This document shows, one piece after another, positions 1 through 64,000 of a DNA stretch of 64,000 nucleotides. The stretch's first letter is position 1. Every line of letters begins with the position of its first letter. A program made the position numbers and the translations under genes. This stretch comes from an uncultured Gemmatimonadota bacterium (GTDB lineage Bacteria; JAAXHH01), in NCBI GenBank assembly GCA_951812955.1, contig OX638340.1, forward strand, positions 1,632,001 through 1,696,000, given 5' to 3'. The notes beneath the pieces are model-generated. The model saw nothing but the letters and a program-made list of their open reading frames with translations. It had not been told where the DNA came from and did no database searches.

Positions 1-680
1 CGGAGCCCCGGTACGATGTCATCGGACAATTCGACACCGCCGAACATGGCGCCGGTCGGTTCCAGGATGAGGCAGGCGACGTCGTTATCCCGCTTCAGGA
101 TGTCCGCCACGCGGTCCAGGTTTACCTCCGGCAGGCTGATGACGGTATCGAACACCTCCCGCAATACGCCGGGCATGGGCTTGTCGCGGCCCGGCCCCAC
201 GCCGTCCAGGACCTGGTCGTGCCAGCCGTGGTAATGCCCCCGGAACTTGATGACCTTGCGCCGGCCCGTGAACGTACGCGCCAGCCGGATGGCCATGAGC
301 GTGGCCTCGGTACCGGACGAAACGAAACGGACCGTCTCCGCGGAGGGCATCAGTTGTGTGATCATGTCCGCCCATTCGATCTCGAGTTCGTGGCAGGCGC
401 CGTAGTGAGTGCCCTTAGCCGCCTGCTCGGCGATCGCCTGAACGATCACGGGATGGCTGTGGCCCAGGATCAGGGATCCGTGCCCCATCCAGTAGTCAAT
501 GATCTCCCGGCCCTCTACCGACCACTTGCGCGATCCCTGCGCCCGGTCGATGTACACCGGGAAGGGGCGCATGAACCGTCCGTCGTGGGTCACCCCGTTG
601 GGGAATCGTTTGAGCGCACGCTCGTACAGCGTGGCCGATTGGTTAAAGGTCTGCCTGTAGGTTGATTCAAGCATCGTCAT
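1..680 (-). CDS. Class-III (PLP-dependent) aminotransferase, similar to glutamate-1-semialdehyde 2,1-aminomutase; partial, 3' end lies beyond the window start
   Basis: My minus-strand translation from ATG at 680 gives MTMLESTYRQTFNQSATLYERALKRFPNGVTHDGRFMRPFPVYIDRAQGSRKWSVEGREIIDYWMGHGSLILGHSHPV...ETVRFVSSGTEATLMAIRLAR, i.e. the VRFVxSGTEAxxxAIRLAR motif of HemL / class-III aminotransferases. The ORF runs off the 5' edge of the window and so is missing from the supplied ORF track. The listed ORFs at 16..234, 85..375 and 219..665 are other frames. Confidence 0.7.
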   Translation of the reverse strand, partial: MTMLESTYRQTFNQSATLYERALKRFPNGVTHDGRFMRPFPVYIDRAQGSRKWSVEGREIIDYWMGHGSLILGHSHPVIVQAIAEQAAKGTHYGACHELEIEWADMITQLMPSAETVRFVSSGTEATLMAIRLARTFTGRRKVIKFRGHYHGWHDQVLDGVGPGRDKPMPGVLREVFDTVISLPEVNLDRVADILKRDNDVACLILEPTGAMFGGVELSDDIVPGL

Positions 681-1017
681 GGATGACGCTCCGCATAACC
701 CGAATCGCGCCTGGAAATGCCGGATTCCAGAAGCGATGCCGTAGAGGTGGTATCGTTGTTGAATCCCTATAATACGGGGAGTATGGGGGGATGACAAGGC
801 CTATCTATTAGGTCCGAAGGAGGGGTTTCGGCTTGACATTCGGCCTGAAAATGGTAGGTTAATCCGAACAGCAAAGCAGCACGTTGTATCTACACGCGAT
901 CGAGCGGAACACACGGTCGAGCAAAGCGCGCGTTTGAGCAGAGCACACTGTCGAGCAGAATACGTAATCGGTTAAAGTGAGACCGATCAGCCGGCCAGTC
1001 CCCCGGGGATTCCGTTC

Positions 1018-1620
1018 ATGCCGTACATTGAAGCAAAATACAATGAATTCGTGGTTTCGAAACGCCCCACAGACCGACGACCGAGCGGCACGCTCAAGGT
1101 CTTCCTCGCGGCAGTCAGCTGCCTGGCGATCGCGGTCAGCGCGACGATTAGCGTTCCGAACGCCACTGCCGGGGATGGCAGCGAGAAAAGAGCGTCAGAA
1201 CCCGACTGGCAACGGCTCGATAAGGCCCTGACAATGGCCAAAGACTCCGGCAAGCTCATTATCGTCAACTTTTACACCGACTGGTGCCCTAATTGCAGAA
1301 GGATGAATGAGAAGACCTATCGTGACGATGGCGTCCTGAAGCAACTGAGCAAGTCCTTCATCCCGGTGAAGCTGAACGCGGAGTCCTCCCAAACGCTGAT
1401 TATTGAAGGCCAGGCCGTAACGGAATACCAGGTGGCCCTGGTTTTCCAGGTCAACAGCTATCCCACCACGTGGTTCCTGTCATCGGACGGCCGACCTCTC
1501 ATACCCGTCAGAGGTTACTACGGCCCCGATCTCTTCGCTCCCATGCTGCGTTTTGTCGAAGGCGGATGGTACGAGAAGATGGATTTCGACATGTACATGG
1601 AGCGGGAAAAGAAGAAATAA
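1018..1620 (+). CDS. Thioredoxin-fold protein (TlpA/DsbE-like thiol:disulfide oxidoreductase), probably secreted
   Basis: WCPNC redox motif. There is a hydrophobic signal-like segment (LKVFLAAVSCLAIAVSATISVPNATA) after a short N-terminal leader. Confidence 0.6.
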   Translation: MPYIEAKYNEFVVSKRPTDRRPSGTLKVFLAAVSCLAIAVSATISVPNATAGDGSEKRASEPDWQRLDKALTMAKDSGKLIIVNFYTDWCPNCRRMNEKTYRDDGVLKQLSKSFIPVKLNAESSQTLIIEGQAVTEYQVALVFQVNSYPTTWFLSSDGRPLIPVRGYYGPDLFAPMLRFVEGGWYEKMDFDMYMEREKKK

Positions 1621-1778
1621 AAAGACGGCGCCGGTAAACTCCCGCCGGGGCAATGGCAGACGGATTTGTTCAGTCCGTTCAAGAGTTCACGCGACGCCGC
1701 TTTTACTTGTCGTACGGCCGCTATGTCGCCGGCCGGTTTATCCCTCGCGGCCAGCCGATTTACACACCTCTCACTCCT

Positions 1779-2639
1779 TCAATCCGCGTAGGCGGCCAAG
1801 CGCCTGCCGTGGCGGGTGTGGCGCAGCTTGTTGATGGCCTTCTGCTTGATCTGGCGGATTCGTTCCCGCGTCAGGCCGAATCGAACCCCGATCTCTTCCA
1901 ACGTGTAGGACCGGTCCGAATTCAGGCCGAAGTAGAGATTCAACACTTCGCTCTCCCGATCGGTCAGGGTCGAAACCGCACGCCGGACCTCGCTCCGCAT
2001 GAGCTCTTCCTGCAATTCTTCGTCCGGCATCTTGCTGTCCTGATCCCGGAGCCGGTCCATCAGCGTGTAGGCATCCTGGTCGCCGATCGGCGCATCCAGG
2101 GATAGCGGCGTGCTCGCCCATTCCGGCAGGGCGGGATGCCGGCCCTTGCCGTAACTCCGCTCCGCGTCTAAACCGGCGCCGGAATCGTCTCCGGCCTGGG
2201 CGCTTTCAGCTTCCCGCTTCTTGATGGTGCGCTCGATCCGGCGCAGTTCCTCTATCTTGTTGACGGGCAATCGGATCAACCGGGCCTGTTCGGCCAGAGC
2301 ATGGAGAATAGCCTGCCGAATCCACCACACGGCGTAGGAGATAAACTTGAATCCCTTCGTCTCATCGAAACGGCGCGCGGCTTTCATCAGGCCGATATTC
2401 CCCTCGCTGATCAGATCGGAAAGGGAGAGACCCTGGTTCTGGTATTGCTTGGCGACCACAACGACGAATCGCAGGTTGGCGTGTACCATGGCCTCGAGGG
2501 CATTCTCGTCGCCATCACGGATTCGGCGGGCCAGTTCCTCCTCATCCGCTGGTGTCAGCAGTTCCGTATCGCCGATCTCTTTCAGGTATACGTCGAGCGA
2601 CTGGTCGTCTCTGATTTGGATCCTCGTGTTCAACTTCAT
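1779..2639 (-). CDS. rpoD: RNA polymerase sigma-70 family factor; compact ~286 aa primary sigma of the Bacteroidota type (SigA/RpoD-like)
   Basis: Regions 2, 3 and 4 are recognisable (LRFVVVVAKQYQNQGLSLSDLISEGNIGLMKAARRFDETKGFKFISYAVWWIRQAI ... TLEEIGVRFGLTRERIRQIKQKAINKL). It is very similar in length and sequence to Bacteroides SigA as I remember it. Confidence 0.6.
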   Translation of the reverse strand: MKLNTRIQIRDDQSLDVYLKEIGDTELLTPADEEELARRIRDGDENALEAMVHANLRFVVVVAKQYQNQGLSLSDLISEGNIGLMKAARRFDETKGFKFISYAVWWIRQAILHALAEQARLIRLPVNKIEELRRIERTIKKREAESAQAGDDSGAGLDAERSYGKGRHPALPEWASTPLSLDAPIGDQDAYTLMDRLRDQDSKMPDEELQEELMRSEVRRAVSTLTDRESEVLNLYFGLNSDRSYTLEEIGVRFGLTRERIRQIKQKAINKLRHTRHGRRLAAYAD

Positions 2640-2692
2640 TCCGAATCACCTCCCTGCCAGTACAGTTGCGTGTGTATTGTTGGCAGCCACAT

Positions 2693-2727
2693 TATGCCAA
2701 TTTGGCATAATGTGCCAATTTGGCATA
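2693..2727. promoter_or_regulatory. Two adjacent 8-1-8 inverted repeats (TATGCCAA-t-TTGGCATA, then TGTGCCAA-t-TTGGCATA); operator-like
   Basis: Read directly from the sequence. It lies in the divergent region between the sigma gene (minus, start 2639) and the hsp20 gene (plus, start 3011). Confidence 0.3.
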
Positions 2728-3010
2728 TCCTAAATGGTCTTACTAATGTAGTCGGATTATTCAATTTTTTCTCGAGTCTTTTCTAATAATCTAACCGTTT
2801 TGCAATCAATGACTTACACTTCTCGTTTAACATTCTTTCGGATGCACACACTCAAACTGGCACGGTCTTTGCAATTACTATGTTGCGGATACCGATTCTG
2901 CCGCTTCGTCCGCGATTCTTAACTAGTGTACGCCGGCGAAGGCCATTCGGTTCCGAAAGACGGCGAAGAGTTTTCGAAGTGTTGCAGTATACACCTAAAG
3001 GAGGAGCATC

Positions 3011-3433
3011 ATGAGAGCGACAACCATTTTCCCGCTGCCGAACCTGCATAGCCTGCAGACCGAATTGGACGGCATGTTCCGTCAATTCCCGTTCAGGTCC
3101 GATCTCTCGAACCGCCTGTCGCCTCGCGTGGACACCCATGAGACCGAGGACGCCTTCCTGGTCGCGGTGGACCTTCCGGGCGTGGCATCGGACGACGTGG
3201 CGATCAACCTCGACAAGGGTGTGCTGACCGTGAGCGGCGAGCGCAAGAGTCCGTTCGGTCTCAATGGCGACGCAGAGCGGCAATCAGACGGCAAGTTCGA
3301 GCACGCTTTTCCCGTGCCGGACTCGGTAGATACCGATTCGATCGACGCGACGTACAAGGACGGCGTCATGACGATCACGCTGCGGAAGTCGAAGTCATCG
3401 CAGCCCAGGCAGATTCCGATCACCGTCGCCTAG
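3011..3433 (+). CDS. Hsp20/alpha-crystallin family small heat-shock protein
   Basis: Alpha-crystallin domain pattern (DxxETEDAFLVAVDLPGV...GVLTVSGERK...AxYKDGVMTITLRK). Confidence 0.85.
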   Translation: MRATTIFPLPNLHSLQTELDGMFRQFPFRSDLSNRLSPRVDTHETEDAFLVAVDLPGVASDDVAINLDKGVLTVSGERKSPFGLNGDAERQSDGKFEHAFPVPDSVDTDSIDATYKDGVMTITLRKSKSSQPRQIPITVA

Positions 3434-3614
3434 TCTTTCGCTGAATCACGGGCGGGACGAACCCGCTCATCCAGGAATCGGACATGGCCCGCCTCTTTGC
3501 AGGGACGGGCGTGTCCGTTTTCCATGGGGCAAACCGGGTCTGGTCATTTTTGGGATCGGACAAGGCTCGCCTCATCATGTTTAAAGAGGTATAACCTTCT
3601 GGGAGCAACAACAC

Positions 3615-5597
<1,983 letters not shown>

Positions 5598-5609
5598 GGG
5601 GAGCAAAAG

Positions 5610-5647
5610 AAACGCGGGGCTCGATGTGAGTCCCGCGTTTTCTGTTT
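5610..5647. terminator. Rho-independent terminator hairpin (AAACGCGGG...CCCGCGTTT followed by TCTGTTT). It could serve convergent dnaK (plus) and the OMP gene (minus).
   Basis: A perfect 9-bp stem plus a T-run sits directly after the dnaK stop and after the convergent gene that ends at 5681. Confidence 0.6.
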
Positions 5648-5680
5648 GGTGGTCTATTTCTCAAGAATTCCAGCGGCCAA

Positions 5681-6229
5681 TCACCCTCCGAGACGAAACG
5701 AAACGCCCAGGTTCGCATACCTCCACAGATCGTTGCTCACGCCAAATGATGCGACAACGCCAAATCGATGCGTGACCCATATCCCACCCCCGATAGACCC
5801 AACAGGGTCAATAGCGGTTGTTTCGTCCTCTAAGTCGAAGACGTCGATATCTCCCCGCTTGATTTCCACACCGAGCAGCCCCTCGACATAGTACTTCCTG
5901 GACTCGCCATAATAAAAACGGACGCCTCCGGATATCGGGATGCCCTGATACGCCGAGTCAATAGGGATCAAATTACCGTCCACATCGAAGACATCTTCCA
6001 CTTTGGAGCCATAGTGATTGAATCCGGCTCTTGCAACCAGATCGAGAGATTCCAAGTTTTCGAGCGAATAGGTAACGGCCACGGAACCACCAAATCCCGT
6101 CCCGTCAGCTAAAATGTCCAATTCTTCCAGGGCGACTGATCTATGTCCTTCAATTTCCAGTGAAACCTGGGCGTGTGTCTTCCCGGCCATAATACAGGGA
6201 ATAAGTAGCAGGAAGAGTAATCGTCGCAT
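5681..6229 (-). CDS. Outer-membrane beta-barrel protein (OmpA-like/porin family), with signal peptide
   Basis: N-terminal signal MRRLLFLLLIPCIMAGKTHA. The body has an alternating hydrophobic beta-strand pattern rich in G/Y/F/N, and the protein ends FRLGG. Confidence 0.5.
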   Translation of the reverse strand: MRRLLFLLLIPCIMAGKTHAQVSLEIEGHRSVALEELDILADGTGFGGSVAVTYSLENLESLDLVARAGFNHYGSKVEDVFDVDGNLIPIDSAYQGIPISGGVRFYYGESRKYYVEGLLGVEIKRGDIDVFDLEDETTAIDPVGSIGGGIWVTHRFGVVASFGVSNDLWRYANLGVSFRLGG

Positions 6230-6274
6230 GGTTGATTCCTTTATTGGGTGTGCTTCACGTCAATCGGGACCATT

Positions 6275-6727
6275 TCACGCCCCTTCAAGCATCTCCAGGT
6301 CCGCCAGATCTCTCTGCCTGCCTGTCGCCCGTTTGTTCTTGATGAATTGATCGCGTCCGATGTAATGAACTTGGATATCCCCGTATGTACCGCGCACTCG
6401 CCCTTTGTTCGCTTCGCTCCACGAAACGCCCGTCAGTGAGTTTAAGATATCCAGTCGTACTGGAGGCACACCTAATTGTAGTACCGATTCGGCTGTTAAG
6501 AAATCTTCCGCGGTCAGCCCCAGATCACCAAACCCGAATTCATCAAGAACGATGGCCATGCGCTTGGCATTCACAGCGTCCGATTTGATATAGACATCAA
6601 GATCCCCTGTGTATCGAGGCGCCCCGTGAAAGGCCAGGGCATGTCCTCCGACGATCATGTACTCAACGTGATGAGCGTTTAATAACGCGAGCAACGCACT
6701 GAAGTCGGGGTCTGCCTTTATGTCCAT
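6275..6727 (-). CDS. Minimal nucleotidyltransferase (MNT)-fold protein
   Basis: hGG...x13...TGDLDVYI fits the MNT signature (GS-x9-13-DhDh). Confidence 0.5.
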   Translation of the reverse strand: MDIKADPDFSALLALLNAHHVEYMIVGGHALAFHGAPRYTGDLDVYIKSDAVNAKRMAIVLDEFGFGDLGLTAEDFLTAESVLQLGVPPVRLDILNSLTGVSWSEANKGRVRGTYGDIQVHYIGRDQFIKNKRATGRQRDLADLEMLEGA

Positions 6728-6872
6728 AGAGCTGGTTTCGGAGGTATTCGACCGCGGCGATCCGTTCTTCCGGCGTTTTGCTCAACCAGTAGGCAAGATC
6801 GTCCGTCGTGGCGGATTTATCGTCCAGGGGTCGTTTTCCTACTTTCTTCTCAATCATGAATCGACCTCCCAT
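6663..6872 (-). CDS. Small ORF (69 aa) immediately upstream of the MNT gene and overlapping it by ~65 nt; possible partner gene or a frameshifted N-terminal fragment
   Basis: ORF track only. The overlap geometry is seen in the sequence. Confidence 0.25.
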   Translation of the reverse strand: MGGRFMIEKKVGKRPLDDKSATTDDLAYWLSKTPEERIAAVEYLRNQLYGHKGRPRLQCVARVIKRSSR

Positions 6873-7039
6873 TACCGGTGGGTTTACTCAAATTAGCTCA
6901 TGAATCATGAAGTGTCAACCTGATAGAGCGTACGACCAGTGTAGGAGACTTTCGTTGACATGCTCAAGAATCCGATGTATTTTGATACCTATGCAATCAA
7001 TTGACATTAAACTACTTCTCTTGTAATCAAGGTGCTGCC

Positions 7040-7261
7040 ATGAGTCAAATCACAGCAAGGGTTCCGGACAGCCTCGTCGAAGCACTTGATGCGGCGGCGG
7101 CAGAACTGAAAAGAAGTCGTGCCGCGCTTGTACGTCAAGCGCTTGAGCGATATCTTGAGGACTACGACGACCTCAGCGTAGCAATCGAACGTCTACGCGA
7201 TCCTTCTGATCCCGTGCTCGACTGGGACAAGGTCAGGAATGAGTTACTCGATTCACATTAA
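7040..7261 (+). CDS. Type II antitoxin, RelB/DinJ/ParD-like ribbon-helix-helix
   Basis: MSQITARVPDSLVEALDAAAAELKRSRAALVRQALERYLED, plus the C-terminal DPSDPVLDWDKVRNEL tail typical of RelB-type antitoxins. I chose the start at the Met of MSQITARV; the ORF track begins at 7001. Confidence 0.7.
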   Translation: MSQITARVPDSLVEALDAAAAELKRSRAALVRQALERYLEDYDDLSVAIERLRDPSDPVLDWDKVRNELLDSH

Positions 7262-7499
7262 GAAAAGTGCGGCCAAAGAACTGGCGCGTATTGCTTCGAA
7301 CGACCGTGGCCGCGTCATTCGTGCGATCGATCAACTAAAAGACCACCCTTACTCAGGCAGTCCTTTGAAAGGTGAGTTACGCGGCATCCGGCGAATTCGA
7401 GTGGGCGATTACCGTGTGTTGTACGAAGTCGGTGTAGAAGAACTCACCATACTCATAGTACGGGTAGCCACTCGAGAGGAAGTACACCGTCGTGGATGA
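7239..7499 (+). CDS. Type II toxin, RelE/ParE family
   Basis: 86 aa, with a RelE-like core (RIRVGDYRVLYEV...LTILIVRVATREEV). It overlaps the antitoxin by 23 nt, which is typical of coupled toxin-antitoxin operons. Confidence 0.8.
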   Translation: MSYSIHIKKSAAKELARIASNDRGRVIRAIDQLKDHPYSGSPLKGELRGIRRIRVGDYRVLYEVGVEELTILIVRVATREEVHRRG

Positions 7500-7592
7500 T
7501 CTAACCAGTATCGGTTTAAGAGCCAAAAGATACGCGTTGATTCTGCCGTGGTGGCCATGTAAAATCTTCCTGAATCCAACCCGGGAGGCACC

Positions 7593-8762
7593 ATGGCAAT
7601 AGACAGCACCGCAGACCCTCTCGCAATTACCCTCGGCGTCGAGGAAGAATTCTTCCTCATCGATCCGGAAACGCGCGATCTGCTGCCGGATCCGGACCCG
7701 CATATATTCCAGGAATGTGAGAAGAACCGCGGGGACCACAAGGTCGTGGCCGAGTTCCTCCGCTCCCAGATCGAGACTACAACTCGGGTCTGCTCCTCCG
7801 TGACGGAAATCCATACTTCCCTGCTAGAGACCCGCCGCCTTGTCATCGCCGCGGCGGCAAAACATGGCGCCGCGGTACTGGCCGCTTCCACCCACCCCTT
7901 CGCGGCCTGGCACCAGCAGGTTCCAACGGCCGATCAGCGCTACGAACAGTTTGCCATGACTTACCAGCAGGCCGTAAGGGAACTGCTCGTGGGCGGCATG
8001 CACATCCACGCGGGTTTCGGCGACCCCGACAGCCGCGTGCGGGTCATGACGGCGATGCGTCGTTATATGCCGCTGCTCCACGCGTTATCCGCTTCCTCTC
8101 CCTTCAACAGCGGACGGGAGACCGGCTTCAAGTCGTATCGGCTGACCCTCTTCGGCAGCTTGCCGCGCACGGGTCTGCCGGGGCCGCTTCACTCCTGGGC
8201 GGAATTCGAGAAACTGGTCGAAGAATACCAAAGGTTGGAGTTCATCCAGGACAGCAGCGAGCTGTGGTGGGATATCCGTCCTTCCCGGGCCTTCCCTACC
8301 CTGGAACTGCGCATCTGCGACATCTGCCAGACCGTGGACGACGCCATGTGCGTCGTGGCGCTCTATGCGTGTCTCGTGCGATACCTGCTTCGGCTGGACA
8401 TGGAAGGGCGGCTTCCGACGGAACCGCCGACGGAACTGATCAAGGAAAACTGCTGGCTCGCCCAGCGTTACGGCGTGGTTGCTTTCCTGGGCGACACAGA
8501 GGGATCGGGCCGTCAGGATATCGATGAGTACGCCGAAGCCCTGGTCGAGAATCTGTCCGAAGACGCCAAGGCCCTCGGATGCGAAAACGAACTGCGCCAC
8601 ATTCTGGACCTCATCCGGTACGGCACTGGATCGGACCGGCAGATCGACCACTACAGACTTCGACGACTGGAAGGGGATTCGGAGGAGGAGGCCCTGCGGG
8701 CGGTCGTGGATCTCGTGGTCGCAGAGACCGGAAACGGCCTGGATGCGCCGGACGGGGCGTGA
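7593..8762 (+). CDS. Carboxylate-amine ligase, YbdK/GCS2 family (putative glutamate--cysteine ligase 2)
   Basis: LGVEEEFFLID N-terminal motif, the HIHxG segment, and 389 aa length match YbdK-type ligases. Confidence 0.85.
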   Translation: MAIDSTADPLAITLGVEEEFFLIDPETRDLLPDPDPHIFQECEKNRGDHKVVAEFLRSQIETTTRVCSSVTEIHTSLLETRRLVIAAAAKHGAAVLAASTHPFAAWHQQVPTADQRYEQFAMTYQQAVRELLVGGMHIHAGFGDPDSRVRVMTAMRRYMPLLHALSASSPFNSGRETGFKSYRLTLFGSLPRTGLPGPLHSWAEFEKLVEEYQRLEFIQDSSELWWDIRPSRAFPTLELRICDICQTVDDAMCVVALYACLVRYLLRLDMEGRLPTEPPTELIKENCWLAQRYGVVAFLGDTEGSGRQDIDEYAEALVENLSEDAKALGCENELRHILDLIRYGTGSDRQIDHYRLRRLEGDSEEEALRAVVDLVVAETGNGLDAPDGA

Positions 8763-8875
8763 CGATCAGCGTCGGCATGCCGCCTGCGGCGTGGTGTTGG
8801 CATCTTCCATTCTTAGTGACCGAACAGAAGAGCAACTCTTAAGAGCACCTTTTAAAACAGGGTGCCTCTGCCGAA

Positions 8876-9790
8876 TTGAAAGGAGACCAGCTCATGAAAC
8901 ATCGACCTGGGCTACTCATCCTGTGCCTGGCTATGATAACCATCCCTGGACTGGCAGCCGCCCAGGACGGCTGGTACCTGCGGTCCAACCTGGGCATCGC
9001 GGTGGCGCCGGGGTTAACCCTTGATGCCCGGGACAACGATTGGAGCACCCGATGCGATAAGCTCTCCAATCCGGGACTTGGCGAGACGAGTGCGGATGAA
9101 TGTGCGAGCGTTCCGCCGATCACGGGATGGACCCACGAAGTCGGCCGGGGCAGCGGGGTGCAGAGCGTACTTGCCCTGGGTTACGTATGGAACAATCTGC
9201 GGTTTGAGGGGGAGTATCTCTACCGAACCACGACCTACGAACCTGGAGAAGGTGAGTCACAGGTAATCGACGTGGTGACCCAGCAAAAACAACAGCAGGA
9301 ACTCGAGACCATCGACGGCGGGTTGGAAGACCTGCTATCGCACAGCATCTTCGCCAACGTGTACTACGAGTTTCAGACGAACTCGCGCTACACGCCCTAC
9401 TTCGGGATTGGCGTGGGGTTTTCCAGCACGTCGCTGGATTACTACGGCCGCTTCAAGCGAAATGACGATCCGGATGCGATCTCAACCTTCGAGGATCCGG
9501 TGAGGAAGGCGCGGCTCGCCGGCACCACGACGATCGGCAGGCACAAGCTCAATGATCTCCTGACCGCCTACCAGGCTGTCTTAGGTGTGGATTACGCGCT
9601 AAGCGACAAAGTGGGGATTGGGGCCAAGGTCCGGTGGGCCAAGTTCAGCGAATTCGACGACGGGGAACCGTGGACGCAGCTCCGCAGCCATGAATCTTCG
9701 GTCGGACGGGGATTCGATGTCATATACTACGTCTCGACGGACAAGCTCATGATGTTCGGGGCCAGTCTGAACATGATGTACAGTTTTTGA
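8876..9790 (+). CDS. Outer-membrane beta-barrel protein (porin-like), with signal peptide
   Basis: Signal LLILCLAMITIPGLAAAQDG, amphipathic beta-strand pattern, and an aromatic C-terminal residue (...MMYSF). Confidence 0.5.
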   Translation: MKGDQLMKHRPGLLILCLAMITIPGLAAAQDGWYLRSNLGIAVAPGLTLDARDNDWSTRCDKLSNPGLGETSADECASVPPITGWTHEVGRGSGVQSVLALGYVWNNLRFEGEYLYRTTTYEPGEGESQVIDVVTQQKQQQELETIDGGLEDLLSHSIFANVYYEFQTNSRYTPYFGIGVGFSSTSLDYYGRFKRNDDPDAISTFEDPVRKARLAGTTTIGRHKLNDLLTAYQAVLGVDYALSDKVGIGAKVRWAKFSEFDDGEPWTQLRSHESSVGRGFDVIYYVSTDKLMMFGASLNMMYSF

Positions 9791-9802
9791 TCCGGAATCT
9801 GC

Positions 9803-10699
9803 ATGGAAAACGGGTACTTCAAGGGTCATGGACTGGGCAACGAATACATCGTGCTGGACCCGGCGGAACTGACCTTCACGTTGACGCCCGGCCGCATCGC
9901 CAGGATATGTGATCGCAAAAAGGGCATCGGAAGCGACGGCGTCCTGACCCTCGAAGAATCCGGTTCGGCAGACTTCGGCGTGCGGATCTGGAATCCGGAC
10001 GGCAGTGAGGCGGAAACTTCAGGTAATGGCCTACGTATTTTCGCCTGCTACCTGCATGCCACTGGTCGGACGCGAAAGAAGTCGTTCACGGTGGAAACGC
10101 CTGGAGGTATCGTCCGCGTCGAGACGCAGCTTGATTCGGCCGGAGCGGTGTGTGCAGCGACTGTGCACATGGGCAGGGCGACCTTCAAGCCTGAAGCGCT
10201 GCCCTGCACACTCGAAGTCGACGAACTGATCGAGCAACCGATCAGTGTCGCCGGCGAAGCGCTGACTTTCACCGGGGTAAGCGTTGGTAATCCCCACTGC
10301 GTCGTGTTCCATTCCAGGGGCCAGCAGTGGAGCAGCGACGATTTACTGCGTCTGGGTCCCGTACTTGAAACCCACCAGATCTTCCCGCAAAGAACCAACG
10401 TCCAGTTGGCCGAACCCACTGGTCCCCACTCGATCCGCATCCTGATCTGGGAACGCGGCGCCGGCGAAACGCCTTCATCCGGATCATCGGCCTGCGCGGC
10501 CGCAAGTGCGGCGGTGCGTATGGGAATTGTTACCTCTCCGGTGACCGTCGAGTCAGCCGGCGGAACATTGCTTGTAGACATGGATGAGAAGTTCTATCTG
10601 AGACTGGCAGGACCTGTTGCGGAGATGGCTCGGAGAACGTTCAATAAGGCGATGCTACGCGCGATTCTGGACACGGATCATGAGCCACAAACAACTTGA
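9803..10699 (+). CDS. dapF: Diaminopimelate epimerase
   Basis: GNEYIVLD near the N-terminus, the ETSGNGLR segment, and the SVGNPHCVVF catalytic-Cys motif. Confidence 0.85.
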   Translation: MENGYFKGHGLGNEYIVLDPAELTFTLTPGRIARICDRKKGIGSDGVLTLEESGSADFGVRIWNPDGSEAETSGNGLRIFACYLHATGRTRKKSFTVETPGGIVRVETQLDSAGAVCAATVHMGRATFKPEALPCTLEVDELIEQPISVAGEALTFTGVSVGNPHCVVFHSRGQQWSSDDLLRLGPVLETHQIFPQRTNVQLAEPTGPHSIRILIWERGAGETPSSGSSACAAASAAVRMGIVTSPVTVESAGGTLLVDMDEKFYLRLAGPVAEMARRTFNKAMLRAILDTDHEPQTT

Positions 10700-10748
10700 C
10701 ACGTAGGCGTCTGCGCTCTATATTTTGTTGCTGTTGTAATCGCCATTT

Positions 10749-10820
10749 TCCTCGGTAGCTCAATGGCAGAGCGGGTGGCTGTTAACCACTAGGTTGTTGG
10801 TTCGAATCCAACCCGAGGAG
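10749..10820 (+). tRNA. tRNA-Asn (anticodon GTT)
   Basis: I folded it by hand. Acceptor stem TCCTCGG/CCGAGGA, D-arm GCTC-AATGGCA-GAGC, anticodon loop CTGTTAA, T-arm GTTGG-TTCGAATC-CAACC. CCA is not encoded. Confidence 0.85.
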
Positions 10821-10938
10821 TAAATCATTCTCCGCAAGTTGTAGAGTCTCAGACGATCAGGAAATACCCTGATCTTCTTACCAAGCCCCACTCACTCTAT
10901 AACTGTTCCCACGATGCTCGCCGCTTCTTAACGCGACC

Positions 10939-13725
10939 TCACTCCTTGTACTGATTCACCACAGGCACCACCGGCACGGTCCTCCTTGCCGCTACCCGCA
11001 CCAACGACGCCAGCCCCGTCGGAGCGTCTTCGCCGACGCTGAACTGATCGACGTCCTCATCTGCACTCCCCACCGGCGATGCAATCCCAGTCTCCGCGTT
11101 CAGTGTGTACAATTTAGCGGTCCATCCGCCGGTCATGTACAACACGCCTCTGTGTGAGGTCAGCCCGGTCGGCAGGTCTTCTCCGACACCGAAGTCAGTC
11201 ACGTCGCCAACGGGTGAGGCGGCTCCCGTGGCAGGATTCAATACGTATAGTCGGGCCGAGTTGTAACCGACCATGAACAGATCGCCCCCGTGGGACGCAA
11301 GACCGAAGGGATGGTTTTCGCCGGCCCCGAACTCCACGGCATTACCGACCGGGGCAGCTTTCCCTGTCACGGTATCCAGCGCGTAAAGTCTGGTATTCGT
11401 CCCGCCGGCCATGTACAGCGTTCCGTTGTGGGACGCCAGACCCATGGGCTGCGATTCGCCGACTCCGAATTCCACGGCGTCCCCGACCTGCGTGGCCACG
11501 CCCGTTTCCGGATCCAGCGTATACAGCGCCGCGTTCCATCCTCCCGTCATGTACAAAACGCCGTGATGCGCGGCCAGTCCGTACGGCTGGTACTCGTCGG
11601 CGTCGAATCGAACGGCCTCTCCCACAGGTTTGGCTTCCCCGGTATTCGGATTCAGTCTATACAACTGGTCGTTGCCTTCACCCACCATGAGTAGACCTTC
11701 GACGAAGCCGGCTTCGTCGCACCGCGATCCCATCCATTCATCCAGGCCATCGACCCAGGCTAGCAAAGCTGGGGTGCTCGGTAAGCACAGGCCGTCGTTC
11801 TCGTGAAAGAGAAAATCGGTGACATCGCTTAGACCCGAGAAAGTCTCGGGTACAGTACCTGTGAACTGATTGTCATGGAGATACATCACCTCCAGGTCGT
11901 CGAGTATTCCCAGTTCAGGTGGAACGGGACCGGATAATTCGTTATCGAAAAGGTACAGCGCTTCGAGATCCTGGAGCCGTCCGAATTCGGCAGGAATAGA
12001 CCCGGACAACTGGTTGTTATGGAGATAAAGAAACTCGAGATTGGCGAGTTGACTCAGTTCTACAGGTATCGGTCCTGTTAGCTGGTTTCCATAGAGACTC
12101 AGCAGGCGCAGCTTGGGTTGATCACCAAAGACTGCCGGGATCTCGCCAGAAAGATTGTTGGAGTTGAGGTACAGAATCTCGAGATTGTGGAACTGACCCA
12201 GTTCGGCAGGAATCGGTCCGGACAGCTGATTCTCATCAAGATCCATACGTTCCAGGTTTTCCAGTTGACCCAATTCAACCGGGATCCCTCCTGACAGTTG
12301 GTTCTGCCACAGGTTCAGAAATTCAAGGCTTTCCAGGTTACCCATCTCCGGCGGGATTGAACCGGTCAGCTTGTTCGTATACAGGTGCATTATTTCCAGA
12401 TTATACAACTGCCCCAGTTCGGCGGGTATCGATCCGGTAAGTTCGTTTCGTTGCAGGCTCATGAACTCGAGATTGGCGAGTTGACCCAGTTCCGGCGGGA
12501 TCGAACCGGTCAGATCATTGCCAGCCAGGTCCAGCCGCTTCAGGCTGGTCAATTGCCCAAGGTCTCCGGGGATCGATTCCGACAGGCTGTTGTTACCGAG
12601 ATTCAACACCTCCAGGTAGGCAAGCGAAGCGAGTTCATCTGGAACGGTTCCGGAGATTTCGTTGGCGCCAAGATCAATGATCCTGAGCTCGTCGAGCTGG
12701 GAAAGTGCGACTGGGATGGCGCCCGATACCTGGTTGTGCGCCAAATCCAGTTCCCTCAGCAGGGACAGATTGACGAGGTTTCCGGGCAACCCGCCCGACA
12801 GGTTGTTCGTCCGCAGTTCAAGCCGTATCACCCGTCCGTTGGCGTCGGTCGTCACGCCGTGCCATTCGGTCAGGGGTTCTTCACTCAGCCAGTTCTCGCT
12901 TTCATTCCAGTTCGAACCATCCAACGCATGGTAGAAATCGACCAGCGTGGTACGTTCGCTTTTATCGATGGCCACCGTTACGGGCACGGTGACCGAAACC
13001 TCGCCGGAGGAAACGGTAACGACCGCGGTACCGCTCCCCAGGGCCGTAATCGTGCCGTCGTTGCTCACGGTTGCCACCGACTCGTCGCTGATTACCCATT
13101 TCACCGCCGTGCCATCGATGACCTGGCCGTTTTCGTCGAGAACGGAGGCCTTAAGACTTACTGACTCGCCGGTCGCGGTCAGCGTTACCGACGGAGGTTC
13201 AACCAATATCGTCCGTGCCGACTGGGATACGGAAACCGTAGACTTTCCCTGTTTCTGTCCCACGGTAGCGGTAATATCAGCCGTACCGTTACTGAGCGCG
13301 GTGACGAGTCCTCCACTGGTCACGGATGCAACCGAAGGATTCCGGCTCGACCAGACTACCTCGTGTCCCGAAATCGTCGCGCCGGTCTCGTCCTGCACCT
13401 GTACGGCAAGTTGCAGGGACTGGCCGATCGCAGTCAGCGTAACCGTGTCAGGAGTCACGACAACGGCAGCCGGACCGGATGACCTGGTGGGACCGTCCTT
13501 GCCGCAGGAGGCCAGCGCAAACAGTGCGAGGAAGCAGAAGAGACGGATCCCATTCCTACGGGTGGAATTCCATCGACCGGTGTTCTTTTTGACCCGTAAC
13601 CTGCTGGCAGATGGAGATGACAGCGATTTGCGACCGCAATGACGGTGAAAATGCATATGAGAATACCTTTTAAAGTTTGGTCTATGATTGGCTGCGCGGG
13701 CGAATCGGGCGCTCGATGTGGACAC
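10939..13725 (-). CDS. Large lipoprotein/surface protein: bacterial Ig-like (Big_2-like) domains, then ~16 plant-type leucine-rich repeats, then 6 copies of a ~45-aa C-terminal repeat
   Basis: Lipobox-like LFALASCG. Ig-like segments (VTPDTVTLTAIGQSLQLAVQV...). A 24-aa LRR unit repeated (LxxLxxLxLxxNxLSGxIPxELGxLxNL). C-terminal repeats of the form YTLNxETGxAxPVGxAVEFGVGExxPxGLASHxGxLYMxGG. The true start is probably inside the listed ORF; there is no ATG immediately before the signal peptide. Confidence 0.7.
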   Translation of the reverse strand: MSTSSARFARAANHRPNFKRYSHMHFHRHCGRKSLSSPSASRLRVKKNTGRWNSTRRNGIRLFCFLALFALASCGKDGPTRSSGPAAVVVTPDTVTLTAIGQSLQLAVQVQDETGATISGHEVVWSSRNPSVASVTSGGLVTALSNGTADITATVGQKQGKSTVSVSQSARTILVEPPSVTLTATGESVSLKASVLDENGQVIDGTAVKWVISDESVATVSNDGTITALGSGTAVVTVSSGEVSVTVPVTVAIDKSERTTLVDFYHALDGSNWNESENWLSEEPLTEWHGVTTDANGRVIRLELRTNNLSGGLPGNLVNLSLLRELDLAHNQVSGAIPVALSQLDELRIIDLGANEISGTVPDELASLAYLEVLNLGNNSLSESIPGDLGQLTSLKRLDLAGNDLTGSIPPELGQLANLEFMSLQRNELTGSIPAELGQLYNLEIMHLYTNKLTGSIPPEMGNLESLEFLNLWQNQLSGGIPVELGQLENLERMDLDENQLSGPIPAELGQFHNLEILYLNSNNLSGEIPAVFGDQPKLRLLSLYGNQLTGPIPVELSQLANLEFLYLHNNQLSGSIPAEFGRLQDLEALYLFDNELSGPVPPELGILDDLEVMYLHDNQFTGTVPETFSGLSDVTDFLFHENDGLCLPSTPALLAWVDGLDEWMGSRCDEAGFVEGLLMVGEGNDQLYRLNPNTGEAKPVGEAVRFDADEYQPYGLAAHHGVLYMTGGWNAALYTLDPETGVATQVGDAVEFGVGESQPMGLASHNGTLYMAGGTNTRLYALDTVTGKAAPVGNAVEFGAGENHPFGLASHGGDLFMVGYNSARLYVLNPATGAASPVGDVTDFGVGEDLPTGLTSHRGVLYMTGGWTAKLYTLNAETGIASPVGSADEDVDQFSVGEDAPTGLASLVRVAARRTVPVVPVVNQYKE

Positions 13726-13894
13726 GATTCCGCCTTTAAATAGGCGGTGTGACCATCGCTAAGCCGACCTGACTAGAAAAAGCGATGCAGACCGTCAGAA
13801 TATAGCACGGATTGTTGTGATTTAAAACTGTTTTAAAATGATTTTTTTGTGACCTATGGCCGGATCCGGATCGCCATATGCCGCCTAAAGTCCA

Positions 13895-15505
13895 TTACGT
13901 GTCCGCGTTCGACGGCGACTGTGCCGCCACGTGCGCGGCAAACCCCGAGCCGGCCTCTGCGAACAGGTTGTACACGCTCGACGCGCCGGCCTTTTTGAGT
14001 ACCTCGATCTCATCGGGAAACCTTGCCGTGGCGGCGACCCGGCCGTAGAAGGAGGAAGCCTTGAGCTGGTCGAGGACGGCGAGGTTGGCGGCCAGACTGG
14101 GTAATGCCAGCATCACCAGTTCGAGGGTATGGGCGGCCTGAACGCGGTTCCAGAAGTCCGTGTCGGTGGGATCACCGAGCAGTACGTGGCGGTCCATCGA
14201 ATGCTGCCTCTCCACCCTTACCGGATCGATATCCACGCCGACGACGGTATCGCCGTACAATTGATGCATATTGTCGTATGCCGCGCTGCCCACGCGGCCC
14301 ATGCCTATGATGGCGATCGTCGCTCCACCTGTATCGAGAGGCTGGTCATCGGCAAGACGCTCTGCTTTCTGAAAACGGTCCCATACAGCCCGGTGTCGAG
14401 CGTAGATCCTGTGTGCGGCGACGTTGAGACCCGCCGAGATGACACAGGACAGCGCCAGGGCGATCGCGGTGACGATCAACCAGAGGCCGTCGATCCAGCC
14501 ATTGGCCACGCCGACGGTCGCGACGATGAGTCCGAATTCGCTGAAGTTGGTCAGGTTCAGCGTCGCGAGCAACGAGGTTCGGGCACGAAGCTTAAACGCT
14601 GCCAATAGTCCGAAGAACAACGCCGACTTCAGAAATACCAGCGGCGTGACTGCCGCGCCGATGAGTACGGCTTCCAGTGTCAGCGGGCCGGAGAGCCCGA
14701 TGGACAGAAAGAAGGCAAGCAGGAACAGGTCCTTGAACCCGAGCATGGTCTTTGCCATTTCGTTGGACTTTGCACTGTTGGCGATCAGTGCGCCCAGGGC
14801 GAGTGCGCCCAGGTCGCCCTTCAGTCCGACCAGCTCGAAGATTTCCGCGCCGCCCAGTGCGAAGAGCAGTCCGCAAAGCACCAGGAGCTCACCATGGCCG
14901 GCTTTCTGAAGAACAAAGAGCAGCAACGGCCGCGCAGGAATTAGGAGCAGGACCAGCAACGCCCATAGGGACGGCCACATGCCCCCCGAGATTGTAAGAA
15001 AAGCCACGGCGGCCAGGTCCTGCACGATGAGAATACCGACCGCGATACGGCCATGCAGCGAGGCGGTCTCCCCCTTGTCCTCCAGGACCTTCACGACGAA
15101 GACCGTACTCGAAAAACTGAGTGCAAAGGCGATCAGCAAAGACTGGTAGAGTCCATTGCCCGAAAAGGAAGGGGCGTTCAGGAGGGCGAGGATAACGAGG
15201 GCCGTGCCGAGGGCTAGCACGACAAGCGTCATGTGCAGGCCGGTGACGGCCCAGACCTGCGGCCGCGCGAAGGTCCTCAGATTGAGCTTGAGGCCGACGA
15301 TGAAAAGCAGCAGCGTGATCCCGAGGTCCGACAGCTTCTGGAGCATATCCCCGCTGGCGATGCCGATCAGGTTGAGCACGAAACCGGCGGCGAGGAATCC
15401 CACAAGGGGTGGCAACCCGGCGGACCTGGACAGCAGACCCAGCACGAACGCCACGGCAAGCCATGCGAGGTCACCCATCGCAATGACGATCCACCCGAAA
15501 TCCAT
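13895..15505 (-). CDS. Monovalent cation:proton antiporter-2 (CPA2) family, KefB/KefC-like K+ efflux protein with C-terminal RCK/TrkA-N domain
   Basis: About 12 TM segments, then a Rossmann motif (IAIIGMGRVGSAAYDNM). 536 aa. Confidence 0.8.
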   Translation of the reverse strand: MDFGWIVIAMGDLAWLAVAFVLGLLSRSAGLPPLVGFLAAGFVLNLIGIASGDMLQKLSDLGITLLLFIVGLKLNLRTFARPQVWAVTGLHMTLVVLALGTALVILALLNAPSFSGNGLYQSLLIAFALSFSSTVFVVKVLEDKGETASLHGRIAVGILIVQDLAAVAFLTISGGMWPSLWALLVLLLIPARPLLLFVLQKAGHGELLVLCGLLFALGGAEIFELVGLKGDLGALALGALIANSAKSNEMAKTMLGFKDLFLLAFFLSIGLSGPLTLEAVLIGAAVTPLVFLKSALFFGLLAAFKLRARTSLLATLNLTNFSEFGLIVATVGVANGWIDGLWLIVTAIALALSCVISAGLNVAAHRIYARHRAVWDRFQKAERLADDQPLDTGGATIAIIGMGRVGSAAYDNMHQLYGDTVVGVDIDPVRVERQHSMDRHVLLGDPTDTDFWNRVQAAHTLELVMLALPSLAANLAVLDQLKASSFYGRVAATARFPDEIEVLKKAGASSVYNLFAEAGSGFAAHVAAQSPSNADT

Positions 15506-15908
15506 TATGCCGCCTTTCCTGTCAATGGCCGTGTGTCTTTAGATATCATGTCGTCTTTTCATGTTAGCCTATGTCAGCCCATGTCAGCCCACGTCCGTTC
15601 AAGCTCGTCCACCGCGCCCACGCTTTTTCAAGCCAGTCTACGTTAGTCTCATGTTCGCCCATGCAATTTCCCACCCGTTACTTACGGTGTCAACGCAAAA
15701 CCACAGCCAGTCGGATTCCGACCTGTCACGCAGCCATGTCGGCGGCCGGGAAGTCCGCTTGACGCAGCTGATTTCTCTGGTTTCCTTGACGGAACTTGAT
15801 CCGCTGTCGACGCAAAAAAGATTGGAGCGGAAATGGGCGCAATGAAAAAGGCCGGCTCGAAACCGGTTCTGCTCTCAGGCGGAAACCCTCAGATCGCGTA
15901 CAGGAAAA

Positions 15909-16859
15909 GTGGATTTCATGACCAGATCCCAAGAGTTTAATTCCGCTACACAAGAGACCGTCCTCCTGACCGGAGCCACGGGATACATTGGGAGCCGGTT
16001 GCTTCGTCGCCTGGAACACGGGCCTCAAAAGGTTCGATGTCTCGTTCGGCGCCCCGAAGCGCTTTCATCCGTTGCCGCGCTGGAAACCGAGATCGTGGGT
16101 GTAGATCTCCTCCAGCCTGAAACGCTACCGTACGCCATGCGAGGGGTTTCGACGGCCTACTATCTGGTTCATTCGATGGCGTCTGGCGGCGACTTCGCCC
16201 TGGAAGATCGAAAGGCCGCAACGAACTTTGCGCAGGCCGCGTTAGAGGCCGGCGTGCAACGCATCGTCTACCTTGGCGGCCTGGGCGCCGGACGTTACCT
16301 TTCCGGCCACCTGGCAAGCAGGCGGGAAGTCGGGGAAATCCTTCGAAACTCCGGCGTGCCTACGATCGAATTCAGGGCGTCCATCATCATCGGTTCCGGT
16401 AGTCTATCGTTTGAAATGATCCGGTCCCTGGTCGAGAAACTGCCGGTCATGTTGACGCCGAAATGGGTACACACCAAGTGCCAGCCCATCGCCATCGATG
16501 ACGTACTCGACTACCTGGTCGCCGTTCTCGACGTTGCCCACACCGCCTCCAGCCGTAGCCAGGTATTCGAGATCGGTGGACCGGATCGGGCCTCCTACCG
16601 CGATCTCATGGCGGAATTCGCCCGGCAGCGCGGCTTGAAGCGCCTGCTGATCTCTGTGCCCGTCCTATCTCCACAATTGTCCAGCCTGTGGCTCGGACTG
16701 TTCACACCCGTCTATGCACGGATCGGCCGTAAGCTCGTCGAAAGCCTGCGGAACGAGACCGTTGTGGTCGACAAATCGGCTATGGAAGCATTTCCAATTC
16801 GGCCCAGGGGTATGGCCGATGCGGTACAGAGGGCGTTGGACAACGAGGATCGGGTGTAG
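15909..16859 (+). CDS. NAD(P)-binding atypical SDR / NmrA-like family oxidoreductase
   Basis: N-terminal LLTGATGYIGSRLLRRL Rossmann motif. Start may be at the internal Met of MTRSQEF. Confidence 0.7.
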   Translation: MDFMTRSQEFNSATQETVLLTGATGYIGSRLLRRLEHGPQKVRCLVRRPEALSSVAALETEIVGVDLLQPETLPYAMRGVSTAYYLVHSMASGGDFALEDRKAATNFAQAALEAGVQRIVYLGGLGAGRYLSGHLASRREVGEILRNSGVPTIEFRASIIIGSGSLSFEMIRSLVEKLPVMLTPKWVHTKCQPIAIDDVLDYLVAVLDVAHTASSRSQVFEIGGPDRASYRDLMAEFARQRGLKRLLISVPVLSPQLSSLWLGLFTPVYARIGRKLVESLRNETVVVDKSAMEAFPIRPRGMADAVQRALDNEDRV

Positions 16860-16953
16860 TCGGAGACACCCTCAAGTAGAGACGAGGAATCCGATCGAAG
16901 CGGGGAATGAGCGAGTTTCCGGAACGAGGCGGAGTTCAACCCGGAGTTCGATC

Positions 16954-17295
16954 CTAAGGCCAGGGGATCATCGGACACGGACAGGGCCTCTCAGTCAACA
17001 AGCTAAACTGCTCGTCCAGGCTGTCGATCAAGATATCCTGCTCCGTCAGACCATTGACAAGTGAATCATCCAGCGGTGAGTTGTGCCTGTATCCGCGCCG
17101 GTGCATTTCCGCGACCAGCGCTTCGTGTCGGTTGTACAACGCCGCGAGACGGCCGACCCATCGCTTCGTCTCCGGGTGCTCACGGTATCCGGACTTTCCC
17201 AGCGTCAGTACGTTCCATAGCCCGTGCAGCTCGCGATGTTCGCCCAGGAGGTGCTGGCGGCAGAGGACTTCAGGGGGAAGGTCCCAGATACGCAT
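16954..17295 (-). CDS. Pyrimidine-dimer DNA glycosylase / endonuclease V family (T4 DenV-like)
   Basis: MRIWDLPPEVLCRQHLLGEHRELHGLW aligns with the T4 endonuclease V N-terminus ([25 protein letters not shown]). 113 aa. Confidence 0.75.
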   Translation of the reverse strand: MRIWDLPPEVLCRQHLLGEHRELHGLWNVLTLGKSGYREHPETKRWVGRLAALYNRHEALVAEMHRRGYRHNSPLDDSLVNGLTEQDILIDSLDEQFSLLTERPCPCPMIPWP

Positions 17296-17420
17296 GGTTA
17301 TCTTTTAATATCGTGCGGCCAATGGGTTTATTCAGTTCTCGAATGGGTTCGACGAGCTTGTGCGCCTGTGATCATCTGGTCCTCAAATTTGTAAAAAAGA
17401 CGTCAGCGTCCGGGAAGAAA

Positions 17421-17645
17421 TTAGCGCTCATTCATTTCGCTCCGGGTAAACTTACGACCGCCAGTGGTTATACTGCCTTGTAACTCCCGAATGTCACGCA
17501 TGGCTTCTGCGGTCCGTTGTTCGCGACGAACGTAGTTCTCCAACCATAGTCGGAATTGTTGGTTCAATGTCGTATGTTCCGAATCAGCTTGCCGACGCGC
17601 GGCTTCAATCAGGTTCTCGTCCGCACTGAACGTGATATTTTCCAT
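17421..17645 (-). CDS. Small hypothetical protein (74 aa), possibly a ribbon-helix-helix DNA-binding protein
   Basis: ORF track only. The N-terminal segment ITFSADENLIEAARRQA looks like an RHH beta-strand/helix. Weak. Confidence 0.3.
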   Translation of the reverse strand: MENITFSADENLIEAARRQADSEHTTLNQQFRLWLENYVRREQRTAEAMRDIRELQGSITTGGRKFTRSEMNER

Positions 17646-17816
17646 GTCGACCTCCTACCAATCTAAAACACGATAAAACTGTATACTATTTACGTGTCAA
17701 AGTCCAAAAAGTTGCTGGATCACCTCGAAGCAACATTCACCGTCACCAACACCGTCAAGGTTTTGGCTACGGGAGACCCAGTACAGGACGCTCAGCCCAC
17801 TCACCATTACCATCGC

Positions 17817-19466
17817 CTACCGACAAAAGCAGGAGGTTTCAATGGGGATGTCGGCGCGGGCCTTCGCGAACTCAAGCCTCTGTCGCACCAAGCGAAGCTC
17901 GTTGGCCTCTCCGGCGTGTTCGACGCATTCGACCAACCCCTGGAGCGCCCACACGTTGTCGGGATGCTGGCAGCAGCGCGGCAGGCTTCCGTCGTAGCCG
18001 AGGTCAGAGCGGAACACGGCTTCGGCCTCTTCGAACATGCCCTGCTCGGCGAGGAGGGCGCCCAGGGCGTGGCGGGGGGGATGCATCCAGGCCCAGGGCT
18101 CGGTGTAGTTTAGCGCGTCGTCACGCGAAACGGCAAGGCGCAGGCTGGCGAATGCGCGATCATAGTTCCCTTTTCGGTATTCGAGCTCGCCGTCGAGCAT
18201 GGCCGCGCCGATTCGGAGCATGTCGCGCACCGTGTTGCTGAGGAAGATCGCGTCCTCGGGAATGGCGGCCGCGGCTTTGTCGAACACGTCGCGTGCGGCT
18301 TCCGCCTCTTCGATATGGCCAAGGGCCGCGTGCGCCACACCCTGTCCGTAAGCATGCATGGCGGTTTCGATCGGACGAAGAGATGACTCGCGCGGCCTGG
18401 GCGATGCGATCAGATCATGCCAGCGGCCGAAGCGAACCAGGACGTGTGTGCTCATGGCGCTGTAGCCGTCGAGGATGGAGGCCATGAAAGGCGCGCTCCT
18501 GGCGATCAACTCGGGCGTAGCCATCGCGCGGATCCGGTCGGCGGCATGGGTGGCCTTGCCGAGTTGACCGAGAAACATGGCCGTGTACATATAGAGATGG
18601 AGATCATGACACCGCATAGTGGTGTAGAAGTTCTGGTCTCCGGCATAGGCGAGGTACCTGTCGTCGGCGTAGATCGCCCGTTCGCTCTGAACCACCGATT
18701 GCGCCCAGTCGCCGCAGAGCACGTATATGTGCGCCGACATGTGTTCCAGGTGGCCGGCGTCGGGCAGTAGGCCGCGCAACAGGTCGGCCGCTTTGAGCCC
18801 GCGTTCCGGCATAGGCGACATTTCCAGCATATGGATGTACAGGTGGCAGATGCCCGGATGGATCGGGCCGTTTCGCTCGATCCGCTCCATCCAGGCGTCC
18901 ATCACCGGCAACACCTCGCTCGTGTGGCCGCGCGGGTTGGGCTGTCCGGTCTGCAGGTTCCAAAGCTGGCGCGGCGTGCAGTTCATCGCCGCATCGAAAT
19001 AGAGAGCGACGATATCTGCGTCATCCTCAAACGCCTGGGACGTGTCGCGCATCGCATCTGCATAGTCCCAGTGCCAGGTGTCCAGCACTTCCGTGTCGCG
19101 CTCATCGCCATTCCGGTACCGCGTCGCCAGCGCTTGGATGAGGGCCTGCTCGGCCAGCGTCCCATCGCTGGCCAGCGACATCGCTTTCGTCACCGCTTCA
19201 TGGCAAACCGGCAGGGTCTGGGCGATTTCGGCTTCGGTGTACCTGATCCAAGCGCGGTTGTAGTGGGGTCCGTTCGCATAGGCGATCCCCCACCAGGCCA
19301 TGGCGCAGGAGGGGTCCGCGTCCGTCGCGCATCGGAAGCAGGAAACGGCTTCTTCGTGATTGAAGCCGTAGGTCCAGTTCAGGCCGCGATCGAACCAAAG
19401 CTGAGCGGCGTCCGACTCCGTCGAGATTCTGCGGGACCAGCTTCCGAGATCGAAATCATAGCTCAT
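17817..19466 (-). CDS. TPR-like repeat protein (TTC38-like family), function unknown
   Basis: 549 aa, helical repeat composition. Resemblance to the TTC38 family is from memory only. Confidence 0.5.
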   Translation of the reverse strand: MSYDFDLGSWSRRISTESDAAQLWFDRGLNWTYGFNHEEAVSCFRCATDADPSCAMAWWGIAYANGPHYNRAWIRYTEAEIAQTLPVCHEAVTKAMSLASDGTLAEQALIQALATRYRNGDERDTEVLDTWHWDYADAMRDTSQAFEDDADIVALYFDAAMNCTPRQLWNLQTGQPNPRGHTSEVLPVMDAWMERIERNGPIHPGICHLYIHMLEMSPMPERGLKAADLLRGLLPDAGHLEHMSAHIYVLCGDWAQSVVQSERAIYADDRYLAYAGDQNFYTTMRCHDLHLYMYTAMFLGQLGKATHAADRIRAMATPELIARSAPFMASILDGYSAMSTHVLVRFGRWHDLIASPRPRESSLRPIETAMHAYGQGVAHAALGHIEEAEAARDVFDKAAAAIPEDAIFLSNTVRDMLRIGAAMLDGELEYRKGNYDRAFASLRLAVSRDDALNYTEPWAWMHPPRHALGALLAEQGMFEEAEAVFRSDLGYDGSLPRCCQHPDNVWALQGLVECVEHAGEANELRLVRQRLEFAKARADIPIETSCFCR

Positions 19467-19577
19467 GGTGGGACGCTCGTGGTTGATCGGCGGCTAGGCT
19501 CAACAAGTTGATCGGTGGCCGGGATCGGAAAGTAGGTAGATCATCCACCGTACATGGGCGGCCTTCGGTCGGTGGCT

Positions 19578-20390
19578 TCACGCAGGCTCAAGGTAACCCA
19601 CCGCCTCGGCGGCCTGCGCCCATTCCAAAGTACGATGAAACGTCTCGCGCGTCACCTTCTCAAATCCCTCGATCAGGAGCGACATCCTGAATGGGGAGAA
19701 CCAGGGCCGCGTGTGGGCTACCGCGAAGGCTTCGCGCAGACGATCGACTGTGTGCCGGGGCACCGCGGGCGCCGCGACGAATGCCGGCATCGGCACGGTC
19801 CCGGTTGATTCAAGCACGCGGACTCTCTCCGTCAGTCGTGGCATGTACTTCCTGACAAGCATGTGCCAGTAGGCGTCCAACGGCCCGACGTCGATGCTTC
19901 CGTCCACCACGCTATCGAGAACGCGCCTCGCGGTGACGAGATTGCCCACGGAACGGCCGTAGAGATGCGGACGGTCCTCGCTGCGGTAGGCCAGAAGATG
20001 ATGGCGCAATGCATTGAAGCCCGACTGCGAGTGGGCGACAGTCCAGCCCACGGTACCCCCAAAGGTGTCGGATAGGCTGCGATAAGGCGCGTCGTCGCGC
20101 ACGATCAGGTCGGTTCGGGAACGAGCCTCGCCTCCTGCCCAGGACGCGGCCGGGATCGGCGATGCCAGCGGCACGACGTCGGCAAGGTTGAGTGCGATCG
20201 GGTATCCGCACATTTGCACGCAACCGAGGTCGCTGCGGCGCCAGAGGTCCTCAAGCGGCTGCGGGGCCGGATACGTGACGTAGTCGAACGACGTCCCGGC
20301 GTCCTCCGCGACATGGGCTATGAGTTCTTTCCATGATGCCTCGGCTTCGGGGCTCACGGCGTACATCCGGGCGTTGGAAACGTATGGCAT
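19578..20390 (-). CDS. PhnD/SsuA/transferrin-family substrate-binding-fold protein, without signal peptide
   Basis: 270 aa with periplasmic-binding-protein type II fold character. No N-terminal signal sequence is visible. Low certainty. Confidence 0.4.
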   Translation of the reverse strand: MPYVSNARMYAVSPEAEASWKELIAHVAEDAGTSFDYVTYPAPQPLEDLWRRSDLGCVQMCGYPIALNLADVVPLASPIPAASWAGGEARSRTDLIVRDDAPYRSLSDTFGGTVGWTVAHSQSGFNALRHHLLAYRSEDRPHLYGRSVGNLVTARRVLDSVVDGSIDVGPLDAYWHMLVRKYMPRLTERVRVLESTGTVPMPAFVAAPAVPRHTVDRLREAFAVAHTRPWFSPFRMSLLIEGFEKVTRETFHRTLEWAQAAEAVGYLEPA

Positions 20391-20752
20391 CGGGGGAAGG
20401 CCTTTAGGATATCAGACTGACCGCGGTACGCACCGCTCTACCTCGATCAGGTCGGGACGAATGAGGATGGGGTCGTCACGCTCGTAGTAACGCTTTTAAC
20501 CACGATGTCGGAAGTTCCGTATCATACTGAATGTAAAGTGTCTATTGCCACATGTCGAGACCGTATCGGCTGCCCCGAATTCTCTCTTAATGGTCTCCGG
20601 TAATCGTTCAAGAACGCAGCGACAACGGTTTCGCTGAGTAACTCAATGACCGTTCCTATCTTCCCTTATGCAGAGAAAGGAAGCAACGGTCATCAATCTT
20701 CGACCCTGGTGCTTCAGCGAGCGAATCAAAACGCTTGATGTTGTGATGAGTA

Positions 20753-20762
20753 TGATATATCA
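20753..20762. promoter_or_regulatory. Perfect palindrome TGATATATCA immediately upstream of the mazE-like RBS (AGGAGGG); candidate autoregulatory operator
   Basis: Seen in the sequence. Antitoxin/toxin complexes commonly bind palindromes in their own promoters. Confidence 0.35.
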
Positions 20763-20782
20763 TCATACCCAGGAGGGTCGAT

Positions 20783-21022
20783 ATGAAATCCAAGATTGCT
20801 ATTACACTAGACGAGGAATTTGTCAAGCAACTCGACTATTTGGTTATGCAACATTCTTACAAGAACAGAAGCCAGGTCATTGAGGAAGCAGTTGAGGAAA
20901 AGCTGGATCGACTCAAGCGGGGACGACTGGCACGAGAGTGTACGAAACTGGATCCTGTCATGGAAAAGGAGTTGGCCGAAGAAGGACTCGTGGAGGATGT
21001 GGATAATTGGCCCGAATACTAA
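20783..21022 (+). CDS. Type II antitoxin, CopG/RHH (MazE-like)
   Basis: 79 aa. N-terminal KIAITLDEEFVKQLDYLV is an RHH beta-strand/helix. It is immediately upstream of, and overlapping, a PemK/MazF-like gene. Confidence 0.65.
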   Translation: MKSKIAITLDEEFVKQLDYLVMQHSYKNRSQVIEEAVEEKLDRLKRGRLARECTKLDPVMEKELAEEGLVEDVDNWPEY

Positions 21023-21345
21023 GGGGTGATATTCGCTGGGCCGACCTGGGGCCCACTCGCGGCCAGGAACAGGCGGGGCGGCGTCCCATGCTCATATTGA
21101 GTCATGAGGTCTTTAATCATCGATCCGGTACGGTGATTGCCATGGCGATAACGAGTCAGCCGCAAAGAGCGGGTTTCCCTCTGACACTTTCTCTGAGTTC
21201 GAAAGATCTACCGAAGCAATCGTGGGTCAAAATCGGCCAGGTCCGAACTCTTTCAGCGGACAGGATTGGCCGTAGGCTGGGCCTTGCGGCCCCGGAGGAA
21301 CTGGATCGGATCGTAGAAGGACTCTGTGAGATTATTGGTCCTTGA
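21007..21345 (+). CDS. Type II toxin, PemK/MazF family endoribonuclease
   Basis: GDIxWADLGPTRGxEQxGRRPxLILS N-terminal motif typical of MazF/PemK. 112 aa. 16-nt overlap with the antitoxin gene. Confidence 0.8.
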   Translation: MARILRGDIRWADLGPTRGQEQAGRRPMLILSHEVFNHRSGTVIAMAITSQPQRAGFPLTLSLSSKDLPKQSWVKIGQVRTLSADRIGRRLGLAAPEELDRIVEGLCEIIGP

Positions 21346-21818
21346 CAGCCAAAACGCACGCAGGTCAGACCGTAAGCCTAAGTCCGCATTTACGGCATTG
21401 AGCAAAATTGGTCAATAACGTAATTACCGTTATGCTCGAAGTGGTTACGAAATCCGCCCGATGACCAGAATCGGAAATTGATTGGCCTGTTGGCGGAATG
21501 AGTCATCCCTGACGCAATTTTACTTTACTATTAGACATCGAGTAAAGCAATCGCTATAGTACCATAATCAGCAGGCAAAGCGCATTGGGGTCGATGACGC
21601 CCAAAATCAGCGCTTAGCACCAACGCGCGATTCCAGTCAATCAGTGCCACAATCGCGATGCTCAATCGCGATCCTCACGGCCATCGTGATCGGGTCTCTG
21701 GCCTGGGCGACGATCTGGACGGCCTCCTTCCGGCGATCACTCCGAGTAGGAAACACCTTCCATCCGCCGCCGGTCGGTCCCCAATCATGAACTTACCCCA
21801 ACGGGAGACCGTATACTG

Positions 21819-23168
21819 ATGACTGCCAACAATAAAAAGAAAACGGTCAACCGCCGGAACTTTCTCGTGCGAGGTGTCGGCGCCCTGGTCGCTCTAATCC
21901 TGGGCACCGGCTGCTCGGACAAAGGCACGGGTCCGGTCGACCCTGTCCCTCCCGAGCCGACGCCGCCCGAGCCGACGCCGCCCGAGCCGACGCCACCTGA
22001 AGATCCGGTCGACGTGATCGTGGTGGGCGCAGGTCTGTCCGGGCTGGTCGCCGCATACGAGTTGGTCCGGGCGGGGCACGATGTCCGGGTTGTGGAAGCA
22101 AGTAACAAAATCGGGGGCCGGGCACAAACGCTGCGCGAGCCCTTCGACGACGGGCTCATCGCCGAAGCCGGTCCGGCACGTATCCCGCCCGACCACGATC
22201 TAACGCTTGGCTACATCGACCACTTCGGCATCGAGACTTCTCCCTTCTATACGCAGGAGGGTGAGTACCTCATCGTCTCCGATCAGGAAAACCGCCGCCG
22301 GGAGACGCCGGAGAGTTTCCTCCGTGGGGGCCGGGACGCGTGGCTCAAGATTCCGGTTGGAACCGATGCCTTGCCTATAGCCTTCGCCGATGCGCTCGGA
22401 GACCGTGTGCGGACCGGCTCGCCGGTGTCAAGGGTGGTCCGGGATGAGACCGGCGTGGTGGCCACCTACGGAATCGGCGACGCGCAGAAACTGAGGGGCA
22501 AACACCTCATCTGCACGGTTCCCCTTCCCGTCATCGACAAGATCGTGTTCGACCCCGTCCTCTCTGAAGCGAAACGAGCGGCCTTCGAAGCCACCTCCTA
22601 CGTGGATGTCACTCGGGTTTATGTCCAGTATGCGCAACGAAGCTGGGAGAGCGGCGGCTTGAACGGATGGGGAGTGGTATTTGAGGAGGGGTACGAGTTC
22701 TGGCATCCCACCTGGAACCAGGGGGGACCTCGGGGTATTCTGATGTCCTACTTGTTCGGAGGCCTGGCGAACGCGGTCGCGGCGATGGATCCCGGCGCCA
22801 TCGTGTCCGACTTCATCAATCGCTTTGATGGCCTGTTCCCCGGCTCGCGCGAGGTTGCGGAACACGGAACCCACTTCGCATGGGAGCACCAGCCCTGGAT
22901 CGGGTCGGCCTTCGCAAGTGGCCGTCCCCTGTTCTCGGAGCACCCTGAATTGGCATCACCCGAGGGGCCCATTCATTTCGCTGGCGAGCACGCATCGGAT
23001 TATCGGGGGTGGATGCAGGGAGCCTTCCAGTCGGGCCTGCGGGCTGCCAAGGAGATCGATGCGACTGTAACAGAGGAGCGCCGCGCAGCCGTGGCAATGT
23101 CGCGGCGGCAGATGGTGCGCCGTATTGCGGGCATCCCGGATGTGCCGGAATGGTTGTTGTTGCCCTGA
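21819..23168 (+). CDS. FAD-dependent flavin amine oxidase family protein, Tat-secreted
   Basis: Twin-arginine signal ([23 protein letters not shown]), PEPTPP x3 linker, and the dinucleotide-binding motif [17 protein letters not shown]. Confidence 0.8.
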
Positions 23169-23416
23169 TCGTCAAAGGGTGAGTGCGAGCCGGCCCACGC
23201 CCGAAGCGCTGGCGCCAGGAAGCGTGGTGGTATGGACATTGATCAGGCGCCGCTATCGCGCAAGGACCCCTTTCTGGGACGTTCAGCCCCGGAATATTGG
23301 TACGGCGATCGAGGGACTGAACGTGATTATTGGGCCTTGACGCACCGTACCTGTCCGCCTACTTTCCTCACTATAACTGACCAGTCAGGACACTTCGAAA
23401 CGCCCCGGAGACCCCT

Positions 23417-24268
23417 ATGTTCACCCCGGAACAAATCGATCATTACAACCGCGAAGGATACGTCGTCTACCCCGATTTCATTTCCGGGGATGACCTGTCC
23501 AGGCTGCAGGCGGAAATAGATCGGGTATCGAAAGGAAACACGAAGGCAAGCCACGACGCCTCGCGCATGGAAATGGAGCCGAATCAGTCACCGGACGGCT
23601 CGCTTGTGCGCCGCATCTACGAACCGTGTACTTTCTATCAACCCTACAGGGACTTCTCCGAGTCTACTGCGTTGCTGGACTGCGTCGAACAGCTTTTTGG
23701 ACCGAACCTGCTCTTCCACTACAGCAAGATCAACATGAAGCCGCAGAACATCGGGTCCGTCGTGGAGTGGCACCAGGACCTGTCCTACTACCCGCTGACC
23801 AACCGCGATTCGGTGTCCATTCTATTCTACCTCGACGACACGAACGAGGAAAACGGCTGCCTGAAGGTCATTCCTCGGCGCCACACCGCTCCCCTGATGA
23901 GCCACAGTACGGAGGGGTTCTTTCGGGGCAAGGTCACGGAGGAAGTGGACGATGCCGATGCCGATGCCGTGCTGCTGGAGGGCTCCGGGGGCACGGCGAT
24001 TTTCATGAGCGCCATGACGCCTCACGCGTCGGCCATCAACTCGTCGGACCGGCCGCGTAAGACGCTCATCCTCAGCTATCGCGCGGCCGACGCCTTCCCC
24101 ATCCACTGCGGGGTCATGTCGGACAAGGTCGAAGCGCACAGCCGGCTGGTCCGCGGCGAACGGGCGTCACAGGCCCGTTTTACCATGACCGATTTCCCCA
24201 TACCGCGTTATGAAGACGAGGTCGCGTCGCTGTACGATTTGCAGGAGCGGTCGCGGAAGTCGGCGTAG
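23417..24268 (+). CDS. Phytanoyl-CoA dioxygenase (PhyH) family Fe(II)/2-oxoglutarate oxygenase
   Basis: WHQDxxY and HxD-type motifs in the arrangement typical of PhyH. 283 aa. Confidence 0.75.
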   Translation: MFTPEQIDHYNREGYVVYPDFISGDDLSRLQAEIDRVSKGNTKASHDASRMEMEPNQSPDGSLVRRIYEPCTFYQPYRDFSESTALLDCVEQLFGPNLLFHYSKINMKPQNIGSVVEWHQDLSYYPLTNRDSVSILFYLDDTNEENGCLKVIPRRHTAPLMSHSTEGFFRGKVTEEVDDADADAVLLEGSGGTAIFMSAMTPHASAINSSDRPRKTLILSYRAADAFPIHCGVMSDKVEAHSRLVRGERASQARFTMTDFPIPRYEDEVASLYDLQERSRKSA

Positions 24269-24346
24269 AGGTGGAGGCGGCGCAGCATAACAACAAACTC
24301 GCAGTTATTACCCTCGCAGATCATACCCAGCGTATTTAGCCCAGCC

Positions 24347-24390
24347 AGAAAATGAAAACGCCTCGGAGACTTTCGTAGTCACCGGGGCGT
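24347..24390 (-). terminator. Rho-independent terminator downstream of the repeat-protein gene (hairpin ACGCCTCGG/CCGGGGCGT, then TTTTCATTTTC on the minus strand)
   Basis: Seen in the sequence. The stem has one mismatch. It may also terminate the convergent PhyH-family gene. Confidence 0.5.
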
Positions 24391-24418
24391 CTTTCATATT
24401 CGGATTTTCAGTACTGAT

Positions 24419-24787
24419 TTACTGCTTCATGCCAGACGGTGAACTATCTTCCGTTTTTACATCGGATTCGTACTTAAAATATCCACTTATCACATCAATC
24501 TTAGTCTCTAACCTATCCATCTTCGTCTCTACCCGGTCAATCTTGTCTTCCAACTTAGTCTCTACCCGGTCAATTTTAGTCTCTACCCGGGCGATCTTGT
24601 CTACCAACTTCGTCTCTACCCGGTCAATCTTGTCTTCCAACTTAATCTCTACCCGGTCAATCTTGTCTTCCAATCTCGACAGTTGATCCCGTGTGCCGGA
24701 CTCTACGAATACATACACAGCAACACAGCCCGTTATCACGGCGGCTTTCATGACTACGTTCATCCAGGATTTCCTGGCCAATTTCAA
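24419..24787 (-). CDS. Small membrane-anchored coiled-coil protein built from 11-aa/7-aa tandem repeats (LEDKIDRVETK)
   Basis: N-terminal TM helix (VVMKAAVITGCVAVYVFV), then about six repeats encoded by 33- and 21-bp tandem DNA repeats at ~24496..24685. Confidence 0.5.
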   Translation of the reverse strand: MKLARKSWMNVVMKAAVITGCVAVYVFVESGTRDQLSRLEDKIDRVEIKLEDKIDRVETKLVDKIARVETKIDRVETKLEDKIDRVETKMDRLETKIDVISGYFKYESDVKTEDSSPSGMKQ

Positions 24788-24891
24788 CCTCCCTCGAAAT
24801 CAACCTGTGGTGGATGTCATCAGTACCTGTAGTCATTAGTCAACGTTAGTCTACAAATATCGTATTTAACTTTGATTATTCGCCCGCAGTC

Positions 24892-26388
24892 TCAGGGCAA
24901 ATCCGTGCTCCCCATGAGGTAGCGGTCCACCTCACGGGCGGCGCCCCGGCCTTCGTAGATGGCCCAGACCACCAGGCTCTGACCGCGACGGGCGTCGCCG
25001 GCCGCGAAAACGTTCTCGACGTCGGTGGCATACTTCCCAAACTCGGCCTGGGCGTTTGACCGGCCGTCCCGCGCTACTTCGAGCTGCTCGATCACCGTAT
25101 CCTCGGGACCCGAGAATCCCATAGCCAGCAGAACCAGGTCGGCGGGCCATTCCTGCTCCGTGCCCTTCTTGGGGCTGAAGGGCGCCCCGTTGCTGGGTGC
25201 CGACCAGTCCAGATCGATGGTGCGCAGGGCCTTGATTTTGCCATGCCCGTCGTCGATGAATTCAACGGTGCTGGTGTCGTAACGCCGCGGGTCGTCGCCG
25301 AAGAGGACCTTGCCTTCTTCCTGGCCGTAGTCGAGCTTGTAGACTACCGGCCACTCGGGCCAGGGGTTGCCCGGTGCGCGCTCGGGTGGCGGTTTAGGGA
25401 TGACGTCGAACTGGCTGATCGTCTTGCATCCGTGGCGGATGGCCGTGCCCACGCAGTCGGTCCCCGTATCGCCGCCGCCGAGGACGATCGTGTGCTTGTC
25501 CTTCGCCGAGATGTAATTGCCGTCCGCATGTCCGGAATCCAGCAGGCTTTTCGTGTTGGCGTGGAGGAACTCCATGGCGAAATGGACGCCGTCCAGTCCG
25601 CGTCCCGGCGCGTTCCGCACGAAATCGTTGGGCTTGGTGGCCCCGGTGCAGATGACCACCGCGTCATTTTCGTTCTTCAGGTCTTCGGCGGGGATGTCCT
25701 TGCCGATCTCCACGCCCGTTACGAACTCGACGCCCTCGGCCGTCATCTGGTCGAGGCGGCGCTGGACGACCTTCTCCTTATCGAGTTTCATGTTCGGGAT
25801 GCCATACATCAGCAGGCCGCCGGGCCGGTCGGACCGTTCGTAGACTTTCACGCTGTGTCCAGCGCGGTTGAGCTGTGCGGCACAGGCCAGGCCCGATGGA
25901 CCTGAACCTATGACGGCGACCTTCCTGCCGGTCCGTTCCGGGGGCGGCTCTGGCTGGATCCAGCCTTCTTCGAAACCCCGGTCCACGATGGCGCACTCGA
26001 TGGTCTTGATGGTCACCGGGTCGGCGTTGATACCCAGGACGCAGGATCCCTCGCAGGGCGCGGGGCAGACGCGTCCGGTGAACTCGGGGAAATTGTTGGT
26101 CTTGTGGAGCTGCTGGAGGGCTTCTTTCCAGTGGTTCCGGTATACCAGGTCGTTCCAGTCGGGGATGAGGTTGTGCAGAGGGCAGCCCGATGCGCCAGGG
26201 CCCTTGCCCATAGGCGCCCCGGTGTGGCAGAAGGGGATGCCGCAATCCATGCAGCGCGCGCCCTGCTCCCGCAGCGAATCATCCGCCATGGGCAGGACGA
26301 ATTCTTCCCAGTCTCCTACGCGTTCTACGGGGTCCCTGTAACCTGCCGTACCCCGTGCAAACTCCATGAAACCTGTGGTTTTACCCAT
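24892..26388 (-). CDS. gltD: Glutamate synthase (NADPH) small subunit
   Basis: N-terminal Fe-S cysteine clusters (CMDCGIPFC, CPxxCEGSC), the VAVIGSGPSGLACAAQL dinucleotide motif, and the C-terminal FAD/NADPH domain. 498 aa. Confidence 0.9.
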   Translation of the reverse strand: MGKTTGFMEFARGTAGYRDPVERVGDWEEFVLPMADDSLREQGARCMDCGIPFCHTGAPMGKGPGASGCPLHNLIPDWNDLVYRNHWKEALQQLHKTNNFPEFTGRVCPAPCEGSCVLGINADPVTIKTIECAIVDRGFEEGWIQPEPPPERTGRKVAVIGSGPSGLACAAQLNRAGHSVKVYERSDRPGGLLMYGIPNMKLDKEKVVQRRLDQMTAEGVEFVTGVEIGKDIPAEDLKNENDAVVICTGATKPNDFVRNAPGRGLDGVHFAMEFLHANTKSLLDSGHADGNYISAKDKHTIVLGGGDTGTDCVGTAIRHGCKTISQFDVIPKPPPERAPGNPWPEWPVVYKLDYGQEEGKVLFGDDPRRYDTSTVEFIDDGHGKIKALRTIDLDWSAPSNGAPFSPKKGTEQEWPADLVLLAMGFSGPEDTVIEQLEVARDGRSNAQAEFGKYATDVENVFAAGDARRGQSLVVWAIYEGRGAAREVDRYLMGSTDLP

Positions 26389-26453
26389 AACTATCTTAGC
26401 TACTCTCTGATTCGCGATCGAGTTCCTGCGAGAATCCGTTTACGCTTCGCGCG

Positions 26454-29400
26454 CTATCCCTTGCCGCCATTCACGCCCACGGGAACCGCATCGCGTGCGG
26501 CTTCCACGGGATGGCCATTGGTCTTCGCTTCTTCCTTCGCCCTGGTGGCCATCTCCTCCAGTGCGCGGCGATAGTCGACAGGCATGACCTTGACGAAAGC
26601 ACCCTGGAGTTCGGACCAGCGGGCCAGCACGTCCTCGCCGCGGTCGCTTCCGGTATGCCGAACATGGGTTTCGATCAACCCGCGTACCTCGGCGATGTCC
26701 TCGCCATCCACGAGGGGTTCGAGGTCCACCATCTCATGGTTGCACAGTCCGGGGAAGACGCCCTTCTCGTCGAGTACGTAGGCGACGCCGCCGCTCATGC
26801 CCGCGGCGAAGTTGCGCCCCACCGGTCCGATGACGACCACGCGTCCGCCGGTCATGTACTCGCAACCGTGGTCGCCGATGCCTTCTACAACGGTCTCGGC
26901 GCCGCTGTTCCGCACGGCGAAGCGCTCGCCGGCGCGTCCGCGGAAAAAAGCCTGGCCGCCGGTGGCGCCGTAGAGGGCCACATTTCCGATTATCACGTTC
27001 TCGGTGGGCACGAACCCCGCGTTCTCCGGGGGGAAGATCGCCAGGAGTCCGCCGGACAGTCCCTTGCCCGTGTAGTCGTTCGATTCGCCTTCCAGCAGGA
27101 AGGAGATGCCGGGGGCCAGGAAGGCGCCGAAACTCTGTCCTGCCGATCCGTGCAGTCTGACGCGTATCGTATTCTCCGGCAGGCCCTCTTCGCCGTGCCG
27201 GCGCGACACTTCGGCGCTGAGCATGGCGCCCGTAGTACGGTCGATGTTGTTGATCGCGTGCCGCAGCACCACGCGCTGGCGGTCCTCGAGGGCTTCCGTC
27301 GACAATTCGATGAGCCGCTGATCGAGCTTCTTTTCCAGGCCGTGGTCCTGACTTTCACAGCAGTAGCGCGCGACGCGGTCCGGGGCGTCGACGGGTTCGA
27401 GCATCCGGGTGAAATCCAGTCCTTTCGCCTTCCAGTGGTCGATGGCTATGCGTGTATCAAGACAGTCGGTGCGCCCCACCATCTCGTTCACCGTCCGGAA
27501 ACCCAGCTGGGCCATCTGCTCCCGCATCTGCTCGGCGATGAACATCATGAAGTTGATGACATGCTCCGGCTGGCCCGTGAAGCGCTTGCGCAGCTCCTCG
27601 TCCTGCGTGGCCACGCCGACTGAGCAGGTGTTCAGATGGCACTTGCGAAGCATGATGCATCCGCTGACCACCAGGGCGGCCGTGGCGAAACCGAACTCCT
27701 CGGCGCCCAGCATGCAGGCGATGATCACGTCGCGGCCCGTCTTCAACTGGCCGTCGGTCTGCACCACGATGCGGCCCCGCAGGTCGTTCTGGACCAGCAC
27801 CTGCTGCGTCTCGGCCACGCCCAGTTCCCAGGGCACGCCCGCGTGCTTCATGGACGATTCGGGCGAGGCGCCCGTGCCGCCGTCATACCCGCTGATGAGG
27901 ACCACGTCGGCCTTGCCCTTGGATACGCCGGCCGCGACCGTGCCCACGCCCACTTCGGCTACGAGCTTGACATGGATGCGGGCCCGGTCGTTGGCGCTCT
28001 TCAGGTCGTGGATCAGCTGCGCCAGGTCCTCGATGGAATAGATGTCGTGATGGGGCGGCGGCGAGATGAGGCCCACGCCCGGGGTCGACTTGCGCACGCG
28101 CGCGATCTCTTCGAAGACCTTGTGGCCCGGCAGCTGTCCGCCTTCGCCGGGCTTGGCGCCCTGGGCCATCTTGATTTGAAGGTCCGTTGCGTTGACCAGG
28201 TAGTTGCTCGTCACGCCGAACCGGCCCGAGGCCACCTGCTTGATGGCGCTGTTCCGCCAGTCGCCGTTCTCGTCCGGGTAATAACGGTCCGGGTCCTCGC
28301 CCCCCTCGCCCGAGTTGCTTCGTCCGCCGATGCGGTTCATGGCAATGGCCAGGGTCTCGTGGGCTTCCTTGCTGATGGAGCCGTAGGACATGGCCCCGGT
28401 GGAGAACCGCTTGACGATCTCCGAGGCCGGTTCCACCTCTTCGATCGGCACCGGGGGTTGGACCTGTTTGTACTCGAAAAGGCCCCTTAACGTGCCCAGC
28501 AGCTTCGTTTGCTCGTCGATCTGGTCCGTGTACTGCCGGAAGAGTTCGTAATCGCCCGTGCGCGTCGAAGACTGCAGCAGCGCGATGGTATGGGGGTTGA
28601 AGAGGTGGTGCTCGCCGTCGCTTCGCCACTGGTAGTAGCCGCCCACGTCGAGTGTCTGACTGTCCGCCACCGGGCGGTCCGGATATCCGTAATGATGGTG
28701 TTCCCGGTACTCCGCTTCGATTTCCGGCAGGCCGATGCCTTCGATGCGGGACGCGGTCCAGGTGAAGTACTTGTCGATCACCGACTGCTTCAGGCCGATG
28801 GCCTCGAATATCTGCGCGCCGTGATAGGACTTGATCGTCGAAATGCCCATCTTGGACATGGTCTTCAACACGCCCTTGCAAAGGGCCTTGAGCAGGTTCT
28901 CCTGCGCCTCTTTGCCGTCGATCGGCGCGTCGATCAGGCCGTCGATGTTCATCCACTCCACCGTTTCGAGGGTCAGGTAGGGGTTGATCGCGTTGGCCCC
29001 GTAGCCAATGAGCAGGCAGAAGTGCATGACCTCCCGCGGTTCGCCCGATTCCACGACGATGGCCGCGCTGGTCCGCAGTCCTTCGCGGATGAGGTAGTGG
29101 TGGACGGCTGCAGTGGCCATAAGACTCGGTATCTGGACCTGGTCCGGACCCACGCCCCGATCCGAGAGGATGAGCAGGGTCGCGCCCCGGTCCCGGATGG
29201 CCCGGCCCGCCTCGCGGCATAACTCGTCTACGGCCGTTTCCAGGGCGCCGGGCGCGTCGGACCGCTTGAACAGGGCCGGCAGGATCTCTGTTTTCAGGCC
29301 GGGTCTGTCAAGACCGCGTATGCGCGCGAGTTCGCCGTTGGACAACACCGGCCGCGCGATGCGTAGCTGGCGGCAGTGTTCGGGCGTTTCGGCAAAAAGG

Positions 29401-31091
29401 TCCTGTTCCGGACCGATGGATGTATCCACGGACGTGACCAGTTCCTCACGGATGGCGTCCAAGGGCGGGTTGGTCACCTGGGCGAAAAGCTGCTTGAAAT
29501 AGTGGAAGAGCAGTTGCGGCTTGTTGGACAGGACGGCCAGTGGAGCATCGTTGCCCATGGATCCGATCGGCTCCGCGCCCGTGGCGGCCATGGGGCCGAT
29601 GAGGATCTTCAGTTCCTCGCTGGTGTAACCAAAGGCGCGCTGCTGTTCCTCCAGCGTTGCCAGGTTCAACTGCGGCACGTCATCGGGTTCCGGCAAGTCG
29701 TCCAGATTCTCCATGTGCTCCGACAGCCATGCGCCGTAGGGCCTGTGCGTACTGATCTCGTGCTTGATTTCCTCGTCGGTGATGATGCGTCCACGGATCG
29801 TGTCGATCAGGAACAGGCGTCCGGGCTGCAGCCGGCCGCGGGTAAGGATGCGTTCAGGCGGGATCTCCAGCACACCGGCTTCCGAGGCACCCACGACGAA
29901 ACCATCCTTCGTCACCACGTACCGGAAAGGCCGCAGTCCGTTGCGGTCGAGCGTGGTGCAGATCCGGTCGCCGTCGCACGCCGCGATCAGCGCCGGACCG
30001 TCCCACGGTTCCATGAGGCAGGCGTGGTAGGCATAGAAAGCCTTCTTCTCCTCCGACATGGACTCGTGGTTCTCCCAGGCCTCGGGAATCATCATCATCA
30101 ATGCGTGGGGCAGAGACCGACCCGTGGCGACCAGCAGTTCCGCCGCGTTGTCGAACCCGGCCGTGTCGCTGGCGCCTTCCCGGATAATCGGGCTCAGCTT
30201 TTTCATGTCGTCGCCGAACAGCGGGGACGCAAAGAGCGCTTCCCGTGCGCGCATCCAGTTCTGATTGCCGCGGATCGTGTTGATCTCGCCGTTGTGGCAT
30301 AACAGACGGTAGGGATGGGCCAGCCGCCAGGAGCCCAGTGTATTCGTGCTGTACCTGGAATGAACCAGCGCCAGGGAGGTAACGATCGATTCGTCGGAGA
30401 GGTCGCGGTAGAAAGAATCCAGTTGGTCCGCCCGCAACAGGCCCTTGTAGACGATGGTCTTGCTCGACAGGCTGGCGATGTAGAAGTCGTCGCGGTTGTC
30501 CTCGGGGAGCTTCGCGTCCACGGCGTTTTCGATGACTTTCCGGACCACGTAGAGCTTGCGCTCGAACTGGTCCTGGTCCGCCGCCAGGTCGCCCCGGCCG
30601 ATGAAGAACTGCCGGATAAGCGGCGATACCTGCGTGGCCAGTTCACCGGCCTGAGTGAAATCCACCGGCACGTCGCGCCAGCCCAGGAAAACCTGATCTT
30701 CCTCCCAGACCGTCTTTTCGATCGCCCGCTCGCACCAGCGACGGTGCTCGGCTTTACGCGGAAGGAAAACCATGCCGACGGCATAGTCGCCTGCATCGGG
30801 AAGGGACATGCCGCCCAGCCTGCACTGCCTTTTGAAAAAGGTGTGGGGAAGCTGGAACAACAGGCCCGCGCCGTCACCCGTATGGGGATCGCATCCGCAG
30901 GCCCCGCGATGCTCTAAATTGACCAGGACCCGGATGGCGTTGCGAATGATGGCGTAGGACTTCTCGCCGTTCAGATTCGCGACGATACCCACGCCGCACG
31001 CATCGTGCTCGTAGGCCGGATCGTACAACCCCTGGGGCTTTTTCATATAAAAATGGCCCTTGAATCGCACCCTTTCGGTTGCGAAAATCAA
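26454..31091 (-). CDS. gltB: Glutamate synthase large subunit
   Basis: 1545 aa. N-terminal amidotransferase [11 protein letters not shown], a central FMN domain, and a C-terminal GXGXG domain. Confidence 0.95.
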
Positions 31092-31535
31092 ATACGGGAA
31101 CGCGATTTCCAGTTTCTCAATTCAAACCGGAGTACTGGAATAACGTTGATTCGCAATAACAGACACGGTTACTTGAAGGAGGAAAAGAGAGGAAGTCCGT
31201 TATCCGTACTTGCACCAAAATTCCGGTTGAAACCCTGTATATAACCCGTGCGATCAAGTAAGTAAAGTAGAAAATCGACCACTTGGCCTCATTTGAGCCT
31301 TCAGACGACCCGTTAAGACTTTCATGCGATTCAGAATAGCTATAAACGCAACCCGGGTTCATGTTTGCGTTCAATTTCTGGATTGGAACGGTTGTTTTCG
31401 TAGTTTTTGCGCGAAGGATGCAACAAAAACCAGGCACATTCACGGCACGTTTGCTGGACAGAAGTTTCTGGAATGAATCCGCTAATAAAAAATGCCCGGG
31501 AAAAAGAAACGCTTGAACGGTAACTAATCCAAGCC

Positions 31536-32723
31536 ATGAGCATCCTCTCCCTTAGCGACCTTGAACTGCGCGGCCGGCGCGTCCTCGTCCGGGTGGACTT
31601 CAACGTGCCACTCGATGAAGACGGTGAAATCACCGACGACACGCGCATCCGTGCGTCGCTGCCCACGCTGCAGCACATCCTGGACAACGGCGGCAGGGCT
31701 GTCCTGATGACCCATCTCGGCCGGCCAAAGGGAGTCACAGAGAACCTGCGGTTGGGGTCTGTGGCAGAAAGGCTATCCAGACACCTGGGACGCCCAGTCG
31801 GCTACGTGGGGGAGACGGTCGGGCCAGCGGCCGGGAATGCGTCGGAAGCGCTTAAGGACGGAGAATGTCTACTACTGGAGAATGTCCGGTTTAACGACGG
31901 GGAGACCCGGAACGATCCGGATTTTGCGCGAGAACTGGCTGCCCTGGGCGACGTCTATGTCAATGACGCCTTCGGCACGGCCCACCGCGCCCACGCGTCC
32001 ACCGAAGGGGTAGCGCGCATCCTACCCGTACGCGCGGCCGGATTTCTCATGCAAAAGGAACTGGAATATCTCGCGGGTGCGATTGAATATCCCAAGGGGA
32101 AACTGGTCGTCGTGCTTGGCGGCGCCAAGGTTTCGGACAAGATCCGGGCAACGCGCCGGTTCATCGAAATCGCCGACGCGCTGATCATCGGCGGCGGTAT
32201 GGCCTATACCTTTCTCGCGAGCCGGGGCGAGGCGATTGGAAACAGCCTCGTGGAGAAAGGTCATCTGGACTTCGCTGGTGAGATCCTGGACAGGGCCGCC
32301 GGACTGAGAACGCCGATCCTGCTGCCCGTGGATCATGTCGTCGCGGAAACGCTTGATCCGAACGGGGAAGCGAGGCGGGTCGGACAGATTCCGGACGGCT
32401 TGATGGGGCTTGATATCGGTCCGAAGACACGTCGCCTGTTCGTTGAGATGATTGGCGAAGCAGGGACCATCCTCTGGAACGGCCCCATGGGTGTCTTCGA
32501 AATCGCGGATTTTTCGGAAGGGACTGCGGCGGTCGCCCAAGCCATCTCGGACGCCACCGGCCGAGGCGCCGTGTCCACAATCGGAGGCGGGGATACGGCG
32601 GCGGCTGTGAACACCCTCCGTCTCGCTGACCGGGTGAGCCACGTCTCTACGGGGGGCGGTGCATCGCTCGAGTTACTGGAAGGCAAAACGCTGCCGGGCG
32701 TGCGCGCACTGGAACAAAGTTGA
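31536..32723 (+). CDS. pgk: Phosphoglycerate kinase
   Basis: RVDFNVPL N-terminal motif and the GGGASLELLEGK C-terminal motif. 395 aa. Confidence 0.95.
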   Translation: MSILSLSDLELRGRRVLVRVDFNVPLDEDGEITDDTRIRASLPTLQHILDNGGRAVLMTHLGRPKGVTENLRLGSVAERLSRHLGRPVGYVGETVGPAAGNASEALKDGECLLLENVRFNDGETRNDPDFARELAALGDVYVNDAFGTAHRAHASTEGVARILPVRAAGFLMQKELEYLAGAIEYPKGKLVVVLGGAKVSDKIRATRRFIEIADALIIGGGMAYTFLASRGEAIGNSLVEKGHLDFAGEILDRAAGLRTPILLPVDHVVAETLDPNGEARRVGQIPDGLMGLDIGPKTRRLFVEMIGEAGTILWNGPMGVFEIADFSEGTAAVAQAISDATGRGAVSTIGGGDTAAAVNTLRLADRVSHVSTGGGASLELLEGKTLPGVRALEQS

Positions 32724-32774
32724 ATCGGTCAAGTAGGTTTGGAAACGACCCAGGCCCGGCATCGACCGCGAACA

Positions 32775-33353
32775 TCAATTCCCTATAAAGCTGAAGCGCA
32801 CCAGGTTGTCGGGGAATCGACCGAAATGCTGGGGTATTATCTCGTAAGAGCGCCAGGCGCGTTGCCAGGCGTATCGGGGCGTGCCTATCCTCCTGGCAAC
32901 CGGACCGGCTATGGGCTCAATCAGGGTCTTGTTTCCGCGGAAGTCGGTGACGCGGACTTTGATCTTCCCGGTTTCCATGGGCATGTCGCTGGCCAGCACC
33001 AATCTGATACTCCTGAACTGGTCATAGCGGCCGCCATAGATCGTCCCAACCAGGGAAACCCGTATACCCTCCAGCGTCTTATCGTGGGCGATCTCGACTT
33101 CCTCGGGCAGGGCCAGCACCTTGCAGCCTTCGAGGTCAGGTGATATGAACTCCACGCTCGTCAGGTTCTCCGCTCGTCTGGTCTGAATCGTGTACAACCA
33201 GTTGTCTGGTCCGGCCGGCAGGACGGTCACGTTCACAAGGTCCTTTGATTCTGCGAGCGTGGGCCGGTGCGTAGCGCAGCCGACGGCCGATATCACGACG
33301 AAGGACAGTGTGACGGCGACAACGGCGATTCGTTGGATGCTGAGGAGAGTCAT
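32775..33353 (-). CDS. Hypothetical lipoprotein
   Basis: Signal plus lipobox (VVISAVGCA). I recognise no family. Confidence 0.4.
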   Translation of the reverse strand: MTLLSIQRIAVVAVTLSFVVISAVGCATHRPTLAESKDLVNVTVLPAGPDNWLYTIQTRRAENLTSVEFISPDLEGCKVLALPEEVEIAHDKTLEGIRVSLVGTIYGGRYDQFRSIRLVLASDMPMETGKIKVRVTDFRGNKTLIEPIAGPVARRIGTPRYAWQRAWRSYEIIPQHFGRFPDNLVRFSFIGN

Positions 33354-33587
33354 GTTTCACCTCCGGGCGTGTATTTAACTCCATTACGCAGCAGAATCCT
33401 CAAGGCAAACTTTATGCTTGTATGCAGTCATTATGGTTAGACGCGCGATTGCCTGGACAGTTCCCCCTTACAAGCCTGACCGGACTGCGTAGTTGGACGG
33501 GCCACCAAGGCTGACCAGGCCGCGGAATCGACCCGTCTTCCGGTGCCCGAAAACGACGCCGGCCGGACCACGGCCTCCAGAACCAAA

Positions 33588-34526
33588 TCAAGCCGCCGGC
33601 TTGCCCCGTTCCGCCGTGATCTTCCTCCCCGGCCTGAAGTACGTCTGCAGGACTTCCAGGAAACTCCGGGCCGCTCGTGACAGGTACCGCCCTTTTAGGT
33701 AGATCGCGCCCATCTTCTGCCGCGGACGGTTTCGAAAGTCGCTGATGGACACCTGCGCGAGCGTGCCGTTTTCCAGCTCTTCCTGGATGGCGACGGAGGG
33801 AACGATGGACAGGCCCGCCTCGATGCGCACGAAGTGCTTGATTACTTCGATCGAACTCAGTTCCATCGCCACGTCGAGCCGCACCCTGGATTGCTCGCAC
33901 AAATCGTCGATCAGCTTCCGGGAGGCGCAGTGCTGGTCGAGCAGGATCAGCGGATATTGCTCCATATCCTTGAGATGCACGGTCCGCCGGTCCGCCAGCG
34001 GATGACCTGGCGGCGTGATCAGCACGTCATGGCGGGAGAACAGCGGGATCGCCTCGATCTCCCGGGGCAGATAGGCCAGCGTGACCACGCCGAGGTCCAC
34101 CTCGCCGTCGACCACTGTCTGGATGGTCCGCAATGACGTGGCATTCTTTACGACGATGTCGATTCCGGGATAGCGGTCCTGGAAGGACTTGAGTATGGCC
34201 GGCAGGCGGTAGCATCCGGTGGTGTCCGACGTGCAGAGCACGAGACGGCCGGCCTCGAGGCGATCCAGGTCTTCCAGTTCCTGAACGGCCTCTTTCATCA
34301 GTCCTTCCATCTCACTCATGTATTTAAGCAGTACCTTCCCTGCCTCGGTGAGCGCGAGATGGCGGGTCGTCCGATGGAACAGTGGCTGGCCGATTTCGCC
34401 TTCGAGCTTGGCCACCTGGATGCTCACGGCCGACTGGGACCGGAAGAGGGCTTTTGCCGCCAGGGAAAAACTGCCGTGACGGGCTACGGCATGAAATGCG
34501 ACGGCTTGATCGTAGGACAGGTTCAT
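33588..34526 (-). CDS. LysR-family transcriptional regulator
   Basis: N-terminal HTH (SFSLAAKALFRSQSAVSIQVAKLE) and a C-terminal LysR substrate-binding domain. Divergent from the downstream IMPDH-family gene. Confidence 0.9.
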   Translation of the reverse strand: MNLSYDQAVAFHAVARHGSFSLAAKALFRSQSAVSIQVAKLEGEIGQPLFHRTTRHLALTEAGKVLLKYMSEMEGLMKEAVQELEDLDRLEAGRLVLCTSDTTGCYRLPAILKSFQDRYPGIDIVVKNATSLRTIQTVVDGEVDLGVVTLAYLPREIEAIPLFSRHDVLITPPGHPLADRRTVHLKDMEQYPLILLDQHCASRKLIDDLCEQSRVRLDVAMELSSIEVIKHFVRIEAGLSIVPSVAIQEELENGTLAQVSISDFRNRPRQKMGAIYLKGRYLSRAARSFLEVLQTYFRPGRKITAERGKPAA

Positions 34527-34637
34527 TTATATATTATCTCAATAATGCATATTGATTTTATTAATTTGACTAATATATAAATCTGCATATTATGTCAAGA
34601 CGAAATCGGCGGAACGATGTATATTGACTGACTCGAT

Positions 34638-34697
34638 TGGTTGACTCGAAAGTTGACTCGAAAGTGGACTCGAAAGTGGACTCGAAGAAGGACCCGT
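34638..34697. repeat. 12-bp tandem direct repeat, 5 copies (T[TG]GACTCGAAAG), in the LysR / IMPDH-family divergent intergenic region
   Basis: Seen directly: TGACTCGATTGG TTGACTCGAAAG TTGACTCGAAAG TGGACTCGAAAG TGGACTCGAAGA. An AT-rich tract lies just upstream (34540..34610). Confidence 0.6.
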
Positions 34698-34784
34698 AAT
34701 CCGGATCAGCACAACCCTGGATAACCGTACCGGGAATCCAATAGGGGTAATGGAACCTCAAACGGTTTCCCACGGAGGACATAC

Positions 34785-36272
34785 ATGGCGCACATAGCCT
34801 CTACCGTTTCTCACAGTCTTAAGGAATACCGCCTTTTGCCGCGCCTTACTCAGGCCGATGCAAATGCCCAGCTCGTGTCGCTGGAGACGCGCCTTTGCCG
34901 GCACGGAGACGGCTACGTCACGCTGCGCACACCCTTTCTCAGCGCGGCCATGCAGGCGGTTACCAGCGTGGAACTGGCCATCGCAATGGCCCAGTTGGGT
35001 GGCATGGGCGTGTTCGCCGTGAGCCAGACTGTTGAAGAGCAGTGCACCAGGATCGACGCGGTGAAACGGTTCAAGGCCGGGTTCCAGACGGATATCGTGA
35101 CGCTGTCGCCGCAGCAGTCCATTGGTGAGGTGATCGGGATCATGAACGATACCGGTTATCACACCTTCCCCGTGACGGATACCGGCGTATTCCACGGCAA
35201 GCTGGTCGGCGTGATCACGGACAAGGACTTCGACGAACGGTACGACCAGGACATGCGCGTGGGCGACCGCATGAAGACGGACGTGCAGACCGGTGCCGCG
35301 GAAGACGACCTGAAGACCGCCAACACGCGAATGATCGAATACGGCCGCGGGTTCCTGCCCATGGTTTCCTCCGAAGGGACGCTGGTATCGGTCGTGTTCA
35401 AGCGGGACCTCGACAAGCACATCCGCCATCCCCACTCCACGGAAGACGCGCAAAAGCGCCTAGTGGTCGGCGCCGCCGTATCGACCCATCCGGAGGACCG
35501 CGAACGGGTGGAGGCGCTGATCGAACACCAGGCAGACGTGATCGTCATCGACGCCTCCGACGGCCACACGGAATACCAGGGCGAGACGCTGAAATGGATC
35601 AAGTCCCATTATGACATCCCCGTAATCGCGGGGAACGTGGTGACGCGGGACGGCTTCGACTACCTGGCCGGCAGCGGGGCGGACGCCGTGAAGATCGGCA
35701 TGGGCATCGCGTCCGGCTGCACGACGCAGATGGTGAAGGCCACCGGTCGCGGACAGGCTACCGCCATCCAGGAAGTCGCCGCGGCCCGGGACGAATGGGC
35801 GCGGACCACGGGCGACTACCTTCCACTCGTGGGCGATGGGAGCATACAGGGACCGGCGGATATGCTCATCGCCCTGTCCCTGGGCGCCGACACACTCATG
35901 ATGGGCAACCTCCTGGCGCGGTTTACCGAGAGCCATGGCGAACTCGTCCGAAACGCAGCCGGGGACCTGGTCAAGGAATACTGGATGGAGGGCAGCCGGA
36001 AGGCCTTCAACAACCGGCGCTACGCCCAGCTCGCAAGTACCTTCTTCGAGGAAGGCATAGTCGGCCAGGTGCCCCACTCGGGGTCGGTCTACGACAAGCT
36101 GCCCATCGTCGTCCAGATGCTTAAATCCGGCATGGCCTCGGCGGGCTGTGCCGACATTGAGGCACTGCACCGGGACGCCATCCTGGAACTGCAGTCCAAC
36201 GTGTCCCTTGAAGACAGCGGCGTGCACGACATGTCCGCCGTCCAGTCCATCCAGGAATTCGGGATTACCTAG
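34785..36272 (+). CDS. IMP dehydrogenase/GMP reductase family protein with CBS pair
   Basis: TIM-barrel IMPDH pattern with inserted CBS domains. The catalytic-loop Cys is retained (GIASGCTTQ) and the C-terminal GSxxD region is present. 495 aa. It may not be the housekeeping guaB. Confidence 0.7.
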   Translation: MAHIASTVSHSLKEYRLLPRLTQADANAQLVSLETRLCRHGDGYVTLRTPFLSAAMQAVTSVELAIAMAQLGGMGVFAVSQTVEEQCTRIDAVKRFKAGFQTDIVTLSPQQSIGEVIGIMNDTGYHTFPVTDTGVFHGKLVGVITDKDFDERYDQDMRVGDRMKTDVQTGAAEDDLKTANTRMIEYGRGFLPMVSSEGTLVSVVFKRDLDKHIRHPHSTEDAQKRLVVGAAVSTHPEDRERVEALIEHQADVIVIDASDGHTEYQGETLKWIKSHYDIPVIAGNVVTRDGFDYLAGSGADAVKIGMGIASGCTTQMVKATGRGQATAIQEVAAARDEWARTTGDYLPLVGDGSIQGPADMLIALSLGADTLMMGNLLARFTESHGELVRNAAGDLVKEYWMEGSRKAFNNRRYAQLASTFFEEGIVGQVPHSGSVYDKLPIVVQMLKSGMASAGCADIEALHRDAILELQSNVSLEDSGVHDMSAVQSIQEFGIT

Positions 36273-36283
36273 TTCGGGGGGAC

Positions 36284-36955
36284 ATGAAGACTGTCTTTTT
36301 CGATCTGTTCGAAACCCTGATTACCGAAAAAACAAGAAGCGCATACCGGACAAGAACCCCGATATACGTGAAACTGCGAACCACGCAGGATCGGCTTTCA
36401 AGGTATTGGGTGGACTTCGGTGATCGCGTTATGACCGGCGGGTTTCCGGATTTCACCGCCATGTTCTCACACATCCGGGAAGAAGTCGGATCACCGGTGA
36501 CTGACCGGGAAATTTCCGAGTTGGCTCAGGATTACGAGCGCAGGAAACAAATCGTATTGTCTACGGTTGATCCCCAGGTCTTCGAGATGTTGAACGAGGT
36601 AAGGACCCTGGGACTAAGCATCGGTGTCATCAGCAACGCCATGCCGGAGGAAGCGCTGGCGTGGAAATCCTGTCCGCTACAGGATCACGTGGACGACGTG
36701 GTATTCTCCTGCAAAGTCGGGTTGATGAAACCGGACAGCAAGATCTATGAGTTCGCCTGTACACGTATGGATATACGGCCGTCCGATGCGTACTTTGTCG
36801 GAGATGGCGGCTTTGACGAACTGCGCGGGGCGGCCTCTGTCGGCATGAAGGCTATACAGGCGGCCTGGTACCTGCAGCAGGAAGTGGCATGGCCCTGGGA
36901 CCATCCCCTGCCCCAGGCGGAATCGATGGAAGACCTGCCGGCCATGTTGAGATAG
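36284..36955 (+). CDS. HAD-superfamily hydrolase
   Basis: Motif I FFDLFETL (DxF/DxT type) at the N-terminus and GDGxxD near the C-terminus. Confidence 0.7.
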   Translation: MKTVFFDLFETLITEKTRSAYRTRTPIYVKLRTTQDRLSRYWVDFGDRVMTGGFPDFTAMFSHIREEVGSPVTDREISELAQDYERRKQIVLSTVDPQVFEMLNEVRTLGLSIGVISNAMPEEALAWKSCPLQDHVDDVVFSCKVGLMKPDSKIYEFACTRMDIRPSDAYFVGDGGFDELRGAASVGMKAIQAAWYLQQEVAWPWDHPLPQAESMEDLPAMLR

Positions 36956-36981
36956 CGCCTGTTGAATTAGCGGACCGCGCC

Positions 36982-37428
36982 ATGAATATCCCCCAACTGA
37001 AGCGCAAACTGCGCCAACTCAAGCAGACCGAGTGTCGCATCCGGTTCAGGGCCCGTCCTCGTGAAGACCACCAGTCGCTGGTATGGGACGCCTTCTTCTC
37101 CACGCGGACCGCGAACGACACCCGGGTCGCTTATCCGCTGAATCGGCTGGTGAAAATGGATCAAGACGAGATCAAGACGGTTTACGAGGCCTTCTTCTAC
37201 CGGGTGTATTTCCAGTACTTCAAGGAGCATGGCCTTTCTATGGCCGATGCGTACGACCCCGGTCTGCTTTCTCTCCTGGGCCTGCAACCTTACGCGACGC
37301 TCCAGGACATCAAAAAGCGGTATCGCGAACTGGCCCAGGTCCACCACCCGGATCACGGCGGCGATCACGACGCCTTCATCGAGGTCGTGAACGCCTATGA
37401 ACGGTTGACGGACAATGGCCATCCTTGA
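36982..37428 (+). CDS. J-domain (DnaJ-like) protein, orphan
   Basis: C-terminal J domain with HPD motif (LQPYATLQDIKKRYRELAQVHHPDHGGDHDAFIEVVNAYERL). I chose the start at MNIPQ; the ORF track begins at 36889, overlapping the HAD gene. Confidence 0.6.
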   Translation: MNIPQLKRKLRQLKQTECRIRFRARPREDHQSLVWDAFFSTRTANDTRVAYPLNRLVKMDQDEIKTVYEAFFYRVYFQYFKEHGLSMADAYDPGLLSLLGLQPYATLQDIKKRYRELAQVHHPDHGGDHDAFIEVVNAYERLTDNGHP

Positions 37429-37641
37429 TCTTCCCGCGGAATCCATCCATATTCCTGGTATCCGGTTCGAACCGCAAGCGCGGTCTTACGTCAAGATCGC
37501 ATCCGCGGTGTCACGATCTCATACGCGTTCGCGGCTCTGAGATCAGACCCGGCTAGTAAGTTCAAGCCGAATTCGCAGTTCCATTCGAACACCGCACAAC
37601 CCTTTCTGAAAACCGTTGCATTATTCCGCAGGAGTTTTTCA

Positions 37642-39525
37642 ATGAAACCCATGGCATGCCCCGTCTTCTTCGTAGGCCTGCTGGTCCTCTTCCTTCTCCC
37701 CGGTGTAGTCTCCGGCCAAACCAACGCCGACGCGCGGTACATAGTAGAGAACTATGAGAAGCTGGAGCGCTATGTCCCCATGCGCGACGGTACCAGACTG
37801 TTCACCTCCATCTACGTGCCGAAGGACGATTCGCGGACCTATCCCATCCTGCTGCAACGCACGCCTTACAGCGTGGCGCCCTACGGAGCGGCGTACAAAT
37901 CACGGATCGGTCCGTCCATGCTGTTCGCCCGGGAAGGGTACATCATCGCATACCAGGACGTGCGCGGCCGTATGATGTCGGAAGGCGAATTCGAAGCGGT
38001 GCGACCCCATGACCCTGACAAGGCATCGGACGCCGACATCGACGAAAGCACCGATACCCATGATACGGTGTCCTGGCTGCTGGGAAACGTGCCGGGCCAC
38101 AACGGCCGCGTGGGCGTATGGGGCATATCGGCACCGGGTTTCTACGCCACCCACGCCCTGATCGGCGCCCATCCCGCCGTGAAGATCGTATCGCCCCAGG
38201 CGCCCGTTACCGACTGGTGGATCGGCGACGACCGCCATCACAACGGCGCCTTCCAGCTGCAGGCCACCTTCAGTTTCCTGTCCTTCTACGGCGCCCCGCG
38301 CCCTGAGCCGACGACCCAGCGGGCATCGGGCTTTCGGGACTACGGCACGCCGGACGGCTACCAATGGTACCTCGATCTCGGGCCCCTGTCGAACATCAAC
38401 GAGAAATACCTCCACGGGAAAAACAAGATCTGGAACGACATGATGGAGCATCCCGATTACGACGAATTCTGGCAGGCCCGCACGCCGTTGCCCCACCTTA
38501 GAGACGTCAGGCCGGCTGTGCTCGTGGTCGGCGGTTTCTTCGACGCCCAGGACTTGTACGGTCCGCTGAAAACCTATGCAGCCGTGGAGGACAACAATCC
38601 CGGATCCGTAAATCACCTCGTCATGGGGCCGTGGTGGCACGGCGGGTGGGCGCGGGGAGACGGCCTGCGGTACCAGGACATCTATTTCGACCAGCCCACG
38701 GCGGCGCATTACCGGGAAACCATCGAACTGCCCTTCTTCAATCACTACCTCAAAGACGGTCCCGATCCGGAGCTGCCTGAGGCCAGCATCTTCGTCACGG
38801 GTTCGAACCGGTGGCACGCCTTCGACCACTGGCCGCCCAGGGAGGCGCGCGACGCGTACCTCTACCTTGCACCCGGCGGCGGACTGTCCTTCGACCGGCC
38901 GGCGGGTGTGGACGACTTCGCCGAATACGTCAGCGATCCAGCGAAACCCGTGCCCCACACGTCCCAGATCGTCATCAACCGGGACGACCGCTACCTCATC
39001 CAGGACCAGCGGTTCGCTTCAACCCGTTCGGACGTGCTCGTTTTCGAGTCGGATGTGCTGCAGGAGGACATAACCGTGACGGGAGATCTGTTCGCCAACC
39101 TGTACGTGACCACGACAGGCGAGGACGCGGATTTCATCGTAAAGCTGATCGACGTGTACCCCGATACGGCGAGCTACGTGGGAGAAAACCCCATGAACGT
39201 GAAGATGGGCGGATTCCAGCTCATGGTGCGGGGCGAGGTCATGCGGGCGCGGTACCGGAACAGTTTCACCTACCCAGAGCCCATGAGGCCGGGGGAAGTC
39301 ACGAATATCGAATTCGACATGCAGGACGTGGCCCACACATTCAAGGCGGGACACCGCATGATGGTCCAGGTCCAGAGCACGTGGTTCCCCATGGTGGACC
39401 GCAATCCCCAGACCTGGGTGCAAAGTATCTACGAGGCGAAGGAAGAGGACTACCAGGCGGCTACGCACCGGATCTACTTCTCACGGAACGCGCCTTCCCA
39501 CCTCAGGATGAAGCTGCTGGAATGA
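37642..39525 (+). CDS. CocE/NonD-family hydrolase (S15 X-Pro dipeptidyl-peptidase-like), secreted
   Basis: Signal peptide. N-terminal alpha/beta-hydrolase segment resembling CocE/NonD (LQRTPYSVAPYG...GISAPGFYATHA contains the GxSxxG nucleophile elbow). 627 aa. Confidence 0.75.
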   Translation: MKPMACPVFFVGLLVLFLLPGVVSGQTNADARYIVENYEKLERYVPMRDGTRLFTSIYVPKDDSRTYPILLQRTPYSVAPYGAAYKSRIGPSMLFAREGYIIAYQDVRGRMMSEGEFEAVRPHDPDKASDADIDESTDTHDTVSWLLGNVPGHNGRVGVWGISAPGFYATHALIGAHPAVKIVSPQAPVTDWWIGDDRHHNGAFQLQATFSFLSFYGAPRPEPTTQRASGFRDYGTPDGYQWYLDLGPLSNINEKYLHGKNKIWNDMMEHPDYDEFWQARTPLPHLRDVRPAVLVVGGFFDAQDLYGPLKTYAAVEDNNPGSVNHLVMGPWWHGGWARGDGLRYQDIYFDQPTAAHYRETIELPFFNHYLKDGPDPELPEASIFVTGSNRWHAFDHWPPREARDAYLYLAPGGGLSFDRPAGVDDFAEYVSDPAKPVPHTSQIVINRDDRYLIQDQRFASTRSDVLVFESDVLQEDITVTGDLFANLYVTTTGEDADFIVKLIDVYPDTASYVGENPMNVKMGGFQLMVRGEVMRARYRNSFTYPEPMRPGEVTNIEFDMQDVAHTFKAGHRMMVQVQSTWFPMVDRNPQTWVQSIYEAKEEDYQAATHRIYFSRNAPSHLRMKLLE

Positions 39526-39614
39526 CGCCGGTGAAGACCGGACGAAGCCGTCTGGCGGGTAGGGAGACACAGTGGTTTGGGCTGGTCGATCGGCGCGATT
39601 GAATGCCGGGACCG

Positions 39615-40748
39615 TCAGACGAAATTAAATCCGTACCAGGGCAGTTGGAGGGGAAAGACGCTTTCCAGCGCGGTCCGAAGCGGTCCGGATGCAATCGCCT
39701 TGATCGGATCCTCATCGGGCGGCATCACGCCGAAGACCAGCGTGCCCAGATCGCCCGATGCGATCGTATGTTCCTGGCCACCACATCGAAGAACCACCGA
39801 TCCTTCCGTAACATCCCAGGCCAACGCGCCCGGTCCCAGTACATCGCCGATGTATTCCGCGAACAAGGTCAGCAGCCGCTCAGGCTGCAGGACGAGGACG
39901 GTACCCGTGAATCCCTGGGGTGACGGGGTAATACCACGGGATCGAAGGAGGGAAGCCAGTTCGAGGTCGGCGCCCGTCGTCACGATTTCGAGGGAACCCG
40001 CGCCGTATAGATCGAGGAGGGCAGGAAGCGCGCGGACGAGGGCGGCCCTGGAACCCGCGATCTCCACGATTCTTGCGCGTCCGGCTTCTTCTTCTTCACG
40101 GCCGGCCCTGGGTTTCTGGATGCCGGCATAGGCAACCGCGCGCCCATCCTGGCGGATCACCAAGGTTTCCCCGTCCCGGTCACAGATCCACGCCGCTTCC
40201 ACCACCTTCTTCAGATCGGCAGTAGACCGGACGTACCGGCTGGATTCCTTCGCGTATAGCCGCGTCATGGCGGTCAGATCCGACGGCTTCGCCGGCCTGA
40301 TGTCCGTCCGTGCCGAGGACAGAACGCCCCGTCGTACGGCATACGCGGCATACTGGCCGATCCGCTTCGCACCGAGGCGGGTGTACAGCCCTCGTCCTCC
40401 CGAAATCGGCATGAGCACTGCGTCCTGATCTTTGGCCTTCCGGATCGCCGCCGCCATCAACCGCGTCGCCAGGCCCTGGCCCCGGTGGGACTCGTAGGTC
40501 GCCACCGCGCCGATGCTCATGACGGTCATCCGGCTACCCATCACCGAGATGTCCCGCGTCAACGCGCCCACGTGGGAGACCACCCTGCCTTCGTCGACCA
40601 TGACAAGGAGGTGGTCGAAGTTCTCCGGCGCGAACAGGAGGGGATACTGTTCCTCCATCCGGCCAGCGCCGTCGCCGCGGAAAATGGTGTTGACCAGTTT
40701 GCACAGCGACTCGTACTCGGGCGCTTTCAGCCCACGTGGACCTTCCAT
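39615..40748 (-). CDS. GNAT-family N-acetyltransferase with Eis-like architecture (GNAT plus C-terminal SCP2-like region)
   Basis: 377 aa. Acetyl-CoA binding motif RGQGLATRLMAAAI. Confidence 0.6.
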   Translation of the reverse strand: MEGPRGLKAPEYESLCKLVNTIFRGDGAGRMEEQYPLLFAPENFDHLLVMVDEGRVVSHVGALTRDISVMGSRMTVMSIGAVATYESHRGQGLATRLMAAAIRKAKDQDAVLMPISGGRGLYTRLGAKRIGQYAAYAVRRGVLSSARTDIRPAKPSDLTAMTRLYAKESSRYVRSTADLKKVVEAAWICDRDGETLVIRQDGRAVAYAGIQKPRAGREEEEAGRARIVEIAGSRAALVRALPALLDLYGAGSLEIVTTGADLELASLLRSRGITPSPQGFTGTVLVLQPERLLTLFAEYIGDVLGPGALAWDVTEGSVVLRCGGQEHTIASGDLGTLVFGVMPPDEDPIKAIASGPLRTALESVFPLQLPWYGFNFV

Positions 40749-41028
40749 ATAGCCGACTCCTCCAATTTACTTCCGACCTGCGACCCGGGGCGAGTCCCGG
40801 CCCAGCCGCGTCAAGACACACCTCAAAGCAGGACCCTGTCCCTCCGGGTTCTTTGACAAACAGTCCACGCTCTATATATTCCCGTTTGTCAGGGGTGTCA
40901 AGAACGGCGGCGTGTCGCCTTCTCGCGACCGTATGGACCGGTGGCAACCACCTGTCGGCAACCTGTAAAATCCGTGCGCATGTCCATCCAACCGCATCCT
41001 CGCCCAAACCGTGTACAATTCAAGCCCA

Positions 41029-41714
41029 TGTTCATCTCCGAGATCTTCCATTCCATACAGGGCGAGGGCCTGCTGACCGGCGTTCCGTCCGTTTTCATCC
41101 GCACCTCCGGATGCAACCTGCGCTGCCGCTGGTGCGATACACCCTACACCTCCTGGTCGCCCGAAGGAAAGGAGCGGTCCGTGGATGAGATCATGGCGGC
41201 AATCGGTGACTTTCCGTCTCGTCACGCCGTGATCACCGGGGGCGAGCCGCTGCTCATGAAGGACCTGCCTGAACTTACGAAAAGACTCGGCGACGGAGGA
41301 TACCACGTCACCATCGAAACCGCGGGTACCGTGTTTGGCGACCTGCGCTGTGACCTGGCCTCCATCAGTCCCAAGCTGTCCAATTCCACGCCGTGGGCCG
41401 AGGAGGACGGTAAGTTCGCCCGGAGTCACGAACGGCTCAGAATCAACCTCCCCGTCCTGGGCAGGTTCATGGCGGCCTATCCCTACCAGTTGAAATTCGT
41501 GGTCGACCACCAGGACGACCTGGACGAAGTCGAATCGCTGATTTTGGAGCTGGAAGGGGTCGACCGAACCCGGGTGCTGCTCATGCCCCAGGGGCGGACC
41601 GCCGGGGAGTTGAGCAGCAGGGGCGCCTGGGTTGCCGAGGCCTGCAAGTCGCGCGGCTTCCGGTACTGCCCCCGGGTGCACATCGATCTCTACGGGGACA
41701 CCCGCGGGACTTGA
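41029..41714 (+). CDS. queE: 7-carboxy-7-deazaguanine synthase (radical SAM)
   Basis: MFISEIFHSIQGEGLLTGVPSVFIRTSGCNLRCRWCDTPY matches the QueE N-terminus and CxxxCxxC cluster. I chose the start at 41029; the ORF track extends to 40941. Confidence 0.85.
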
Positions 41715-41955
41715 CTTCTTGCCAATTCTTGCTTGTCTGACGGCCCTTTCCGGCATATCTTGTGCGGTTGCGGGGAAACCGGCCGGATTGGCCGGATCGG
41801 CATGTTGACCAGGCCTGAACATCGACGTGCGGGAGCCCGCTGAATAACTCGCGGCCCGGAGGCTGCCGGGGCCTGGAGGCTGCCGGGGCGAGACGGGCCG
41901 CATCGAGACGGAACGGGCATCATCGGATCAAGACGCGCCTCATCAGGGAGCAGAT

Positions 41956-42924
41956 ATGGACGACCATGGCAGGGACTGGGACCGGGGACTCGTTAGCTAT
42001 CCGGATCCGAACGTCGAGATCATCGACGACCGGTTCAAACCCTACGTGATTCACACGGCGGGGATCGAGCGGCTGTTCACCGGTACTCGGTGGTCGGAAG
42101 GACCCGTGTGGATCGGCGACGCCCGGTGCCTGGTGTGGAGCGACATCCCGAACAACCGGATGCTCCGCTGGGACGAAGAGACGAGCGACGTCAGCGTCTT
42201 CCGGCTGCCGTCCAACAACACGAACGGCAATACGCGCGACCGTCAGGGCCGGCTGGTCTCCTGCGAACATGATTCCCGCCGGGTGACCCGCACCGAACAC
42301 GACGGGACGATTACCGTGCTGATCGATCGGTTCGACGGCAAGCGGCTCAACGCGCCGAACGACGTGGTGGTGCGTTCCGATGGTTCGATATGGTTCACCG
42401 ACCCGGGGTACGGCATCCTGATGAATTACGAAGGACACAAGGCCGAATTCGAACAGCCCACCCGCGTGTATCGCCTGGACCCGGTCACGGGCGATGCGAC
42501 GGTCATCGCGGATGACTTCCTGAGACCCAACGGCATTTGCTTCTCCCCCGACGAATCACGTCTATACGTTGTAGATACAGGCGCCTCCCACGATCCAGAC
42601 GGCCCCGCCCACATCCGGGTGCTGGATATCGATGGCGACCGGGTTACGAATTCGCGGGTGTTCGCCGACATGAAACCGGCCTCGTCCGACGGCGTTCGGA
42701 CGGACGTGGACGGCAACCTCTGGGCCGCTTCGGGTTGGGGCGGACCCGAAACGAACGGCGTGATCTGTTTTTCGCCGGAAGGCGACAGGCTCGGCATGAT
42801 CCACCTTCCCGAACCCTGCGCGAACCTTTGCTTCGGCGGCGTGAAGAAGAACCGCCTGTTCATGACCGCCAGCCAGTCCCTGTACGCCCTTTACTTAGAA
42901 ACCCAGGGAGCGCAACGGCCGTGA
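41956..42924 (+). CDS. SMP-30/gluconolactonase/LRE-family protein
   Basis: Six-bladed propeller signature segments (EGPVWxxxxxxLxWSDI ... NGICFSPDESRLYVVDT). Confidence 0.8.
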   Translation: MDDHGRDWDRGLVSYPDPNVEIIDDRFKPYVIHTAGIERLFTGTRWSEGPVWIGDARCLVWSDIPNNRMLRWDEETSDVSVFRLPSNNTNGNTRDRQGRLVSCEHDSRRVTRTEHDGTITVLIDRFDGKRLNAPNDVVVRSDGSIWFTDPGYGILMNYEGHKAEFEQPTRVYRLDPVTGDATVIADDFLRPNGICFSPDESRLYVVDTGASHDPDGPAHIRVLDIDGDRVTNSRVFADMKPASSDGVRTDVDGNLWAASGWGGPETNGVICFSPEGDRLGMIHLPEPCANLCFGGVKKNRLFMTASQSLYALYLETQGAQRP

Positions 42925-43730
42925 GCGATCTTCATGCATCCGATACCGGATCCATGCTCTTATTCGATTTCGACGGGGTACTGCTGAACTCCGTCGTAGA
43001 GATGTCTATTACGGCTTACAACACGGTCACCGGCGGTCTCGCTACTTCTCCAGACGACCTGCCCGGCAACGCGGCGGAGCTGTTTGTGACCAACCGGTAC
43101 CACGTCCAACCGGCCGGTGACGCGATCAACCTGATGACCTGGTGTATAGACAATGCCGGCCTGCCCGGCGACCACCGGCTGGAACCGGAGGAATACCTGG
43201 CGATCCGCGAGGCGTCGGACGTCCCCCTGAAGGAACGTACGGGCAGTTTCTTCGCAGGCCGAAAGCGGTTAGTCACTCAAGATCCGGTCCAGTGGGCGTC
43301 GCTCAACACGGTGTACCAGCCGGTCTGGGATGTATTGAAAGGACAGGGCGCCGAAGGGATCGTGATCCTTACCAACAAAAACCGGGAAGCCACCGTGACC
43401 CTGTGTCACCACTTCGGCCTTGCCGTCCGGGACGGAAACGTGTACTCGGGCGATCACGGAACGACCAAGATCGAGAATCTGCTCGCGATCCGGGCGCGTT
43501 TCGAACGGGAACGCTACGGATTCATCGACGACTCCATCGGCAACCTGGAGGAGCTCGATGCCCATTTCAACAGGGATGAACCCCTTCTCGAACTGATGCT
43601 GGCTTCCTGGGGTTACATAGGACCGGACGACCACGCGGCGGCCCGCCGCGCCGGTTATGCCATCTACGAACAGGCCGACCTCATCGCGCGAGTCACCTCG
43701 ATGAAGGGCGTCGAACTGGGCAGCTCATAA
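42921..43730 (+). CDS. HAD-like hydrolase
   Basis: MLLFDFDGVLLNS motif I. Start uncertain: GTG at 42921 overlaps the upstream stop, or ATG near 42950. The listed ORF at 42537 is an out-of-context extension. Confidence 0.55.
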   Translation: MSDLHASDTGSMLLFDFDGVLLNSVVEMSITAYNTVTGGLATSPDDLPGNAAELFVTNRYHVQPAGDAINLMTWCIDNAGLPGDHRLEPEEYLAIREASDVPLKERTGSFFAGRKRLVTQDPVQWASLNTVYQPVWDVLKGQGAEGIVILTNKNREATVTLCHHFGLAVRDGNVYSGDHGTTKIENLLAIRARFERERYGFIDDSIGNLEELDAHFNRDEPLLELMLASWGYIGPDDHAAARRAGYAIYEQADLIARVTSMKGVELGSS

Positions 43731-43789
43731 ATCGGAAACCAGGCAGCTCATGAATCGGAAACCAGGCAGCTCATGAATCGGAAACCAGA
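43721..43789. repeat. 23-bp tandem direct repeat x3 (CAGCTCAT[AG]AATCGGAAACCAG[GA]) spanning the upstream stop codon and the start codon of the downstream kinase gene
   Basis: Copies at 43721-43743, 43744-43766 and 43767-43789. Copy 1 contains the HAD-gene stop (TAA). Copy 3 contains the ATG of the next gene. Copy 2 contains an out-of-frame ATG. Confidence 0.7.
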
Positions 43790-44831
43790 CAGCCACTCCG
43801 GCAGCGAGCTTGAGGTCATCGAACGTTTCCCGGAACTGCGCGCCCTCGTCGTCGGGGACATCATGCTCGACGTTTACGAGTTCTGCCGAACCGGGGACAG
43901 CAAGCCCATCGATTCGGAGAAGGCGGGAAAGCGGGCCTACAAGGCGCAGGAAACGATCAAGGTGCTCGGCGGCGCGGGCAACGTGGCGGCCAACCTGGCT
44001 TCCCTGGACGTGCAGACCACCCTCGTGGGCGTGACGGGCAACGACGAACATTACTTTAAGATCCGCGATCTCGCGGACGATCTGGAAATACGCCACGGCC
44101 TGATCCGGGACGAGCGCCGCCCCACCACGATCAAGGCCCGCCTGTACCTGGACGACGACTACCTGCTGCGGCGCGATACCGAGTGCGCCGACCGGATCGA
44201 CGGCGGCACCTCGGCCGCGCTGGCGAAGGAAGTCCTTCGCGCACTGCCGGAGACCGACGTCGTGATCCTCAGCGATTATGACAAAGGGGTCTTTACCGCG
44301 GCGAACACCGGTCAGATCATCCGCGAATGCCGCCTCAATGAAATCCCCGTCGTGGTTGATTTCAAGCCGGGCAACCGGGCGTTCTTCGCCGGCGCGGACA
44401 TCATCGCCCCGAACGCCGCCGAGGCCGCCGAGCTTATCGGCGGGTTTTCCATGGACCGGCTGGGTTCCGACTGCCGGCGGCTGCATGCTTCGCTGGGTTG
44501 CCGGAACACAGTCGTCACGCTGGGAGAGCAGGGACTCTGCGGCGTGGGGCCGGACGGCTTCTTCCATGTACGGGGCCATCGCGTCAAACCCGTGGACAAG
44601 GTCGGTTGCGGCGACACCGTGCGGGCGGGGCTGGCCATCGGCGCGGCGCTGGGGCTTCCCCTCGAGGAGTCGGGGGAACTCGCAAACGACGCGGCGACGG
44701 TCATCGTGCAGAAACCGGCTACCTCGGTCCTTTCCCGGGGAGAACTCAGGAATTTCGTATCGGGAAAACAAGAAGTCAGTCCACCACCCGCGGCGGCGCT
44801 GGTCGGACGCGGGGGAGCGTCCGACGGGTAA
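43773..44831 (+). CDS. PfkB-family sugar kinase, RfaE/HldE domain-I-like (heptose-7-phosphate kinase-like)
   Basis: LVVGDIMLDVY N-terminal motif, GGAGNVAANLASL, and the C-terminal GDT motif (VGCGDTVRAGLA). Confidence 0.65.
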   Translation: MNRKPDSHSGSELEVIERFPELRALVVGDIMLDVYEFCRTGDSKPIDSEKAGKRAYKAQETIKVLGGAGNVAANLASLDVQTTLVGVTGNDEHYFKIRDLADDLEIRHGLIRDERRPTTIKARLYLDDDYLLRRDTECADRIDGGTSAALAKEVLRALPETDVVILSDYDKGVFTAANTGQIIRECRLNEIPVVVDFKPGNRAFFAGADIIAPNAAEAAELIGGFSMDRLGSDCRRLHASLGCRNTVVTLGEQGLCGVGPDGFFHVRGHRVKPVDKVGCGDTVRAGLAIGAALGLPLEESGELANDAATVIVQKPATSVLSRGELRNFVSGKQEVSPPPAAALVGRGGASDG

Positions 44832-44914
44832 GGACGGACGGCCTGGCTCGGGAACTACCCGCAGCCTGGGACGTAAAATCGTGTACATTCACCGCAAAAC
44901 GAGTTAGTATCGAC

Positions 44915-45802
44915 ATGAAAGTCAAAGCATACGAGAGGATATCCGGCAGGGGAGGGGTTGTGGTCCGTCTCATATTGTTTTTTGCAAGCTTCGCACTGGT
45001 ATCGACGGCCTGCGAATCCGGTCCCACCGTGGACGGGACGGACGCCGAAACCTTCGACGCATCCATCGCCGCGATCAAGGCGGCGCTTCCCGAGGAAGAC
45101 CAGGAGAAAATCGACGAAGTGATAGAGGCGTTCGAGTACCTCTATAGCGACAACGTGATCAGTTCGCTGAACGCTTCCGAGGCCATCCGGAACCGGATTC
45201 AGAGCCGTCTGGACGGCATGGACGTGGGGGAAATCTTCGCGGAGTGGACCGACCGGGTGGACAAGGCGATCGAATCCCTCGAGGCGAAGAAGCAAAATAC
45301 GGACTCCGCCATGGAGAACCTGAAGGACGTACGGGTCAGAGGACCCGAATACTACGTGCAGCGCGGGCAGTCCGTCGTGAAAATCAACATCCACAACCGG
45401 ACGGATCACACCATCTCCAGGGTGTATTTCCGCGGCACCCTATGGCAACAGCAGCCGAGAAAGTGGCTTCTTGAGGACGATTTCAACTACAATATCCGGC
45501 GTACGGAGGGCAAGAACCTGGGACCTGGCGATCGGGCCGAATGGAACTTCGCCCTGCTTTCACCCGTCTGGAAGCGAGCCCCGGAGGACGTGGACAACCT
45601 CTCCCTGAGCGTGATCGTGACACGGATCGACGGGGGGCAGGAACAACCCATCTTTGACGCGTTTACGGACCGTTTCACGACCAAGGACTCGCGCAGGCTC
45701 AGGAGGCTGGTCTCTCTCAAGGAATCTATCGGGACGCTTGAGCCGGAACCCGATCCCGAGGAGACATCCCAATCGCTCGGCTGGACCTCCAACATGAATT
45801 GA
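44915..45802 (+). CDS. Hypothetical lipoprotein
   Basis: Signal plus lipobox (LVSTACES). No recognised family. The listed ORF at 44498 is an N-terminal over-extension. Confidence 0.4.
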   Translation: MKVKAYERISGRGGVVVRLILFFASFALVSTACESGPTVDGTDAETFDASIAAIKAALPEEDQEKIDEVIEAFEYLYSDNVISSLNASEAIRNRIQSRLDGMDVGEIFAEWTDRVDKAIESLEAKKQNTDSAMENLKDVRVRGPEYYVQRGQSVVKINIHNRTDHTISRVYFRGTLWQQQPRKWLLEDDFNYNIRRTEGKNLGPGDRAEWNFALLSPVWKRAPEDVDNLSLSVIVTRIDGGQEQPIFDAFTDRFTTKDSRRLRRLVSLKESIGTLEPEPDPEETSQSLGWTSNMN

Positions 45803-45878
45803 CAAGGGCAAGCCAGGCCGGTCCGTCCGTCACCGACGCGCTCCGCTGATATCTGTCTCCTTCGTCCGCTTTCCCCTG

Positions 45879-46871
45879 TTATCCCCTGTCGTCACCTTCC
45901 CTGGCTGATACAATATACCTGTCCACCGTATCGGCGAAGATCAGGAACTGCGGGTTGTTTCGGTGGGTTGCCCTCAGGGCCAGTACCGTAACGCCTTCCG
46001 ATCCCTCTGTATGTACGCCCCGGCAGTACGCCTCCATTAACGCGGGTTCAAGTGGTTCTCTCGAGTCGTGGAAGCTATCCGCGAAAAAGCCGAAAATCAT
46101 GCCCACGATACCGATGCCCACCATCATCATCAACACGCTGGCCCCCTGTCCCAGGGGGGTGACCGGGTACTTGTCGCCGTATCCCACGGTCGTGGAGGTC
46201 ACCACGGCCCACCAGATGCTGTCGCCGTATACACTGAAGACCTCAGGCTGGGCGCGGCGTTCCACCTCGTAGATCACGGTCGAGCTGATCATCAGGTACA
46301 TGATGGTGATAAGGAAAATCGGTATGATCCGTATCCGACTGTGGTACATGGACCGGGCGAACTCCGCCAGTTTTGGGCTGTATCGGAACATCTTGAGCAG
46401 CCGTAGTGTCCGGGCGCCCCGGACCAGTCCAAGCTGCTCCTGGGTCAGACCGGGGTAGAATCCGATCCAGAAGGGCAGGATGCTGATCAGGTCGATCACC
46501 CCCAGAGAACTGACCAGGTACCTGCCCTTGCGCGGCGACAGCCTGATGCGCAGCAGATATTCCAGGGTGAAGAACCCCGCGATGACCCGCTCGATCCAGA
46601 TAAACCCCGCCCAGGCGCCGGCGTCCAGACTGCTGCGCGTCTGGGTGTACTGGAGCTCGATGAAGTAGAGTATCATGTTGACGGCCAGTACGTAGGGTCC
46701 GAAACGGTGTACGGCCGCAAGCACGGAGGACAGGAATCCCGGCATGGCGTGCCTCCTTGGCGAATGTGATGGGCTTATTCCAATAGGTTTGTTTTTGATG
46801 CTACAAATACTGAGATGGTTTGGCCAATTTAGCGTAAGTGTCTCAAATAACAAAGGCCCACCGTCCGCCAA
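45879..46871 (-). CDS. Voltage-gated-type potassium channel (ion-transport family)
   Basis: K+ selectivity filter TTVGYGD, an S4-like segment with spaced Arg residues (LVRGARTLRLLKMFR), and 6 TM segments. Confidence 0.75.
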   Translation of the reverse strand: MADGGPLLFETLTLNWPNHLSICSIKNKPIGISPSHSPRRHAMPGFLSSVLAAVHRFGPYVLAVNMILYFIELQYTQTRSSLDAGAWAGFIWIERVIAGFFTLEYLLRIRLSPRKGRYLVSSLGVIDLISILPFWIGFYPGLTQEQLGLVRGARTLRLLKMFRYSPKLAEFARSMYHSRIRIIPIFLITIMYLMISSTVIYEVERRAQPEVFSVYGDSIWWAVVTSTTVGYGDKYPVTPLGQGASVLMMMVGIGIVGMIFGFFADSFHDSREPLEPALMEAYCRGVHTEGSEGVTVLALRATHRNNPQFLIFADTVDRYIVSAREGDDRG

Positions 46872-46912
46872 CGCTTCGGGTGAGCCTTATAGGTGTGGGA
46901 CCGTCGAGTGAT

Positions 46913-47683
46913 TCAGGACTTTTTCGATCGAAGGGCCGCCAGCCGGTCCCGCGTCGAGGAATCGGCCAGCGCGGGTTTCTCGGCCGCTTCTAGGGCCGCG
47001 GCAATGTTGGGATCGTCGGAGATCTCGGTCTTGCCGAAAGCGCCGATTTTGAGTTCCGCCGCACGGGACGTCGTTTCAGCCTTCTCCGTCTCCTTGTCCA
47101 TGGCGTTCAGGGCCGTGTCCAGTCCGCCCAGGGAGCTGCTCAGCCCCGCGGCCTGCCGCACGCCTTCGGCGCGTTCGACGGCCCGCTCCTTCTTCATCCT
47201 TGCCTGCTCCATGCGCCGCTGGGCCTGCTTGAGTTGGGTCTGCGCCTGCTTCAGTTTTTCCGCGGCCACGTCGTAAGCCTGGCGAAGCTCCGTCGCGAAA
47301 GCCTCCGCTTCCTGGTCCTCCTGGCGCTCCCGTTCGATCTCCGGGTTCAGACGCTCCAGTTCAGAGACCAGCTTGTCCAGGCTCTCCTCCAGCTTGGCGC
47401 GCTGCCCCTCTTCCGCCCCTTCGAGCTGGCCTTCGAGCCGTTCGGCAGCGGCCAGGTACCTGTCGTACTGCGTCAACAGCGCCTGCGTCTCTTCGTGGTC
47501 CTTCTTCACGTCCATCTCGGCCTTGCCGACCCGTTTCCCGAGCTTGTCGAGTTCCTCTTCCATGAGAGAAATCTGTGCCTCGGACGCGGTTTCCGGATCG
47601 AAGGCCACCACTGCCTGGGTAAAAGACTCCAGGGCGTTGCCGGCCTGTTTCTTGCCGACGCGGGAAAGAAATTTCCAGATCAT
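46913..47683 (-). CDS. PspA/IM30-family protein (phage-shock protein A-like coiled coil)
   Basis: 256 aa, entirely coiled-coil with heptad character, and N-terminal MIWKFLSRVGKKQAGNALE. Assigned by overall resemblance only. Confidence 0.55.
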   Translation of the reverse strand: MIWKFLSRVGKKQAGNALESFTQAVVAFDPETASEAQISLMEEELDKLGKRVGKAEMDVKKDHEETQALLTQYDRYLAAAERLEGQLEGAEEGQRAKLEESLDKLVSELERLNPEIERERQEDQEAEAFATELRQAYDVAAEKLKQAQTQLKQAQRRMEQARMKKERAVERAEGVRQAAGLSSSLGGLDTALNAMDKETEKAETTSRAAELKIGAFGKTEISDDPNIAAALEAAEKPALADSSTRDRLAALRSKKS

Positions 47684-47699
47684 GTCCTATCCTTTCTCT

Positions 47700-48401
47700 T
47701 TAAATAACCTTTACTTCCTCAAGCATCAGTTCCACGCCCAGGTACAGTTCTATAACTCCGTCGCCCGCGCTGATCAACAGGAATTCGTCCACGCGCTCGG
47801 GATCCTCCGGGTTGTAGGGGTCCCCACTCGCCACGCGGAAATAGGACATGGCCTGCTGGGTTTCCTCGTAGACCTGCTCTCCGTACGAATCCCGGATGAT
47901 CCGCTCGCTGACCTGCACCGGCACGGTCTGCCCGTCGCCATCCATCCATTCGCGGAGGTAGGACTGCTCCTCGCCGTCGCCATGGAGTACTTCCGGAGAT
48001 CCAATGATACCATCCTCATCGTTCAACCAGGTTGCCCAGATCTCCTCCGAATGGGGATACAGGTCCCGATCGAGCACGTACAGGCGGCATTCCACGGGTT
48101 CCCCGTGCTCCGCGACCACCTGGAGGAAGGCCGAGGTGCCCTGAAGGTAGCAGCGATAGGCCATGGCGCCTTCGCCCAGGTCGATCTTGCCGATGGCTTC
48201 GACGGCCAGGGGGAAGGATGGGAAGTTGAACTGGACGAGGCCGATGAAGGTGGACAGTCCGGCGCCGTCGATGTCGACCAACCGGTCGATGGCGACACCG
48301 AGGGGAAGATCCTGGTCAACCCGTGTGGGTTTCTTCCGAAAAAAACCAGCCGCCTCTTTCGCCTGTTTCTTCGCTACGGAACGAATAATGTGGAAGCTCA
48401 T
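47700..48401 (-). CDS. Hypothetical protein, second gene of the PspA-like operon (possibly DUF2491/YjfK-like)
   Basis: I chose the start at ATG 48401 (MSFHIIRSVAKK), which avoids overlap with the upstream gene ending at 48413. The family guess rests only on E. coli yjfJ-yjfK synteny recalled from memory. Confidence 0.35.
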   Translation of the reverse strand: MSFHIIRSVAKKQAKEAAGFFRKKPTRVDQDLPLGVAIDRLVDIDGAGLSTFIGLVQFNFPSFPLAVEAIGKIDLGEGAMAYRCYLQGTSAFLQVVAEHGEPVECRLYVLDRDLYPHSEEIWATWLNDEDGIIGSPEVLHGDGEEQSYLREWMDGDGQTVPVQVSERIIRDSYGEQVYEETQQAMSYFRVASGDPYNPEDPERVDEFLLISAGDGVIELYLGVELMLEEVKVI

Positions 48402-48412
48402 CGGGTCCTGCG

Positions 48413-50233
48413 CTACTCCTCGCCCACGATGGGCTTGATGTCGTCGATGGACCGCCAGAGGGCGTCTTCGAAGAGCGTCATGGGCTTGCTGCCATAGGTA
48501 TCCACCCATTGCTTCGACAGGATCAGGATGGCGTCCACCGTCAACGTCTCCACGCTGCTGTCGAGATAGCCGAAGAGCCAGCCCTCCTGAAGTTCCGGGT
48601 AGGTCTCGTGGGGGATCGACGCCACCTCGTAGATCGTGTTGCCGAACTGATCCACGGCCGTGCTGAAATAGTGCTCGTCCACGGCGACCATGCTCAGCTG
48701 TCCACCGTATTGCCGGTCCGCATCCTTCAGCAGTTCGGAGTTTAACCCGGCGACGAACAACATGACCGAGTTGGGATCCCCGGCCACCTGGCTCAGGGCC
48801 TCATCGTAGCTGGCGAACCGCGTGTTGAACTCCCCGTACCTGGGATCCTGGAGGACGAATCCTTCCCAGGCCCTGTGGGTACCAGAACCGCGGGGACCGA
48901 CGTACACGATATGGGTGTTCGGCTGGAGGTCCGAGACGCTTGCGATGCCCCCGCCCTCATTGACGATCAACTGCACGTACTCGGTGTACAGGGTGGACTG
49001 CAGCCCGACCAGTTGTTCCGCCGAAGCCGGGTTCTTCCTCAGGTAGGAGTTCAGAATGTCGCTTTGCACGAGCACCGCGTCGGCCTGGTTCTGGACCAGG
49101 TTGTTCAGGTTTTCTTCCGAACCGGCCGTCGTCTGGAGCATCACGTCGAAATCAGGCAGGTGAGACTGCAGGATCTGGCCGAATCGATGGTAGTTGCCGT
49201 TCTCCACCCCGGTGTTCACCGTGATGCGCGGCTGGTTCGGATCGGCGGTGGCCACGACTTCGGCGGCCAGGGCGATCGCCGGGGTCACCCCTGGCGGCAG
49301 GTATTCGGGATCTCTGGGCGTGCCTTCCAGCGTGGCGACCTGCTTGTCCAGTTCATCCAGCTTCGCGCGCAGTTCCGCGTTGTCCTCGGCCAGGCGTTCG
49401 GCCTCGCCGCGCCACTCCTTGTAACCCGGATCATTGGCGTGATGGTGGGCCATGGCGTAGTGACGGCGGCTGCTCATCATGTCCAGCATAGACCACATGA
49501 ACAGGGCGTCCCACATCCCAAAGCTGGGATAGGACATGAAGGCGTATCCCGGCGTGCGCCAGCCCATGCCCCCGTAGTAGCTGTCCCGGCCGGCATAGTA
49601 ATTGTCGTAGGAGGTGCGGTTCTGCGAGCCCCGTTGGTATATCCCGTTGTCCCGGTACGTGCTCGTGTTTGCGGCCGAGTTGGACGACCGGGCGAATCCG
49701 GACTGTCGCGACTGGTGGGTGTTCAGCGACCTGCGGGCCGTCTCGCTCTGTACCCGCCTGCCCATGACCGATGACCGGGCCGTGGCCCGTCCGGTCGAAG
49801 CGCCCGAGACCGCACCGCCGGCCCGGGTGGACCTGGCCGCGGTGGCCGTGGACCGCTGGGCGGACGTGCTTCGTGCCGGCGTGGCGGACTGGCCCGTTGT
49901 GCGGGCGGGTGTCTGCCGCGTGGCGGTGGTTGTACTTTTCCGTGAGAAAATGCTGCGGCGGCCGAATGAACTGCGGCGGTTCCAAAGCGACCGCGAACTG
50001 CGGAATCCACCGAAACCGCGGCGTGCGTAGGCTTCTTCAGGGCTGAACAGTCCGGTGATCTGCCGTATCGTTCGGTCCGCGTTATCCGCGCTTTCCACGG
50101 GTGGCACGGCATCGTCGATCGACCGCACACGGTCCGTCAATCCGGGACTGTTGCCACCCGGACTGATCTGCAGAAACCCGCCTGTCAGCACGAGCAAGCC
50201 GGCAATCATAAGCAGTTTTAATTTTCGAGACAT
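48413..50233 (-). CDS. Secreted/membrane-anchored protein: signal, ~150-aa Ser/Thr/Arg-rich low-complexity region, coiled coil, and a C-terminal TAXI-like (TRAP-associated) periplasmic-binding-fold domain
   Basis: N-terminal LKLLMIAGLLVLTGG. The low-complexity region reads RQTPARTTGQSATPARSTSAQRST... The C-terminal ~300 aa resemble TAXI-family solute receptors (GVENGNYHRFGQIL...). That assignment is from memory and weak. Confidence 0.4.
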   Translation of the reverse strand: MSRKLKLLMIAGLLVLTGGFLQISPGGNSPGLTDRVRSIDDAVPPVESADNADRTIRQITGLFSPEEAYARRGFGGFRSSRSLWNRRSSFGRRSIFSRKSTTTATRQTPARTTGQSATPARSTSAQRSTATAARSTRAGGAVSGASTGRATARSSVMGRRVQSETARRSLNTHQSRQSGFARSSNSAANTSTYRDNGIYQRGSQNRTSYDNYYAGRDSYYGGMGWRTPGYAFMSYPSFGMWDALFMWSMLDMMSSRRHYAMAHHHANDPGYKEWRGEAERLAEDNAELRAKLDELDKQVATLEGTPRDPEYLPPGVTPAIALAAEVVATADPNQPRITVNTGVENGNYHRFGQILQSHLPDFDVMLQTTAGSEENLNNLVQNQADAVLVQSDILNSYLRKNPASAEQLVGLQSTLYTEYVQLIVNEGGGIASVSDLQPNTHIVYVGPRGSGTHRAWEGFVLQDPRYGEFNTRFASYDEALSQVAGDPNSVMLFVAGLNSELLKDADRQYGGQLSMVAVDEHYFSTAVDQFGNTIYEVASIPHETYPELQEGWLFGYLDSSVETLTVDAILILSKQWVDTYGSKPMTLFEDALWRSIDDIKPIVGEE

Positions 50234-50544
50234 GAGGTACTTCCCCTTTGTAGTCGATAGGATGGTTCGGATTCTGGCTTCCTAAAGATAAGGACTTCGC
50301 ATCCTGCAGGCAAGTTGCAAACCTTTATGGAACCGGTGATCCGGTCGAATGTGTAGCCGTTTTGCCAGTCTGCGGTCCGCCGCGTACGATTTTCGGCGTG
50401 GCTCGGGCATGAAGATACCGAAGATACCATTGACCGGGTAGTCCGCCGGCCATACCATATCGGATCGCGTTTCAGACCAAGGCTAAATACCAAAGACGCC
50501 ACATAGCAGACCGGTTCACCGATCCTGTAAAGGAAAGAACACGC

Positions 50545-51747
50545 ATGCCCATCACGGAGGTCCGCGTTCGGCAGGTTGCCGTCCCGAGGATCTATGACAC
50601 TTATTGCGCGGACCCCAAGCACTTGAAGGCTACCATCGACCACGGCCGGTCTACCTACCAGATCATCGAACTGAAGACCCATGATGGCCTGACCGGAATC
50701 GGCGAGGTCTCCGATATCGCGCCGCGGATGGACGCGCCTTCACCCGGATCATTGCAGGACATAGTGTCCAGCGTGCTGGAAGGCGGTGACCCTGCCGCGT
50801 GGCGCAACCTGCATGACCGGGCCGGGGAAGCGCTTCCCGGAGACCTGTACCCGGAACTCAGGCAGTTGATTCTCTTCGGTTTGGAAAGTTCATTGCTCGA
50901 CCTGGTCGGCAAGGCGTACGGCATTCCTCTTTACGAGCTCCTGGGCGGACGATGCCGGCACGCCGCCGCTGTCTCGTGGGTAGCCTACCTGCGCGGCGAC
51001 GCCGCCCTCGAAGATGAGCTGCAGGCGCTCGAGCTGGAGATGGCAGACCAGGTGGGATCGGGCATGAAGGCCTTCAAGCTCAAGGTGGGCGAGGACCACG
51101 AACGCGACCTGGAGAGGGTCCGGCTGGCACGGAGGATCGCGGGAGCCGGAGCGTACATCAAGGTGGATGCCAGCGGTTTCTGGGAAGAAGACGAGGCCCT
51201 GTCCAGGCTGCACGACATGGCGGAGGCCGGCGCCGACGCGTGCGAGACGCCGATTCGCGCGCTCTCGAGACCCATGTCGCGGGAGGATCCCGCCCGAATC
51301 GAATCAGAAGCGGACGGGATTGCCGAAGCGCTGGCAGGTGTCCGCGGCAGTTCCCCCATACCGATCATCGAGCATGTCGCCGATCTCGGAGATGTATTCC
51401 TGACGGCCCTGATCCGGCGTCGCGCCGTGGACATCGTCAACGTCGTTCCCTGCCAGGCCGGCGGGCTGCGCCGCGCCAAGCGACTGCTCCACGCCGCAGA
51501 GACCGCGGGCATGCCCGCATTGCTGGGCAGCACGATCGAATTGGGACCCGGAACGGCGGCGGCGGTACATCTCGCCGTTTCGTCGGCAAGCGTCAACGTG
51601 CCCTCGGACCTGGTGGGTCCCGGACTGCTCCAGGACGACGTGTGCACCACCCCATTCACCCTCGAAGGAGGTGAGCTTTCGCCTTTCAAGGGGCCGGGAC
51701 TCGGCATCGAGCTGGATGAAGAGAAACTGGCGCGGTGGACGGGTTAA
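50545..51747 (+). CDS. Enolase-superfamily protein (mandelate racemase/muconate-lactonizing enzyme family)
   Basis: Capping domain plus a TIM barrel with KxK (FKLKVG) and metal-binding Asp/Glu at the expected spacing. 400 aa. Confidence 0.75.
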   Translation: MPITEVRVRQVAVPRIYDTYCADPKHLKATIDHGRSTYQIIELKTHDGLTGIGEVSDIAPRMDAPSPGSLQDIVSSVLEGGDPAAWRNLHDRAGEALPGDLYPELRQLILFGLESSLLDLVGKAYGIPLYELLGGRCRHAAAVSWVAYLRGDAALEDELQALELEMADQVGSGMKAFKLKVGEDHERDLERVRLARRIAGAGAYIKVDASGFWEEDEALSRLHDMAEAGADACETPIRALSRPMSREDPARIESEADGIAEALAGVRGSSPIPIIEHVADLGDVFLTALIRRRAVDIVNVVPCQAGGLRRAKRLLHAAETAGMPALLGSTIELGPGTAAAVHLAVSSASVNVPSDLVGPGLLQDDVCTTPFTLEGGELSPFKGPGLGIELDEEKLARWTG

Positions 51748-51829
51748 GATAATCCGGTGGGATTCACCAGGAACGTAGGCATCCTGCCACGTCCCGAAGA
51801 ACGCTTAATGTCACCGGAAGTCCAAAGCC

Positions 51830-52276
51830 TCACCGCCTGAATCTGCCAGAACCGCCTCGCCCCATTTGCGATGCTTCCTCCACCAGTTTATCGAACGTCT
51901 TCATCGCGTCCGGCGAAAGCACACCCTTCAGGTTCGTCTTGAACTGCTTTTCGTTTTCCTCCAGTTGTTCACGCAGCCATTTCCAGTCTTCGGTCTTCCT
52001 GGCCTGTTCCAGCAGCGCGTCCTTCTGCGTTGATGCTTCCTTGACCATGGCGCGCAGTTGCAGCACCTGATCGTCGGTCGTATCCATGCGTATACTAAGC
52101 ACGTGCCAGATCTGATCGACACGGAAGGTGTTCATCGCTTGCATTTGTTCCAACATGGCACTGTTCTGTCCCCGGCCGCCCATTCGGCCGAATCCGCCTC
52201 GCTGCGCGGCCGCGTCGTTGGCGATATAGGCAATCATCATCAGGCCGATTACGGCAAGGTGAAGACGGTATTTCAT
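51830..52276 (-). CDS. Periplasmic LTXXQ-motif protein (Spy/CpxP-family-like), copy 3
   Basis: Signal peptide from MKYRLHLAVIGLMMIAYIANDAAAQ. Helical, with a TTDDQVLQL motif. The listed ORF begins at 52366. Confidence 0.5.
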   Translation of the reverse strand: MKYRLHLAVIGLMMIAYIANDAAAQRGGFGRMGGRGQNSAMLEQMQAMNTFRVDQIWHVLSIRMDTTDDQVLQLRAMVKEASTQKDALLEQARKTEDWKWLREQLEENEKQFKTNLKGVLSPDAMKTFDKLVEEASQMGRGGSGRFRR

Positions 52277-52369
52277 GCTATGACTCCCTTCAATTAGATG
52301 CCGCGGTCGGACTGGGGATCCTTCCGCGGCGGGTTCTCGCTCCAATAACCAGCGGTCAGCTAACAATTG

Positions 52370-52424
52370 AACGGTGAACTTTCATTCTAACGGTGGACTT
52401 TCATTCTAACGGTGGACTTCACTT
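52370..52424. repeat. 19-bp tandem direct repeat (AACGGTG[AG]ACTTTCATTCT) x2.8 between LTXXQ genes 2 and 3
   Basis: Seen directly at 52370-52388, 52389-52407 and 52408-52424 (degenerate). Confidence 0.55.
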
Positions 52425-53088
52425 AACGCCGGTCGCGGAATGATTCACGGCCTCCCCGGCGTCCGCGCATCCCGGAATCCCGGCGTCCGTCGCGCCGGTC
52501 GCGGAATGATTCGCGCAGCTCTTCCTGCTGTTCCGGTGTCAGCACGTTCTTGACCTCGGCGCGGAAGACGGCGCCTCGCTCGAACACGCTGCCCTGCGCC
52601 CTGGACACGGCCGCGGCCAGCTCTTTCACTTTTTCCAGGTCCGGGCTGGTCTCGCCCATCAACTCGTTCAGATCAATCCGTGCGAGCCTCGAATCGGCGC
52701 GAAGCTGGACCATGTCCCGTGCATACGCTGAACGCAGCGTGCTGATCTGTTCCTGTTGCTCGTCTGTGAGTTCGATATTGTTCAATGCCCTGCGGGACAG
52801 GTCGTTCCCGCGCGACCGGTCGTTCCCGCGGGACCTGCCGGTACGTGCTGCGTCGTTATCGGCAAGATTGTGGTCCAGGGCGTCGGCGAACTCTCCCGCT
52901 GATCCTGATTCCGCGAACTCGGCAATTAGCTCGAATTCGGATTCTGCCTCGTGCTCCGCGCCCGCCGTGGCGGCTTCGTGATGGCCGCCGCCCTCATTAT
53001 GACTGATCTTTCCCGCAGCATCGAAAGCCCAGGCCAGAACGGCCACGGACAGCGTGCCTGCGAAGATTCCTGTAATCATCTTTTTCAT
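52423..53088 (-). CDS. Periplasmic LTXXQ-motif protein (Spy/CpxP-family-like), copy 2
   Basis: Signal MKKMITGIFAGTLSVAVLAWA. Two LTxEQ motifs (LTDEQQEQI, LTPEQQEEL). His/Glu-rich N-terminal region. Confidence 0.55.
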   Translation of the reverse strand: MKKMITGIFAGTLSVAVLAWAFDAAGKISHNEGGGHHEAATAGAEHEAESEFELIAEFAESGSAGEFADALDHNLADNDAARTGRSRGNDRSRGNDLSRRALNNIELTDEQQEQISTLRSAYARDMVQLRADSRLARIDLNELMGETSPDLEKVKELAAAVSRAQGSVFERGAVFRAEVKNVLTPEQQEELRESFRDRRDGRRDSGMRGRRGGRESFRDRR

Positions 53089-53166
53089 GCTGTAGCTCCT
53101 TTCGAAATACACCCTGACTGAAATGGTCGCGATCTCCGGAGACCGTTTTCGTGCTTCTCTACATGA

Positions 53167-53196
53167 TTAGACTGGAATCGACGGAGTTTTATTCCC
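53167..53196 (-). promoter_or_regulatory. ECF-type promoter candidate upstream of LTXXQ gene 2: GGGAATAAAA-N14-GTCTAATC on the minus strand
   Basis: It resembles the RpoE-type -35 GGAAC / -10 GTCTAA consensus. The same motif with identical spacing recurs upstream of the ECF sigma gene. Confidence 0.45.
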
Positions 53197-53286
53197 TTTT
53201 TCTTTCGATTGCCTTTTCTTCTCATCTCCTATACCGGGCCCGGCATCCACAGCCGATCCCCAAGCCCGTTCCGGCGGCTCGAAGTT

Positions 53287-53766
53287 TTAATCGCCGTTGT
53301 TTCTCCGGTGCTCATCCGTCCGATCGTTCTCGTGGCTGCCGGATCCGTTACGTCCACCCGGCCTGTTGCGCTCCCGGCGCAAGTCGGGACCACCTTCCCG
53401 GCGGAACTCACGGGCGCGTTCGCGGCGCTGGCGGATACTCTTTATCCGCTCCAGCTGCCTTTCGGTGAGGATGGGTTCCAGGTCCCGATGCAACGAATCG
53501 ACCAGGGTCTGCATCTCGCGCCGGTGACGCATGTAATTCTCCCGGAATCCCGGTTCGTGTTCACCCACCACTTCCCTGATCCTTCGTATCTGCTCCTGGT
53601 CCGGACGCACCATTCTGACCCAGCGATCCACGAAGCGTTCCCGGGTCATCTGGGGCGGCGGCTGCAGGCGGTCCCGGGCGAAGGCGCCCAGGATCAACGC
53701 ACCGCATACCATGCCGATGATCAGCGTGGCCAGCAGAATGGCCGCGGTCTTCAAGTGGATGTTCAT
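53287..53766 (-). CDS. Membrane-anchored LTXXQ-motif protein, copy 1, translationally coupled to the anti-sigma gene
   Basis: N-terminal TM helix (AAILLATLIIGMVCGALILGAFA), an LTERQLERI motif, and an Arg/Glu-rich helical tail. Its start ATGA overlaps the upstream stop. Confidence 0.5.
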   Translation of the reverse strand: MNIHLKTAAILLATLIIGMVCGALILGAFARDRLQPPPQMTRERFVDRWVRMVRPDQEQIRRIREVVGEHEPGFRENYMRHRREMQTLVDSLHRDLEPILTERQLERIKSIRQRRERAREFRREGGPDLRRERNRPGGRNGSGSHENDRTDEHRRNNGD

Positions 53767-54227
53767 AATGCGCCCTCCGTTTCCAGTGCGATCCGCGCGT
53801 CATAGAGGTCTTCAGGGTACAGTTCCTCGGTCAGGCCGAAGGAAGCCGTGAAGGAGACGTTTCCGGTCGTGGCCAGGTTGTAGGTCAACAGCAGCATAGC
53901 GGCGATGGACGCGGCCACCGCCATTCTACGGAACATGAGGGACAACGCAGTCTGGAAATCATGCGTTGCTTCGGCGGTGGAATTCGACACCGGACCGGCC
54001 GCGGACTCCGTCGCCAGACGCTCCATGACCCGGTCGGTGAAGCCCGCCTGGAACGCCGGCGACTCCTGGCCTTCGACGAGACCGCGCAGGTGCATCAATC
54101 GTTCGTATTCTTCCCGAAGGCCCTGGTCGCGCAGGAGCGCCGCGTCCAGGCGGCTTCGTTCACCGGGCGTCAGGGACGTATCGAGCGACCGGTACAGCAG
54201 GTCCAGCTCAGACCGTTTCATGGACAA
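53763..54227 (-). CDS. Putative anti-sigma factor (single TM)
   Basis: 154 aa. It overlaps the 3' end of the ECF sigma gene. It has an N-terminal cytoplasmic helical region and a TM segment (MAVAASIAAMLLLTYNLATTG). Assigned by position and architecture. Confidence 0.5.
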   Translation of the reverse strand: MSMKRSELDLLYRSLDTSLTPGERSRLDAALLRDQGLREEYERLMHLRGLVEGQESPAFQAGFTDRVMERLATESAAGPVSNSTAEATHDFQTALSLMFRRMAVAASIAAMLLLTYNLATTGNVSFTASFGLTEELYPEDLYDARIALETEGAL

Positions 54228-54831
54228 GCTCCCTGTTGGAGTACAGAAGTAATCGTTTCAGCTTCTCCTGGGACCGCCTCAGACGGGAAAGGACCGTCCC
54301 GACGGGAATCCCCAGGATCTCGGCGGTTTCTTTCGTGGAATAGCCTTCCATCAGCCGGAGTACGATAACGGAACGGAATTCCGGTTTCAGTTCCTGCAGC
54401 GCCTGTTGAATCCGGTCGGCCGTGTCGTCGTATTCGGCGCTGGCCCGGGGGTCCGCATAATCCGCCTCCGGTTCGTTGCGGTCCCTGCCTGGCACGGCGA
54501 GGGGTACAATGATCGATCGGCGGCGACGTTTTCTGAGTTCGGAAATCGCCAGGTTGACGGCGATGCGAGTCAGGTAGGTGCCGACCGACGCCTGACCGCG
54601 GAACCCCCGGAGGCCGCGGTAAAAACGGATGAAGGTCTCCTGCCCCACGTCCTCCGCATCGGCGGTGTTCCCGAGCATGCGGATGACGACGGACGCCACG
54701 CGGTCCTTGTGACGTTCCACCAGTTCCCGGAAGGCATCTTCGCTTCCGTCGCGGGCGGCGTCGACCAATGCGGCGTCTTTCAAGGCGTCTTCCCTCATCC
54801 CGTCTCCCTCGAATAACCGTTTTCCGGTCAA
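54208..54831 (-). CDS. ECF-subfamily RNA polymerase sigma-70 factor (RpoE-like)
   Basis: Region 2 (FRELVERHKDRVASVVIRMLGNTADAEDVGQETFIRFYRGL) and region 4 (LKPEFRSVIVLRLMEGYSTKETAEILGIPVGTVLSRLRRS). Start may be the internal Met at 54798. Confidence 0.85.
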   Translation of the reverse strand: MTGKRLFEGDGMREDALKDAALVDAARDGSEDAFRELVERHKDRVASVVIRMLGNTADAEDVGQETFIRFYRGLRGFRGQASVGTYLTRIAVNLAISELRKRRRRSIIVPLAVPGRDRNEPEADYADPRASAEYDDTADRIQQALQELKPEFRSVIVLRLMEGYSTKETAEILGIPVGTVLSRLRRSQEKLKRLLLYSNRELVHETV

Positions 54832-54853
54832 GTCCGATTCCGCTGCCTACTGA

Positions 54854-54883
54854 TTAGACCCCGCCGGCGCCGATTTTATTCCC
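54854..54883 (-). promoter_or_regulatory. ECF-type promoter candidate upstream of the ECF sigma gene (autoregulatory): GGGAATAAAA-N14-GTCTAATC on the minus strand
   Basis: Plus-strand TGATTAGAC-N14-TTTTATTCCC at 54851..54883, identical in both elements and spacing to the copy at 53164..53196. Confidence 0.45.
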
Positions 54884-54974
54884 ACAAAATCGAGAACCCA
54901 TGTTATTTCTATTGCAAAGAACCTGGCCGTACTTACCGGTATGTTCATAGTCGCGTTGTGAAAGGAGGCTTCTG

Positions 54975-55550
54975 GTGCGGGGCGTATGTCTAGCAATCGC
55001 GTGGCTGTTCTCGCCGCTGTTGGCCGAAGGTCAGGCAAATGCCCGGTTAGGCGGTGGACCCGGCATGCCTGTCGGCGACCTGTCGGACGGTACAGAAGCT
55101 GCAGGCTCTTCATTTCTGGTCGGCGTGGCTATTCCTGTCGACGTTGGTTACTTCCTGCTGCTTGAGGGTCATCACAGTCGTTTCGGAATTAACGAGGAGG
55201 AGCTTCCAGATACGAATGAGCGGGTGAATCCAGATGCCGACATAAAGCTGACGGGCGGCAACGTGGGACTGCTGATTCAGGGCGTGGCGGATCCCGTGGG
55301 ATTCTATGGCCACGGGGGCGTGGGATGGGCCAGAGGTACGGGTAATGGCGAACGCTCTAACGAGGGTGAAGACGCGCGCTTTAATTCGGGCGATAACTCG
55401 TTCATGTTTGTATTTGGTCTCGGGGTCAACTTGACGGTCAGCGACCACGTGAGGCTGTCACTGGAGGCCAGGTACAACCATGCGTTCGATGTGTTCGATG
55501 AAAGTGCCCGGTGGATACCCGTTACCGCCTCCGTGGTGATTCAACTGTAG
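54975..55550 (+). CDS. Outer-membrane beta-barrel protein (OmpW/OmpA-like small barrel)
   Basis: Signal peptide, an amphipathic strand pattern, and an aromatic-rich C-terminus ending VVIQL. Confidence 0.45.
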   Translation: MRGVCLAIAWLFSPLLAEGQANARLGGGPGMPVGDLSDGTEAAGSSFLVGVAIPVDVGYFLLLEGHHSRFGINEEELPDTNERVNPDADIKLTGGNVGLLIQGVADPVGFYGHGGVGWARGTGNGERSNEGEDARFNSGDNSFMFVFGLGVNLTVSDHVRLSLEARYNHAFDVFDESARWIPVTASVVIQL

Positions 55551-55675
55551 CCCTGGGATGTCAAAGATAATGAAACACAGGAGCCATCTTTAAATATATT
55601 GACTTTGAATGGACGAATCATCACAGTTGGAGACAGTTTCCCGTTCGCGGAATACACCCTGACAAGCGTGGTATA

Positions 55676-56149
55676 ATGGCTTTCGATCACATGGATCAAC
55701 GGCGGATCATGGGGCATTTCGCGACCGGCGTGACCGTCGTAACCACCTGGCATGAAAATAAACCCCAGGGCATGACCGCAAACGCGGTGGCTTCGCTTTC
55801 TCTTGACCCTCCACTCGTCCTCGTATCGGTGGACGTCAAGGCCCAGATGAACGGCTGTCTCAAGGAAAGCAACTGCTTCGCCGTCAACATACTGACAGAG
55901 GCACAGGAAGCATGGTCCGTACGATTCGCTAAACACGGTCCGAAGGATTTCTCAGACATCGATTACCGTACCGAAACCACAGGCTCCCCCGTTCTCGAGC
56001 AGGCACTGGCCTATGTCGACTGCAGGGTCAAGGATATACTGCCGGGGGGGGACCACGACATCTTCATCGGCGAGATTGTAGCGGGAGGCGCCCGGGAAGG
56101 GCGCCCGCTGGTCTTCTACGGCGGTCAGTACGGCAGTCTTTCCGGCTGA
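55676..56149 (+). CDS. Flavin reductase-like (FMN-binding split-barrel) family protein
   Basis: HFATGVTVVTT...GMTANAVASLSLDPPLVLVSV pattern typical of the flavin reductase domain. 157 aa. Confidence 0.8.
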   Translation: MAFDHMDQRRIMGHFATGVTVVTTWHENKPQGMTANAVASLSLDPPLVLVSVDVKAQMNGCLKESNCFAVNILTEAQEAWSVRFAKHGPKDFSDIDYRTETTGSPVLEQALAYVDCRVKDILPGGDHDIFIGEIVAGGAREGRPLVFYGGQYGSLSG

Positions 56150-56195
56150 AACGCAACTGCTACTGTTCCGCCGACCCGTTTAATCCGGAGCGTTC

Positions 56196-57839
56196 ATGCA
56201 ATACGGTTTCATCATCGACAACAGGAAATGTATCGGGTGCCACGCCTGCACCGTCGCGTGCAAGGCCGAGCACGAGGTGCCCCTCGGCGTCAACCGGACC
56301 TGGGTGAAATACATCGAGAAGGGGACCTATCCGAACACGACCAGGCATTTCTCGGTCATGCGGTGCAATCACTGCGAGGACGCCCCCTGCGTGGAGATCT
56401 GCCCGGTGACGGCGCTGTATACGCGGAAAGACGGCATCGTGGATTTCGATCCACGCAGATGCATCGGATGCAAGGGCTGCATGCAGGCCTGCCCGTACGA
56501 CGCGCTCTACATCGACCCGGACACCCATACGGCGGCAAAGTGCAACTACTGCGCCCATCGGGTGGATATCGGCCTCGAACCCGCCTGCGTGAACGTCTGC
56601 CCTGAACACGCCATCATATCCGGCGACATGGACGATGATTCCACGGAGATCGCCCAGTTGCTCGCGAAGGAACAGGTGACGGTCCGCAAGGTGGAAAAGG
56701 ACACGAAACCCCGCCTGTACTATATCGACGGCGACGAAGCCTCGTTGACGCCCGGGGAAACCGCGACGTCCGACAATTACATGTGGAGCTCACAATCGGA
56801 CGGCGTGGGCCACTTCGCAAGATACATCGAGGAAAGGACCGCCCGCGCGAATCCGGAGGACATGGTCAGACAGCTTGGTGGGGAGAACCAGGGCGGACAG
56901 GTTGGCGGCGGGCAAGATGGCGCCGGCGTACGCGGCGAACAAGATAGCGACAAAGATGAGAGATCCGGCAAAGGCGCCGCGGCGCGCAGGGTCTACGACG
57001 CGCCGGACAAGGGCGTGCTGTGGGGAAACGACGTAGCCGCATACGTTTGGACCAAGGCCATCTCGGCGGGTGCTTTCCTCCTTCCCTTCGCGGCCTCGGT
57101 CCTGGGCATGACGATAGATCCTTTTCTTTCCTGGTTCGGAAGTACCATCGCCCTGACCTTTCTCCTGGCCACGACGATCCTCCTGGTGAGCGATCTGACC
57201 CAGCCCAGACGATTTCTCTATGTACTGCTCCGTCCTCAGTGGAAATCCTGGCTCGTGCTCGGAGGCTACGCGTTGACCCTCTACGGGCTGGCGCTCACGC
57301 TGTGGGCCGTGGCAATGTGGACCGGCCGAACCGGGGCTGCCGAAATCATCGGCTGGATCGCGGCCGTACTGGCGGTCCTTACGGCTGTATATACGGCCTT
57401 TCTATTCGCCCAGGCCAAAGGACGGGATTTCTGGCAAAGCCCCACGCTCGTCCTGCACATGCTGCTCCACGCGGTGCTCGCCGGCGCGGGGGTTTTCGCT
57501 ATCGCGCTTCTGTTCAGTGCGTCGGGCGAAGCGTGGACCGCCTTCGTCCGGAATACGCTGATCGTCGCCATCATCCTGAACCTGCTCGTAATCGCATCTG
57601 AAATGCTGACCCCCCATCCGACCGCCGACGCGCGGAAAGCCGTGCAGGCCATCGTCCGCGGCCGGTACCGGGGGTATTTCTGGATCCTGGGCATCGCCCT
57701 GGGCAACATAGCGCCCGTCGTACTGGCCTGGGCCGGTGGCGAAACGATGCTCGCCGCGGCCGGCGTGGGCGTGCTGATCGGCCTGTACGCGACCGAGTAC
57801 GTCTGGGTCAGGGCGCCGCAGGACATACCGCTGAGTTGA
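56196..57839 (+). CDS. Fusion of a four-cluster [4Fe-4S] ferredoxin subunit (PsrB/DmsB/SoeB-like) with an NrfD/PsrC-like integral-membrane quinone-interacting subunit; no signal peptide
   Basis: Four Cys clusters (CIGCHACTVAC, CNHCEDAPCVEICP, CIGCKGCMQACP, CNYCAH...CVNVCP), then ~8 hydrophobic TM helices in the C-terminal ~280 aa. The protein starts directly with the Fe-S domain (MQYGFIIDNRKCIGC). Confidence 0.8.
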   Translation: MQYGFIIDNRKCIGCHACTVACKAEHEVPLGVNRTWVKYIEKGTYPNTTRHFSVMRCNHCEDAPCVEICPVTALYTRKDGIVDFDPRRCIGCKGCMQACPYDALYIDPDTHTAAKCNYCAHRVDIGLEPACVNVCPEHAIISGDMDDDSTEIAQLLAKEQVTVRKVEKDTKPRLYYIDGDEASLTPGETATSDNYMWSSQSDGVGHFARYIEERTARANPEDMVRQLGGENQGGQVGGGQDGAGVRGEQDSDKDERSGKGAAARRVYDAPDKGVLWGNDVAAYVWTKAISAGAFLLPFAASVLGMTIDPFLSWFGSTIALTFLLATTILLVSDLTQPRRFLYVLLRPQWKSWLVLGGYALTLYGLALTLWAVAMWTGRTGAAEIIGWIAAVLAVLTAVYTAFLFAQAKGRDFWQSPTLVLHMLLHAVLAGAGVFAIALLFSASGEAWTAFVRNTLIVAIILNLLVIASEMLTPHPTADARKAVQAIVRGRYRGYFWILGIALGNIAPVVLAWAGGETMLAAAGVGVLIGLYATEYVWVRAPQDIPLS

Positions 57840-58009
57840 GTAGGACTTACCGCTGAGTTAAGAAGGACATAGCACCGAGCTGACATAAACGCTGCCTGGC
57901 CCGTTCCGGGAATCGGCACGGCCGGAAACTGCCCCGGGTTCGACGACATTCCACTGCCGCGGGCTCGACGACACAATGAAGGAAGACACAGCAGACAGGA
58001 ATCACCAAC

Positions 58010-60871
58010 ATGTCCATACGCCATAAACCGGGACTGATCGAATCGCTGGCCGAGAAAGTCGGCCTGATTCCCAACCTGCACGAAGAGGACGGACCGGATC
58101 TGCCCAGTCTCACCGAAGGCGGCGCGCTCACGGACTATCCGCCCCCTGACCAGTGGGACGACTGGGTGGAGTACGAGGCGCAGGACTGGCCGAAACAACA
58201 GGCCAAACACTACATGGTGGTGCCGACGGCCTGCTTCAACTGCGAGGCCGGGTGCGGACTCCTCAGCTACGTCGACAAGGAGACGATGGAAGTCCGCAAG
58301 TTCGAGGGGAACCCCTACCATCCCGCCAGCCGGGGACGCAATTGCGCCAAGGGTCCAGCGACCATAAACCAGATCCGTGACACGGACCGCATACTATACC
58401 CCATGCGCCGGTCCGGCGCCCGGGGAAGCGGGGAGTGGGAGCAGGTGTCCTGGGATACGGTGCTGGACGACATCGCGGCCCGGATACGGGAGCGGCTGCA
58501 ACAGGGCGCGAACAACGAAATCGCCTATCACGTGGGCCGGCCCGGGGCCGAAGGCTACATCGACCGCGTGCTCAAGGCCTGGGGCGTCGACGGGCACAAC
58601 AGCCACACCAACATCTGCTCGTCGGGCGCCCGCTTCGGCTACGCCCTATGGCATTTCTTCGACCGGCCGTCGCCCGACCACGCCAATGCGCGGTTTATCC
58701 TGCTGATCAGCGCTCACCTGGAATCGGGGCACTACTTCAATCCCCACGCACAGCGGATCATCGAGGGCATGATGAACGGCGCGAAGCTTGCCGTCATGGA
58801 CCCGAGACTGTCCAATACGGCCAGCATGGCCGACCACTGGTTGCCCACCTATCCCGGCAGCGAGGCCGCGGTATTGCTGGCCATGGCCAACGTCATCCTG
58901 CAGGACGGCCTTTACGATGCGGAGTTCATGAAGACGTGGGTGAACTGGCAGACCTACCTGGAGAAGGAACACCCGGAAGCACCGCGCACCTTCGATCGGT
59001 TCATCGAAGCGCTCAAGTCGGTCTACAGCGAGTACACGCCCGAGTTCGCCGAACAGGAGAGCGGCGTGCCGGCTGCCCAGATTGCCGAGATCGGCCGCGA
59101 GATCGGCCGGGCGGGATCGCGGTTCGCCACCCACAACTGGCGCAGCGCGGGTAGCGGAAACGCCGGCGGCTGGGCCGTGGCCCGCTGCCTCCACTTCCTG
59201 AACGTACTCACCGGCAGCGTGGGCACGGAGGGTGGGACCTCGCCGAGCGGGTGGAACAAGTTCAAACCCAACGTATTCGACCATCCCCCGGATCAGAAGT
59301 TTTGGAACGAACTGCATTTCCCGAAGGAATACCCCCTCTCCCACTACGAGATGAGTTTTCTCCTCCCCCATTTCCTGAAAGAAGGACGGGGGAAGCTGGC
59401 TGTCTACTTCACCCGGGTGTTCAATCCCGTGTGGACGTACCCGGACGGGTTTACCTGGGTCGAAGCGCTCCGCGATGAGGAGAAGGTCGGGCTGCACGCG
59501 GCCCTGACGCCTACGTGGAACGAGACCGCCTTTTTCGCCGACTACGTACTGCCCATGGGCCACGCCAGCGAACGCCACGACATTATCAGCTACGAGACCC
59601 ACTCGGGCACCTGGATCGGTTTCCGCCAGCCCGTCCTGCGCGAGGCCCGGCGTCGCATGGGCGACCCGGTGGATTTCACCTACGAGGCGAACCCCGGCGA
59701 GGTATGGGAAGAGGACGAGTTCTGGATCGAGCTGTCCTGGCGCATCGATCCCGACGGCAGCCTGGGGATCAGGGACCACTTCATCTCGCCGTACAGGCCG
59801 GGTGAGAAAATCACCATCGACGAATACTACCGGTACATCTTCGACAACGTGGACGGACTGCCCGAGGCCGCCGCGAAAGAGGATCTTTCAACTCTGGATT
59901 ACATGCGAAAGTACGGCGCCTTCGAGGTGGAGAAGACGGCCTACGCGAAACATCTCAAGACACTGGACGACGAGGCCGTCGCGGGCGCTAAGGTCGATCC
60001 GGAGACCAATGCCCTGGTCGCAGGCGGCAAGACCGTGGGCGTGATGGTGGACGGCGCGCCGCGGGCGGGCTTCCCCACGCCGTCTCTGAAGCAGGAGTTC
60101 TATTCCCAGACCATGGTGGACTGGGGCTGGCCGGAGTACGCCATACCCACCTACATCAAGAGCCACGTGCATCCCGACGAACTCGACCGTGAGAACGGCG
60201 AGTACCCGCTGGTGCCCACCTTCAGGCTGCCCACACTGATCCACTCGCGGTCCGGCAACGCCAAGTGGCTCAACGAGATCTCCAACCGCAATCCCGTGTG
60301 GATGCACCGGCGGGACGCCGAAAAGATGGGCATTGGCACGGACGACCTGGTCCGGGTGACCACCGAAATCGGCCATTTCGTCGACCGCGTCTGGGTCACC
60401 GAGTCCATGAAACCCGGAGTCGTCGCCTGCTCCCACCATCTCGGGCGCTGGCGGCGCAAACAGGACGCGGACGGAAACCGCTGGTCGGTGAACCTGGTGG
60501 ATATCCAGGAAGAGGACGGCGGGAAGTGGCGCATGCGTGTGATGGACGGAATCAGACCCTATGAAAGCGCAGACCGCGACTCCTCGCGCATCTTCTGGCG
60601 GGACGGCGGCGTGCACCAGAACATCACCTTCCCCGTGCACCCAGATCCCGTGAGCGGCATGCACTGCTGGCACCAGAAGGTCAAAGTGGAAAAGGCCCGC
60701 GAAGAGGACGCCTACGGGGACGTGATGGTGGATACGGAGAAGTCCTTCGAAGTCTACCGCGCATGGCTGGACCAGACCCGGCCCGCGCCAGGTCCGGGCG
60801 GCCTGCGCCGTCCCCTCTGGTTCAACCGACCCCTGCGTCCGGCCGAAGAGACCTTCTACCTGCCTGAATAG
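58010..60871 (+). CDS. Molybdopterin (bis-MGD) oxidoreductase catalytic subunit, DMSO-reductase superfamily; no Tat signal; SoeA-like candidate
   Basis: 953 aa. N-terminal Fe-S cluster motif CFNCEAGCGL...C. Size and domain order are those of MopB/Molybdopterin/Molydop_binding proteins. The N-terminus (MSIRHKPGLIESLAEKVG...) has no RR motif or hydrophobic h-region. Confidence 0.8.
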   Translation: MSIRHKPGLIESLAEKVGLIPNLHEEDGPDLPSLTEGGALTDYPPPDQWDDWVEYEAQDWPKQQAKHYMVVPTACFNCEAGCGLLSYVDKETMEVRKFEGNPYHPASRGRNCAKGPATINQIRDTDRILYPMRRSGARGSGEWEQVSWDTVLDDIAARIRERLQQGANNEIAYHVGRPGAEGYIDRVLKAWGVDGHNSHTNICSSGARFGYALWHFFDRPSPDHANARFILLISAHLESGHYFNPHAQRIIEGMMNGAKLAVMDPRLSNTASMADHWLPTYPGSEAAVLLAMANVILQDGLYDAEFMKTWVNWQTYLEKEHPEAPRTFDRFIEALKSVYSEYTPEFAEQESGVPAAQIAEIGREIGRAGSRFATHNWRSAGSGNAGGWAVARCLHFLNVLTGSVGTEGGTSPSGWNKFKPNVFDHPPDQKFWNELHFPKEYPLSHYEMSFLLPHFLKEGRGKLAVYFTRVFNPVWTYPDGFTWVEALRDEEKVGLHAALTPTWNETAFFADYVLPMGHASERHDIISYETHSGTWIGFRQPVLREARRRMGDPVDFTYEANPGEVWEEDEFWIELSWRIDPDGSLGIRDHFISPYRPGEKITIDEYYRYIFDNVDGLPEAAAKEDLSTLDYMRKYGAFEVEKTAYAKHLKTLDDEAVAGAKVDPETNALVAGGKTVGVMVDGAPRAGFPTPSLKQEFYSQTMVDWGWPEYAIPTYIKSHVHPDELDRENGEYPLVPTFRLPTLIHSRSGNAKWLNEISNRNPVWMHRRDAEKMGIGTDDLVRVTTEIGHFVDRVWVTESMKPGVVACSHHLGRWRRKQDADGNRWSVNLVDIQEEDGGKWRMRVMDGIRPYESADRDSSRIFWRDGGVHQNITFPVHPDPVSGMHCWHQKVKVEKAREEDAYGDVMVDTEKSFEVYRAWLDQTRPAPGPGGLRRPLWFNRPLRPAEETFYLPE

Positions 60872-60872
60872 T

Positions 60873-61742
60873 TCAGACCGTATCTCCCCGCAGGATGTCC
60901 CGGACGGCGGAGCACACCGCCTCGTCGGCATCCGGCATGGCACCGGTGCGCGACGCCACCCAGGCGCCGAGCCGGTTGGCGGCTTCGCTGACGCGTGCAA
61001 GCGGCACGCCACGCAGGAGGCCAGTTGCCAAAACCGCGGTGAAGGCGTCTCCGGCTCCGATGGTATCGACTACGTCCGCCGGGACACCCGGGTGGCCCAC
61101 GGTCTCAGACGAGGTAACCAGCAGGCTGCCTTCGGAGCCACGGGTGACGCAGACCAGATCCAGTTCGTAGGCCTTCAGCAACCGCCGGGCCATGGACTCG
61201 AGACCGGCATCCCCGAGGTCCAGCAGGGGACAGACGGTGCGCAGTTCTTCGTCGTTCAGCTTGACTGCGTGAGCACGCTGGAAAGAATCGTGCAGCAGGG
61301 CCGGAGAGTAACGGTCCTGCCTGAGGTTCACGTCGAAGAGCCGCAGGGCGGAGGGCCGCAGGGCGTCGAGAAACGCCGTGACGGCGGCGGTCGATTCCGC
61401 TTCATGCCGGGACACCGTCCCGAAGCATACGGCGTCCGAACGCGCGGCCAGCGCGGACCATTCGGGCGTCCACGCCATGTGCTCCCAGGCGACGACGCCG
61501 TTGATCGTGAAATCCGGCTGTCCGTCCGCCCCAATAGTTACGCCGACCGTCCCGGTGGGATGGGCGTCGTCCCGCTGAATCGCTGCGGTGGACAGCCCCT
61601 TGCCGGTAATGCGGTTCACGGCTTCGTTGCCGAGGTCATCCTGTCCGACCCGGCTCGCGACGATCCCCTCTTCGCCCAGGAGTGACGCGAAATAGGCGAA
61701 GTTCGCCGGGGCGCCGCCGAGTTGGGAACCCGACGGCAGCAA
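60873..61742 (-). CDS. PfkB-family sugar kinase (fructokinase-like). The listed TTG start truncates the conserved N-terminus, and the frame stays open upstream to an ATA codon at 61790.
   Basis: GGAPANFA motif (compare fructokinase GGAPANVA) and the C-terminal GAGDAF motif. My translation of the same frame upstream gives (I)KDRYVIVGLGELLWDLLP. Confidence 0.75.
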   Translation of the reverse strand: MLPSGSQLGGAPANFAYFASLLGEEGIVASRVGQDDLGNEAVNRITGKGLSTAAIQRDDAHPTGTVGVTIGADGQPDFTINGVVAWEHMAWTPEWSALAARSDAVCFGTVSRHEAESTAAVTAFLDALRPSALRLFDVNLRQDRYSPALLHDSFQRAHAVKLNDEELRTVCPLLDLGDAGLESMARRLLKAYELDLVCVTRGSEGSLLVTSSETVGHPGVPADVVDTIGAGDAFTAVLATGLLRGVPLARVSEAANRLGAWVASRTGAMPDADEAVCSAVRDILRGDTV

Positions 61743-61786
61743 GTCCCACAGCAGTTCGCCCAGGCCGACGATAACGTAGCGGTCTT

Positions 61787-62752
61787 TTATTTTAGTTCCA
61801 CCTCGATCGTGCCCAGCGTCGTGTAGCTCATCACGGACTTGCTGCCGGCGCCCGCGCGGGGCGGCGGGAAGACCGTGCCGGTGATTACCACGTCTCCTGC
61901 CCGGAGATATTCGTCGCTGTAGGTAGTCAACTCGTTGGCCAGCCAGGTCAGCGCTTCGAGGGGGTCGACGCCCATATTCATGGTGGCCAGCGCAGAGGCC
62001 CTTTCCTCGCCGTCGATCTCTACGGTCGCGGTTTCCTTCGTGAAATCCATCTCGGCGAGGGGCACGCGCGTCTCGCCCAGGATGATGCCTACGTGAAAGA
62101 CATTGCCTGTGACATCATGGTCACGTGTGGACGGGTTTTCCTCGGAGCCACTGGTCCAGGAGGAAAGCAGCTCGATCACGCCACCGACCGCAGAGACCGC
62201 ACTGCCGACCTGCTCCCGGGTAAGATCGGGACCGGGCAGGTCCTCGCCGATCCAGAAGGCGAATTCGCCTTCCACGACCGCCGAGTCCGCTACGAAGGAC
62301 GCCGCTTCCACGGGCGTTCCGGGCTCAAACACGTTAGACGCCATGATATGGCCGTATATGGGGTCCAGCGTGGCCGGGTCCTCGGGCATGCGTGAAAAGC
62401 CGATCTTCCAGCCGACCCGTTCTTCGGTCTTGAGCTTCTCGGCCAGGATGTCCGCCTGGATGTCGTAGGCGGTCTGGCGGTCCAGATCGGGGAAATTTAC
62501 CGCCATGGCCTCGGTATTGATCTTCTTCCCTTCGGCCTCCAACAGGTGAGCTACGATGGCGGCCCGGTCGGAGTCTGGCGAGAGGGTGGTGGTGAGGGAC
62601 TCGGAGGCGGGTGCGGTTTCAGCGTCGGCCGCGGATTCGGACTCGGCTGGAGGCGCTGCCGTTTCCTCTTCTGTAGTCGCACACGCCATGCAGACCGACA
62701 ACATGGTCACCAACGCGCCACCCGCGAGTATTGCCGACAGATTCCGGTACAT
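61787..62752 (-). CDS. Fumarylacetoacetate-hydrolase-fold hydratase family protein (2-keto-4-pentenoate hydratase MhpD-like), predicted lipoprotein
   Basis: RVGWKIGFS motif region. The N-terminal lipoprotein signal MYRNLSAILAGGALVTMLSVCMACA sets the start at 62752, which also removes overlap with the upstream gene. The family assignment is tentative. Confidence 0.45.
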   Translation of the reverse strand: MYRNLSAILAGGALVTMLSVCMACATTEEETAAPPAESESAADAETAPASESLTTTLSPDSDRAAIVAHLLEAEGKKINTEAMAVNFPDLDRQTAYDIQADILAEKLKTEERVGWKIGFSRMPEDPATLDPIYGHIMASNVFEPGTPVEAASFVADSAVVEGEFAFWIGEDLPGPDLTREQVGSAVSAVGGVIELLSSWTSGSEENPSTRDHDVTGNVFHVGIILGETRVPLAEMDFTKETATVEIDGEERASALATMNMGVDPLEALTWLANELTTYSDEYLRAGDVVITGTVFPPPRAGAGSKSVMSYTTLGTIEVELK

Positions 62753-62787
62753 AATGACTCCTGTGAAAGTGTGTATATCCGTCAGTG

Positions 62788-63351
62788 TTACTGAAAAAGT
62801 CCCATGATTGAAAATACCAGGACGAGGAGGAATGCAGCCGTCAACACCCAGGTCAACCACCTTTTACCGGGTTGACGAACCCAGTAGAATACGAGCACGG
62901 ACAGGGTCAGCGCCTGGGCGAATGTCTCGATACTGCCGCCACCGAACTGAGCGCTTAACGGGATCGTTGTATAGATCAGACCTTCTATGGAACCCGGTGA
63001 CGGACCAAAGGTACTCAACATGCCGATCACCACCAAAACCACCCACATGGTCAGCCAGCCGTATTCCCGACCGAAATACTCAAGGCGCAACAGGTAGAAT
63101 ACGACACCGAACAATACCCCACGTACGGGCTGAAAAAGTGGTCCGGCCAGTAACAAAGGATCGTCCATACGCCGCATGTAGACGTTGAAGACCGGTTCGT
63201 CCCAGAGCGCCCTGTAGTCGAAAAACGCAAATGCCAGCGCACCCGCGGCAAAGTACGTCACGGTGTGAACTACAGTGGTTTTCGTGACGATACCCGCCAG
63301 AGTCAGATGAGAGGCATGAACCATTTTCGCTCCTGAAGCACCTACGGACAC
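62788..63351 (-). CDS. Hypothetical integral membrane protein
   Basis: Four to five hydrophobic helices. No recognised family. Confidence 0.4.
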   Translation of the reverse strand: MSVGASGAKMVHASHLTLAGIVTKTTVVHTVTYFAAGALAFAFFDYRALWDEPVFNVYMRRMDDPLLLAGPLFQPVRGVLFGVVFYLLRLEYFGREYGWLTMWVVLVVIGMLSTFGPSPGSIEGLIYTTIPLSAQFGGGSIETFAQALTLSVLVFYWVRQPGKRWLTWVLTAAFLLVLVFSIMGLFQ

Positions 63352-63528
63352 GATGACGGCGGTACTTGCGGGTACTATGGCGACAATATCTGGAGTTTAA
63401 CCATAACATACCGGCTGTCAAGTCTTTACCCTTGATTCACCGCGGTCCTGAAGGTACTATTTCACCCATAGAATCCCTATTGCCACGACGCGGCACGGAA
63501 CAGCCGCATGCCACCCAAGGGAGCGATC

Positions 63529-64000
63529 CATGACCACTGACGACCGCCTCGTATCTCTGCTCCAGGAACTCGTGTACGCCCGGGGACCTTCAGGCCAGGA
63601 GGACGAGGTCCGGACGGTCTGTGAACGGGAACTGCAAACTCTTTGCGACGAGACCCGGGTCGACGCCGCCGGCAACGTCATCGGCCTGATGAAGGGTCTA
63701 AAGGCGGACGCCCCGGTAATCCGTGTGATGGCGCACCTGGACGAACTGGCCCTGGTCGTCAAGCGCGTCAACGAGGACGGAACCCTCCGGGTCAATCCAC
63801 TCGGAGGCATCTACCCGGCGAACTACGGGCAGGGACCTGTCGAGATCCTGGCGGACAGCGGCATCCTTCCCGGCGTGCTCTCTGTCGGACCGCAGCATAC
63901 AACGGCCGATTCCGCCCGGATCTGGGAGACCAAGATCAAGGGCGGCAACGTGGCCATGGATTGGAATCACGTGTACGTGTTCACGCGCATGACGCCGGCG
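63529..64000 (+). CDS. M42-family metallopeptidase (glutamyl aminopeptidase/FrvX-like); partial, continues beyond the window
   Basis: N-terminal LLQELVYARGPSGQEDEVR...AHLDELALVV pattern characteristic of M42 peptidases. Confidence 0.7.

Follow-up and report, generated by a model that had tools for sequence, protein, structure and literature searches.

A conserved two-gene unit encoding a fused FeS-NrfD subunit and a signal-less catalytic subunit: a putative cytoplasm-facing, SoeABC-like molybdoenzyme in Gemmatimonadota and other phyla

The window (the whole 64-kb stretch of DNA analysed) contains a flavin reductase gene followed by two genes of a putative molybdoenzyme, the first for a fused electron-transfer and membrane-anchor subunit (BC) and the second for the catalytic subunit (A). 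The features are:

55676-56149, + strand: flavin reductase of the HpaC/RutF type, 157 aa (PF01613, Flavin_Reduct, E=1.4e-42)
56196-57839, + strand: BC, fused electron-transfer and membrane-anchor subunit, 547 aa (Pfam Fer4_11 and NrfD)
56196-56765, + strand: PsrB/TtrB-like N-terminal domain of BC, aa 1-190, with four [4Fe-4S] motifs and without a signal peptide
56766-57011, + strand: low-complexity, Gly/Gln/Asp-rich linker of BC, about aa 191-272, joining the Fe-S domain to TM helix 1
57012-57839, + strand: NrfD/PsrC-type quinone-interacting membrane domain of BC (PF03916), 8 TM helices, predicted N-in/C-in
57820-57871, + strand: 22-bp tandem repeat, 2.4 copies (TRF score 83)
58010-60871, + strand: A, catalytic bis-MGD molybdopterin subunit, 953 aa, signal-less (Pfam domains)
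58232-58345, + strand: FS0 [4Fe-4S] site of A, C75-x2-C78-x3-C82 ... C112 (invariant alignment columns)
58616-58618, + strand: Cys203 codon of A, predicted molybdenum ligand, in the motif HTNICSSGAR

The features claimed in an earlier note on this DNA were all found, at these coordinates. The flavin reductase gene, which that note had placed directly upstream, is indeed present, ending 46 bp before BC on the same strand, but it does not hold up as a conserved partner, being kept in the closest relative (L017) only and adjoining BC-A in none of 80 metagenome loci; it is probably a lineage-specific neighbour and not part of the enzyme. The BC-A spacer of 170 bp is unusually long here (median ~12 bp in 36 other loci), and inside it sits the tandem repeat, in which the 3' end of the BC gene, stop codon included, is duplicated.

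Pfam assigned residues 52-144 of BC to Fer4_11 and residues 273-537 to NrfD. The N-terminal domain holds 16 Cys in four CxxCxxCxxxC-type groups (C12/15/18/22, C57/60/65/69, C89/92/95/99 and C116/119/131/135), all of them invariant in an alignment of 54 homologues, and hydropathy and the AlphaFold model (pLDDT about 90 in this region) both give eight TM helices, in agreement with the earlier reading of the protein as four ferredoxin-type Cys clusters followed by some eight helices. The Fe-S domain is poorly modelled by AF2, and the linker has a pLDDT below 50 and is weakly conserved among the homologues. The top NCBIfam match of the Fe-S domain is TtrB (186.8 bits, under the cut-off) and its identity to Thermus PsrB is 41%, while the closest fold to the NrfD domain is ActC of alternative complex III. 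A four-cluster Fe-S module with an eight-TM NrfD/PsrC anchor and no haem is the arrangement of the periplasmic complex iron-sulfur molybdoenzymes (CISM), here joined in one polypeptide, and the same fusion was found in all 118 full-length BC homologues (61-98% identity).

A carries the Pfam domains Molybdop_Fe4S4, Molybdopterin and Molydop_binding. The FS0 motif was found in 231 and the HTNIC-type Mo-ligand motif in 230 of the 239 family A subunits, and Cys203 falls at the alignment position of the Mo ligand in Thermus PsrA, Cys173, and of the ArrA Cys. The AF2 model of A (pLDDT 87, pTM 0.89) is closest among solved folds to ArrA, the top structural match, and PsrA, with 19-22% identity. No curated model reached its cut-off with A: the best was PhsA (184 bits versus 694), followed by DmsA/YnfE (180 versus 778), Fdh-alpha (152 versus 666), ArrA (116 versus 1600), TtrA (114 versus 1750) and FDH-N alpha (106 versus 814). 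Formate dehydrogenases have a His next to the Sec/Cys ligand; the motif in A is C-S-S/A-G, without a His after the Cys. This motif and the low Fdh-alpha score, together with a neighbourhood that is sulfur-related and in which no formate-related genes were seen, make it very improbable that the complex is a formate:quinone oxidoreductase, even though some sources label family members 'formate dehydrogenase' and FqoC of the tentative FqoABC (Calisto & Pereira 2021) was reported in Actinobacteria, Chloroflexi and Chlorobi (PMC8076601), the first two of which overlap with the family.

Neither reading frame can be extended upstream. An in-frame stop (57977-57979) precedes A with no ATG, GTG or TTG between it and 58010, which disposes of the case considered in the earlier note, an upstream start revealing a twin-arginine signal, and leaves its view of a signal-less catalytic subunit standing. 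The first cluster Cys of BC is residue 12, i.e. 11 residues after the start, in 117 of 118 homologues, so that there is no room for a signal peptide. A twin-arginine motif with a hydrophobic region was detected in 0 of 239 family A subunits by a test that was positive in 4 of 5 Tat-type relatives, and none of the 118 BC subunits had a Tat-like signal. Since A has neither a Tat nor a Sec signal, its active site would be located in the cytoplasm. In BC (n=118), Lys and Arg number 10.5 per sequence in loops 2-3, 4-5 and 6-7 plus the C-terminus and 1.3 in loops 1-2, 3-4, 5-6 and 7-8, a bias that would place the Fe-S domain in the cytoplasm as well. In the homologous NrfD subunits of the Tat-type relatives the bias runs the other way, at about 9 versus 4 in L015 and similarly in Sulfurovum, both counted by eye from the alignment. 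The absence of signals throughout the family and the strong, conserved positive-inside bias, reversed in the Tat-type relatives, support the predicted cytoplasmic orientation of the complex, which the earlier note had proposed for both the Fe-S domain and the catalytic subunit.

Two facts favour a periplasmic position of the cofactor domains, by way of a missed signal peptide, hitch-hiking on a Tat partner or dual Sec-Tat integration: the nearest outside relatives are Tat-exported, and Fe-S domains are known from dual Sec-Tat membrane proteins. Apart from the closed reading frames, the charge bias and the lack of a Tat motif in every family member, no conserved gene for a Tat-signal partner is present in the unit, and we regard this position as extremely improbable. 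In dual Sec-Tat proteins the cofactor domain reportedly comes after the TM helices and an internal twin-arginine motif; as the Fe-S domain of BC is N-terminal and starts at residue 1, membership in this class was rejected. Assignment to the periplasmic Psr/Phs/Ttr/Arr type was also rejected, as A has no twin-arginine signal and falls below the curated scores for PhsA, TtrA, ArrA and DmsA.

Public data contain thousands of instances of the BC-A pair, which is thus not a chance arrangement. Judged from their sequences, the two proteins represent a large, very conserved, unnamed family, with 58-77% identity across Gemmatimonadota, Bacteroidota, Acidobacteriota, Actinobacteria, Chloroflexi, KSB1 and haloarchaea, and with further members in Calditrichota, Myxococcota and SAR324. 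Fused BC was located directly upstream of A in 62 of 80 metagenome loci, most of the others ending at a contig edge, and these findings support a fixed two-gene unit. Outside the family, the closest relatives are Tat-dependent B-C-A operons (represented by P0247, P0265 and P0302), whose A subunits share 33-48% identity with the family and form one clade with it (100% bootstrap). Since these relatives are already ordered B-C-A, the BC-then-A order was probably inherited and does not reflect a rearranged soeABC; the fusion and the gene order described in the earlier note are correct, but not its description of the order as reversed. Proteobacterial plasmid matches to A did not exceed 31% identity, except for that of Campylobacterota Sulfurovum (38%).

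The neighbours of the pair in the 80 metagenome loci include SulP/STAS (20), persulfide dioxygenase (PDO)-rhodanese (13), ArsR (6), DsrE (4), YeeE (3) and TusA (2) genes, and among the 37 loci that span 10 kb or more, 17 have a sulfur-related neighbour and about half have none. Six arrangements are worth noting: 1) BC-A-SulP in Flavobacteriales. 2) PDO-Rhod-SulP-(YeeE-YeeE or Pyr_redox_2 gene)-BC-A in loci L004 and L006. 3) DsrE-TusA-BC-A-Mrp in Rhodococcus jostii RHA1, where the pair is RHA1_RS43840/43835 and ArsR and three genes of the MBL fold (PDO-like) lie close by. 4) CsoR-like regulator-BC-A in Thermomicrobium roseum. 5) Sigma54 activator-PDO-Rhod-YeeE-YeeE-BC-A in Myxococcota, the most divergent family member. 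6) BC-A-Rrf2-TusA in SAR324. The adjoining regulator genes are thus of the ArsR, CsoR, Rrf2 or sigma54 type. The association of SulP and YeeE may be with PDO and not with the molybdoenzyme itself. No PDO, SulP, YeeE, DsrE, TusA or other sulfur-oxidation genes were found within the 64-kb window.

Where ArsR-type regulators adjoin genes for PDO and rhodanese, they usually act as sensors of sulfane sulfur (BigR/SqrR group). Their frequent presence next to the family loci could also be taken as a sign of cytoplasmic detoxification or oxidation of another oxyanion (arsenite/thioarsenate, selenite or tellurite), as could the rank of ArrA among the structural matches of A, and a signal-less Soe-like enzyme, 'Soe-like cluster 2' of Thioalkalivibrio, was proposed to be an arsenite oxidase (PMC6620896). 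However, no ars, aio or arx genes adjoin family members in the loci inspected, the arsenic genes observed being next to a Tat-type Azoarcus relative outside the family, and such a role is quite improbable.

The same neighbours bear on the direction of the reaction. A cytoplasm-facing reductase would pass electrons from quinol to thiosulfate, polysulfide/organic persulfide or tetrathionate, processing thiosulfate imported by YeeE; this is unlikely, although it accords with the YeeE-type sulfur-compound transporters, TusA and DsrE at several loci, with the quinol-to-substrate direction of Psr, Phs, Ttr and Aquifex 'bacterial Sre', and with the assignment of SoeA and the sulfur reductase of Aquifex to a single lineage (Wells et al., PMC10100899). 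The closest curated families and solved structures of A are likewise those of reductases (PhsA, DmsA, PsrA and ArrA), as is TtrB for the Fe-S domain, but every curated match is far under its cut-off, and in this superfamily the sequence does not reveal the substrate. Moreover, the commonest neighbours, a sulfate-family permease and the O2-dependent, sulfite-producing persulfide dioxygenase, point to an oxidative, aerobic pathway, and the hosts in the match lists include Flavobacteriales, Pyrinomonadaceae, Rhodococcus and Thermomicrobium, which are mostly aerobic heterotrophs.

On balance we favour, with some reserve, a two-polypeptide, quinone-coupled CISM with cytoplasmic cofactors that most likely converts sulfite to sulfate in the manner of SoeABC, sulfite being suggested by the frequent occurrence of this unnamed pair beside sulfur-detoxification genes in many phyla. 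Oxidation of the substrate would take place in the 953-aa subunit, at a Mo-bisMGD centre with Cys203 as ligand. From there electrons would pass through FS0 and then, in the 547-aa subunit, along the four N-terminal [4Fe-4S] clusters to the quinone that the C-terminal NrfD domain would bind; this domain would sit upside-down in the membrane relative to periplasmic Psr/Ttr-type anchors. As a sulfite:quinone oxidoreductase, the complex would receive sulfite from persulfide dioxygenase-rhodanese or other cytoplasmic reactions, and a SulP-type permease would export the sulfate. With this substrate and pathway it would work like SoeABC, and the functional analogy drawn in the earlier note gains support from the PDO-rhodanese, SulP, YeeE, DsrE, TusA and regulator genes beside its relatives. 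In a survey of 495 Gemmatimonadota MAGs, SQR was present in most and SUOX in one small group only, with no Soe (PMC11316326), which leaves room for an unrecognized sulfite-oxidizing enzyme.

It is possible, and we suggest it tentatively, that the family constitutes an unnamed sulfite:quinone oxidoreductase lineage, present in many phyla and across domains, which evolved from a Tat-exported B-C-A enzyme, separately from proteobacterial SoeABC. The steps would have been i) loss of the signal peptide, ii) joining of the Fe-S subunit and the NrfD anchor in one polypeptide, and iii) flipping of the anchor in the membrane. If so, BC-A supplies the missing sulfite-to-sulfate step of the SQR/persulfide-dioxygenase pathway in those Bacteroidota, Acidobacteriota, Gemmatimonadota, Actinobacteria, Chloroflexi and haloarchaea that carry it, a step now invisible to standard annotation.

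The family shares with PsrABC/PhsABC and ArrAB (2VPW, 6CZ7) the CISM architecture, the Cys Mo ligand, the PsrB-like Fe-S domain and the NrfD-type anchor. In contrast, those enzymes are Tat-exported periplasmic reductases whose three (or two) subunits are separate and ordered A-B-C, and the family A subunit is only 19-25% identical to theirs and about 200 residues longer. The tetrathionate reductase genes of Salmonella are ordered ttrBCA, and Ttr resembles the family in this order and in TtrB being the best curated match of the Fe-S domain, but it is Tat-exported, its B and C are separate, and the family A scores far under the TtrA cut-off. The Tat-dependent B-C-A operons share with the family, in addition to gene order, a 'YPP..W' N-terminal motif before FS0 of A and the NrfD motifs DLxQPxRF and C-terminal PQxIPLS, and differ in their twin-arginine signals, separate B and C genes and opposite anchor charge bias. 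P0247 (L015) has a NarJ/TorD-type chaperone and a polyferredoxin gene after B-C-A and a cytochrome c gene upstream, P0265 shows B-C-A only, and no sulfur neighbours were seen beside these relatives.

By description, the system most similar in layout is SoeABC (Allochromatium vinosum Alvin_2491-2489, SoeA D3RNN8; Aquifex aeolicus aq_1234/1232/1231), likewise with a signal-less A of ~950 aa bearing FS0 and a Cys-ligated Mo-bisMGD, a four-cluster Fe-S module and an eight-TM NrfD-like anchor that is inverted, cofactor domains predicted on the cytoplasmic (N) side, and a genomic link to cytoplasmic sulfite-producing sulfur oxidation. SoeA is listed with a Cys molybdenum ligand (Wells et al. 2023, PMC10100899), which supports the analogy. 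On a common branch of A and SoeA the hints conflict: a large, low-diversity bSreA/SoeA radiation described by Wells et al. and the grouping of CISM subunits of Candidatus Electryoneota with SoeA (Williams 2022) speak for it, the reported range of SoeC and the low identity of the proteobacterial plasmid matches against it. Unlike soeA-soeB-soeC, three separate genes in A-B-C order, the family has a single BC polypeptide encoded upstream of A, and its putative sulfite source is PDO-rhodanese instead of rDsr/sHdr. The phyletic ranges of the two are largely complementary, SoeC being reported only in Proteobacteria, Aquificae and a few Clostridia (Calisto 2021, PMC8076601).

ORF calling placed three genes, all on one strand, at 55676–60871:

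55676–56149, + strand: flavin reductase of the HpaC/RutF type, 157 aa (PF01613, E=1.4e-42)
56196–57839, + strand: BC subunit, 547 aa, composed of an Fe-S domain, a linker and an NrfD domain
58010–60871, + strand: A subunit, 953 aa, a bis-MGD catalytic subunit with Molybdop_Fe4S4, Molybdopterin and Molydop_binding domains

Residues 1–190 of BC contain 16 Cys in four ferredoxin-type groups, all of them invariant among 54 aligned homologues. They are followed by a Gly/Gln/Asp-rich linker with little conservation (residues ~191–272) and by the NrfD domain (PF03916, residues 273–537), in which eight transmembrane (TM) helices were found both by hydropathy and in the AlphaFold model (pLDDT ~90 in this part). 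In structure comparison, the closest fold to the membrane part was ActC of alternative complex III. In A (AlphaFold model with pLDDT 87 and pTM 0.89), the N-terminal [4Fe-4S] site, FS0, consists of C75, C78, C82 and C112, and Cys203 aligns with the molybdenum ligand Cys173 of PsrA. The Cys groups, Pfam domains and hydropathy thus agree with the earlier note, which had described a protein with four Cys clusters and about eight TM helices followed by a bis-MGD subunit.

Since each ORF was called from the earliest start codon following a stop, neither BC nor A can be extended upstream. An upstream in-frame start revealing an RRxFLK signal on A is not possible, as an in-frame stop lies at 57977–57979 and no start codon occurs between it and 58010. 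In BC, as in 117 of 118 homologues, 11 residues precede the first cluster Cys. A twin-arginine motif with a hydrophobic stretch was detected in none of 239 full-length A subunits of the family (signal-less A subunits with a fused BC partner), while the same test flagged 4 of 5 Tat-type relatives, i.e. the nearest A-subunit relatives outside the family, which have separate B and C genes and twin-arginine signals. Averaged over the 118 BC homologues, Lys plus Arg number 10.5 in loops 2-3, 4-5 and 6-7 together with the C-terminus, and 1.3 in loops 1-2, 3-4, 5-6 and 7-8, a pattern which, as a prediction from sequence, is a strong N-in/C-in signature. The signal and charge counts uphold the cytoplasmic side proposed earlier for the Fe-S and catalytic subunits, and a periplasmic orientation appears extremely improbable.

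The separate NrfD subunits of the Tat-type relatives align well with BC and share with it the DLxQPxRF and C-terminal PQxIPLS motifs, but in the nearest of them the charge bias, counted by eye from the alignment, is the opposite. This suggests that the anchor has been inverted along with the cofactor domains, as already hypothesized for SoeC (PMC8076601). Homologous NrfD anchors in both orientations among close relatives, with one orientation locked because the anchor is fused to an Fe-S domain in the cytoplasm, would amount to a natural experiment on membrane-protein topology, and bear on the possible role of NrfD-type subunits in energy conservation.

The family is widespread, strongly conserved and unannotated. 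BC has matches at 85–98% identity in the host phylum, Gemmatimonadota. The A subunit is 72–94% identical across the best 120 matches listed, among which KSB1, Calditrichota, Bacteroidota/Flavobacteriales, Pyrinomonadaceae and SAR324 are named; members from Vicinamibacteria, Actinobacteria and Chloroflexi are ~60% identical, and those on megaplasmids of Thermomicrobium roseum, Rhodococcus jostii RHA1 and several haloarchaea 57–62%. Culturable or manipulable organisms with members of the family are R. jostii RHA1 (plasmid pRHL3), T. roseum and Natrinema species. P0241, the single full-length 50%-identity representative for the whole family, also has a fused BC upstream. In a set of 80 metagenome loci (A identity 60–73%, median length 9.5 kb), fused BC lies immediately upstream of A in 62, is interrupted at a contig end in 6 and appears as two overlapping ORFs in 1; of the 11 loci lacking BC, 8 begin within ~1.1 kb of a contig end. 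The split locus (L037, 53–1676) is the only one with the Fe-S and NrfD parts in two overlapping ORFs (53–772 and 717–1676), and probably reflects a frameshift or faulty assembly, not a true split. At a Pyrinomonadaceae locus (L003, GCA_041394845.1, 5544–10862), a type II restriction-modification pair (Eco57I-like methylase and BsuBI/PstI endonuclease) occupies the usual place of BC directly upstream of A, which has no adjacent anchor gene. P0244, an atypical signal-less representative of 1220 aa (48% identity), has within its first 90 residues an FS0 that looks degenerate, with TAAGGHPNACGLL where CxxCxxxC is expected, and may be a cluster-less variant.

The order of BC before A had been taken as a reversed variant of soeABC. 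Three Tat-type proteins, P0247, P0265 and P0302, are 33–48% identical to A, have clear Tat signals, share with the family a YPP..W motif before FS0, and are encoded in the order B - C(NrfD) - A; similar arrangements occur on plasmids of Azoarcus sp. KH32C and Sulfurovum mangrovi. In the P0247 operon, genes for a NarJ/TorD-type chaperone and then a polyferredoxin follow A. A neighbour-joining tree (883 columns, 100 bootstraps) recovered the fused family as a single group (81%) and united it with P0247, P0265, P0302 and P0245 at 100%; Azoarcus and other Tat-type Psr-like representatives formed a separate clade (77%), and Salmonella PhsA and E. coli DmsA fell outside both. The order thus derives from B-C-A ancestors and not from a rearrangement of soeABC. 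The sister Tat-type operons, which are unnamed (L015, ENA k141_53373, 1745–8720; L108, 4461–8748; L007, 6296–14187), have the layout (ParA-like, cytochrome c) - FeS B - NrfD C - large A (915–1115 aa) - NarJ/TorD chaperone - 360-aa polyferredoxin. Next to the Azoarcus Tat-type copy lie genes for arsenic resistance and a regulatory set of three genes resembling aioXSR.

Besides molybdenum-cofactor genes (MoeB, MoaE or MobA, 3–4 loci each of the 80), the only recurrent functional theme near family members is cytoplasmic sulfur chemistry. A SulP/STAS permease occurs at 20 of the 80 metagenome loci and a metallo-beta-lactamase fused to rhodanese, of the persulfide dioxygenase (PDO)-rhodanese type, at 13, followed by an ArsR-type regulator (6), DsrE (4), a NarJ-like chaperone (4), YeeE (3) and TusA (2). 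Among the 37 loci that span 10 kb or more, 17 include one or more sulfur neighbours. Gene orders in individual relatives were as follows:

Flavobacteriales: BC-A-SulP
L004 and L006 (two relatives' loci): PDO-Rhod-SulP-(YeeE-YeeE or Pyr_redox_2 gene)-BC-A
SAR324: BC-A-Rrf2-TusA
Rhodococcus jostii RHA1: DsrE-TusA-BC-A-Mrp, with ArsR and three MBL-fold (PDO-like) genes nearby
Thermomicrobium roseum: CsoR-like regulator-BC-A
Natrinema: BC-A-Mrp
Myxococcota, the most divergent signal-less member: sigma54 activator-PDO-Rhod-YeeE-YeeE-BC-A

A gene for an LplA/B-type lipoate-protein ligase lies near the pair at 4 of the 80 loci (L089, 1262–2233, and three others). Ligases of this type go with the sulfur-oxidizing sHdr-LbpA system, to which these neighbours may be linked. 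An Mrp/NBP35 (ParA-type) Fe-S carrier ATPase gene directly follows A in Rhodococcus (L009, 10832–12001) and in haloarchaea (Natrinema, L019, 11032–12192), is found at none of the 80 metagenome loci, and may encode a dedicated maturation factor; the Tat-type operon of P0247 likewise has a ParA-like gene ahead of it (L015, 857–1732).

No homologue of PDO, SulP, YeeE, DsrE, TusA or Mrp was found anywhere in the 64-kb window, where the other genes are housekeeping or unrelated, with no further sulfur genes. The flavin reductase gene is kept in the closest, 94%-identical relative (L017) and occurs at none of the 80 metagenome loci; on this ground it is not counted as a subunit of the enzyme. With 170 bp, the spacer between BC and A is unusually long, the median being ~12 bp in 36 related loci and the length in L017 31 bp. 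A 22-bp unit (AGGACATACCGCTGAGTTAAGA) is present in 2.4 tandem copies at 57820–57871, its first copy being the final 20 nt and stop codon of BC. The spacers had no Rfam match to a Moco riboswitch or other RNA family, and no sigma-70 promoter or intrinsic terminator above shuffle expectation was found between the genes. Upstream of the operon, a cluster syntenic in L017 (51830–54831, - strand) encodes an ECF sigma factor, an unassigned 159-aa protein, an LTXXQ/Metal_resist protein and another small protein whose only match is weak and sub-threshold; a putative anti-sigma factor, lacking a family match, is assigned there by position. Two further proteins are encoded on the - strand, one of 606 aa (48413–50233) with a ~200-residue Ser/Thr/Arg/Ala-rich low-complexity N-terminus and an NMT1_3-type solute-binding domain, and one of 928 aa (10939–13725) with Big_2 Ig-like domains, a long leucine-rich-repeat region and Kelch-like motifs, which is unusual in a Gemmatimonadota housekeeping context.

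A cytoplasm-facing molybdoenzyme that feeds the quinone pool and adjoins a sulfate-family permease is the picture expected of a sulfite:quinone oxidoreductase, and on balance we infer this substrate and direction of reaction. PDO releases sulfite in the cytoplasm, and the molybdoenzyme would couple its oxidation to the quinone pool. That the enzyme instead reduces thiosulfate, polysulfide or tetrathionate in the cytoplasm is unlikely. The Fe-S domain of BC is 41% identical to Thermus PsrB, and its best curated NCBIfam match, below threshold, is TtrB. The closest solved structures to A are ArrA and PsrA at just 19–22% identity, and an enzyme for another oxyanion, e.g. arsenite or selenite, seems improbable. 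Database names for family members are generic or read "formate dehydrogenase"; formate oxidation is nevertheless considered very improbable. Heterotrophs with SQR and PDO produce cytoplasmic sulfite, most of them without an annotated sulfite-oxidizing enzyme, and surveys of Gemmatimonadota and marine sediments reported Soe as absent (PMC11316326, PMC12345210). If the pair is the sulfite:quinone oxidoreductase of these phyla, KEGG/NCBI-based inventories overlook a common sulfate-forming, energy-linked step, and the family may close a genuine gap in how heterotrophs oxidize sulfur.

No curated NCBIfam model was matched at its cut-off and no Soe model there gave a match, and tblastn among 72,556 plasmids found no soeABC operon. 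Proteobacterial plasmid matches were all at most 31% identical, except that of the Campylobacterota Sulfurovum (38%); candidates for SoeA from Caballeronia, Bradyrhizobium, Rhizobium, Pseudohalocynthiibacter, Variovorax, Phaeobacter and Thioclava proved to be unrelated soluble molybdoenzymes. P0245 (42% identity), considered as a proteobacterial SoeA, is instead a divergent family member, and three large protein searches (with A, BC and P0245 as queries) returned family members only. The only clear signal-less full-length representatives listed are P0241, P0244 and P0245, the other long ones checked having Tat signals. A published Sulfobacillus soeC qPCR primer, searched as an exact pattern on genome contigs, matched solely a chance site in a Bacteroidales MAG.

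The bSreA/SoeA lineage of Wells et al. 2023, described there as an extensive, "unappreciated" radiation of low sequence diversity that has a few archaeal members (PMC10100899), resembles the present family, and Williams et al. 2022 grouped CISM catalytic subunits of Candidatus Electryoneota with SoeA (PMC9324843); both are indirect evidence for Soe membership, and some of the family may belong to the SoeA radiation already in the literature. Indirect evidence against it comes from Calisto & Pereira 2021, where SoeC was confined to Proteobacteria, Aquificae and a small number of Clostridia, with no mention of a fused form (PMC8076601), from a survey of 495 Gemmatimonadota MAGs reporting no Soe (PMC11316326), and from the plasmid identities and representative list. 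Taken together, these results imply that SoeA either shares at least ~50% identity with the family or is at least as distant from it as PhsA. BC-A resembles SoeABC in having an A subunit of ~950 aa that lacks a signal, Cys as the molybdenum ligand, an Fe-S module with four clusters, an anchor of the NrfD type for which inversion is predicted, and a link to cytoplasmic sulfite production, seen for BC-A in the gene neighbourhoods of relatives. However, SoeABC, compared here by description, consists of three separate subunits in the order A-B-C; BC-A lacks this defining feature and on this ground is treated as a variant, not as a member of SoeABC.
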